Of a DNA stretch of 64,000 bases, positions 1 to 64,000 are shown piece after piece (within the stretch, counting starts at the first letter, position 1; every line of letters starts with the position of its first letter). The notes below the pieces were generated by a model that saw only the letters and a program-made list of their open reading frames with translations, was not told the origin of the DNA and did no database searches. This DNA comes from Geosiphon pyriformis uo1 (Eukaryota; Fungi; Glomeromycota), in NCBI GenBank assembly GCA_016748015.1, contig JAAOMT010000599.1, positions 124,001 through 188,000 of the forward strand. The letters run 5' to 3'. A program made the position numbers and the translations under genes.

Positions 1-2298
1 AGCTGCAAAAAAGGAGGTTCTGCTACTCTTAGAGTCAGCTCTACCTGTCCTGGTAAAAAATTTAGAATTCAACCTATAGCCGTACAATTGTTCATGTCTT
101 TTGACTTCACAAAGCAGAGGGTCATAAAAAATCTTCCACAACAATGGTGAAAAAACTTCCCCTTGATCCAATCCATCATGAACAGCATATCCATCAGTTA
201 GACCAAAGTCTGTCATTACCCAATTGGACCGATTATTGTGTATATTTCCAAAAAGTTCAATAAAACGGGGGCACATTTTGATCCTAATTAGACTATTTTG
301 CAGATGGGGCCACCCAACTAAGTCATAAGCTTTTCGCATATCCTGAAGCACTAGCCAAAGCTCCCTGTCCTTCTCAAGTGCATCTTCAACAATAGAACCA
401 ATGGTGAAAATAGGAGTTTAAGTAGATGTATCCTTTAAAACCGAAAAATTGTCCTCACAAAAGACATTAGAAACACTACAAGCCAGAGATATTCTGTCAG
501 AAAGAATCTTAGACAGTATCTTTCTGGCTGTCTCAATCAAAGCTATTGGTCTGGTATTGGTAAGTGTTCTTTCCCAATCATAGAGCTTTGGTATCATGGA
601 AACTCAGACTTGCCTCCACTGTAAAGGAACTGCCCTTAACTTTAAACACACATTAAGAATGTCAAGCAGACCACCCAGAACCTGAGCATCCCCATGCTTC
701 CAAAGCTCATTAAGAATACCAGACATGCCAGCAGCTTTCTCATCAGGCAGTTTTTTGACCACTAAGAGAAACTCATCTGATTTAATCACATTCATGACCT
801 TCAAGAATGCATCATCACTGACATAGTCCAAGGGAGCATATTGATTAGACCAATGAACAGGCAGAGAGATGGGAGCAACCCTTTTCCTTGTCCATCCCTC
901 CATAATGTTATCAACAGCAGATTTAACCTCTTTGGGCTCCAAAATCAGCTCATTGTCCAATATCAGATGGTCCAGCACAACTTTTTTGAATGGCCGATTC
1001 AAAACACTTTTGATCATAAGTCCCTTATTGGAGCTAAAGTTTTCTATTCATTTGTCTATTGCTTTTCTGATTGAAATATCTTTGGCCACCCTAGACTCGT
1101 AGTATTTAGACTTATGGTACAATTTTTTGACCCTTGATAGGTGTTGAAGAATGCTCACTCTGCTCACATTATCATCAAACATTGTGCATGCTTTGGAGGC
1201 CCCCTTATTATCAAGATCAGACCACACCTTGAGGAAGTAAGCAGCATCCAATACTTGATCCAAGCTCAAACATTTCATCAACTTGGCCACCAACAACTCC
1301 AACTTGAAAAACTTCGAAGACAGCTTATTTTTCAAACAATCAAACTTACTAAACCAATGTCTAGAAAACACCTTATCTGCTGAGTAAAAGACCACATCCT
1401 TAAGGATTCTCCACATGGCATCCAAATCTCCATTAACTTTCGCATCATTGAATAAAACTATGTTTCCCAAGAACCTGTCTAAAGAATATTCCCTAAAGTG
1501 TAACCACTTATTAGCATCTGCATCTTTGATCTTGAATTTCCACTTATCTTTATTGGTTTGTTTGCACTCACTATTAAGACAGGAATCCAAGAGACCACCC
1601 AAACCAACAGAAACCAGAACAGCATTATGATCAGTGTCAAAGAAATCAGAAACAGAAGAGATATCATGACCAGCCAAAGCAGATGACAAACTTTTGCTCA
1701 CAAAAATGTAGTCGATAACTTTCACGACACCCTGGGAATTGCCTCAAGTGGAAGCTTTGACCAGAGGATGTCTGCCAAAGAAGTTGACCAACTCCAAATC
1801 TGAGCAAAACTTAAGACTAGCACTCTTTCTAGATCCGTCCTCATTGAAATTACCACTCAGAACCATGAATGTGGAAGAATTGGCAGTCTTGGCAATAAGA
1901 GAGTTAATTTCGCAAGCTTGGCCAAATCTAGTCTCAGCAAAAGCACCTGCATATAGGCCCAAAATCACAACTGACAACTTACCCTTAAAAAGGAGCCAAA
2001 CAGAAAGAAGATAACCAGATACCTTCTCAACCTTAGAAACATGATGAGCAAGGGAATTGTTTATAATGATCATCACTTCAGCACCAAGAAACCCATTGTT
2101 CAAACCAGAAGAGAATATCTTCACCCTGTTGAACTTGTTCATAATCCAAGGCCTAATACTAGATCTCAATTTTGTTTCTGTAACAATAGAAACCATATTC
2201 CCAGAATCATGGTGCCAATGAACAACATCTTCCTGCTTGGCAGGGACATTGATATCACAAGCATTGCATGTTGCAATTTTCCAAACCAGCTCCATCAT
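1..2298 (-). pseudogene. LINE ORF2 (AP endonuclease + reverse transcriptase), interrupted
   Basis: ORFs 1744-2298, 1048-1725 and 604-1017 share one frame, separated by stops; RT motifs continue to position 1. Confidence 0.9.
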
Positions 2299-4117
2299 TG
2301 AGAAAGATGAACATTGGAAACCAAACCAGCATTGTCAATTTTGGCTGAGAGACTCATAACTGTGACTGAAAAATTGTGCAAAGTTTCCTCCATTTTAGAG
2401 ACAACCAAAGGATCAAAAACCGCTACTTCTGCAATAGCCTTACCACCAGTGGCCACATCTGAATCCTTACTCATTACTATATCCGTCCCTTGATTCTGTG
2501 ATGAAGGGGTCACCAACAGCTGACATCCAGGGCTAGACTGGGAAACCAGTGGCCCAGGTGAGTCCAACCTCTTAGCCAACTTGTCCACATGTTCCATGAG
2601 GCTGGCAAGACTATGCTCAAAAGTGGCAAACCTATTATTTAATTCTACAGACACCAACGGAGGAGGTTTTATCCCCAAAGAGGAACTAGAAAAAGCTGAA
2701 TCATTACGTACAGAGAGAGGAGGGAAAGAAGACTCACCAACAATATTGGTCCATGAAATACCATCAAAAGACACAGGATGGGATATTGGAGCAGAGCGCC
2801 TTGCATAAATAGAAGCCAGTCTGTTTTTATCATTCTCAGACAATATCCTATGAGCTAGTCTACCAGGGGAAGATTTCCCATCCACAGAACAACTAAGAGA
2901 TGTATGACCCAAATTCCCATACTTAGCACACTTAGCAGAACTCATGTGAGTTCAACACAGATTGGCGCCCTTCAAGACAGGTGTGGTTCCCATAACTGCA
3001 TTAATCGAAGCCGTAGAGTCAAAACAAACAATAGCACATCTGGTCCGAGCATATGTAACAGAGTGTTGATCGATAATGCATGTTTTCCCACTTACAGAAC
3101 CAATGAAATCCCAGATATTATGTGCATTAGTGCTCATTGGCAGTGTGTAGAGCAAAGCCCTATGCTGATCTTTTGTGTCCTATGATTCCTTGTCCGAATT
3201 AGCCTTAGCCACTCTTACGGTATCCTTCCCAATCAAGATAGACCATCTAGCTGCAACCAAATCAGTCTGATTCAATTGGGCAAATTCAACCACAGCCTTT
3301 TGTCATAGCCCCACCAATTGCATTTTGATCAACACAACAGAACCAAATTCAGAAAGTGCAGTGCACACAGCCTCAACTAATGTTTCAACTGGAATTTTCT
3401 TTATCATCACAGCTTGATCTAAATGACCAGTTGGTTTCTTGAGATTAGTGTTAACCAAGATTTTCGCATTCCCAGCCTTTTTAGAAGTCTGTGCCAAGCT
3501 CGATTTAGAAGTAAACGTCGCTCTGATGATCCCAGCAAATTTTAAGGGAGTAGAGACCCCTCCAAAACCATTGATTCCTGAAAATAATTTCCTGACTGCA
3601 GAAAGTTTCTCTTGAGAAGATTTACCAGTCACTTTTTTCAACCCAATATCTAAAGCAAATGACTTATAAACAGGAACATTAACCAGATTCCTCAAAGGAA
3701 GAGAAAGTTTCAAATGACCACCTGACAGAATATCACCATCATCATTATTGCCCAGAAAATTAATTTTGCCCAGAGGTTTACCCAAAGCTTGCTTAGTAAC
3801 TACTCTGGGCCCTTTGGGTGTTTGGTTAATGTCTTTTCCTTCCAAAAGATCATCTTCGTCATAATCTACACTAGTTTTCTCAATCAAAAACTCCTCTTTT
3901 ATGTCCATATTGTCGGATTCATTGATATCCCCAGTCTCAGACCTCCAAGAACTACCAACCATTTTATCAAACACAACCATTTTTTGAGCAGCACCGTCCT
4001 TCAGAACACCACCTTTCTTTTTTTTTCTAGAAGCAATGTCCTTACTAACAGTATCAGCACTAAAGCCTTTGGCAGACTTCTTTATCGCAGTAATACTGGG
4101 ACCAACAATGGTCTCAT
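2295..4117 (-). pseudogene. LINE ORF1 (nucleic-acid-binding protein with RRM-like segments and degenerate CCHC knuckle), interrupted
   Basis: ORFs 3303-3980, 2952-3155 and 2295-2945 are collinear in one frame; basic N-terminus SRKKKKGG; stop overlaps the ORF2 start. Confidence 0.8.
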
Positions 4118-5036
4118 AATCAAGCAGAAAAAGTTTGGATTTATCGTACTGAATTGTAGAAAACTTTTTTTCAAAAAACTTTTGACTCTTTTTCAGGAAT
4201 TTGGGACGAAAGAGAGAAAGAAGTTTTTTATTTAATTAAAACATATAAAAAAATATTTTTATTAATAAATTATAATAAAACTATTACCAAATATTTTATT
4301 TAATAATTAAATAAATTTGTTTGTTAAAATAAAAATTTTATTAAAATAAATAATAACATATTTTTTTAAAAGCTGGTTAAAAAAAATTAATTTTAAAAAA
4401 ATTTATGTATAATCATTAATTGCTCGAGTTTTCAACTATGATTAAATTAAAAAATTGAGTAGATTGTAATCCAAAAAATTTAACATGCTCATTTCAGGTT
4501 TTTAAATACACAATAATATTATTCATATAACCAAAACAAAACTTTAGTTGACTTTATAAATTTTTTATATTTTGATTGTATTTAAAATAATTTTCTTAAT
4601 GTTGTTTAAAATAAACTCCAAGTCATGTTTTTGTATCTAAAAAATAACTTTTGTTGATATTGTTTGTTGGCTATAATCAAATAAATACAATATAAATCTG
4701 CATACAATAAACAACCAGTTTATGTAATGCTTGTGATCGACGTTGCACAATGCTCTCGACACCACTATTCAGCCAATTGGAAAAAGTTTAAAATAAAAAT
4801 AAGGATGCAGACCACAGGCAAAAATAAACCTACAAATGGCGATCTAACACTTGATCCAAACATGAAAAGGTGTGCATTTTTATAAACATATCAAGATTTC
4901 TCGGTGTTTTTTTGTTGCAAGATTTGCATTGTTATCATTTCACACTTAATCAAAAAAACATAGTTATTCAAGGATTATAAAAAACAAACACTGTAGCCGA
5001 AGTTCAACAGCAAAATATGTATCAGACTTACATATA

Positions 5037-5741
5037 TCAAAGCAAATCGCAATCTGCTTCTTCAACGATATCCTTCGCAAACTGAGTATTTTCCTTGTTA
5101 AAATCATCACTGACAGTAAAAGAACAAAAATTCGTTACTTCCGAATCTTTGATTTCAGATTTTTGTATCTTTTTTCGCATCTCACAGATACCACCGCATA
5201 ATCCTTCCAACTCCAATATTTCTCTGATTTTCTGCAATTGCTTGTGGCTTAGTTGGAAAGGCCAGGGCAAAAAAAATTGTAGAAACAGGAGTTAAAATCA
5301 CACAGTATCCCTAATTAACTCACCTTACTCAAAGATGTCAAACAACGCTCTGTCGCTGGTGCTAACGCCGTCCAAATTTTCTTGGTTGAGTTCAAACCTA
5401 GCATAGCAAATAAATATGATGCACCATTGGGCCATCAATCATCGCAGCCCGAAAGCATACACCTCATTGCTAAAGACTACCCTGATAAATGATACGTGAT
5501 TTCTGCTTTTTTCGCTTGGTTTTGAATGTATAAAATAAAATTAGGCAGGTTTCCAGCACATTGCACCTTCTTTTTTAGGCCTTACCTCAGTATCGAGATC
5601 TCCTTGAAAATGATCATCCTTGAATGTGTTGAAGTTGGAGCCTACCGAATTACAATAGTAAGCAGTGAAAGTGTTAAACAGCACAAGCACACTAAAATCT
5701 CTGTTTACCATCACGTGGCACATCTGCTCCAGTACATTTAA
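5037..5741 (-). CDS. Probable small multi-exon hypothetical protein; 5' end unresolved
   Basis: GT-AG splicing gives a continuous frame ...GSNFNTFKDDHFQGDLDTE-SLAMR-FELNQENLDGVSTSDRALFDIFD-HKQLQKIREILELEGLCGGICEM...ADCDLL*. The region retains CpG, unlike the flanking TEs. No recognisable domain. Confidence 0.45.
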
Positions 5742-5865
5742 CTGAGTTAATAAAAAGAGTTTACCAAGGGATAATTCCCCACTTCTTTCGTCAGTATAAA
5801 CATCATCCGCACCCATAATATCCTTGCTTACCAATATAAGATGATGTGTATATTATATGTCATCA

Positions 5866-5879
5866 GAGTGACGTCACTC
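5866..5879. promoter_or_regulatory. 14-bp perfect palindrome GAGTGACGTCACTC containing a CRE/ATF (bZIP) site TGACGTCA, in the putative divergent promoter
   Basis: Read directly from the sequence; lies between the two divergent small genes. Confidence 0.45.
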
Positions 5880-6072
5880 GAAGATGTCTAATAATTAAAA
5901 CAAATTACAATAATAAATCTATTCATAATTTCACGCGGATCAAAAAATTTGACGCATGTATGCAGAAGATCTTGACTCTACAGGGTAAAATCGTAATCAG
6001 ACTTGACGATTCCACTTTCTCCAATTTTCACTTTCTTCTATCCCCAGTTTCCACATAACCACCACTAATACC

Positions 6073-6620
6073 ATGAGCGCTAACAAAAAACCAACCCCAT
6101 TAAGTCCTACCGCTGCCCGTACAGTAGAGTTGATGAACACAAGAACAAACTTTCGCAAAGCTTTTGAAGAGAATTTAGGCTGTAAGTGAAATTTGCTTTT
6201 CCACATTTTCAAAACGAGCTCTTATAAAAGATCTCTTAGTGTTTTCAAAGCTGATAAATATGAAGTTGATACTATCAAACTTGCATCTTTTTACTTGGTG
6301 TTTCTTTGACATCTTTTTGTCACAGGGTTCAATTCTGTAAAATTAGAAGAAGGTGTTTACTTTCAATATCCCGACAGTATCGAAGTGGAAGGTTCACAAT
6401 ATCTCAGACTACAGGCTGCCTTGAAAGAAATCATCGATTCAGAGCCCGAATTAGCCCAGGAGGTTAAAGCGGGCACAAAAGATTTAGAGGCATTAGAAGG
6501 CCATCCCAAGGTATTTATATTTTCTGTTTTATTAACCATTTACTTTTTGCCATTTATATTTGGGGTCGTGAGATTATTCAGAATTCAAACGTTAAAAAAA
6601 CTTGGAGAATGTCCCTTTGA
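6073..6620 (+). CDS. Small 3-exon hypothetical protein (about 110 aa)
   Basis: Exons 6073-6181, 6326-6510 and 6582-6620, with GTAAGT...CAG and GTATTT...CAG introns, give MSANKKPTPLSPTAART...EENLGWFNSVKLEEG...LEGHPKNSNVKKTWRMSL* without stops. Confidence 0.6.
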
Positions 6621-7299
6621 AATTTTGTTTTGATGAAGAGCTTTTGCAAATTACTTTATAGCTTATATATTTGCTGATTTTTATTTTAATTTATTCTGCT
6701 TTGCCCTATGAAATTTTATTTTTCCAATCCAAAAAACGCAGATTAAAGAGCTATTCCCCTCGCAGAAACCCACTTAAAACAAGATTCTCTCAAAAAATCG
6801 AAAAGAAAACCCCCAGTCGTGGCGTTTTGACTTTTTTGTCGAAATCCCGTTCACTATAAATTGTTTTAGTGCATGTTTTATAAGTTATGTTCCTTTTAAG
6901 ATTAATTACTATTTATTCCAAAACACGTTAATTTATTGAAGGTTTTTATCAATAAAGAATCTGTTGCCACCTGTAAAATCTTGACGTTTTCAATAAGGGT
7001 AGATTTAAGCGAACACTATTAATAATGATTAGAATTTGAATTTTTTGTTTATGTGAATTATTAATCTATTCATATAAACAATTATTTTTTGCTTGTTTTT
7101 TAGCTTTGTTAAACATTTAATAGTAAATCATCTAGGATCTTTATGATTGAACATGTATAGGTTGTAATCTGTAAATAGTGATTGAATTACATCCAGTAAA
7201 GCAAATTAAAATAAATAATTTAATAAGCAATTTTTTTGTTTAATTTTGTTTATTTATGATGTAAATTAATTTCTTTATGATACGGTTAAATATTTAATA

Positions 7300-9300
7300 A
7301 TGGATTTTAAAACACAAAGCAATTAAGATTTAAATATTTTATTAAATTTAAAAACCTAATTAACATAATAATATAAAAATATAATTTTAAAATTTTAAAC
7401 ATATTTTCTTAATATTCAAATTAAAAAATATATAATTTATTTAATATTAAGTTAAAAAATTAATAATTTTTATAGTTAAAGTTTTTTTAAAATTTTATAT
7501 TAAAAAACGAATTTAATAATGTTTTAATTATTACTAAAAATTTTAAACTTTTAACACCAAATTTATTAATAAAATTCTGTTTTTTAGTATTTATAATACC
7601 AATTACTATTTTTATTACTATTTTTTAAATAGTCAAAAAAGAAAGTTAAACAACAATTATTTGTTTTAATATTGTAAAATTAAATTTTTAATATTTATAA
7701 TATAAATTTTAATTTATATTTATTTAAAAACCAGAAATATGATTTTAAAAACTACATAAACAGAAAAAAATTAACTAATTTAGTCTTAAAAGTATTATAT
7801 AAAGTAATAACTTTTTTTTGATTAAACAAAAAAAAATTTAATATGATTTTTTTATCAAAACTAATCAGCAAACAAAAACAGTTATAACAGTTTTATAAAA
7901 TTTAAAATAAATAATAACATATTATTAATACCAATAGATTTTAATTTAAACTAAAAATTTTACTAAAAACACCAAAAATTTTTTTAATAATATTATTATT
8001 AAGTAAAATTTAAATTATCAATTAGCATAAAATTACTTTTATAATTTTTATTTCAATCAGCATAAATATTATTTAAAATTTATTACTTATTATTTAGCCA
8101 AATTATTAAATTTTATTATTTAATTAATAATTTAATTTATATAATACACAAATATAATTAAATAGAATAATTAAATTATATAATATTTTAAAACTATATA
8201 ATTGTTTAAAATTTGTTAAAATATTTAACAATTTATTAAAATATTTAATAATTATCTAAAATAACTTGTAATTTGCCAAAATATATAAAATTTAAAATAA
8301 TTTTATAATAAAATATATAAAAAAAAAGCTTTTTTTTAAAAAAATATATTAAATATATTAATTTATCAAGTTTTAAATTAATCAATTAACTACTATAAAT
8401 TAATAAAATAAAATTATTAAAAATTTAATGAGTATAATCTAACTACTATCTAATATTTTAAAACAAACTAAGCATTCTAAACTAAGTATAATTTATGTAC
8501 TTTCTATATATAACCAGTTATTTAAACCAGTTTAGGCTACACTATATTAATATCTTACAAAAAAACTTGTTTAAGATAGATATTTTTTGAATAACATCAA
8601 ACAAAATATGACTACTAAGAACCAATTTAATGACTGTTTTTATGAAACTAAACATAATTTCAAGAAACTTGAATTCTTAGAATGTTATTAATTCAATAAA
8701 TATCTTATTACTCATTTCAATTAAAACTCCAAAATTACCAAATATATTATTATTTTCTATGTCATACTTTGTTTTTAATGTTACTATTTCTCTTTTCAAC
8801 TTACTAACAGATTTGCTAAAAGTATCTAAATATACTATAAACTTATTAATCTTGTTTTTAAATTTGTTTTCTAATTGTTGAAAACAGATTTATTTTTGAA
8901 AATGTCTATTACTTTGTTAAATATTTTTTTGAAGCTATTAGTTTTATTAGTTGAAATTCTAAATGTGCTAATAATATTATAAATAATGCTTTGTACAATA
9001 TAATTAATATAAATAAAAATAAAACATTTAATATGTAATATTCTAATGATTGAATTTGATTTGATTTTACCAGTTCTGTTTTTTTAGCTTTTTGGTCTTA
9101 TTTTATATAAACTTTACATTATTAATTACTTATAGCTAAGAGAAAAAAATTATATGATTTAAATTATTCTAATATGTTGTGTATTAAATATGAATTAATT
9201 GAGAATTTTAATCATATATTTTTTTATATTTATGATGATAAAACTAAGAAGAATTTGATTTTAAAGACTATTGAAGTTGGAACTGGTTTGCTAAATACAT
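7300..9300. mobile_element. Extremely AT-eroded retroelement relics (family-A-like LTR remnant about 8000-8400 plus gag-like fragments)
   Basis: Residual similarity to the family A LTR (ataacttgtaatttgccaaaat; aaaaaagctttttttt...aaaaaatatatt); very low GC. Confidence 0.45.
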
Positions 9301-10314
9301 TGTTACCAGTAGAATTTTAGCTATTAATTAACATGAAATTATTCTTATAATTCCTATCAGTAATTAACATGTTAATATCAATTCAAATTATCATTTATTA
9401 TTTAATCAATTTATCACATATTATGATTCAATTAATAATTCAATTAGTACAACAAAAAGTAAGATGATCAAATTACATAATATCTTGAACTTTGTAACAT
9501 TCAAAAATTCGCCAAAATTTACAGAAATTTGCCAAAATTTATATGAAATTTGCCAAAATTTATAGAAATTTGCCAAAATTATGAATAGTTCATCCAAATT
9601 AATTAATAATTCAGCGAAATAACTTGTAGTTCATTAAAATGTATTTTTAGTTCGCCAAAATTTGAGTAAAGAGAAAAAGTGCAAGTTTATAGACTAGTAC
9701 TACAACAAGTTGTATAAAAGAAAAGCTTTTCTCTTCAAAAAAATGTATCTTAATTTAGATTTATCACTTAGAACCATTCCTACACACAAAAAAAGAAATA
9801 AATATCAAATAAATCAAAAAACCAAATTCTTTAATTATTGCACTTGGAAAATCTCCAAAACCCAATTAACATTTTAAAATTGATTAGCTATGAATTTCAG
9901 TAAACTGTTAGTGACTCCAGGCCTGAATAGAAAACGTTTCCCTTGATAAAATCCTATTTCTTTTATATTTCTTTTATTTTTTTATTTTTTTTTCTTATTA
10001 CAATCATTAGAGTAGCCTACAGACAAGATTCCTGTAGAAGAATTGACTTTTACAGCAAAGTAACTACACATTTTTAGTGAGCTTCCAGACAAGCAATTTT
10101 TGGGAAAGAGTTGACATTTACTACAACATAACTACATAAAGTAACTGGCAAGAAATTGGCCATTCCACTTATAAGCCCAGCAAGTTCAAATTATAGAAGA
10201 TAATTTGAAGATAAATTCAGTTATTGGAGGTTTAACTACTTCTAGAAAACGTGAATTTGCAACCAACAGATATTTACAACATTCAAGAAAAGAGACCAAA
10301 AACTTCTGGTAACA
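9301..10314 (+). repeat. Family A 5' LTR (about 1014 bp)
   Basis: Terminal inverted repeats TGTTACCAG...CTGGTAACA; matches 18277-18851, and related copies at 24899-25878 (reverse) and 34394-35272. Confidence 0.95.
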
Positions 10315-10316
10315 TT

Positions 10317-10328
10317 TGGTGCTCTTCC
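10317..10328 (+). other. Candidate primer-binding site (TGGTGCTCTTCC)
   Basis: TGG, complementary to the tRNA CCA end, 2 nt after the LTR end; tRNA not identified. Confidence 0.7.
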
Positions 10329-10359
10329 ATAGAAATAACACAGCAACAACAAATTCAAA

Positions 10360-13300
10360 GTGGCGACCACACCAGACACAACAACTCTAGAGTATCATCA
10401 GTCAATTTACACCCACTGCAAGCAAAGATTCAACATCCCAGACAGAATTGAAGTTGTTAAGAAATCAGTATACCAATATATTGAAAATTGCATCAACAAT
10501 TATCTTTTTGAAAACTACAACATTTCAGAAGTTAGAAGCAACCTCTACAATAATTTAGTGCACTATTCACAATTGGGAACAGAAAACCTGAACAGTGAAA
10601 CACTTGCTGCCTACTTCCAAGAACTTAATTTTAATATTATTGAGTACTGTGAAGAAAAATACCCAGTACAGCTCAAATACTTTTTTAACTTTGAATCAGA
10701 AACAGAGACAAGCAACAAAAACAAACAAAAAGTAAAACAATACTCAAGAATCACTCCAAACACTCCAATATTATCAAAGACAACTGCCAAACACTTGCAA
10801 ACACCTAAACAAGGAACCAGTGTCAAATTACCACTTTCTATTACACTATTTTCAATTTTACTTGTTCAACTACAAACACCAAGTTCACCACTTAACCATT
10901 TTTCCAGACCAGAAGATTTTCAGTCACCTAGAAATCTTACTCAACAACAAGAACCAATATCAACAAGTGCCAATATCATTGATTACTTACAGGAAAATGA
11001 AAGTAATCATTCAGAAAGCTTGGAAAGTGAAGAAACTGAATCAGAACCAGAAGAAATCACAGAAAACAAAGAAAAAATGGCAACTGCTTACATTGCAAAA
11101 ATTCCAGAATTCACTGGTAAAGACAATAATACCAGTCCTCAAGAATGGCTTGACAAAGTTCAAAAAGCAGGAGATGCAAATGGTTGGATTGCAGCAAGAA
11201 TGCTTAAAGCAATTCCTTACTTTCTCTAAAGAACAGCAGGAGAATAATTTGAAAATTTAGAAGAATCATTTAAAAACTGACAAGCATTCAAAAATGCTTT
11301 TCTACAACAATTCACTAACAACAATACTTCTATTACTCTCAGAAACCGCTTTCGCAATATCAAACAAGAAACATCTGAAACTGTTATAACCTATCTTGAA
11401 AGATTTAACAAACTTCTCAGATGAATCTGACAATTGGAAACCAATGACTACTATTCTAATGCTCAAATTCTGGATCAGTTTATAGCAGAGTTAAAAGACA
11501 AACTAATTAAAAAAGTCCATTCACATGCTTCAGCAGACTTAGCAACTGCTATTAAACATGCAAAAAGCTATAAAATGGCAATGAAAAAAGCAAATCACAC
11601 CAAGTTTGTAAACCTTGCAATTGGAAAAACCAGCAGCAGCTGAAGAGAAGATAGACCAACTCACAAAAAAGGTTGAAAGCTACTTCACAAACCAACAACA
11701 ACAGCAACAACAACCACAAAGATATAAACCCTTATAACAACACAACCAAAACAATTTTGGATCACCATTCAACAACCAACCTCAAAATTGTCATTATTGT
11801 GGAATTCCAGAACACTGGAAACAAGATTATAGAAAATTACAAAGAGACCAACAAAACAGGAGTAATTAACGTTACTCTTCACCACAACAATCTTATTACT
11901 AATCTCCACCACCAATTTATTATTCACCAAGACCACAAAATCAAAACAGTTACTATTCACCAGCTTCACAACCAATGCAGCAACAATATCAGCAACTTTT
12001 ACCAATTCAGCCATATCAGACACCATCCACTTAACAATATCAAGTACCAGCAAGAAGATTGGTTCAATATAACCAATTTACACCCCAAAATCAATTGCAG
12101 AGTAACAACAACAGAATCAATCCAAATAACCAGTTGGTTCCCCGAAATTCTGGTCAGCAAAGACCCAATTACTATTACACTTAACCCAGTTATCTTACAA
12201 TACCAGAGGAATCGGATTTTTAACAAACTGCACTTTCTGAAGGTGAAGTTGCAGCACCAAGATCAAACCCTTCTAATCACACCATTCCATCAGCTCAAAT
12301 TGCCCAAAATGCCAATCTGTCAGATATATTTCCATTTGAATTTGAAGCAAATGAATCACCATTTCTGCTTAATAATGCAGCAGTTAATAAACAGAAAGCA
12401 ATTACTGCTATGTATACAAAAGCTACAGTAGAAAGAAAACCCATTTGCTTAATTTTAGATAGTAAATTGGCTAAAAGTATATATACTTACCAGCTGATAC
12501 AACAACTCAAACAAAATGTAGACAGACCAGCTCAAACAGTTATTGTTACAGCTGATGGTATGAAGAAGACTCCAGTAAGAGAAATTGATGATTTCCCCTT
12601 TACAATTGATGGAATTACCATTTCAGTTAAAGTTCTTGTTATGGATGCACCCCAATACCAAGCTCTAGTCGAAAATGATTGGCTTCTCAAGACCAATGCA
12701 AACTTGAACTGAAAAACTCAAGAACTTAAAATCTCATACCAAGGACAATATACCATAGTACTTGCAACCTGTGGTACCTTTAACAAACAATCAGAAAAAG
12801 CTTCAGTATTTGAATTTGAAGAAAAGAAAGAAATGCCACTCACTGAAACCTACATGGCTCTTGGATCACCATCCAATTGGGCTGAGAAAACAGAACAAGA
12901 GATTTTTGAAGAATCAAGAGGATAGAAGAAAGTTAGATATTCTACACCAGAATCATGAAAAAAACCACCATACATTCCACTAAAATGCAAAGATTGCAAA
13001 AAGAAACTTTTATCTATGGAAGTCTGTATTTCCCCAGAAGAGAAATACGAAACTCGCATTTGTTACTTCTGCAAGGCATGCCATAGAGAATGATTTGGAT
13101 CCCCAAAGAGAAATGGAAAATTGGACAAAACTTCTTGCCTTACTTGTGGAGAAAGACTACCAGAAGAATGCAATTGGATTGATGTAGCAATGAGAAGAGA
13201 AGTATGTAATCAGACCTGTCAATATGCTTTATCAATTTTGGAAAAAGTCAGAAGAGGAACACCATTTGATGCAGTATACAACAGTGCTTTCAATAAACTT

Positions 13301-15982
13301 TACCACTACTTTTATGATGCTGAAATGATTTTTAACCTAGCAATGACATTGATTAATGAAGCCACCCAAGAAGATGTCCACCAAATGAAAGAAGCTGAAT
13401 ACATTGAGTATACCATAGAATTAGCTGGATTTGATTATGAAGATGAAATAAAAACCTACCACCAAATTGCAAGCCACACATATCTGACCAAAGAAGCTCA
13501 AATTCAATGATTAGAGCAAATAAACATTTAATTGTGTGAAAAATGTGTTATGCCTTGTGATAACCAATGGTGTTTAGAATGTTATGCTTTTAGCATTCCT
13601 CTGCCAGATGAGAATGATGAAAATGAAATCGAATTTGGAGTATCTAAACTAGTAGAAAAACTACCAACCACTCTCATCTATCTTCTTGAAAAGCAACCAT
13701 CTCTACAACTTAAATATTTTGACAACCATGGCCAAGGAATCAGACCAGAAAAAGCACACGAAATTGATGCTGGATATGACCTAAGATACCCAGGAAAAGA
13801 TACTTTGGTTCTTCAACCAAAGTTCTTGACAAAAATTAATCTCAAAATTGCTCTTGAAATACCACCAGGAGCAATGGTTCAAATTGCTTCCAGATCATCA
13901 TTGGCAAGCAAAAGAATCAATATTAAAGAAGGAGTTATAGATGCAGGATACACTGAAGACATTACCATCATGTTACAAAATAAGACAGACAAACCATTCA
14001 AAATTGAACATGCTGAAAAAATTGCTCAAGAAATTTACTTACCCTTAATCAACATTTCGGGTTTACAATTAGTAAACAACAGAGAACAATTGGGAAAAAG
14101 TGAAAGAGAAACTCAAAGTTTTGGTTCAATTGGACAATTTACAGTTCTAGTAAACATAGCTCTTAATACACAAAATGAATCTCACCAGATTCTTCAACTT
14201 TCCCAGCCAATTACCATTTCACTTTTTGGAGAACATCACGAAATTTACACTTGCTCAAAACCCACCACTACACAACAAATCTTTGAATCCAATGAACAAA
14301 TCTGTTTGAAGCATGAAATCTCAATTTCAAATGTTTATATTCCTAAAGAAATGAAAAAATTTCGAGTTACATTTTACAATCCCAATAATTACTCTATTGT
14401 TTTATTAAATAAACTAGAGATTGGAATTATACACAGCAATATTTTTCAAGATGAAAACTCTCAAATTGTTTCTAATTTCATCAAAATTTTAAGACACACT
14501 CTACTTTCAAATCCAAATATCATTCCCACTACTAAAAACTACCACTTTTTGGGAAAAAAACTCTCTCAAATCAACATGGGTCCCTTAGAACCTCAACAAC
14601 AAAGACAATTAAAACAATTGATAGCTGAATTTGCAGATATATTTGCAAAAGACAACAATGATCTGGGAAAAATGAATATGATTCAACATCAAATCCATAC
14701 AAAAGATGCTCCACCAAAACATCAGCAAGCTTATAGAGTGCCACCTGCCAGCCACCAATTTATCAAAGAAGAAGTTCAGAAAATGCTCAATAACGGATTG
14801 ATTCAACCATCAAGAAGTCCTTGGGTCTCACCAGTAGTCCTTGTCAAAAAGAAAAATGAAAAAATCAGATTTTGTGTTGACTATTGCCAATTGAACAGTA
14901 TGACAATTGGAGATGTCTACTCTCTTTCAAGAATTGATAACATGCTAGATGCTCTAGGAAAAGCCAAGTTCTTCTCAACTTTAGACTTGGAAAGTGGATA
15001 CTGGCAAGTCGAAATGGACCCAAAAAACCGACCCAAAACAGCATTTACCACCCAGGAAGGAAACTATGAGTTCAATGTTATGCCTTTTGAACTCTGCAAT
15101 ACACCAGCAACATTCCAATGACTCATAGATGTTGTATATGAAGGACTCTTATGGCAATTATTAGTTGTCTATCTTGATGATATTAATGTATACTTACCAA
15201 GCTTTGAAACTTATCTTATCCACCTGCAAGAAGTTTTTCAATGATTATGGAAAACAGGATTGAAGTTAAATATTGAAAAATGTCACTTTGGAAAAACAAG
15301 CTTAATCTTTCTCAGACATATTGTTAGCAAAAATGAAATCAAACCAAATTCTGGAACAATCAGTGCTGTCAAAAACTTTCAAACTCTCAGAAATACTACA
15401 GAACTACAAGGATTTGTAAGATTAGCCTCTTATTATTGAAAATTTATAAAAAAATTCTCAGAAATTGCCAAATCACTCAATTATCTTATCAACAAAAATG
15501 TACCATACAAATGGACTGAAGAACAACAAAAAGCTTTTGAAACTCTCAAAACAAAATTGACAACAGCCCCAGTTCTTGCTTACCCAGACTTCAACAAACG
15601 ATTCCAATTAGTCACTGATGCTTCACATATAGCATTTGGTGCCATTTTATCACAATTAGATAAAAATAACCAGGAACAAGTTATTGTCTATGCCAGCAGA
15701 ACACTCAAGCCAACAGAACTCAAATATGGCTCAACTGAATTGGAAGCCACTGCAGTCATCTGGGCTCTTAAACACTTTCAACAATACCTGAAAAATAGAA
15801 AAAAATTTGACATAATAATTGACAATATTGACCTCAAATAGCTTAATAAAAAGAAAACTGAACAAAGTGCCAAACAGTCTTGATAGAATGACTTCCTAGC
15901 AGACTACAGATACATTGTACATTACAAACCAGAAAAACTACACACCAATGTTGATAACCTCTCAAGAATAAAACAATATTAA
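10360..15982 (+). pseudogene. Family A gag-pol polyprotein (N-terminal extension, capsid, CCHC knuckle, aspartic protease, Cys-rich domain, dUTPase, RT, RNase H), inactivated
   Basis: Capsid IPEFTG...PQEWLDKV; knuckle CHYCGIPEHWKQDY; protease LILDSKLAKS; RT SPWVSPVVLVKKK, FCVDY, LDLESGYWQV, YLDD at 15170; RH LVTDASH, STELEA. One frameshift at about 11640 is explained by a 2-bp deletion relative to the copy near 46450. Confidence 0.93.
13720..14130 (+). other. Trimeric dUTPase domain within the family A pol
   Basis: All five motifs recognisable: DAGYDL, RSSLA, GVIDAGYTEDI, KIAQ, RETQSFGS (degenerate RG..GFGS). Confidence 0.92.
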
Positions 15983-16049
15983 TACCAATATCAACACCAA
16001 CAAAACACCAACAAACTTAACAGCAAAACAAACAACAAAATCAACAACA

Positions 16050-17434
16050 ATAGATCCAGAAAACTACAACAACATCAAAAACTATTTGGAGACCCTCACC
16101 ATGCCAGAAAATTGGTCTCCAAGTGAAAAACATTGATTACAACACCAATCCAAACAATATTTTATACACTACAACAAAATCTATTACAAAAATCGTAAAA
16201 ACCCAAACCAACCACTCAGATTAGTACAGAAAAATGAAAAAAAAACAATTTTATATAACATGCACACAGATCCGTCTTCAGCACACTTGAGAAGAGATGG
16301 AACAATTCAAAAAACTCTTGAACATTATTTTTGGCCTCACATGCAAAAAGACATTTGACAATATGTAGAATCTTGTGATAGTTGTTAAAGAAAAGGAGGA
16401 ATTCACCTCACAGAACCTTTAAATCCAATCAAAGTTGGACAACTGTTTGACAAAGTTGAAATTGATTTAGTCGGATCATTACCTATCACAACCCAAGGAA
16501 ATTGCTATATTGCAGTAGCAGTAGATTATCTTACCAAATGGCCTGAAACTAGAGCCATTCCAAAAGCAAATGCAAAATCAGTAGCAAATTTCATTTATGA
16601 AGACATTATTTGTAGATATGGATGCCCAATTGAACTTTTATCTGATCAAAGAACACATTTTGTGAACAACTTGATACAAGAAATTTGTGAATGATTCAAT
16701 GTCAAAAGACCTCTATCATTGCCTTATCACCTTCAAACAAATGGACTTGTAGAACGTTTCAATAGAACATTGTGTGAATTGTTGGCCAAAGTCTCAACAG
16801 ATTTTGAGCAGGAATGAGATATCTTTATTCCATCAGTGTTACTAGCATACAGAACACTAAAACAAGATACTACAAAACACACACCATTTGACCTTACTTA
16901 TGAAAGGACAGCAACATTACCAATTAATTTCACAGTAGAAACATATCCAGTGCAACCAATCAATGAAGAAAACTTTCAAGAAACACTCCAAAGAAAGGCC
17001 TACACTCTTCTCAGTATACTGGAAGGAAAAAAAAGGATAGTAGCAACTTACATTGAACATTCTCAAGCTTAACAAAAAAAAGACATGACAACAAATTACC
17101 ACCCATTATCAACGAATTTAAAGTTGGAAATAAAGTTTTCTTACACAGAACTAAGGCTGAAAAACAATAAAGTGGGAAATTTGAAAACAAATAGGATAGA
17201 CCATTTTATATTTACAAAATTCTAGACAATGGATCATACAAGTTAAGACTTAATAACAAAGTACTAGCAAAAGTTGCACATGGAAATAGATTAAAACACT
17301 ATCATTCCAGAAACAATCCTGAACCATTAATTTCACAAATTGGTACACATTCCTCTTTAATTAATCTTGAAGATATTCCTCAAAATTTAGAACCAATAAT
17401 TATAATAGAACAACAATCAAACTTAAACACTTAA
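16050..17434 (+). pseudogene. Family A integrase (HHCC, DDE core, GPY/F tail), in a separate frame from RT-RH
   Basis: MHTDPSSAH...CDSC; EIDLVG, VDYLTKWPE, LSDQRTHF, QTNGLVERFNRTL; RPFYI...NGSYKL. No chromodomain seen. Confidence 0.92.
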
Positions 17435-17588
17435 TTCAACATAATTTTACAATAATCTTTAATAATACACAAAAGACAAAAATAATAAATAATTACAAAA
17501 CATCCAAAACCCAAAAACAAATAAAACCCCAGACCCAAAAAAAATATTTTTCTTTATTCTTCTTTTTCACTAATTAGTCAATTTTATC

Positions 17589-18296
17589 ATGATTATTCCT
17601 CAAAATATTCAACAAATATCCCAAAAATTAATGTTAGCCTTGAAAACACTTCCTGACTTATCCATAATAATTAATGGAAGTTAAATCAATTACATTCAGA
17701 AAGAAACCACAGCCCCAGTAATAAATAATTCTCAGAACTACCACTCCTATAAAAGAAAAACAAGAAATCACTCTGAGAATAGGTTACCAGAACTTTTGAA
17801 GCAGGCACTAAAAGAAAACTTTTTATCTGCCCCTATTGACATTCCACCAAATGCCACAATACAACAAAAACTTTTACTATTACTTAATGAACAGAACAAT
17901 GAACATACTCTCATATTTAAATATTTTTTCATTGGAAAAACACTTTATAAACAAAAACTAGAACTTGAAGCAACAAATACCACCCCAGAAGCCATACAAA
18001 AACAAATTCACAATGAATTCAAGACAGCAGCTGGATCAACAAACACTCACTACAAACTTAGAACAGCTCTTAAACTCTATGACTTGTTTAATACTTGTGA
18101 AAATGTCCTACAAAGCCCAATACTTTAACCATTGAAAATACAATACATTGGAAAGCTCACAGAACTGAAATTTCAACAATTTTCAGAGCAAATCACTTCA
18201 ATTATCTTGGACCACTATCTTGACATTACAGATAATGCTTGGACTTTGATGGAGCTCAGTTTTGAGGAGGAGGTTATGTTACCAGTAGAATTTTAG
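17589..18296 (+). pseudogene. Family A ORF3 (post-integrase accessory protein of unknown function, about 235 aa, 2 internal stops)
   Basis: ATG at 17589 is in frame with ORF 17796-18128; the frame reads through the PPT and stops at TAG 18294-18296 inside the 3' LTR. Confidence 0.75.
18264..18273 (+). other. Polypurine tract of family A (GAGGAGGAGG)
   Basis: Purine run 3 nt upstream of the 3' LTR. Confidence 0.8.
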
Positions 18297-18851
18297 CTAT
18301 TAATTAGCATGAAATTATCTTTATAATTCCTATCAGTAATTAACATGTTAATATTAATTCAAATTATCACTTATTATTTAATCAATTTATCACATATTAC
18401 GATTCAATTAATAATCCAATTAGTACAACAGAAAGTAAGATGATCAAATTACACAATACTCTGAACTTTGTAACATTCAAAAATTCGCCGAAATTTACAG
18501 AAATTCGCCGAAATTTATAGAAATTTGCCGAAATTATGAATAGTTCATCCAAATTAATCAATAGTTCAGCGAAATAACTTGTAGTTCATCAAAATGTATC
18601 TTTAGTTCACCAAAATTTAAGCAAAGAGAAAAAGTGTAAGTTCATAGACTAGTACTACAACAAGTTGTATAAAAAAAGAGCTTTTCTCTTCAAGAAAATG
18701 TATCTTAATTTAGATTTATCACTTAAAATCATTCCTACATGCACAAAAAGAAATAAATATCAAATAATTTGAAAAACCAAATTCTTTAATTATTGCACTT
18801 GGAAAATCCCCAAAACCCAACTAATGTTTTGAAATTGATTAGCTACCAATT
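18277..18851 (+). repeat. Family A 3' LTR, 3'-truncated
   Basis: Aligns to 9301-about 9897, then similarity stops abruptly. Confidence 0.93.
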
Positions 18852-19089
18852 AATAAAACTATATAAAAATTAAAACATAGTTTTAACTTAAATTGATTTA
18901 ATTTTAACAATAATAATAAATATTAATATAAAAATTATCTATTTAAAAATTTTTGATAATTAGTAATTGTATTTTTAAAAAACAAAAAAAAATTATTTTT
19001 ATTTTATTAACCTAATTTTTATAATTAAATAATATAATAATATAAATAAAATTATATATTAAGATATAATTTGTTTTGTTTTTAAAACC

Positions 19090-19255
19090 AAAAAACTTTT
19101 TTCTTTTTTACATCCAAAATTTACCAAAGAATACTATTTTTGTAAAAAAAAATTTTAATCATTTAGTAAAATAAATTCAAATCTTTTTTGCTTGACTACA
19201 AAACTATTGTTGGTTCTAATATAGTTATTATAAAAAAGTCTATTAAAAATTCTGG
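19090..19255 (+). mobile_element. Degenerate 5' fragment of a LINE related to the one at 1-4232
   Basis: ttttttgcttgactacaaaactattgttggttctaatatagttattataaaaaagtct resembles the reverse complement of about 4075-4140. Confidence 0.6.
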
Positions 19256-20060
19256 TGTTACAGATAATTATTTGGGGTGTTGGAACAAATAATAAACTTA
19301 TAACTTAGTGTTTAATAGCTAAAAATATTGATAATTTCTAAAAAATTTGAAGTTTAAAGATTTTTGTTAAGTCTTTTATATAATGAACAGAAATTCAATT
19401 AATAATTTATTCTGTGAATATTTTTTTTCAGCATGATAACCAGTTTATTTTGACAGTTATGCTCTTCTGGTAAGCTATTCTTAAGCTTTTTACTCTTGTT
19501 CTTAAGTCTTTTACCAGTGTTATGAGTAAACTTGATAGGATAGAAAAATGATAATGTTTGGTGTTCTTAATTATTAGTAAGGCATGTTTTATGTAATTTC
19601 AGTGGCTTAATCTTAATTATTAGTCTCTGAAGGTCTTATTTTACTGGTTGTGAATTTACTCATTGAGTTTTTTGGTTATAAGACACAGAGTTTTGGTTCT
19701 TGCTGATTGCAACTTTTTATAAAGATGAGCTTTTTTCTCTGAGCTAACAAGCACAGTCATTAGGGTTTGGCAGTGTCTTTTTACTCTTCTGGTAAGCTAT
19801 CAAGATAACATTAATATCCAAAAACCTAGGGGAAGCTTTTCTCTTTTACCAAGTTATTATGAAATCTATTTTCAGACAGTCAATTTTATTATGTTGCTGT
19901 TCTACAAAAGAATAAAAAAAAGAAATAAAAAGAAAAAAAAAGAAAAAAAAAAAAGAAAAAAAAGAATTAGTATTGTCAATCACCATGATTAAGAGTAATT
20001 AGTCTAAATTGTTAATAGTTCAAGATAGTTATGCTAAGAGCATCTATTTTAAAACAAAGA
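19256..20060 (-). repeat. Family C-related LTR fragments in reverse orientation
   Basis: Starts TGTTACAGATAATTATTTGGGGTG, the reverse complement of the C LTR 3' end at about 46041-46064; further C-LTR-like motifs follow. Confidence 0.7.
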
Positions 20061-21557
20061 TACAAAACAATAATTAATTTACATAAATTCCACAAAGTTT
20101 GAGAACATGAATTCATGATTCTGATTTCTTAATAATTGATTTATTTCAGAAGATGAATATGGAATATAATAAATAATAAAGGGGTATAGATAAAAACAAA
20201 AAATGCCAATAATTAGAATACAACAAAAATGCTTAAAGCAATTCATATTTTCTTTAAAAAACTGTAAGTAAATAGTATTACTCATAAAAAACAGAAATTA
20301 TAATAGTTAGATAAAAACAGTCAATCAAAAATAAACATAATAAAAAGAAGAATTCCAGATTTCTTCTCAAAAAATTTCAGGATTTCAGAATTTTTCTTAA
20401 AAAATTAAAAAATTTTAAGGAATCTTATATAACAGAAATTATGTATATATATTAATAATATCAAACAAATAAAAACAAACAAATAAGTTCAGACAAAAAA
20501 GTAATTAAATACCTTTCTTTTCAAAAGTTAATTGTTTATACCTTAAAGTAAAATCATTTAAATATCAAATAAAATTATTGTTTTATTATTTAATTTATGT
20601 TATTTATATTATTGGGTTAATATTGTTATTTTCCAACTTAATCAATAACTCATATTAATAATATCTATTACTTAATTACATTAAACCAATAACTCTTAAT
20701 TATAGCTATTAACAAGATACAAATTTCTTATTTTTTTTATTTTGTTTTTTTGTTGTTTATTAATTAATTAAAAGATTAAATATTGAGATATTAATATTAA
20801 AAATAGTCTGGTAAAAAATCTGTAAAACAAAAACAAAAACTTAAAAATTGCTTACCAAAAGAGCATAATTGTTAGATTAAACCAGCCATTATGCTGAAAA
20901 AAAAATTCATAAAAGAAACTATTAATTGAATTTTTGTTCATTATATAAAGAACTCAACCAAAATCTTTAGATTATGAAAATCTTTAGAAATCCATATTAT
21001 AATTAAATATTGAATATCAAGTTACGAATTTATTATTTATTCTAATATCCCAAATAATCATTTATAACATTTAGTGCTTTTTGTAAAATATAATCTAGCA
21101 GAAAACAAAACACTATTATCAATTATTCAGAAAAGTAACAGACTTAAAAGTTATAAAAATAAATTACTTGGAATTCACAAAATTTTTATTTTAACAATAT
21201 TAACATCAGTTGAAATTAACCAGCAATTATTTCTCAGCAGAATTAGTATTTAATTCCTATATTAATAAAAAGATTATATATTTTTTAAGAAAACAAACAG
21301 ATTTTAAATTAGCAAAAGAAAATTTTTACAATAAATTATTTCAATACACTAGTTTACTACAGAATTACAATTTTACTCTAATTATCACTAAAGTAAATTG
21401 TGAAATTAAAAAGTACATTTAGCAAAAGTTTTTAATTATATTTATAGACAAAGACAAAAACAAAATACAAACACCAGTAAATACACCTAAAACAATACAA
21501 CTACTTAACTAAAAAAAATCAAAGTTATTTTTTATTACATTTATCTTACTATCATAT

Positions 21558-22283
21558 TGTTATGGTTGAAACCCATAATTTTTATTAGTTATCACATGTA
21601 TTAGCCACTGATGTCACATAAGTAGCCATTCTATTTTTAGATAGTAATCATTGATCTGATCAATGACCTGACCATTGACCTGATTATTGACCTGATTATT
21701 GATCTGATCAATGATCTGATCATTGACCTGATTATTGACCTAGTCGTTGACCTGGTCATTGACCATTTTTAATAGCTATATAAGCGATGAGTCTCTTAGC
21801 TGTAGAAAATCATCTCTCAAACAAGAATCAAATAAATAAAAATAACAACTTTCATCTCAATCACTCTTTTATTGCTAAATTTCCTTTCCCTACCTTCAAG
21901 TATCTGAACATCTTAGGATAAAAGATTACTTGTTGGCTTTTTTCTGTTTGAATAATTGTAATATTTGAAGACTATTTGTATAAACATGACTAAAAAGCAC
22001 AAGTTGATACCTGATATTGAATTCTAAAAGTGCTGACGTGAAGACATAGAATTAATACCAGCAGTAATCAATTGTTGACAGTACAGACTATTCCTCTATC
22101 TTCAGATTCCCAGTTACCTTTGAAAAGAATAGCGACTGAGATATTTTATAAGACTGATCTTGTATATTGAATCCATACTCATTCAATTTGCTCATTGAAG
22201 TTGAATCCCTTTTGATTATTTCCATCACCCTACAATCCTGTTCTCTCTTGCTATCTGTTAGCTTGTTACTTCAATCTGTAACA
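21558..22283 (+). repeat. Family B 5' LTR
   Basis: Direct repeat of 29608-30250. Confidence 0.95.
21652..21764 (+). repeat. 12-bp tandem repeat (consensus about TGACCTGATCAT) x9 in the B 5' LTR
   Basis: Nine units here versus two in the 3' LTR (about 29702-29730). Confidence 0.9.
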
Positions 22284-22289
22284 TAAAAG

Positions 22290-22306
22290 TGATGCTCCCT
22301 GTGAGG
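22290..22306 (+). other. Candidate PBS TG(A)TGCTCCCTGTGAGG, elongator tRNA-Met-like
   Basis: Resembles the complement of a eukaryotic elongator tRNA-Met 3' end; related TGGTGCTTCCTGTAAAG follows the C2 LTR at 32535. Confidence 0.6.
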
Positions 22307-22335
22307 TTGTCAAAATCCACTTGTTTTCTTATTGT

Positions 22336-23895
22336 ATGGGTGATTATTTATACCTATCACAACAATCAGCAGAACACTTTGAAGCACACAACAGAAACGA
22401 TCTAGACTTTATTGAACTCAATCCTTTGTCATCCTACTTGATTTGCTTCTCTCTTGAAGAACAATCCAGTAGACAATTCCAAGACTTTTAGAATTGGTTC
22501 CTAAATGAGCATTCAGCTAAAACCTATACAGCCTACACAATCTATTACTTTGACCAAGCTTACTTTGAAAACAACTTTGAAGAAAAAAACAACAATATCA
22601 ATTAGCTTTTATACTCAGCAACCTTTGAACAACAACCTCCTGAATTCGAATATCTAAATTACCAAATTCACATCTGGATTGCTGCCCATCAATCAGCTGA
22701 AACCTTTTTTGAAACAGAAGAAGAAAGTTACCAAACTGCTCCTATTTTTGATTTCTTCCCAAGTGATTCAGATCATTCCACTCAAACAGTAACTCCTGAA
22801 CCAATGGCCCAAGATCCAATGCAAGCAAACATTCTAGCCACCTTCCAAGGCATACAAACTGCTTTGGGGCAAAAAAACAACACCCTATTATCATTATTTA
22901 GAGGTGATGCACAAAATCCAATTGAATGGTTGGACGATTTTAAAAAAGCAGCCACTGCCAACTAATATGATGATGAGTACAAGTTCCAAATTGTTGGTGG
23001 CTACTTTCAAGGCTTTCCTGTCACATGGTTTTCACAAAAAACCAATGCCAATGTCCAGCACAGAATTATCAGATAAATACCAGCAGATGCAGGAGAAAAC
23101 AATACCTCTTTTACTATCTGGTTTGAAAACAAGTTTAGAACTCTAATCTTAATATCTAAATGGTGCATGGAACTAGAAAGAAGAACCCAAGGTCCTGGTG
23201 AAGTTGTAACCAAATATGCCAAAGCAATCAGAAAGTTAATCAAGCAAGTAGACTCTGGAAGGAACTGAACAGAAGAACAAAAGATTCATTCTTTTACAAA
23301 AGGATTGAGAACTGACTTATCTTATCCTTTTTGGCCTCTTTTGGCTCTGAAAGACAACTCTACAATGGATATGGCTATTGAACTCACCCAAAGGATTGAA
23401 GATAATCAAAGGATGCATCTGGGATCCACACTTCCAGTTTTTGCTTCTGCTCCTGTCATGGCCCCTGCTTCTCAAGTGGCTGCTACTTCTTTTGCTGCCC
23501 AAACCCAAGACCCAAATGAACAATTGATAGATAGACTCACAGCTAATCTTGCCTGGTTATTAGAACTGTTAACACAAGCAGTCAGAGATAACCAGCAACC
23601 ACCAAGATCTAGATATGAACCTCGTTTTAACCAGCCCCAGCAACCTCCCTATCAAAGACAGCAAAATCGTGGCCCACCTGTGTGCTATCATTGTGGATTA
23701 ACTGGACATTATTCAAGAGATTGTAACAATTCTTTATTGCCTCCTCCAGCTTTCAGAAATAATGACAACCAAAACAACAGACCCAACAACAACAACAACA
23801 ATGTCTCCAATCAAAAACCCAATCATGCCAATATCAATTTCTTTGGAGAGAATCCCCTAGTTGAAGCCACTGTTTATCAGCCTTTAAACTGGTAG
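22336..23895 (+). pseudogene. Family B gag
   Basis: FRGDAQNPIEWLDDF capsid segment, QGPGEVVTKY, knuckle CYHCGLTGHYSRDC; one frame with scattered stops, ending QPLNW*. Confidence 0.88.
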
Positions 23896-23929
23896 GTGCA
23901 CCTCCAATGGGTAAGAGTGCAAGCCAACC
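23883..23929 (+). other. Candidate -1 programmed ribosomal frameshift signal (T TTA AAC plus downstream stem-loop)
   Basis: The heptamer is in the gag frame 2 codons before the gag stop, and the -1 frame is the open pol frame. TGCAC/GTGCA and GGTAGG/CCAACC arms follow. Confidence 0.75.
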
Positions 23930-26900
23930 AGAAGAAAACCCTTTTTATGCTTTTAACTTAACTGATGATAACCATAACATAGATGAACTAGCAATCAACA
24001 CCTTAGAACCAACCAGAAAGAAGAAGAAAGCCAAGGTTGATTTCATTCTAGACCCCAACAAAGCCTTAACTTCTGTCACTGATAACAATGAGCCACCAAA
24101 GGCAAAAGTTTTTAAGAATTCTCCAAAGTTGAAACCCCCAGAAATTGTACAAAAATCTGGATCTTATTCCGTTGTCAAAGATCTTATGGAAACCCCAGCA
24201 CATATTACCTTTGGCCAGTTAATAACCCACCCACAGTTCAGAAAGAATCTTTGCAAATTCTTGATTCCAAAGAAGAAGACACCAAAAACCAACAAGCACC
24301 CTTGCCAAGTTGGACTTGTTAACAACAGCAATGTTACCCCTCTAATTTGTAAAGCCCAAGTGGCTAGATACTTCATTGACTTAATTCTGAATAGTAGATC
24401 ATCTGTTAGTGTCATTGCCAAACACTTCTTGGAAGCAATTGGTAGAAAGATTGATAAACCTTCCACCAGACCAATGACCAACGTACATAGTAATAAAAAG
24501 AAAGGACTGGGTATTGCCAAAGCTGTTTTTGTCCACATTAATAGAATCAGCATTGAAACTGACATGGAAGTTTCTGAAGCCAAGGAATACACCATCATTG
24601 TTAACAATGAATGGCTCAAGAAAGCAAAAACTTTGCTTGATTATGAACTTTGTGAATTAACCATCAGATGTGGTGAGAAACCTATTGTGGTTAAGTGTTA
24701 CCATTGGACAACTCCTCTAATACCCAAACAAAACCAAGAAGAAGAACAATCAGATGAATCAGATGATAAAGAGAGCGATAAAGAAAAAGAACAAGAAAAG
24801 CAAAAAGAAACTGCTGAATTCGCCTATACCACCTTTACCAGCAATGGCAAACCACTGGACAATATTAAAGCAGACAAAGAAAAAATCATTGTAAATGGTA
24901 TTACCAGAGGTTTTTGGTCTCTTTTCTGTAATGTTGTTGATACTTCTTTGCTGTGAATTCACGTTTTCTGGATGTGGTTGAACCTCCAGTAACTGAATTT
25001 ATCTTCAAATTATCTCCTATAATTTGAACTTGCTGGGCTTATGAGTAGAATGGCCAATTCCATGCCAGTTGCTTTATGTAGTTACGTTGTAGTAAACGTC
25101 AACTCTTTTCCAGGAATTGCTCGTCTAGAAGCTCACTAAAAATGTGTAGTTACTTTGCTGTGAAAGTCAACTCTTCTACAGGAATCTCATCTGTAGGCTA
25201 CCCTAATGATTGTAATAAGAAAATAAAAGAAAATAAAAGAAATGTAAAAGAAATAGAATTTTGTCGAGGGAAACGTTTTCTATCCAGGCCTGGAGTCACT
25301 AACAGTTTACTGAAATTGGTAGCTAATCAATTTCAAAATGTTAGTTGGGTTTTGGGGATTTTCCAAGTACAATAATTAAAGAATTTGGTTTTTTGAATTA
25401 TTTGATATTTATTTCTTTTTGTGTGTATAGGAACAGTTTTTAAGAGATAAATCTAAAATAAGATACATTTTCTCGAAGAGAGAAGCTCTTCTTTTATACA
25501 ACTTGTCATAACACTATTCTATGAACTTGAACTTTGCTATTTTCTAAAATTTCGCTGAACTAAAGATACATTTCGGCAAACTATAAGTTATTTCGGTGAA
25601 CTATTAGATATTTTGGTGAACTATCAATTATTTCGGCGAATTTCTACAAATTTCAGCAAACTTTTTGAATGTTACATAGTTCGGGTATTGCATGATTGAT
25701 CATCGCAATTAGGTTACATTTGTGTTGTGTACAATTTGGGTTATTATTTAAATGATAATTTCAGACATTTTTGCTAATGTAATAAGTAATCATTTGAAAT
25801 GATAATATATGCTAATTAATGATAGGAATTATAAGATAATTTCATGCTAAATAATATCTCTAATTTCGTTTGGTAACAATGGCAAGCTGATTTGCTGACC
25901 TTATTATGATATTCTTAGAAGAACCTTTGAAAAAAAACCTGGCAAGAAAGCCAAATACAGTTTTTGGTGGCATGGTCCTTGTGCCTGGTGTTGGTGCAAC
26001 AAACTCTTGTATTCTCTAAGCAATGAATGTAAATCATGTCTGATCTATTACAGAGATTGGGAACCAATCAGTTTGATACCCAGAGAAAAATTAAAAGAAG
26101 TACAGAAGTCCTTTAAGAATAAACCACCTGAGATCCAATCACTGATTGTAGAACAAAAAGAACTCTCTTCAGAAGAAAGAAAAATAAACATTGAAAATTT
26201 GCTGGCTAGAAATAGCCCAGTTATCTCCAAAGAAGGTAATACCTCTGGATGTACCCATGTAATACAACACACTATCACCACCAGAGAAACTTGATCCATC
26301 TATTTGAAGTCTTATCAATCCAATCAGCACAATGATAAGTTTATCAAGAAAGAGATAAACCAGATGAAAGAACTTGGATTCATACAAGAAACCAAGAGTG
26401 AATGGGCTTTTCCAATTGTAGTGGTATCCAAAAAAGGTAGAACACTATGCTTCTGTGTCGACTACTACCAATTAAATGCCATCACTAAAAGAGACATATA
26501 CCCACTTCCCAAGATAGATGCAATGTTAGACCAATTCAAAAATGCTGCTTTCTTCTCAACTATTGACTTAACTACTGGATTCTGACAAGTAGAGATGAAT
26601 CCAGAAAGCAGAAAGAAACTGCTTTTATTACCAAGTATAGTACTTATGAATTTATTGTCATGCCTTTTAGTCTTACCAATGTCTCTTCTACCTTTCAATG
26701 CTTAATGGATAAAGTATTTAAATCAGTCAAGGAAAACTTTGTTCTAGTCTATTTGGACGACATAATGGTATACTCAAAAACCTGGAATGAACACCTGGAA
26801 CATTTGCAAAAGGTTTTTGACCTCCTCAGAAATGCTGGCCTTAAGATTAATCCAATTAAATCTTTCTTTGGAAGACAATCCACCCAGTTCCTTGGTCATC

Positions 26901-27559
26901 TTATCACAAAAAATGGAATTTTTTCTGACCCAGCCAAAGTTGAAAAAGTCCAAAACATCAAACAACCAATGAATATTTATAAACTATGCTCTTTTCTTGG
27001 TTTGGCCTCTTATTATTGCAAATTTGTCAAGGATTTCTCCAAAATTGCCTTTTCTCTCAATCAGCTACTCAGGAAAAATGTCAATTACTATTGGGGAACA
27101 CATCAGCAAAAAGCCTTTGAAACTTTAAAGGAAAAACTGATTACAGAACCCATTCTTAAGCAATCTGATCTAGATCAACTCTTTATCTTCCACACTAATA
27201 CATCTGGCTTTGGACTTGGTGCTGTTTTCTTCCAGAAAGATGAAAATGGCAAAGAACATGCCATAGCCTATGCCAGTAGAACCCTTTCCTCAGCAGAACA
27301 GAACTATTCAGTCACTAAACAAGAATGCTTAGCAGTAGTATGATTCACCAGTTACTGAAGTAAGTATCTTCTTGGTGTGAAGTTTTTGGTAGTAACAGAT
27401 CACCAAGCTTTGGTTTGGCTGCACAACAAAAAGAGGCTAGAACACAAACAGATAACTCGCTGGATACTTCACTTGGATGAATTTGACTATGATATTCAAC
27501 ATCACAAAGGAGCTAATCATCAAAACACCGATGCTCTCTTTAGACTTACCATCCAGTGA
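23886..27559 (+). pseudogene. Family B pol (protease, small Cys/Trp-rich module, RT, RNase H), interrupted by a solo LTR
   Basis: LILNSRSSVS (degenerate DSGS), WAFPIVVV, FCVDY, YLDD at 26750, AYASRTL, KQECLAVV, VTDHQAL. Confidence 0.92.
24899..25878 (-). mobile_element. Solo LTR of a family A subfamily inserted in B pol; TSD ATGG
   Basis: 980-bp reverse copy of the A LTR; ATGG at 24895-24898 and 25879-25882; the empty site is visible in the B copy at about 36495-36515. Confidence 0.95.
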
Positions 27560-27626
27560 CAGAACAACCCTCTCAAACCAAACCAACTTAATTATTAGTA
27601 ATTCCCCCTTTTTGACAAACACAATA

Positions 27627-28940
27627 ATAGACTTGGACAACTACTCTGTCTTAATAGAATTTTTGAGTAAAAGACAATACCCACCAAAATACACACAACA
27701 ACAAAGAGAACATTTGTGCAAACAATCAAATTTCTATTTGATTCGCCAGAACCAACTTTATAAAAGAAATAGAAAAGATCCTGACCACCCCCAGAGAGTC
27801 ACCAGATTTGAAGAAAAAAAAATTGTGATCTACAATATGCACACTGATCCATTAGCTGGACACTTTGAAAAAACAAAAACAATTCAGAAAACTCTAGTTC
27901 ACTATTATTAGTCTATTTTGAAAAAAGATATTGCTGAATACATCAAAACCTGTGATATTTGCCAAAGAAGAGGAAAACCCAATTGCAAAGAAGATATCCA
28001 TCCAATCTCTGTTGGTCAACCCTTTGACAGAATTGGTATAGATGTTGTTGGACTTTTAGCAATAACTCCTGATGGCAACAGATACATTATCACAGCTACC
28101 AACTATCTTACAAAGTGGATAGAAGCAAGAGCCACTTCAGACCAAACAGCAGTCTCAATAGCCAATTTCATTTATGAAGATATCATTTGTTGCCATGGCT
28201 GCCCCAAAGAACTTTTATCTGACAGAGAAAGAGCTTTTCTCAGTACACTTGTTAAAGAACTTTGCAGAAAAATGGGAATACGTCACAAACTTTCCTCTTC
28301 TTATTACCTCCAAACAAATGGCCTAGTGGAACATTTCAATAGAACACTATGTGAAACCCTAGCCAAAACCAGCGAAGAAACAAACTTATGGGACAAAGTA
28401 CTGCCTTCAGCTTTGTTCGCTTATAGAATTGTGAATTATGACATAACAAGTTATGAACCCTTTTATCTATTCTATAGACAAATGGCAACCCTATCAATAG
28501 AAACTGACATTGAGACAATACCCTTTGAAAAAATAACAATAGGGAATTACAAAGACATTTTGCAAAGAAGACTTGGTACCATTCTTAATTCATTAGTAGA
28601 AGCACAGATAATTGCCTTTGAAAAGATAAAACAATTCCAAAAGAAGCTTAAGAAAAAGAAAACATATAAAACACTTTTCTTAAGTGTTGGTGATTTAGTT
28701 TTAAAATACCATTTAGACAGAGACAATGTCTATGGTGATAAATTCTCTAGCCGGTGGAAAAGACTTTTTATAGTCAACAAAGTTTTGAACAATGGTTCTT
28801 ATATCTTACAAGATCAATATGGAACAATCTTCAATAATCATCCTGTTCATGACACATGACTCAAGAAATATCACAAATGACCTAATTAGTTATCTGTTAT
28901 GGTAATACTGACCCAAATAATCAACAAAAATCAGATATAA
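27627..28940 (+). pseudogene. Family B integrase, in a separate frame from RT-RH
   Basis: MHTDPLAGH...CDICQ, GIDVVG, YLTKWIEA, LSDRE, QTNGLVEHFNRTL, NNGSYIL. Confidence 0.92.
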
Positions 28941-28981
28941 ATAAATGCATTATTCCCAAAACAGAAGTATTTTCAATCAAC

Positions 28982-29638
28982 ATGAACAATTATTTCCTAG
29001 ATCAAAACATTCAAAATGCTTTCTACACTCTCCATGAGTACTGGATCAAAAATTATCCAAATGCTACTCTGACCATTGGAAAACAAACCACCATAACTGA
29101 TAACAGTGGAACATATACTGTTATTAAACCAAAGAAAACCACTACCAGAAGAGAAAAAATTGGTAGCAAAATAGATAAGTATTTGCTGGAAAGCATAACA
29201 GCAGCAATACTTATACCTTCTATGACAATTGAAAAAACAATTAAGGAAATCTTGCCCATAGACAAAAACTTGTCATATAGAAGACAACTAGAACTTTATA
29301 GTCATCTTGGTGAAATCATAGAAGAAATGAAGCTCATGAAGAAAACAACTTCAGAGATACAAGTGGAACTTTTGGGCATTATACATTTAGATGTCCTAAG
29401 TGTTTTGACCATTGCAAGAAGAGCCAAAACTCTTATACAAAGATTTAGTCTCTTGAATACAAAGCTTATTTTACCTCAAGTACTATATACTCTATTCACA
29501 AAAGACTTCAACAAACTAGTTATTTTTGAGTTAGACAAAACCCTTCAATTAGAATACCTTATAAATAGCTTGATTTTGCTGGAGCTCAATCTCTTTGGAG
29601 AGGATAATGTTATAGTTGAAACCCATAATTTTTATTAG
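28982..29638 (+). CDS. Family B ORF3 (218 aa, post-integrase accessory protein of unknown function), stop-free
   Basis: Open ATG-to-stop frame between the integrase and the 3' LTR, ending inside the LTR; positional and weak sequence parallel to ORF3 of family A. Confidence 0.8.
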   Translation: MNNYFLDQNIQNAFYTLHEYWIKNYPNATLTIGKQTTITDNSGTYTVIKPKKTTTRREKIGSKIDKYLLESITAAILIPSMTIEKTIKEILPIDKNLSYRRQLELYSHLGEIIEEMKLMKKTTSEIQVELLGIIHLDVLSVLTIARRAKTLIQRFSLLNTKLILPQVLYTLFTKDFNKLVIFELDKTLQLEYLINSLILLELNLFGEDNVIVETHNFY

Positions 29639-30250
29639 TTATCACATGTATTAGCCACTGATGTCACATAAATAGCCACTCTATTTTTAAATAGTGATCA
29701 TTAACCTAGTCGTTGACCTGGTTGTTAACCACTTTCAATAGCTATATAAGTGATGAGTCTCTTAGCTATAGAAAATCATCTCTCAGACAAGAATCAAATA
29801 AATAAAAATAACAACTTTCATCTCAATCACTCTCTTATCACTAAATTCTCTTTCCCTACCTTTAAGTATCTGAACATCTTAGAATAAAAGATTACTTGTT
29901 GGCCTTTTCCTGTTTGAATAATTGTAGTATTTGAAGACTATTTGTATAAATATGACTGAAGAGCACAAGTTGATACTTGATATTGAATTCTAAGAGTGCT
30001 GACATGAAGGCATAGAATTAATACCAGCAGTAATCAATTGTTGACAGTATAGACTATTTCTCTACTTTCAGATTCCCAGTTACTTTTGAAAAGAATAGCG
30101 ACTGAGATATTTTATGAGACTGATCTTGCACATTGAATCCATACTCATTTAATTCACTCATTGAAGTTGAATTCCCCTTTGATTATTTCTATCACCCTAC
30201 AATTCTGTTCTCTCTTGCTATCCATTAGCTTGTTACTCCAACCTGTAACA
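29608..30250 (+). repeat. Family B 3' LTR
   Basis: Direct repeat of 21558-22283 lacking seven 12-bp units. Confidence 0.95.
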
Positions 30251-31665
30251 ATATATTAAAAAGTACTATTAATATATCATCAAGATTTGTATTATTATTA
30301 ATATTAAATCCAACTGTTTTAAAAATTTTATTTCAAAACAATTAAAAAAAATTCAAACTGCTAAAAACTTATGGCAATTACTTTAAAAGATTTAAGTTAT
30401 AATCAACAACTCCATTAAGATTTTAATTACTACTATCTTAATCTAATTTTGAATCCACTAGTAATTGGACAAATACTAATTCAAAAGAAAAAAAAAACAG
30501 TAATTAAAAAAATAATAAACAAAAACCTGATTTCAAATAAACCAAAAATACAAACTTTAATTGTTTAAACTCAGCAAAACCCAAACAATTTAAATTTTAT
30601 TCTTATTATTTAATAAAACATATCTTCAATCATCAAGATCAATTTACTACCAATTACACTAGTCATTGTTTAACAACTATAATAACAACTATTTATATTA
30701 ATAATATATATATCAATTGCCAAATTAGAAAAATTCACTAGTAAAAAAGACAACATCCAAGTTTGGCTAAATAATATCACCAAAGCCAATGGCTGAAATG
30801 ACATTAGAGTTTTCAAGCAATCCCATATTTTTTAAAAAATACTACTAATTTATGATATTAGAGTCTTGTAAACAAATCTAATAATTTTAACACATTCAAA
30901 ACCACATTTCTATAGTATTTTAGTAATTATAATAGCATCAATTATTTTTTAATTAGTTTTACTACTATTAAACAAGACAATACAAAAGCAGTTATTACTT
31001 ACTTAAAACATTTCTATAAAAACTTGTACCAGATTCAAACTATTGTTGCTAACTATTTTATGATACTTCAAATTTTAAATCAGTTTATTTACAAACTATA
31101 CAGTAATCTTTTGTAACAAGTATGTCTATTATATTTAAATACACTTCAAGATATAGTTACTTATGCCAGAAATTTTAAATTAGCCAAGCTTGAAGCCAAT
31201 TACACCCAAGCCATAAATTTAGTAATAAACAGATTATCTAAATTAGATTCCAAACTAAAGCAGTTTAGTGAAACAATTAATCAAAAAATAAAAGAATACT
31301 TAACTAACAATTAAACAATTTATTAGTTTTCTCAATGTTATAACAATTCAAAAAACTTTAATCAGTATTAAAATTTGTTATATTTATTATTATTATTATT
31401 AATAAATTAACAATGGCAATAAAAGATGTATATTTGCTACTATTGCCACAAATAAAACATATTAAAGCAAATTGCTATTTAAAAATAAACAGTTTATGAT
31501 TAAAAAATCAATATAAAAATTCTAATTACAGGTTTTAAATTCCAAACTATACAAATAATTTATCTTTAAATTATTATTAGTATTAGTTCTATTACTTTTA
31601 AATAATACAATCAATATATGTATTTTTTATCTATTAAATACTATAGTCCTAAATAATATATCAAC

Positions 31666-34393
31666 TATTACAGTATACTTATAGAATATAGAAGATATAT
31701 TAGCATATAAATTAGCCAATCAGAAGTAGCCAGAGTAAATATGAAATTCCAGAATTCCTCTTAAATGAATTGCAAGATTCCAAGAATTTCAGAATTCTTG
31801 TATAAAAAATTGCAGAATTCCAGAATTCCAGAATTTTTTTCAAAGAATTGCAAGATTCCAAAAATTGCAGGATTCCTGGTGTGAAGAATTGAGGAATTGA
31901 AGAATTTTAATTATGTATATATAGTGGTAGAGTTAGAAGTAGAAAGAAGAACCTTTCAGTTTAGATTTGATCTAAGCAATCTTTCTATTTACAAATATCA
32001 ATAAATAATTATTTGTTATCTCAATCCACTCTCCACTATCAATATTTCATGTTGATAGTAATTGATACTTAACCATACTGGAACAATAGTTTTTGATCAT
32101 GGCTATTAACAGGATACTAACTTGTTATCATCTTGGCTTATTTTTTTTATATTTTTTTATTTTTTTATTTTTTTTTGTTATTCTTTTGTTTTACTAAATT
32201 GATTAAAGATTATGCATGAAAGTTATTGACATCATGGATAGCCTGGTAAAAGACCCAGAGATAAGAGTAAAATTATATATATATTAACAGATAGTTTATC
32301 AAAAGGGCATAACTGCCAGAATAAATTTAGCCACCAAGCTGAGAAAGAAATTGGAAAAGCAACTTACTAACCACAGCAATATTATCATTAAATCTCTGTC
32401 TATTATACAAAAAACTCAACAACAAAATCTTCAGATCAACAAAACCTTCAGAAACCAACATAATTATATCAATTGAGCACCAAATTGCGAGTTTGTTATT
32501 TGCTTTAAGACCTCAAATAATCACCTGTAACATTTGGTGCTTCCTGTAAAGTATAATTCTACAGAAAACCAGCACCAACAACCCCATCCAAATAGTGGCA
32601 GAATCTGAAAAAATAGAAACAAACCATTTGGGATTTGCAAAATCTTTATTCTAATATTATCACACTCATCTTGAATTAACAAATAATAATTGGCCAACAG
32701 AATCAGCTTTCAACTGCTATGTCAATAAGAGAATTGTATATCATTTAGGAGACCAAGAAGATTCAGAATTCGCCTTCAACAATTTCTTCAGTGAACTACT
32801 CCAAAGCACTACCCTTTCACAAAACTATTTATTTACACCACTAATCACAGAAATCAACAGGGAAATTGAAAAATACACCAAACAAAGATTTTCTATTACA
32901 TTTGCTGACAAAGGAAAAAGAAGACTACAAACACCAGCAGAAACCTTAAAGCAAATCCAACTATCTACTTGGAAGAAACAGAGATTTGATTTATCTGCCA
33001 ATCCATCTTATTATTACATACCTGGAAGCACTATCAATATACTATCAACAGACATGTTCACCACAAACATGACAATATTATTGAATAAGATTCTGTTTCA
33101 AAGTAAACAAAAGAAAACAGAATTACTAGGAACATATGGTAATTACTTTGAGAGATTTAAATCATGATCCCTAATGCCATCAGGAATTCAATCACTACCA
33201 CCACAATCAGATTTTGGAGCTATTAGTCTTTGGGAAATAACTGATATCAAGGAAAAGAAAGGTAGTGATTAGGAAAATAGTAAACAAAAACTGATCCTAG
33301 AAAATCCAGAAATTGGAACTTCAGTTAATTAAAACCCAAAAAATCAGAATAATTGAAATGCCGACATTAATAATTAACAATACTTACCTTTAGTAATTGT
33401 GATCAATCCACTACCAGCTCTATCAATCAACAATCAGCAACAGCAATAGCAACAGCCACAACCACCACTCCAGTAGCAACTACAACAGCAACCACTTTAA
33501 CAACAACAACAACTTCACCCATCACCAGTTCAACAGTAACAACCAATTATGCAAATAGCATATGTACCAATTGCCAAACTCAAAAAATTTACTGGCAAAG
33601 AAGATAACACCCAGGTTTGGCTCAATAACATCGCCAAAGCAATTACTGCTAACAATTGAGATGACACCAGAGCCCTACAGGCCATCTTATATTTTTTGCA
33701 AGATACTACCAATTCCTGGTATCAAAGCTTGATTAACAAATCTGTTATCTTTGACATGTTTAAAACAGAGTTTTGAGATATTTCAGCAACAATAATAGTA
33801 TTAATCATTTAGCTAACACTTTTACTATTATCAAACAAGGAAAAAATGAAGCAGTCACCACTTACTTGGGACACTTTCACAGAAATCTGCATCAAATTCA
33901 GGCCATACAGGTCGATTATTTCACAGTGCCACAAATTTTAAATCAATTCATTAGAGGCCTGCACAGTAACATCCTTCAACGTGTACATCTATTGCATCCA
34001 ACAGACCTTTAAGCTACTGTTACAAATGCCAGAGATTTTAAAGCCACTGAATTAGAAGCCAATCATGCCCAAGCCATAAACTTAGTGATGAATAGATTAT
34101 CTGACTTGGATTCCAAGTTGAAGCAATTCAGTGATTTCATCAACCAGAAATTGGAAGGATACTTAGCTAACACCAATCAGACAATTTATCAATCACCACA
34201 ATGACACAGCAACTAAAGAAACTCTAATTATTTCCAAAATTTATCATGTTCAGCATCATCAATCAATCAACAATAACAACAGAAAACATGTGCTTGCTAC
34301 TATTGTGGTAAACAAGAACACTTGCAAATTGACTGCTGTTAATATTTAAATAACTAATGATCAGGAAATCAATATTAAAACTCTGATCACCAG
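31666..34393 (+). mobile_element. Family C-related element C2: 5' LTR (31666-32532), PBS (32535) and gag pseudogene; truncated
   Basis: T(A)TTACAG...CTGTAACA LTR with GAATTCCA-type repeats; gag AYVPIAKLKKFTGKEDNTQVWL, IKQGKNEAVTTY, knuckle CYYCGKQEHLQIDC. Confidence 0.85.
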
Positions 34394-35272
34394 TGTTACC
34401 AGACAAAATTAGAGATATTGTTCAGCATAAAATTACCCTTATAAATCTTATCATTAATTAGCATATATTATCATTTCAAATTATCACTTATCACATTAGC
34501 AAAATATCCAAAATTATCATTTAATTAATAACCCAATTTGTACATAACACAAATGTAACCTAAGTGCAATGATCAATCATGCAATACTCTGAAATATGTA
34601 ACATTCAAAAGTTTGCTGAAATTTGTAGAAATTTGCTGAAATAATTAATAGTTTACTGAAATATCTAATAGTTTGCAGAAATAACTTGTAGTTCACCAAA
34701 ATGTATCTTTAGTTTGGCGAAATTGTAGAAAAGAGCAAAGTTCAAGTTCATAAAATAGTGTTATGACAAGTTGTATAAAAGAAGAGCTTCTCTCTTTGAG
34801 AAAATGTATCTTACTTTAGATTTATCACTTAGAACTATTCCTACATACACAAAAAGAAATAAAATATCAAATAATTCGAAAAACCAATTTCTTTAAAATA
34901 TTGCACTTGAAAAATTTCCAAAAACCCAACTAACGTTTTGAAATTGATTAGCTACCAATTTCAGTAAACTGTTAGTAACTCCAGGCCTGGATAAAAAACG
35001 TTTTTCTTGACAGAATTCTATTTTTTTTACATTTTTTTATTATTTTTTTTCTTTTATTTTTTTATTATAATCATTAGAGTAGTCTACAGACAAGATTTCT
35101 GTAAAAGAGTTGACTTTCACAGCAAAGTAACTACACATTTTAGTGAGCTTCCAGATGAGCAATTCCTGGGAAAGAGTTGATGTTTACTACAATGTAACTA
35201 CACAAAGCAACTGGCACAAAATTGGCCATTCCACTTATAAGCCCAGCAGTTCAAATTATAGAAGATAATTTA
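34394..35272 (+). repeat. Family A-subfamily LTR, 3'-truncated
   Basis: Starts TGTTACCAGAC; closely matches the reverse complement of 24899-25878. Confidence 0.92.
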
Positions 35273-38200
35273 AAAATTTTTTGTTAATGTGTGCTCCAAT
35301 AATAATTGATAGTTTTTTTAAGTAGCTAATTGAAAAAAAAAACGATTTTAGAGAAATCTTTAACAAACTTTTAATAATAAGAGGCCAAACCAAAAAAAAA
35401 GTGTAGTTCATAAATGTTTATTGATTGTTTAATGTTCTGAACTTTTTTAATCTTGGCTGAATCAGAAAAGATTTTATTTTTTGTAATAAAATAACCAAAA
35501 AACTGGGTAAATTATCATTCAAAAAAAAATTTAATTGAATTGATTTTAAGGCCAGTATTTCTGAAAAGATCAAAAACTTTTTGCAAATGTTTAAGATATT
35601 TATTCTAAATTTTTGAGTATATTATTATATCATCCAAATAAATTAAAACAAAGATTTTTTTTACAAATTCAAATACTTTGTTTATTAAGTATTAAAAAGT
35701 GAGAAAAGTATTAGTAAAACCAAAAAACATAACTAGAAATTTATAAGTGTCATACTTGGTAATAATAGCAATTGTTTTTTTGTTTTTTGAATCTATTTCT
35801 ACTTGTTAGAATCTAGCAGTTAGATTAATAATTAAAAAAAACAACACTATTAAATTGGTTTAGCATTGCATTAATTTTGAGAAGTAAATACATATTTTTT
35901 TTAATAATAACATTTAATTAGCAGTAGTTAACACAAAAATGTAGAGTTCTATCTTTTTTGAATACTATTACAATTAAGAAGACCCATTTACTTTTGGTTT
36001 TTTGTATAAATTCAAGATTTTTCATTTGGTTTATTTCTTTTTTAATGAATTTATTATTGTGATAATTAGATTAATAAGACTTTAAATAAATAAGACAAGT
36101 TTTTTTGGTAGTAATAATGTGTTATATTACATAAATTTATTTAGAGATATCATTTTTTTTGATATTATTGAGCTGTTTCTAATCAACAGATTTTTAATGT
36201 CCACTTTTTTTTTCTTCTGAGAAAAGTTTTTTTTGTTTTACTATTAATAATTATATCTTAAGCAGTTTATTCTCAAAAAACTTTTGCACTTTTTTTATCT
36301 TTTTTTTGGTATTAAGCTAATAAATTTCCAATCTTTGTAATAAATTAAGCAAAACTTGCATTTATTGCTAGGAAAATACAATGGTTTATCACATTAGCAC
36401 CAAGCACAAAAACCATATTACTAATAACTGTATTTGGTTTTTTTGCCAGATTTTCTGTTAAAAGTTCTTTTGTGTATATTATAATAAGATCAACAAATTA
36501 ACTTACTATTTATGATAATTTTTTTTGTCAATTTTAACATTGTCAAGTGGCTTGCTATTGCTAATAAAGATAATATAAGTAAGTTCAACAGTTTTTTCTT
36601 GTTCTTTTTATTTTATTTTTTTATCACTTTCTTTATTATTTGATTTATTTAATTGTTTTTCTTCTTAGTTCTGCTTAAATATTAAAGAAATTGTCTAATA
36701 ATAATACTTAACCACAATAGACTTCTTACTACATCTAATAATTAATTCACACAGCTTATAATCAAGTAAGATTTTGGTTTTCTTAAGCCACTTATTATTA
36801 ACAATAATAATGTATTCTTTAACTTTAGAAACTTTTATATTAGTTTTAATGCTAATACTATTAATATAAACAGAAACAGCTTTGGCAATACCAAATCTTT
36901 TTTTTTGTTATTATATATATTGGTTATAAATTTAATAGAAAGTTCATTAATTTTTCTACTAATGGCTTTTAAGAAATGTTTAGTAATAATACTTATAGAT
37001 AATTTACTATTTAGAATTAAGTTAATAAAATAACCAGCTACTTGGGCTTTACAAATTAGAAAAATAATATTACTATTATTAGTAAATTTAGCTTGACAAG
37101 AATATTTGTTGGTTTTAGATGTTTTTTTTTTGGAATCAAGAATTTGTAAAATTTTTTTCTGAACTATAAATGAGTTATTAATTGGCCAAAAATAATGTGC
37201 TAAAATTTCTATAAAATTTTTAATAATAAAATAAAAACCAAATTTCTGTACTATTTTTGGAGACTCTAATTTTAAAAAATTTTTAAAAACTTTTGTTTTT
37301 AGTGACTTATTATTATTAACAATAGAAGTTAAGGCTTTGTTGAGATTTAGAACAAAATTAATCTTGGCTTTTTTTTTTTCTTGTGAATTCAGAAGAGTTG
37401 ATAGCCAGTTTATTTATATTATAGTTATTATTAGTTAAGTTAAAAGTATAAAAAAGGTTTTTTTTTGGTTGGTTCATACTTTCACTTTTTAAAAGTGTGC
37501 TTACTAATTTAAAGGCTAATAAACAGTGGCTTTAACTAAAAAAAAATTTTCAAAAAAATTAATATTAGCATAGTTAGATTTTTGATTAAGAGTATTGTTG
37601 TTAATAAGTCTGTTATTTTGGTTATCATTGTTTCTAAAAACTAGAAGAAACAAAGAAAAATTGTTACAATCTTTAAAAAAATATTTAGTCAATTCACAAT
37701 AATAGCATATAAATAAGTCACAATTTTATTGTTTTTAATAAAAAAGTTGTTAGAGCTAATTAAAACAAAATTTAAATTTAGGTTTTTAAAATTGCTGAGT
37801 TTTTTTGACTGCTTGGACTAAAGATTTTAGTAACTAAACAAAATTGATTGTAAGTTTATCTATTAATTGTTTATTAGAATTCTGAGTTTGGGCAGCAAAA
37901 AAGATAGCAGCTATTTAAGATACAGAAATTATAATAAAAGCAAGAGCAAAAACTAGAAGTGTAATTTCCAAATATATTCTTTAATTGTCTTTAATTTTTT
38001 AAGCAAATTCAATGACTATATTTATAGTAAAATTATTTTTTAAAGCCAAAAAAAACCAAAAAGCATATAATAGATTGGTTTTTAATCTTTTTGTAAAAGA
38101 GTAAATTTTTTGTTTTTCTGTTCAGTTTTTTCTAGAATTTATTTGTTTGATTAACTTTTTTATTGTTTTAACATATTTAATTACTACTTTTTCTGGGTTT

Positions 38201-39829
38201 TGAGAATTTTTTTTAATTTTATATATTACTTAAATATTAAGATTGAGATTCTGAATTTATTTTCAAATCAGGTAATAAAAAAGATGTTGTTTTCTCTAAT
38301 ATTTGCTAATGTTTATTTAATAATTTTTTAATGAATATTAGTGTTGATTTTTTGTAAAAACCAGATAGCAAAAGAGTTTTGAAAGTAGCCACCTATTATT
38401 TGAAACTTGTATTTAATATTATATTGATTGGCAATAGCTGCTCTTTTAAAATTATCTAATCATTCAATTAGATTTTGTATATTATTTCTGAATAAAAATA
38501 GTGGAATGTTGTTTTTTTATTCTAAAACAGTTTGTATACTTTAAAGAACAGTCAGAATATTTGCTTGTATGGAGTTAACAGCCATTGGTTCAAAGTTAGC
38601 TGTTTGTATAAAATAATTTAATTTACTTAAGAAAAGATTAAAAACAGAAGCAGCTTAATAACTTTTTTTTTCTGTTTCAAAAAAAGTTCTAATTAACTAA
38701 TAAACAGTAATTTAAATATAAATTTAATAATTCAAATATTCGAAATCAGAAGACTGTTAATTAAAGATTGTTGAATATAAAAATTGATTAATATAATTGT
38801 TTTTTTCTTTAAAGATTTTTTTAAAATAAACTTAATTAAAAAAATAGATTGTATAAACTGTATAGATTTTAGCTGAATGCTTATTCAAAAACCAGTTCCA
38901 AAAATTTTGAAATTGTCTACTAAACTGTTTTTTAACAGAAAAACAGATTAAACAAAAGAGCAGAAAATTAAGTTCAATAAAATTTAGGTTATTTTTGTTG
39001 TATATTACAAAGTATTTTTTTAATTATTATAACAAGTATGAATAATCACTTATATAATAAAAAACAAAATGAATTTTGACAAACTTACAAGAAACACTAC
39101 TTTTATGTTATGGGTTGAAATAATAAACTAATAAATAGCAAAGGAAAACAGAATTATAAGATAATAGAAATAATTAAAAAAAAAATTACAATAAAAAAAG
39201 TGAATTAAATAAATAAAAATTTAATATGTGTAATCAATTTTATAAAAATCACAGTTATAAATCTTTTTTGGAAATTTGAAAATAAAGAAATAGTCTATAA
39301 TTGTTAACAAAATAATATTACTGCTATTATTCTAGAATTAATAACAGATATTGTTGTGTTTTTTAATTATTTCTTTATTCAATAAATTATAAGAGCAAGT
39401 AATTGCTTTTCAGACTAATTCTAACAATACAAATCAAAAAAAAAAGATAAGATATGTGAATGCCAACAAGTAATTTTTTATTTACAGATATTTAAATACT
39501 TAAAGATAGAGAAAAAAAAATAAACAATATAAAAGAAAGTAATTAATAATGGGTTTTATTTATTACTTTGATTATACTTTTCTATAACTAAAAAACTTAC
39601 TACTTATATAGTTATTAAAAGTGATCAATAATCAAATTATTGATTAAGTTAATAATTAAGTTATTAATTAGATTAATAATTAGGTCAATAATTAAGTTAT
39701 TGATCAGATTAATAATTAAGTTAATAATTAGATTATTAATTATTATCTAAAAGTAAGATGGCTAATTATATAATATTAGTAGCTAATACATGTAATAACT
39801 AATAAAAACTATTAGTTTCAACCATAACA
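35273..39829 (-). mobile_element. Heavily mutated family B copy (B'): 5' LTR 39106-39829, gag, PR and RT; truncated
   Basis: Collinear with the reverse complement of 21558-about 27120 minus the solo LTR; differences are overwhelmingly C>T/G>A. Confidence 0.9.
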
Positions 39830-42800
39830 CTACAAAACAAATTAGAAAAAACATATAATATTGAATTAAATAAAAAGATAGCACAGACAATATTCCTGTC
39901 TTTAATAAAAATAGCTTAATTAATATCAATAAAAACAAAAAAAGAATTAAGAATAATGATAAAAGGAATAAATAAATTTGAATTAACAAAAAAATAAAAA
40001 TACTAATTAATATAACAGAAAAAAAAATAATTGACCAAAAAAAAATTATCTTTATATATTAATCAATTTTTATTCTATTATATAATTAATATATATTAAC
40101 AATAAAAAAAAAGTAAAAGATCAATCCCAAATTTTTGAAGTAAAATTTATCATTTGTAAATTAAGAAAAATTGTCATTACCAATCTATATATACTAGCCA
40201 AAAACCATAAACACATTAAAATTTCAATATATAATACAACTAGAAATCTAATAAAAATATTAAATAAAATTATTATTAAATACTTAAATATTAAAGTTAA
40301 GGATCAAGCATCAACCACTATTCCAGATTTTTTACAACTTTGTAAATATATAGACATCATATTGCAAACTATTTACAAACAAAAAAAATGCTATTTGCTA
40401 TAGTTAAAATAACTAGAACAAATAAACTTGAAAAATCTAAATTTACTTCAAAGAATACAACTTAAACTGTTATTTAACAACTTCAATAATATTTTTGCAA
40501 ATAAAAATGAATTTGGTAGAACAAACATTATCTAGCACCAGATCAAAACTAAAAATACTATATTAATTAAGCAAAAAACATATTAAATACTACTTATTAG
40601 CCACAAAATTATTTAGCAAGAGATTAATTATATATTAAACAATAAGTTAATTCAACTATTAATAAGTTTATAATTATTACCAATAATATTTGTTTGAAAA
40701 AATAGAAAGATTCACTTTTGTGTAGGTTACAGAAAACTTAACAATATTATTTGTAAAGACAGCAATTTAAGTTCATAAATTTAAGAATTATTTAATGCTT
40801 TTAAAGAAAAAAAATAGTTCTTTATATTAAATTTAAACAATAATTACTAACAAGTAGTCATGAATTTTACCAACAAAAAAAAACAGCATTTACTATAAAA
40901 GAAAAAACTTTGAATTTAATATTATGCTTTTTGGCTTAACCAATATTCCAATCATTTTTTAATGGCTAATAGAAATTGTTTATACTAGATTACTATAGAA
41001 ATCAGTAGTAATTTACTTAAATAACACTAATGTGTTTTCCAAAACATTTAATAATTACTTTTATCATCTCTAATAAGTATTTGAACAATTAAAAAGAGCA
41101 AAATTAAAACTAAATACTATTAAATACTTCTTTAAAAAAACTAAGCTTAAGTTTTTGAAACATATCATAAACAAAAACAATATAAAAACAGATCCAGATA
41201 AAATTGAGATAGTTAAAAGCTTTTTAGTACCAACAAACTTAATTAAATCAAGAATATTTTTGGAATTTGTTAAATATTATTGCTACTTTATTCAAAATTT
41301 CTTCAAACTGGCTCAACTATTTCACTAACTTTAAGCCAAAAACACCAAGTATAAATGAACTCAAAAATAGCAAAAAGTTTTTAACATATTATGGAAAAAG
41401 CTTATTTAAGCTTTAATATTAATTTATCTAGATTATAATAAATTATTTATTATTATGATAAATACATTAGACCAAGCATTAAAAACAGTACTATCACAAT
41501 AAAAATTGAATAGACAAGAATATCTAGTGGTATATATTAGTCAAAGTTTGAATTCAATAAAAAAAAATTATAGAATTTCAGCATTAAAACATTTAGTTAT
41601 TTATTAAGCTGTTATCAAATAAAAAGAATACTTAAGTTAAAAATTTAATGTATATACTAATTACAAAAGATTAACATTAATTCAAAAACAAAAATTTGAA
41701 AATGATTAATATATAAGATAAAAAATAGAACTATTACTATTTCAATATACAGTATATTATAAAAAAGGAAAAAAAAATATTAATGATTTGTTATATATGA
41801 AATATATCTAAAACATTTCTAATCAGAAAAATAAGTTAAAAATAAAAACACAAAAATATTAACAACTTTAATATTATATTAGTATCCAATAGTTTAAAGA
41901 GAAATTATCTCAATAAAAACAAAAACCCATAAAACAACAATTAAAATACTATATTTTTTATCAAAATATACTATATTAAAAAAATAGAAAAAAGTTAAAC
42001 CAGTTATTCAAAGTTATTATAAAACCAGAAAAAAAAACAATACTGTTTAACATATACTTAGATTCAATAACAAAATATTTTCATAAAGAAGTCACAATAA
42101 AAAGAACCAAAAAAAGATATTATTAGTTATTAATATATTTAAATATTATCCAATATATGCAAAATTATAATGTTTGCTAAAAAAAACCAGATCTAGTAAA
42201 CTATTAAGATCAATCAAAATAGAACAACTATTTAATCAAATTGGAATTGACTTAGTTAGACTATTAACAATAATTAACAAAAACAACTAATACTTAATAT
42301 TAGTTATAGATTATCTTACAAAATAGCCAGAAACAAAAGCAATTTAAAAAGCAAATGCAAAATTTATAGTTAAATTTATATATTAATATTTAATTTGTTA
42401 ATATAGATGTTTAAAAAAATTGTTATTAGACCAAAAAACTTATTTTGCCAACAGAATATTAATAGAATTAAGTCAAAAATTTGAAATCAAAAGGCTATTA
42501 TTATCTTTATATCATCCATAAACAAATAGCTTAATTAAAAAATTTAATAAAACATTGTGTAAAGCAATAGCCAAAATCAGCCAAGAAAACCAAAACAAAT
42601 AAAATTTGTTTATACTATTAGTATTATTTACTTATTGAACAATAAAACAAAATATTATATAAACAATATTATTTGAATTAATTTATAGTAAAATAACAAT
42701 ATTACCAAAAAAAATAAATGTTTATACATATCTAATAAAATCATAACAGAAACTAACTTTTAAAAAATACTGTTATAAAGAACATATGACTTAATAAAAA

Positions 42801-44344
42801 CACTAGAAAACAAAAAAAAAGAACAATTAATAATATACAAAGAACATAAGAGAAACAAAAAGAGTAATATAATAGTCAACTATCAGATAAACTAGTTAAA
42901 TTTAAAATTGAAGACAAAGTACTTTTATATAGTACCAAAGCAGAAAAACAATAGAATAAAAAATTTAACCCAAATAAAATAATCTATTTTATATTAAAAA
43001 ATATTGAAAAATAGAGCATATAAGCTAAGATTAAACAACAAATTATTCAATATAAAGACACAAAAAAAAACCAAAACTTTAATATAATTTACAATATAAA
43101 ATACACATAAGACTTAAAAACATAATAGATAATATAGTAGTACAAGTAAAAATGTTATTAAAAATACCAATAACAATAATACTATATAGTAAGTTAACTA
43201 AAAAAAATTGGAAATAGTGGGCACAACAATTTTCTAAAAACTTTTATTATTATTATTTAAGACAAAACCTTAATATTTAGAACTTATATATAGATAAAAC
43301 AAGATAAATATTTAATATGATAATATTACAACAAATAAAACAATTTATTCACATAGATATAAGCAATATACTAATTATAAACAGAATTTTAAAACTGTTC
43401 AAAAATACTGTTATATTTAATAATAAATACAATAACTATTAACCAATTAAGAAAAATTACCAATATTCAATTTGAAAAATTACAGACCAGAATTGCTCAA
43501 GTAATTCTAGAAAAAAAAGTAATAGAACTAATTCAAAAAGAAAATTTTGAAAATTTTGACAAAGCTCAATATTAAAAAAATGAAATAATATTATTCATAA
43601 AAAAATAAGAATCATAATAAATAGAAAAAATAGCCAATAAAAAATTGGCATAGTAAAAAAAGAAAAATTTCAAAATTTTTCTTAAAAAATTAAAGATTTC
43701 AAAAAATCTTATATAATAAAAAATATGTATATATAACAGTAGTATCAAAAACAAAAAAAGTAGTTAATTAGATTAAAACAGATACTTTGATAAATTAGTA
43801 TTAAAAATATTTTTATCTAAAGTAAAATTATATTAAATAAAATTATCTAATATTATTATTCATTTCATGTTATTATACTCTAATTAAAACACTTACTAAT
43901 TACATTTTATCAACAATTAATACTAGTAATATCCAATATTTAACCACACTATAACAATAATTTTTGATTATAGCTATTAATAGAATACTAATTTTTTATT
44001 TTGTTTTCTTTGTTGATTATTAATTGATTAAAAAATTAAGCACTAAGATATTAATATCAAAAATAGTTTGTTAAAAAACCCATAAAACAAGAGTGAAAAC
44101 TTAAAAATAACTTACCAAAAAGACATAACTGCCAAATTAAACTAATTATCATACTAAAGAAAAAAATTTATAAAAGAAATTATTAATTAAATCTCTGTTT
44201 ATTATACAAAAAACTCAAACAAAAATTTTTAACTTCAAAATTTTTAGAGTACAAAAACCTTTAGAAATCAACAGAATTATTAGCTACTAAACACCAAGTT
44301 ACAGATTTGTTATTTATTTTAACACCAAATAATTATCTGTAATA
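39830..44344 (+). mobile_element. Heavily mutated family C pol (RT, RH, IN), ORF3 remnant and 3' LTR (43589-44344)
   Basis: Degenerate NEFGRTNII, FCVGYRKLN, FNIMLFGLTN, YLNN (from YLDD), IGIDLV, IDYLTK; C-type LTR ending CTGTAATA. Confidence 0.85.
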
Positions 44345-47300
44345 ATAGTTCATTTTATATTAAAAAAATTCTGGAAAATAAAGCTTATAAGTTAAAATAT
44401 AACAACAAAATCTTAACCAAAGCAGCACATAATAATTAACTAAAACTATATTACAATATAGCATTTTTATCTATCAATAATATTCCACAACTAAGAATAC
44501 AACAAATTAATTAAATCAAATAAGATCTTATAAGATTTGAAACCAATTATAATCATTAAAGAAAACATGTTAAATTAATATATCAAAACAGTATATAAAA
44601 TATTAGCATATGTAATAAAAGCCACAATCAAAATAGAAATAACTGATAGTATTTACTTATTAACACAACAACTATTACAACTTATTCAACATTAAAAATT
44701 AAGCTTGGAAGTAATAATTAACAAATAAACAATACAATATAAGAACAAAAAAATAACACAAAATATTTAAAACAAAAAACAAGAGAATAGATATTATATT
44801 TCTAAAAATACAGTAAATAAAATAATAATAAAAATGAAAAAAATATTAGAAGCTACAAAAATACTAATACCAGATAAAGAATTAATTTTAGAAAATTGGA
44901 ATCAATAGATACAACAATTTTTTAAGAATTTTTATTATTATTAGTTAAGACAAAAGCTGAATATTTAAAATTTATATATGAATAAAACCAAAAAAATGTT
45001 TAATTTAATTATATTGTAATAAATAGAACAATTTATGAGAACAAACAATTTACTTATATATGTAAGAGCTATTTATTAATTACAAATAAAATTTCAAAAC
45101 TGTCTAATAATATTATTACATCCAATAATAAACATAACAATCATTAATTAATTAAGAAAAATAACTAATATTTAATTTAAAGAATTGTAGACTAGAATCA
45201 CAAAAATAATTCTAAAAAAAGAAGTAATAAAGCTAATTTAAAATAGAAATTTGGAAATTCTAAAAAATTTGAGAGATTTTAACAAAACTTAATATTAAAA
45301 AAAGAAAATAATATTACTTATAGAAAATAGAAGTCATAATAGTTAAATAAAAACAGCTAATTAGAAATAAACATAATAAAAAAAAGAATTCTAGAATTTC
45401 TCTTAAAAAATTTTAAAAAATCTTATATAATAAGAATTATGTATATATAATAGTATTATCAAACAGATAAAAACAAACAAACAAGTTCAAACAGAAAATA
45501 ATTAAATACTTCTTTCTTCAAAAGTTAGTTTTCTATATTTTAAAGTAGAATTATCTAAATATTAAATAAAATTATTATTTTATTATCTAATTTATGTTAT
45601 TTATATTATTGGGTTAATATTATTATTCTTTAACTTAATTAGCAACTTATGCTAATACCATTTATTACTTAACTACATTAAACTAATAGCTCTTGATTAT
45701 GACTATTAATAAAATATTAATTTTTTATTTTTTTTCTTATTTTCTTTTATTTTCTTTTATTTTGTTTTTTTGATGTTTATTAATTGATTAAAAGATTTAA
45801 GATATTAACATCAAAAATAGTCTAGTAAAAGACTCATGAAACAAAAATAAAAACTTAAGAATAACTTATTAAAAGAATACAACTGCCAAATTAAACTAGC
45901 TATCATGTTAAAAAAAAATTCATGAAAAAAACTATTAATTAAATCTCTGTTTATTATATAAAGAACTTAACCAAAATTTTCAAAAATCAATATTATAATT
46001 AAATATTAAGCACTAAGTACAAATTTGTTATTTATTTTAACACCCCAAATAATTATCTGTAACAATAGTTTAAAAACTTAAATAAACTCTTTAAAACTTA
46101 GCAAGCATTCAAAAATGCTTTTTTAAAACAGTTTATTAACAATAACACTTTTATTACATTTTAAAATTAGTTTTAAAACATCAAGCAAAAACTTTTTAAA
46201 TTTGTCATAACCTATTTTAAGAAGTTTAACAAACTTCTTAAATACATCTACTAATTGAAAACCAATAATTATTACTTTAATGCTCAAATTTCTGATTAAT
46301 TTATTATTAAACTAAAAGACAAATTTATTAAAAAAGTTTGTTTACATGTCCTAAAAAATTTAGCCACAGCTATTTAATATGTTAAGATCTTTGAAATAAC
46401 TATAGAAAAAGCCAACTGCACAAAACTTGTCAATTTAGCTATTAGAGAAACTAGCTTAATAGCTGAAAAAAAAATCAACCAACTTACTATAAAAGTTAAA
46501 AACTATTTTACAAATTAACAACAGCAACAATAACAGAAATATTAATTACTATAATGCCAAAACTAAAACAATTTTTTATTATTATTAAACAACCAATTCC
46601 AAAGCTGTTATTATTGTAAGATTCTAGAATATTGGAAACAAAACTACTAAAAAATACAATGAAACCAACAGCAAAGAAATAATTAACATTATTTTTAACT
46701 TTAACAGTTATATTATTAATTATTACTACTAATTTACTACTTATTAAAATCTTAAACAATTATTATCAACTTGCTCTATAACTAATATGACAACAATATT
46801 AGCAATCTTTATAAGTTTAATAATATCAACTATCTATCTAATAATATTAAGTATCTGCTTAAAAATTGATTCAAAAAACCAATTTACACCATAAAATCGA
46901 TTTTCAAACAATAAAAAAGTTAATTTTAACAATTAATTAGTTTTTTGCAATACAGTTTAACAAAAATCTAATTATTTTTACACTTAATTTAGCTATTTAA
47001 TAATATCTAAAAAACAAGATTTTTAACAAACTGCACTTTTTAAAAATAAAGTTGCAGCAACAAAACACTATTTTACCAGCCAAAATTGCCAAAAACACAA
47101 ATTTTTTTAATATCTTTTTATTCAAATTTAAGACTAAAAAATTATTATTCTTGTTTAGTAATATAGCTATTACAGAATAAAAAGCAATTACTGCTATATA
47201 CATTGAAATTAAAGTTGAAAAAAAACTAATTTGATTAATTTTAAATAATAGATTTACCAAAAGTATTATCATTTACCAATTAATACAACAACTGCAACAA

Positions 47301-48457
47301 AATATTGATTGATCAGCTCAAACTATTATTGTTATAACTGAAATATAAAAAAAACCCAGTAAAAAAATTGACAATTTTCCCTTTACAATTAATGGAATCA
47401 CTATTTCAGTTAAAGTTTTAGTTATAGATGCACTCTAATACTAAGTTCTGCTTGGAAATAATTGATTTCTTAAAGCCAATGCAAATTTAAATTAGAAAAC
47501 CTATAAATTAAAGATCTTATACCAAAAACAATATATTTGAATACTTGTTACTTGTAGTATTTTTAACAAACAGTCAGAAAAAGCTCCTGTATTTGAATTT
47601 GAAAAAAAAAACTAATTACTAAAATTTATATGACTCTTAAATTAATATTTAATTAGACTAAAAAAACAAAACAGTTATTCAAAACATCTATATTACGACC
47701 AATATTATTATGGTTTGAAAAAACCAGTTCACAATTTATCTTCATAATTAAACCAGTTAACAAATAATATGTCTTATATTCAAAACCAGAACCAAAAAAA
47801 CAACAGCCCTATATTTTAATTAAATACAAAATTGCAAAAAAAGTTTTATCTAAAGAAGTTTATATATTGTTTAAAGAAAAATATGAAACTTATACTTATT
47901 ATTACTGTAAAGCCTATTATAAAAAATAATTTGGCAGTTCAAAACAAAATGGAAAATGAGATAATATATTTTGTCTTATATATAAAAAATTACTACCAAA
48001 ATAATACAACTAAATTAATATTGCAATGAAAGAAAAAGTATGTAATCAAATTTGCTAATATGTTTTATTAATTTCTGAAAAAGTCAGACAAGAAATATTA
48101 TTTAAGATAGTATATAACAATATGTTCAACAAACTTTACTATTACTTATACAATGTTGAAATAATCTATGATCTTATTATAACTTTAATTAATAAAGCCA
48201 TCCAAAAAGATATTTACCAGATAAAAAAAGTAAAATATATTAAATACATCATAAAATTAGCTAGATTTGATTATAAAAATAAAATAAAAACTTATTACCA
48301 AAACACAAACTATACATACTTAACCAAAAAAACTTAAATTTAATAATTGAAACAAATAAATATTTATTTGTGTAAAAAATATATCATGTTTTGTAATAAC
48401 CAATGGTGTTTAAAATATTATGTACTTAGTATTTTTTTTGCCTAATAAAAGTAATAA

Positions 48458-49718
48458 TATTATTCATAAAAAATAGAAATTAATATAATTAAAGAAAACA
48501 GCCAATAGAAAATAAGTATAATAGAATAAAAAATTTCAAAATTTCAAAATTTTTCTTAAGAAATTAAAGAATTTCAAGAAATTTTATATAATAAGAAATA
48601 TATATATATAGCAAAAATATTAGAAATAAGAAAAAAATATAGACAAGTAGTTAGAAAATATTTTTTTCTTTACAGATAATTATTATTACTTAAAATAAAA
48701 TTATATTTATATCAATAAAATATTTATTTATTATCTAATTTATGTTATTATTAATTAATTAAAAAATATTTCTTGGTTTTATACTATTAACAACTAATAT
48801 TAATAAAATTAAATACTTAATCACACTAAAACAATAGCTCTTAATTATAGCTATTAATAGAATACTAATTTTTTATTTTTTTCTTATTTTTTTTTATTTT
48901 GGTTTTTTGTGGTTTACTAATTAATTAAAAAAATTAAGCACTAAAATATTAATGTTAAAAATAGCCTGGTAAAAAATCTGTAAAACAAGAGTAATGAACT
49001 TGAAAAAAAAAATAACTTACTAAAAGAACACAACTACTAGATTAAATTGGCTATTATGTTAAAAAAATTATTATTTAAATCTCTGTCTATTATATAAAAA
49101 ATTTAATTAAAATCTTCAGATATTTAAAACCTTTAGAAAATTAACATCATAATTAGATATTGAATACCAAATTATGAGTTTGTTATTTATTTTAATACTT
49201 CAAATAATTATCTGTTATAATGTTATTATCTATTAATTAAAAATACTTATTACTTTTATATTATCTGCAACTTATGCTGATAATATTTAATATTTAACTA
49301 TTTTAAAACAATAGCTTTAATCATGATTATTAATAAAATACTAATTTTTTTATTTTTTTTTTATTTTTTTTTATTTGCTTTTATTTTTTTTTATTTTTTT
49401 TATTGTTTATTAATTGATTAAAAAATTAAGCACTAAAATATTAATGTTAAGAATAGTTTAATAAAAGATATGTAAAACAAAAATAAAAATTTAAGAATAA
49501 TTTACCAGAAAGATATAATTGTTAAATTAAACCAGTCTCTATATTAAAAACAGAAATTCAGAAAAAAACCACTATTTGATTCTTTGTCTATTATACAAAA
49601 AACTTAACTAAATTCTTTAAATTAGAAAACTTTTAGAAATTAACAACATAATTAACTATTAAGTACCAAGTTACAGATTTGTTATTTATTTTAACATCTC
49701 AAATAATTATTTGTAACA
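48458..49718 (+). repeat. Two fused family C LTRs (one near complete to about 49215, one 3' half)
   Basis: Both segments match C LTR motifs; ends TTGTAACA at 49718. Confidence 0.75.
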
Positions 49719-50733
49719 ATACTTTGAAAAGCAATTAAAATGTTTGTTTGTATTAAGTTATTAGTCATTGGTTTAAAAAAGCTGTTTTTGTAAAATAATT
49801 TAATTTACTTAAAAAAAGATCAAAAATAAGAGTGGTTTAATAACTTTCTTCTTTTGTTTAGGAATTAGTTTCAAAAGTCTTGAAATTGTTTACTAAATTG
49901 ATTTTAAACAGAGAAGCAAATCAAGCAGAAAAATAAAAAATTAAGTTTAATAAAATCTAGATTGTTTTTATTGCACACTACTTTTATATTACAAATTAGA
50001 ATAACAAATTAAAAAATAACAAGATAAAACAGAATTATATAATAATAAAAATAATTATAAAGAAATTCAACTTTAGAAAATGAATTAAATTAATATAAAT
50101 TTAATATATAAAATTGGTTTTATAAATATCTTAGTTACTATTTTTTTTAAAAGATAACAAAAAAATCTAAAAATAGAGAAATAGTATATATTATTAACAA
50201 AAGATAATATATTAATATAATTTTATATTTCATATTAACACTTTTAAAATTCAATATTAAATATCAATTGTACTTTTTAATAATATTTATTTAATAATTT
50301 TCAAAATTAATAATTACAAATAAATACCAACAAATAAGTTTTTATTACAAAAATATTTAAATACTTAAAAAAATTTAAAAAAAAAAATAATTGAATTATA
50401 AAAAATTAAATATTTTTATTACTTTAATTTATATATGTTTTATATATTAAAATATGCTTTTTTAAAGCTAAAAAACACATCACTTATATAGCTATTTAAA
50501 ATAATTAATAATTAAATTAACAATTAGATTAATAATTAGATCAATTATTAAATTATTAATTAGGTTAATAATTAGATTATTAATTAAATTAATAATTAGA
50601 TTAATAATTAGATTAATAATCAAGTTATTGATTAAATTATTGATTATTTTCTAAAAATAAAATAGCTAATTATATAATATTAATAGTTAATACATGTAAT
50701 AATTAATAAAAACTATAATTTTTAATCATAATA
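49719..50733 (-). mobile_element. Very eroded family B fragment: LTR (49987-50733) plus internally deleted 5' gag
   Basis: Degenerate 12-bp repeats (attagattaata) at about 50510-50645; end aatcataata matches the B LTR terminus; gag remnant. Confidence 0.75.
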
Positions 50734-51159
50734 ATACTTTTAAATTTATTTACTAATAAAATTTTTTTCTAATAATTTGCATTTTTATTATTGCTAATTT
50801 GCTTTTTATTGTAAATAAATTAATGTTTAAAATATAAATTTTATTAATAAATATTTTTATAAAAGTTTTTACAATTTTAAAATTAATTAATAACTTTTTT
50901 AAAACTATAAAATTAAGTTTAAGTGGAATAATTTTATTATTATTTATATTATAATTACAAATATTAATATGCTTTTACAAGTAAGACTGGTCATTTTTCT
51001 TTGTTGTTGTCCAATAATATGAGCAAATACTTTGTCATGACTAATAATTTGCTAGTGTTTAGTAATATTTATTATTTTGTTTAGAACATATATAAATTAA
51101 TATATTATGCTCATTAAAAACATGAATTTGGTTCTAAAATGTTTAATGTTTTTTTGTTT

Positions 51160-52020
51160 TGCAAAATTGATTAGGTTCAAACTGCCACAATTTGACATCC
51201 AAATTCACATATGTTATAAGATTCAATAAATAAAACTTTAACTAGTTTGTATATGTATTTTATAAAGACTATTTATAAAAAACTGTGTGTTATTATTAAA
51301 AAAAAGCTTTATAACAAAAAATATCCAAATGTTTTGTATTTACAGTGTAAAAAAATTGAATTTTCTGATTATGTGTTTATCTATTCAAAAAGTTTAATTC
51401 TTATAATATGATTTTGATTAATCAGATCTTGGTTTAAAAATCTCTGACTGGATTTTGTATTCTATTGTCTTCTGTAGTTATAAAATTTCTTTTTTTTTGT
51501 TTGTTTAATGTTAACTTGTATGTACTCTTTTGCAAAAGCTTTATGCTTATGGATTGGTATAATAAGACTATATGAATATTTGAGAACTATAAGAAGACTG
51601 TCCAAATTTTGGTTGATTTTGTATATGATTTAAATAAACAGCATTATTTTGATTTATGAAAATTCAGATTTAAATATAGGGCAGATATAAAGAAGAGTGA
51701 TTTAGTCAGTAATTTTGAAATAGTACTAGTTGTGTCTTGGAATTTGGTATTAGATTTGTCAAATGTGGTGGTTTGTTTATTTGGTATTAACAAGTTTTTT
51801 AAAGTTAACTTTGGTTTTCATAAACTTTGCTTGTTTTTTTCTGGTTTAAGTAATAAATTAACAATTTATATAAAAGTTTAGTATTGTCTTAATTGGTCTA
51901 AATAATTGGTTATATGTAGTAAAAGCATGAATTACATTTAGTTAGAATCTTTAGTTTTAATTTTGTATATTAGATAGTAATTAGACTGCATTCATAAATA
52001 AATAAATAAATAAAATAAAT
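51160..52020 (+). mobile_element. 5'-truncated LINE 3' end with (TAAA)n tail
   Basis: Frame reads KKLYNKKYPNVL(Y)LQCKKIEFSD(Y)VFI(Y), a degenerate C-terminal CCHC finger, then CKSFMLMDWY...CLFFSGL...* (stop 51879-51881); TAAA repeats at about 51995-52020. Confidence 0.75.
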
Positions 52021-53799
52021 GCTAATAAAAAAACCAATTATTAAATCAGTATTAAATTTTTTTGCTTTAAGTATATTAGTTTTGAAATTAAAATAAACTT
52101 AATTTTTATTATTTGTTTTATAATTACTATTAATTAAAAAAAATCATATATTTCTTCTAAGTTTTTTTATATTTAAAAATTTACAGACAGTAATTAAAAA
52201 TCTGCTCAAAAATATGTTTTCTTGTTTTCTAAATGTTTAATATTTTTAATCAAAATTTTTTGTTTTTAAAAAATATGTTTTAAATAAAATCATAAGCAGA
52301 TTTTTTTAATATATTTTTTTATTATGCTATTATTAAAAGCAGTTGTTAAATTCATTATAAAAAAAAAAAAAAAAAATAGAAAATAGAAAAAACTTTTTTT
52401 AAAATTTAGTTCTTTGAAAAATTTAAAATAAACAAAAAAAAGTTTTATATAATTTTATGTAAAAAGTTTAATACAGATAATTTTTTATATAATAAATATA
52501 AAATAATAATATAATACTAATTTTTTAAGTTAAAAAAAATAAATAAAACATAAAAAAACTTAATACTTATTATAAAACTATAATAAAAAGTAAACTTTAA
52601 AAGAATTAATTTTTTTAATTTATAAAATAACTATATAGTTAAATTATCTGTTATATTAATAATATTTTGAATATAAACCAAAATTAGCATAAAAATTATT
52701 TTTATAATCATTATTATTTAAAATAGATAATAATACAAATGAATATTCAAATCAAATATAAAAAAATAATTTAAAATTTATAAATTATATATTGTATTTA
52801 AATAAAAATAGATTGAAGATGATATCAAGAATAAAAAAAATTATAATTTATTACCAAACCTTTTCATCAAAGAATATGCATGAGTTTAACAATATATAAT
52901 AATAACGAAAACCTAATAAAAAATCGGTCTCCTTAGGATTTAAAGTGAAAAGAACAAAGTCGGTAAGTTAATGAAATTTGTGGCCATTAATATTCAACAG
53001 TCGAATCAGAACCAGGTTCAAAATTGATTTTTCTTTTTTCCTTTGCAAGGAATCAAGTAACCGATTTCTGATTCAGAAAATAAGTAATATTATTGTCATT
53101 CATATCCTTTTTTAATAAAACCTCGTATTCCTTTGCAATCAATAATCAAAGATAATATATATTAAAAATGCACATCCTTTAAAAGGTTTACCGATCGTGA
53201 ATCAATCAAAATTGATATGGATGTTCAAAAATTTGAAAATTTATCTTAGATGGCTATCATGGATGGATTCATCCAATATTGGAGCTCTGCGTCCTAGCAT
53301 TCAGCTCGCCTCAAGTGATACAGTAGGACGATCTGATAATGCTAGTTGGGCAAGCAGAGGAATCGGAAGGAAAAAAGGAAAGTTTCGAGGGTAAAAATAA
53401 AGTAAAATTGAAAAGAAAAATAGGAGCAAAATAAGATTGCTTTGAAATTTCAGGAAGCTAGAGGTAATTTTGGGGGGCGAATAATGAAGTGTGGAGATGC
53501 CAAGGTTTGAATAGACTGCGTTTTTCCTTTCCAACCTTCAAAGAACAACTATGAAAGATTTTTTAAAATCAGTACAGCAAATTTCATAAATTTGCTGAAC
53601 AACACTGTAGGATTTGAGATTGGAAATAGCAAAAACAAGGCGCATTTATCCAGTTGGGTCTCCTATTTCATTTTTATACTATCCACGGTTGTTTCGCCAA
53701 CAAAATTCTTATCTCTTCTGAAGGATTCTTTGTTGAGGAACGAGTGACGACTCGTATGTTGAACGGGAACGTAAGATATCCATTTTTTAATCAAAAAAT

Positions 53800-56700
53800 C
53801 TAGCCAATCGACGTTGGTGTCCAGCCGTTTGACAACTGTGGTAATTTGTCATTTTCAGCTGTACTTGATGTTCTTTTTTCTGAATATGGATCATCGGAAA
53901 ATTGATTGGAAACCATCTCAGTATTGAAAGGATGATCAAACCAATTTAGAGGATTTGATTCAAGTTCATTTGAAAACCTTTGACCAGACATTATAGAGGA
54001 ATCAATTGTTTGAAGGGAAGGGTGGGCAATCCGGTTTAATTTTGAAATATTCTCACCAGATTGCTCCTGGGGCAATTGATTTTCATCAACTTCAAAAGGG
54101 GAAAACCCATAAGAGGATCGCGTTTGAGGAATGATGGGCTGATGAGTGCGATTAATATGTTGGATTGGAGTTGACAGCCCAAATCCAATTGGTACAGAAG
54201 GAAACCCAGGAGGAGGATTGAGAGATCTTGTGGGCATTACGGTTCCATTGAGAGAGGTTAGTGTAGAAGTTGTAGTTCCAAAAGACTTGTTGCTCGGATT
54301 CGTGGAACCAATGGGAAATAGATCGTATTTATTGAATTCGCTATCCAATCCAGGAAAAGCAAATAATGAAGCACTACTTGGTGCAGTACTTGTGCGATTG
54401 GATGTAATATGATCGCTGCCCCCTTTATGAAAATTAGTGGTAGAGACTACAGGATCTTGAGATGAATTGGGAACTCCTGAAGTATGCGTAGCAGAGGGCG
54501 AAAACGGAGAGAATGTGTATGAGCCATTGCTTTGATTGGCACCACTTTTAGCTGCTGAAGATGAATCTAATAGATTCAACATATTGTTCGTGGAACCAAG
54601 AGGCGATGTGGTGTTCTGATGCTCACTAATGTTGTTGCCGAATATCTGGGGCGTGTTAAAGTGATTCCAAAAGCTTGGCTTTTCAGTTGATTTACCATTT
54701 GAGGGAGTAGAAAGATTCCCGTTTAACACTTGATTCAATAATTCTTCAGCAGTGATCTGATTGGGATTTTTAAGGGAAGAATGAGGAGATGGCCTTTTAT
54801 CTCCAACAACAAAGCTAAGGATTGAATTATTTTAAAAATATAAGCCAATGACGAACATAAAAGTTTGGCGCAGAACTATTAAGATTCTTACCTTGCAGGT
54901 CTATTCTCTGTCCAGCTTTGATGTCTTCCAGTGAATAGTATGACTTCATCATCGTCGTCATCCTCATTATTATCACCTGCGAGCACTTTAGGACTGCTTG
55001 AAGTAAATGATTGGGACTCAACCAAATCGTTTTCATTATGATCCACGATGGTGTCATGAGTCTCATTCGGAATCTCCATATCATCTTCAGTCAATATCTC
55101 GTCTTCCACTTCAGTTTGAGAGACAAGGGAGACCATCGGAGGGGATGAAGGCTTACTCGCTGTGAAAATTCCTTCGACTAGATACAATAAGGAGATCTTT
55201 GAAAACAGAATTTTACGTCATACTTTAGTAATGTACTCCAATGTAGATTGTTTAATAATTGAATTGCAACCTTCGAGTCAGCAATCTTATAGGCGTCTTC
55301 AACAATATCGTATATGCGCATATCATGTTCTTCAAATGGTCCATCCTGATCGAATAATGCTTGTGTTTCCAAAGTAATTTCATTTTTCAAAGCCAAGAAT
55401 CCATGCATTTCGAAATCTTCATGTAGAGGAACTTCAAGGGGAACACCATGTTTATGAGGAAAAAGTCGTTCCAAACTGTTCAAAAACTCGGTATAAGATT
55501 CCCAAAAGTTGATTAAGCTCGAATGTTGATTTCTAATATTTTTGTCATTCCCAATTATACTGGACATAAAGGCCAAATACTCTAAGCTAACGTTGAGCCA
55601 TTTGGTAGCTATGCGCAGAGTTGCTAGTATTCTTTTTACGGCGGCAGGAAGAACTTGTACAGCTGTACGGGTTTGCCCAAGCGCAGTCTCGGAAACATCA
55701 GCAAGCTCGGAATTGCAAACATTAAGGAGAGCTGAAAATGTATCCACCACTAGCAATAGTGCGTACTTTTCAATTAGAGCTTTTTTCGATGATTGCGAAT
55801 ATGCTGAATTCTTTGCAATATTGATATTATTGTCCCCATTCTCTAAATAATAAATATTAGTTATGAGGAGAAATGTCTTTTGGCCTTGAATCTGTGAAAA
55901 CATACCATTATTTATATGACGTATAACAAATAAAGCCGCTATGTTAATGACTACTATGCTTAGTAGTTGGTCTGAATCCAAGAAACGGGAAAATGCAAGC
56001 TTTTTCAATTGTTCTAAAAACGACGTCTTAATAGTGGGATATATTTCCACGCTACAAAGTAGAAGAAAAGTCAGGCATAAAATAAACAGTTGAATGTGAT
56101 ACAAAACTTTGGATAATTATGTAATGAGTAATTCGGTGGAAATATTTACTCTGATTTTAAATATAAGATACCATGCAACCTAACAAATTCGGCAAAAAAC
56201 ATTTCCAGTAATTCTCCCGTTTTTGGCCGATCAAGACCTAATTTTCCAGATGATAACTGACGTTTATGGAGAGCTTGGTGTCTATGGGAAAGATTAAATT
56301 TTCCGTTTTGGGAGTCTTTTATATTGCTCTCCAGGAAATCAGCTGAACCCTTTTTAGCTTTCTGAAATAAAAAACCTAAGTTGTCTTTGGCAGTAAGGAA
56401 AGGATTTCGAACAACAAGGCTTCTGTAATAATGATAGACGGCAGCAAAATCATCGGAATTGTATGATGCAATTACAGCTAGTTGATTGTGGGGGTTACCT
56501 ATTTCAAAAAAAAATTAATTACTAGTTAACGAACGATTCAAAAGTAATTTCTTCAATGATTATGCCTTAATCACACAAACCACTATCAGGAACTAACTGC
56601 CGGGCTTGGTTATAATATTCACGCACCGTAGCCCAATTTTTTCTCGGACGCTCATTTTGCATTTCACGATAACGAGCTAGTTGAAAGCTTGCGGGATTAG

Positions 56701-57641
56701 TATAGAAGCTTCGAAACGAATTAATAAATATCAGAAAAGGGCTCAAAAATCCAACCCAAATCGCCAAGGAAAATGAGGCTTTTATGGCAACTGAGAATGG
56801 CTCTTTGTCTAAAATTCATTGGGATAGCCTCTGGAACAGAAGGACCTTAGAGAAAAAAGAGGATTAAAAAAACTTATGATAGCCTAGATTTTAAAAAAAT
56901 CACCATGATGAATTAATAATTACCTGAAAACAATCCAAAATTTTTGATAAAAGGGTTGATTTCTTCAAGTTGAAAATGGCTTGCAAGCCTTTGAATGAAA
57001 GAATAATAAAAGCCTGTGGCTTCATGCAAAAAAGAACGAAAGGAAGTTGACAATTTCCGTGTTACTGGTGACTTAATCCCTCCCGGGTTTGACTGAGCCT
57101 GAAAAATAAAGATTATTATTTTGTAAAAATTTATGAATCAACGTTTTTGATCAATAAGTACCAAACGGATCCTCGTCCTGAACTCTTCAATGACTTTATA
57201 GAAAACATATTTCCACAAATTTTGTTCAACATCTTTCGAATAAGCTAAATCATAGTCGAGGAAAATAATTTTTTCGTAATTATCTCGCAGCCTAAAGGGA
57301 TTTTGATCCGTTTTGTTATGTCCTTAAATAATTAAAATAACAGCTAATTATAACTTCAAGATTTCCTTACTTTGAACGTACAGTGGCCACCTCTTTATCA
57401 AAAGGTTGTTTTTGTTTTAAGAGCTGGCGAAGTTTAACTTCAAGCTCCACGGCAGATCTGATTTAAAGAAAGGGTTGAGATGATAAAGAAAAAATCTAAA
57501 TAAGTTTCCCTTCAATGGAAAACAAGTTTACTTCAAAAGTTCTTGCACTTTGGCCTCAGTAGAAATTTTCTCAATCAAGGAGAAATTAAGAGTTACATAC
57601 TTATACAGATCCAACGCAGCTTCGTGCGCTGTAGCAGGCAT
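53800..57641 (-). CDS. Est1/SMG5-7 family protein, SMG7/Ebs1-like (14-3-3-like TPR domain, low-complexity C-terminus, no PIN domain seen); multi-exon
   Basis: Spliced motifs LRDNYEKIIFLDY, VEQNLWKYVFY, IFLGDLARYRE, YYNQARQLVPDSGNPHNQLAVIA, YHYYRSL..PF..AKDNL; start MPATAHEAALDLYK at 57641; GT-AG introns. Confidence 0.88.
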
Positions 57642-57936
57642 TGTCCTGAAGTAACCATTCAAAAGTAAGAGTGAACAAACCAAAGATGGAACACTGCCTC
57701 ACAAGAGTTGATCGCGAATCTATTTAATTTAAACAGTTAATACTATCAGACAAATCATGACACAGTTGGTCAAACTTCTATGTCGACGAGCTTTGATGTC
57801 ATCTAATTCCAGCCGAAACTGTACAGCGGTTCCGAGTTATGGCTAATCACCAAAGTGATCTGCGAAATATTATCGGCGAAAAATTCCTCAAATGTATAAA
57901 AAATTTTGACGCACATTGTGGTTATAAATTCCCTAA

Positions 57937-60900
57937 ATGTTTACGAAAACCCACCCAGTTTTACCCCAAAATATACAAGAACAACTTGAAAACCAAGGTA
58001 GCTCTAATTAAATTAGTAGAGTAAATTCCTAAATCTGATTTAAATTTTCATGAGACCTTGTAGAATCCGATGATAGAAAATTCTCAAAAAAGTTTAAGGT
58101 TTGGGAGAAAATTCGTAAAGAAAAACGGAAGCGACAAAGAGAAGAAAAGAAGTGCAAAAGATTGAAGGTAAAACATGGTCAATATTTAAAATCAACATTC
58201 TATATCGGTGATCTCATGGCTCTTTTTTTTTAGGATTCTCCCAGGCAACCAGCGTTAACTTCCAATAAACGTCGTAAATATAGTGATGGAAACATAATCA
58301 ATCACTCTAAGTCGAAATCATCAGCAACCAAGAAATTTAAAATTATAAAAGACGATTCTGAAGAAATAATTACTGAAAACTATACTGCCAAAAATAGTGA
58401 ACATGATTCATCGCATATAGATGAAGATTCAATTGATTCAGATGAACGTCGGATGCGATGGCTAGAAAAAAAATTAGGAATAAAGTCTGAACAAAAAATT
58501 GATAAAGTTTTTCAGGAAGATGGTTTAGATGGTAAATGAGACCATTTTATTTGATTGCATTTATAAGCAAAAGTTCTAAGGAACGTGTATCTTTGCTTCT
58601 TCAGATTTATTATCTGGATTTCAGATTGGCTCTTCGAAATTAAGCCACGTTAAACCTAAGTTCTTTAAAGCTATCTCTAAAAACTCCGATGCAGTTTCGT
58701 CAGTCAGAACTTTGGGGCAATATCAAAGTGGGTCAGAAGAAGATTCAATGACCGTTAGTTCAGATGATGACGAGAAAGCGGCGTTAAATCAAGTTCATGA
58801 CATCAATCTAGAGGCTCAAATAGATGATAAGTGTACAACTAAACAGGGTAAAGCAGTCTCAAAGTTAAATTTCTTAAAAAGTTGTAAAAAATGGTTGAAA
58901 CTTATAAAGGGATAAAATTTCCCTTCGCTACTTATCACTATACTCAGACATCAAATATATCCCCCCTCAATTGCGTGCCAAAACTCTTTATCAGACAGAG
59001 GAGTTGACTCGTATTCAAAGACTATTGCAAGGATTGCTCAATAGGTCTATTTAAAAAACCCAAGTAATTTGGCAGCCGGCAAGCTGAAATTTTTAACTGG
59101 CTTTTTTAATTCTTAAAAAATCTAGACTTAGCGAATCCAATATTGAAAGCATCTTGATGAATGTTGAAGAGCTTTACCGAAAATATACACGTCATGGTAT
59201 TTGAGTGAATTTTTCAGAATCTTGAAACTCATAGTTTAATACTTGTTGATCCTAAACAGATGTAACATCGACGATCACCCAGCTCATACTTCATATGGTT
59301 TCGTCAAGATCTAATCTTTTAGATCAGTTTGTTGCACTTTACGCGACTTTTGTAGCGGCCTTATACAAAATACTTGGGATTGATTTTTGTAGGTTCAGTC
59401 AAAGATTTGCGCTATCATTAAATATTAATTACTTGATTCTCATTATCTTCCATGATTAGGTTCTCATTTTATACAAACTTCCATAGAAGAATTTCAAGCT
59501 TTTCACAGAAAATATAGCAGTGCTTCCACCTTAAATAATGCAACAACCGATTCTGGAAAAGAATGCACTAATCTTATCATATTGGTTTCAGCTCTCTACA
59601 ATTTCCAAGTTATTTCATACATCCTAGTATATGATTTGATTCGGATTTTTATCGCAGAGTTAAATGAGCTCAATGTAGAGCTTCTCCTCAAGGTCATCAA
59701 AAGTAGGTGAACGCAGCCTGTTTTGCGAATGATTTTGAAATTTTTATGATATCCATTTATTCCCATTCAGGCTCCGGTTTCCAATTACGACAGGATGATC
59801 CTTCCGCTTTGAAAGAAATAATTCAGCAGGTTCAAACTGAGATAAGTAAAAAAGATCCATCAACAATAAGGTATGTTATTTGATCTTTTACAATTATATT
59901 ATATTACCAATAAATCATCAAAATTTTATGGATCTTATAGCTCGCGTACAAAATTTATGATTGAAACAATCACGAATCTCAAGAATAATCGCATAAAAGA
60001 ACAAAAAACAATTTCAAGCTTAGATAGTACTATCAATTTGAAAAAGTTCTTATCTAATTTAGGAAAGAGAATACATGGTGAAGAAATCTCTTTTGCTCTT
60101 ATCTGTTGAATTTTTAGTCAATTTTCAGAATGCTTATTAAATTGGAAATAAACAGTCAAAGGGTACGAACCACTCCGAGTTAGTTTGGGGGATATTAACT
60201 CGATTGAGACCAAAGGTAATGTAACTTTTTATGTTCAGTCACAATATATTCATTATCGATTTTTTTAAATTTTATTTTCAGGTAAATGGTGGCTTGTCGG
60301 AGCATCATGGAAGGCAAATTCTTCCGATGATCACAATGATTCCACAGTTAGCTTGAAACCCCTTCAAGACAATGCTGCAAATGAACCTTTGATAATATTG
60401 GCAAAACAGCAAAAAATGAATACTGATGTTAGAAGGAGCATTTTTATTGTGCTGATGAGTAGTGAGGTAAATGATTTTCTTAATGATATAAATATTAGTT
60501 TTTCAATCTTAAATTAATTAACACCTAATTGACTCTAGGACTATGTCGACGCTTTCGAACGACTTTTAAAATTAAATTTAAAAGACGTCCAAGAGCGTGA
60601 AGTTCCCAGGGTTTTACTACATTGTTGTGGCAATGTAATTTTATTTTAATGCAGTTTTTTTATGCTTTAGATAAAAGTCGTATTTACCCTTTTTATTCAA
60701 AAAGGAAAAAATCCACAATCCATACTATGACCTGATAGCTGAGCGTCTCTGTGCCCATGATTACGGCTTTAGAGTAACATTTCAATACTGTCTATGGGAT
60801 TTTCTCAGAGAATGCGGTGAAAACGATGTTGGTGGAATGGAGCTTATTCAGAGGTCAAGAATGGTTGATCATGCCACTAAGATGGTTCCTCTTCGAAAGA

Positions 60901-61375
60901 TTGTTAATTTGGCAAAACTTTATGCTTGGGTATTATCCTCTGGGGAGCTTTCCATCAATATATTGAAGGTTTGGGCTTTCACCATCACAAATTATTGACT
61001 TTATAAATTTAGAGTTGGATATTAATCATCATTAATTTACTTTCCCAATCTCAATGTATCTAGACTGTTTCTTTCAACAAATTGCAAGCTCAGAGTCGTG
61101 TATTTTTTCAACTTTTGTTTTCGCAAATAATTATCCTGTCCCAAAGAAATATTACACGTTCATCATCACGTATGGGAAAAGATCGACAAATCCTGGTTGA
61201 TATTTTTGGAAAAGTTCTCCCTAATCTAGCATTAGCCCAAGGAATTTTATTTTTTGTCAAACAATACCTTAAAAGCAACGAGATTTTAAAGAATGATGCA
61301 GACAGAGCGATTATTAAGTGGGGATGTAGTGTTATTGAGGAAGTGATCCAATGTGGAAAAAATATTTTGGGTTGA
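57937..61375 (+). CDS. SGD1: Nucleolar MIF4G/MA3-domain protein Sgd1/NOM1; multi-exon
   Basis: KYIPPQLR, LLNRLSESNI, RQDDPSALKEII, SRTKFMIETITNLKNN, GKWWLVGASW, MNTDVRRSIFIVLMSSEDYVDAFERLLKL, NPYY. The start codon is inferred. Confidence 0.92.
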
Positions 61376-61616
61376 TTGATTTTATGAAGCCAATTAAAAT
61401 CATAAAAAATAGGTTCCCTGACTTGTTGAAAGCTGCATCTCCCAATTCTAAAAGTCATGGTGACTATCATATCATGACATCCTTTATTTGATTTGTTACA
61501 CCAGTATTCTGTGACAATAAATATATTGGTTTCTAAATAACCCTAAAAACTAGGTTCAGCCCACAGAGGATCAAGGATTTTGGTGTTGGAGAATACTCTA
61601 TCAAAAGTAGGTAGAC

Positions 61617-64000
61617 ATGTCGCAACAGCAGCAGCAGCAGCAACAACAACAACAACAACAACAATATCTCTTTCAGCAAGGTTCGCGTGCGCCCAGCGGT
61701 CCGAATCCCATCTTGCAGACACCAATGATTCAACAGCAATATGGACTTTCCAACTTGTCAGGACTTGGCCAGTTGTCTATTTTCCCAGAAGTCTCGCTTA
61801 GCGGAGCCAACACCGCACCAGGGGTTATAGCTTTGTCCCATCGAATGATGCCGCAACAAAACCCACAGCAGCAATACAATACTTCCGGGTTGCAAGGCAA
61901 CGCTAAAATACCGTGGGCTGTAAGTCCCGAAGAAAAAAGTCAATATAGGGAAATTTTTAAAGCATGGGATACGGCTGGATTGGGATATATATCAGGTGTT
62001 TTGTATAAGGACTCTTGATCATTGGCGTGCCTATGATGTTTTTAGACAAATCTTTGCTTAATCCACAATTTATATTAGGGGAGAAAGGGCGAGAAGTATT
62101 CTCTCAGTCTGGATTACCCGCAAACGTATTGATGCAAATTTGGTTAGTAGCAATCAAAAATTCGGATTTCTTTTGTGCTATTTTCATGCGATATGCCGAT
62201 ATCCTTTTAAAAGGCTTCAATATTGTTAATTTTATGGATTTAAGGAACCTTGCCGATCCTAGCAATCAAGGAAAGCTTAATCAAGATGAATTTGCTGTTG
62301 CTATGCACTTAATATATCGAAAGCTCAATGGATATGATGTCCCAACATCCCTTCCACCCGAATTAATTCCTCCTTCTTCTCGGGATTTCGCCGAAAGCGT
62401 CGATCTTGTCAAAAACATTTTGGCCACTGACCTTCATAACCAAAGAACGGGGCTTTCTCCCCAAATTTCTACCTCTTCATATATAAAATCAAGGAGCTTC
62501 ACGAATAATCCGACTATCGATATACGAACTGATGGCGTCAGCTATAAGCATGAGGATAAAGAAATTGGATATGTTTCTTCGGCTCGAAGACGCGTACCAT
62601 CTGTGACTAGAGAAACGTCACCTTCTTATTCCTCTAGATCTGAATCTGGTCGTGATGAATCAACTACTAACCTTTCGGATCTTAAGAAGCAGATCCACGA
62701 AAAAGAAATATTACTAGATGCTTTGTCGTATAGTGCGGAAACAGCCCCCATATCATCCTATGACTCTAATGACATCGAGGAATTCAAGAGGAAGATTAGG
62801 GATCTCCAATCACAAATAGCTGGGCAAAAATCACACTCTAGTCAAGATTGGATTGTAAGGAAGGCTTTCACAGATATGGAAGAATTGAATTCTCTCATTG
62901 ATAAACATCACAGTCTGGAATTTGATCTCAATAATATGATATACGACATTCCTGATTCAATAAATAAAATTCGAGAAACAGACAACAAAGTAGCGGAAGC
63001 AAAATTAGACTTATTTAAACTACGGGAGTCGCATAACAGTTCGTCGGATTTTTCAAGTATTGGTGAAGGGTCTATGACCGAAGCTGATAAAATAAAGGCT
63101 AAAGCTACAGCAATGCTTCAAGCACGTATGGCAGCCATAACTGGGAATCCGGTACCTCTTGTTGGTAGTGGGTCTGATGCAAGTGCAGTAAGAAGATTAG
63201 AAGAAGAAACAATTAAAGTTAACGCCGATAAAACCACTCGAGAACAACGTGTTTCAGACGTTGAAAGAATAGTATCTAGATTACAAGATTTTATTATTCG
63301 TGTTGCCAGGGAGAGAGACGAAATAGAATCTAAAATTCAAAAAAATGGCATACGTTTTGCAAAGGAGGACAAAGAAAAATGGAATGAGGGGATTGGTGTT
63401 AGTGAGGAAGCTCGAAGATTCATCAAAGATCTCGAAAAAGAAGATTCAAGGGGCATTCCAAAAATAGATTATACTGAATCTGACTATGAATCGCGTGACC
63501 CGTCTTATGGAGATTCTCCTCCAAAATCTTCGAAATTAATTTCTAAATCTACCACTAGCTATTCCTCATACAGTATCTCCTCCCAAAGTTCATCATCAAA
63601 GGCAAAGTCTCCTGAAGAACGTGCGGCATTCATTAAAGCTGAAGCAGAGCGTCGAATGCAGGAGCGATTGAAGGCTTTAGGTGTGACGCCTCCAGTGGCA
63701 GCAGCTAAATCCACCCCTGTTTCTCGATCTTCATCAATTTCCGATCGTCTAGCCCGCGAAAAAGCAGAGACTGCTGAAAGAATAGAACGTGCAGAAAAGG
63801 AAGCTGCCGAACGTGAGCGTACTCGTTCTGAAAGACTTTTAGCTGAAAAGCAGAAAAAAGCTGACGAGGAAGCGGAAAGGACACGTAGGGTCGAGGAGTA
63901 TGAACGTCGAGAAGCTGAAAGGAGAAAACAATGGTTAGCTGAGGCTGAAGAACTTGAAAAAGTTAAAGGCAGGAAAGCTCGTGAAAAAGAGGAAGCCGCT
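61617..64000 (+). CDS. PAN1: Pan1-like EH-domain endocytosis/actin regulator; 3' end beyond the window
   Basis: KIPWAVSPEEKSQYREIFKAWD...SGL...LMQIWNLAD...GKLNQDEFAVAMHLIYRKLNG..LPPELIPPS; coiled coil; AEAERRMQERLKALG. Introns at about 61996-62078 and about 62143-62244. Confidence 0.88.
61623..61664 (+). repeat. CAG/CAA microsatellite encoding polyQ (14 Q)
   Basis: Read directly from the sequence. Confidence 0.95.

Follow-up and report, generated by a model that had tools for sequence, protein, structure and literature searches.

The window, by which we mean the whole 64,000-nucleotide stretch analysed, is made up of decayed Ty3/Gypsy copies nested in one another. Two of these elements, A and B, carry a further sense open reading frame, ORF3, after the integrase (IN), and eroded ORF3 copies are present in a third family, C. 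The features discussed below are as follows.

9301-10314, plus strand: 5′ LTR of A, TGT...ACA, followed by a PBS-like TGGTGCTC
13532-15982, plus strand: dUTPase-RT-RNase H of A, ending at TAA 15980-15982
17589-18296, plus strand: ORF3 of A, 235 codons, the last 20 nt within the 3′ LTR
18251-18276, plus strand: cis-element of A, GGAGCTCA at 18251-18258 and PPT at 18264-18273
18277-18851, plus strand: 3′ LTR of A, truncated, 89% identical to 9301-9896
21558-22283, plus strand: 5′ LTR of B, ATAT just before it, about 90-92% identical to the 3′ LTR
24899-25878, minus strand: solo LTR of the A2 subfamily inside B pol, with a CCAT 4-bp duplication (24895-24898, 25879-25882)
26567-27559, plus strand: RT-RNase H of B (part), ending at TGA 27557-27559
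27627-28940, plus strand: integrase of B, a separate ORF in another frame, beginning with ATA in this copy and holding four decay stops
28982-29638, plus strand: ORF3 of B, 218 aa, open, the last 31 nt within the 3′ LTR
29581-29607, plus strand: cis-element of B, GGAGCTCA at 29581-29588 and PPT at about 29597-29607, the motif also occurring in A, C and the metagenome locus L001
29608-30250, plus strand: 3′ LTR of B, TGT...ACA, with the ATAT target duplication just after it
43070-43575 (start approximate), plus strand: ORF3 of C, copy 1, eroded, its frame ended before the PPT by TAA 43573-43575
44633-45298, plus strand: ORF3 of C, copy 2, eroded, its frame ending before the PPT

We assign A and B to Ty3/Gypsy on the Pfam order gag-PR-RT-RH-IN, found in both between LTR pairs. 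Element B is complete, with both LTRs and an ATAT 4-bp target duplication (21554-21557, 30251-30254). With the PBS-like TGGTGCTC after the A LTR and a PPT before TGT, a PBS-like site, a PPT and a target duplication are all represented. The A and B LTRs gave no blastn match to each other. Family A has a dUTPase domain between protease and RT (13532-15121 of the window; Pfam E 2e-17), and Cys/Trp-rich or helical coding stretches with no significant Pfam match lie between protease and RT in A (13094-13510) and B (25899-26294). Differences between copies are mostly transitions (C>T at 235 places, G>A at 175, T>C at 133 and A>G at 119). The first bases of the A2 solo LTR encode the C-terminus of a 239-aa ORF3. 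Family C LTRs stand in tandem at 43572-49724 with internal fragments between them (IN end plus ORF3; gag-PR), which suggests recombination or tandem insertion.

The initial annotation had described a sense ORF after the integrase in both A and B. Both are present, but the A copy in the window contains two in-frame TAA codons, at codons 32 and 180; intact A-family versions of 221, 235 and 239 aa are common. The B frame is open, and each of the other five frames of that region holds 10-22 stops. Database searches recovered 130 relatives of B ORF3 among 376 candidates, the 120 listed comprising 119 from Geosiphon and the query, and 211 relatives of A ORF3 among 390 candidates, all 120 of those listed being from Geosiphon. 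A length of exactly 218 aa recurs in 20 of the 120 B matches listed, and the 120 A matches listed cluster at 221 (26), 239 (23), 225 (12) and 235 (3) aa. These fixed lengths indicate that the family masters already carried the ORFs. Across the B-family contigs, no ORF3 indel reached at least 10% of depth. The freely accessible papers searched held no description of ORF3, and annotated consensus elements may exist elsewhere.

A profile built from 46 A ORF3 sequences and searched against 1.84 billion representatives gave 35 matches. The eight that were looked up are six Geosiphon proteins, among them two further families, D (P0269, P0270) and E (P0271, P0272), and two intact proteins from metagenomes, P0266 (234 aa, E 2e-16) and P0268 (230 aa, E 2e-12). 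With a deeper profile, 48 of the 7,991 candidates scored were matches (47 Geosiphon proteins and P0268). Intact distant relatives are 24-37% identical. In several gene models the integrase SH3 domain PF24626 is fused to ORF3 pieces, which places these pieces after IN as well. The remnants proposed earlier in the C copies are homologous to A-type ORF3: a decay-tolerant scan with the A profile scored 67.0 and 92.8 (z 5.6 and 9.0), with 62.7 reached by 1 of 34 control segments, and the second C copy matched the family D protein P0269 by tblastn at E 1e-21. A metagenome scan yielded one locus, L001, from 349 pattern matches, with the order RT-RH, IN, a 316-nt spacer and an intact ORF3, followed by a GGAGCTCA-PPT-TGTTACC junction as in Geosiphon. 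ORF3 is thus found in seven or more families and subfamilies: A, A2, B, C, D and E, together with two metagenome types. A tblastn search of phage with ORF3 gave no match, and the viral and first metagenome scans contained no relative. An uncharacterised helical protein family with a similar pattern, which we take to be abundant in Rhizophagus and Gigaspora, is absent from both the 35 and the 48 profile matches. Several hundred G9A89 gene models annotated as "hypothetical" are, on these results, transposon pieces.

The integrase of B is encoded separately. Its frame starts 67 nt after the RT-RH stop, in a different frame, and 59% of the family depth has G at position 27629, which restores an ATG for IN. 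At the preceding stop (27557-27559), the only change listed across family contigs is G>A, which is still a stop, and no indel is listed. In A, integrase is likewise in another frame and runs from ATA 16050, 67 nt after the TAA (15980-16052). In both elements this 67-nt spacer is A/C-rich. L001 has an in-frame stop followed by an ATG for IN (772-801); the stop could be decay. In B, a 41-nt spacer leads from integrase to ORF3, giving the layout [gag-PR-(dUTPase)-RT-RH] stop [ATG IN] stop [ATG ORF3] PPT LTR. Since integrase is separately encoded, the layout is tricistronic, and ORF3 is the third cistron in a pol-IN-ORF3 series. That IN lies outside the pol polyprotein in B is a variant and gives no ground for exclusion from Ty3/Gypsy. 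Coupling by stop-start overlap was ruled out by the spacers, which measure 24-67 nt upstream of IN and 41-316 nt upstream of ORF3. No Geosiphon Gypsy element with a separate integrase was described in the literature searched, and the available text of one source (10.64898/2026.05.21.726589) does not mention Geosiphon. A pyrimidine-rich tract with TTCACTAATT occurs in the spacers before ORF3 of both A (about 17563-17572 of the window) and L001 (about 2264-2273); it is possible that TTCACTAATT is a branch point or promoter element.

At its 3′ end, ORF3 meets sequences that are kept at the DNA level. GGAGCTCA and the PPT are retained in A, B, C and L001 (about 3091-3098 in L001). The GGAGCTCA region is read as EL(S/N)..EE in A, A2 and B and in the metagenome proteins; E and C copies use a different frame for GGAGCTCA and end before the PPT. 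The C-terminal peptide shared by A and B, which had been offered as a sign of common descent, was therefore discarded as evidence of homology: it is imposed by the nucleotide motif, as AQF or AQY ends, present in 15 of the 28 proteins listed, are the same motif in another frame. Because GGAGCTCA is conserved across reading frames, the tail that the families share is a cis-element, and ORF3 need not overlap the LTR; GGAGCTCA is likely to serve plus-strand priming or RNA structure. The proposed reading-through of ORF3 across the PPT into the 3′ LTR accordingly holds for A (20 nt) and B (31 nt) but not for C and E, which stop earlier.

We determined whether ORF3 bears marks of purifying selection by comparing protein copies with a simple neutral simulation in which CpG hypermutation has no part. 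Between A (22 rows) and A2 (24 rows), the majority residue differs in 65 columns. In the 109-column core, 19 majority differences were found versus 30 expected, a number as low being reached in 2/300 and 0/300 simulations, and the A/A2 changes were more conservative than neutral ones (2/300 and 7/300 simulations). Under the same simulation, a path between A and A2 free of stops had P 0.02-0.05. The A and L001 ORF3s share identity of 0.53 at codon position 2 and 0.43 at position 3 and use different codons at 25 of 50 identical residues, the pattern of a protein-coding gene. The core deficit and the codon-position pattern are signs of the purifying selection that was to be checked, and within Geosiphon pyriformis a Ty3/Gypsy clade has in ORF3 a stable gene under selection. 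The present copies are decaying neutrally. Although the B frame is open beside a decayed pol, as had been remarked, this is expected by chance and is not evidence: RT-RH and IN of this copy hold 6 stops in 56 stop-prone codons, ORF3 has 9 such codons, and the probability of no stop in ORF3 at the stop rate of its own pol is 0.36. We rejected domestication of the B copy on the same figure. A reading of ORF3 as a chance open frame or as captured DNA evolving neutrally, for which nothing speaks beyond the missing known domain, is already largely refuted and almost certainly wrong, since ORF3 stays open at 20-37% identity across families, the other frames are filled with stops and the selection tests point the other way.

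Whether B ORF3 shares its ancestry with A ORF3 depends on the kind of comparison. BLASTP gave E 14, and profile-profile comparison with hhalign, on which the proposed relationship had been staked, was not significant, with probabilities of 0.2%, 0.6% and 1.4%. Cross-HMM scores between A and B were at shuffle level; one deep alignment scored modestly over shuffles (mean 2.55 versus -0.48 bits; best 11.3), and a rebuilt alignment hardly did (0.66 versus -0.5). No B member occurred among the A-family profile matches (0 of 35, 0 of 48). We then compared the B profile globally with a weighted profile of five families, with the PPT-coded tail removed, using a scoring scheme that is our own and was picked after the local tests had failed. 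The B profile scored 91.8 (z 6.3 against column shuffles, 0/150; z 5.0 against block shuffles, 0/150). Its N-terminal part and core, scored separately, gave z 3.4 and 3.7 (block shuffles 4/150 and 2/150), and leaving out any one family gave z 4.4-6.7. The B protein of the window scored 97.5, and none of the 170 real control segments compared, the first of a set of 232, exceeded 50.6. Low-confidence structure models of A and B (pLDDT about 43) have a matching order of helix, two strands, linker and helices. The A and B ORF3s are thus very probably homologous. Of the ordered A/B similarities listed in the initial annotation, Y..IG/LG and A..LY fall in register and the third is ambiguous. The local comparisons, together with the absence of PY from B, favor a reading in which B ORF3 is unrelated to the A/C/D/E family, so that two separate ORFs occupy one slot. 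The global scores, their stability when families are left out, the separate scores of the N-terminal part and the core, and the like order of predicted elements make this quite improbable.

The predicted structure of ORF3 starts with a helix and a beta-hairpin, from which a disordered basic linker leads to a core of about 110 aa that is helical throughout. The core is conserved at Y..IG..L, N, A.RLY..F..C..LL and I.KLT...F. AlphaFold models from shallow alignments had pLDDT 42.7 and 43.0, and with models at this level Foldseek searches of PDB and BFVD returned 0 matches at E 0.001. The best hit of a VIA fold search had Z 7.6, with none at 8, and an influenza NS1 fold row at Z 6.0 lay inside the background for helical models. 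PDB sequence searches gave nothing under E 0.2, and Pfam and NCBIfam gave no ORF3 match at a curated or significant level. The best PHROG match (E 4e-4) is to a family of unknown function. DUF1016_N (PF17761; YhcG N-terminal), which is helical like ORF3, matched weakly in one register in 5 of 46 A members (best E 0.015). We rejected this assignment, as the profile tests were not significant (hhalign 0.5%; score 16.4 versus shuffles of 12.7 +/- 2.0, maximum 17.5; global z 2.8 and 1.6) and the match fell far under the curated cut-off. Pfam and NCBIfam scans gave no profile match to the enzymatic types of ORF3 (GDSL, DEDDy, dioxygenase). Sequence and fold searches thus place ORF3 in no described domain.

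The most variable part of the linker contains PY in 27 of 46 A rows and in P0266, P0268, P0269 and P0275; in the other 19 A rows C>T decay has turned it into SY, LY or FY. The PY-NLS consensus R/H/K-X2-5-PY (PMC2408616), which is a loose criterion, occurs in A2, D, E, both metagenome types and part of A and is absent from B, where the linker has a basic cluster only. Residues 36-65 carry a net charge of +3 to +6 in 7/7 proteins counted, and the median pI of the ORF3 sets is 9.1-9.4. As judged from sequence, the conserved PY-plus-basic linker suggests nuclear import. It also bears on whether ORF3 is an Env or an sORF2-like membrane protein for spread between cells, as its position, that of env, might imply. 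A Kyte-Doolittle 19-mer of 1.6 was reached by 0/46 A and 5/33 B members, N-termini are polar by inspection and no Gypsy Env or baculovirus F profile matched in Pfam, so that a membrane role is very improbable and the earlier view of a protein with no evident transmembrane segment, not a typical Env, stands. So does its broader form, that of an accessory ORF which is conserved, confined to a lineage, not Env-like and shared by families with unrelated LTRs: ORF3 is unmatched to described domains and shows signs of purifying selection.

A possible role, which we propose tentatively and by analogy, is that of a nuclear DNA-binding regulator or anti-silencing factor. ORF3 would be translated from its own ATG, on a subgenomic or spliced RNA or by reinitiation over the A/C-rich spacer, and would enter the nucleus. 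There it would bind LTR or internal DNA of its own element, as a transactivator or anti-silencing factor, and such binding would keep the element transcribed despite host silencing. The analogy is to foamy-virus Tas and Arabidopsis VANC, without homology. In the arbuscular mycorrhizal (AM) fungus Rhizophagus, CpGs of transposable elements are methylated and small RNAs are made (10.1101/2021.03.30.436303). Identity to L001 is 20-25% for ORF3 and 43-58% for IN. Such fast divergence is expected if ORF3 tracks family-specific LTRs, and it equally fits any protein in a host arms race. Pfam, NCBIfam and PDB-sequence searches revealed no recognised DNA-binding domain in ORF3.

Somewhat doubtful is a role as integrase partner, in which ORF3 would ferry the pre-integration complex into coenocyte nuclei or tether it to chromatin, acting in trans much as the chromodomain of other Gypsy integrases acts in cis. 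ORF3 directly follows IN, which is itself a free-standing ORF and stops after the GPY/F-SH3 region without a chromodomain match, and the PY/basic linker would suit such a function. The 4-bp targets, however, need no cofactor, given the Ginger1 duplications described below, and ORF3 is much less conserved than IN. The duplications or flanks read in the window are ATAT, CCAT, ACAT, CCAG and GTAG (including those at 9297-9300, near 34390 and near 39830). Their centre is TA or CA in 5/5, giving the pattern N(C/T)(G/A)N, which is compatible with decayed NCGN, i.e., CpG-centred insertion.

ORF3 might also be an RNA-binding accessory protein, be it an RNAi suppressor, an RNA export factor or a particle component; we consider this unlikely. 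It is basic, helical and soluble, and PY motifs are typical of RNA-binding cargoes. Small RNAs from transposable elements are made in AM fungi (10.1101/2021.03.30.436303). Against these points, no RNA-binding domain matched and the NS1-like fold row lies within background. Because ORF3 diverges with the LTRs and far faster than IN, and because IN alone can explain the target preference, we weakly prefer a regulator to an integrase partner or an RNA binder.

Most known accessory genes of LTR retrotransposons come from animals and plants. Foamy-virus Tas/Bel2 and HIV nef are retroviral 3′ accessory genes, and the VANC proteins of VANDAL elements are anti-silencing proteins. Like these, ORF3 is a 3′ gene able to cross the PPT into U3 and a candidate element-encoded nuclear regulator, a functional analogy; unlike them, it resides in a fungal Gypsy element, its role is a prediction and no homology was found. 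Ty3/Gypsy elements of bdelloid rotifers have a non-Env ORF3 (GDSL esterase, DEDDy exonuclease) and a dUTPase in pol (PMC5408684). The Geosiphon elements resemble them in that env is replaced by a further sense ORF downstream of pol and, in family A, a dUTPase lies between PR and RT. The rotifer proteins are recognisable enzymes or membrane proteins, whereas Geosiphon ORF3 is unmatched and IN is separate. Plant Ogre/Tat elements and other post-pol captures carry extra ORFs of unknown function (PMC6431247), and these too are conserved accessory ORFs with no known domain in Gypsy elements. Hosts and lineages differ, and the general database searches gave no sequence link. In the MDG1 group (Drosophila 412), sORF1 is nuclear with a predicted helix-turn-helix and sORF2 is a membrane protein (10.1101/2025.03.14.642691). 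These are likewise Env-less Gypsy elements with accessory ORFs, but the sORFs are 70-110 aa and upstream of gag, and Geosiphon ORF3 is 218-244 aa, follows IN and is soluble. Ginger1 transposons and YPYY-type Gypsy integrases, including Gypsy-1-I_RO, are a further point of comparison (PMC2836005). The likeness lies in TGTNR ends, in 4-bp duplications that fit decayed NCGN, and in a GPY/F-type integrase; CCGG/CCGT duplications are recorded for Ginger1 transposases, which have a Gypsy-like IN (PMC2836005). Unlike Ginger1, the Geosiphon elements have LTRs, RT and ORF3, and the likeness is one of shared features.

ORF3 apparently represents an accessory protein family that has not been described before, in a Gypsy clade of unusual gene layout. 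An orphan ORF3 in families that dominate the Geosiphon genome is a candidate for beating fungal methylation or RNAi, or for reaching the nuclei of a coenocyte, and with a free-standing integrase it suggests an uncommon mode of retroelement genome expression. LTR sequence makes up 41.2% of the Geosiphon genome (PMC11952901). It seems unlikely that every part holds of the fullest reading, namely that a tricistronic Gypsy clade encodes a sequence-specific anti-silencing transactivator for its own use, which belongs to no described family, is the first in a fungal retrotransposon and enabled LTR elements to fill 41% of the genome.

Elsewhere in the window, a decayed LINE-like element with endonuclease- and RT-like ORFs was seen by inspection on the minus strand at 604-4235, and in gene model P0270 ORF3 is fused to sequence resembling it. 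Host genes begin in the region 53800-62018, where, judged by eye, an SMG7/Est1-like gene lies on the minus strand and an EH-domain-like gene on the plus strand.
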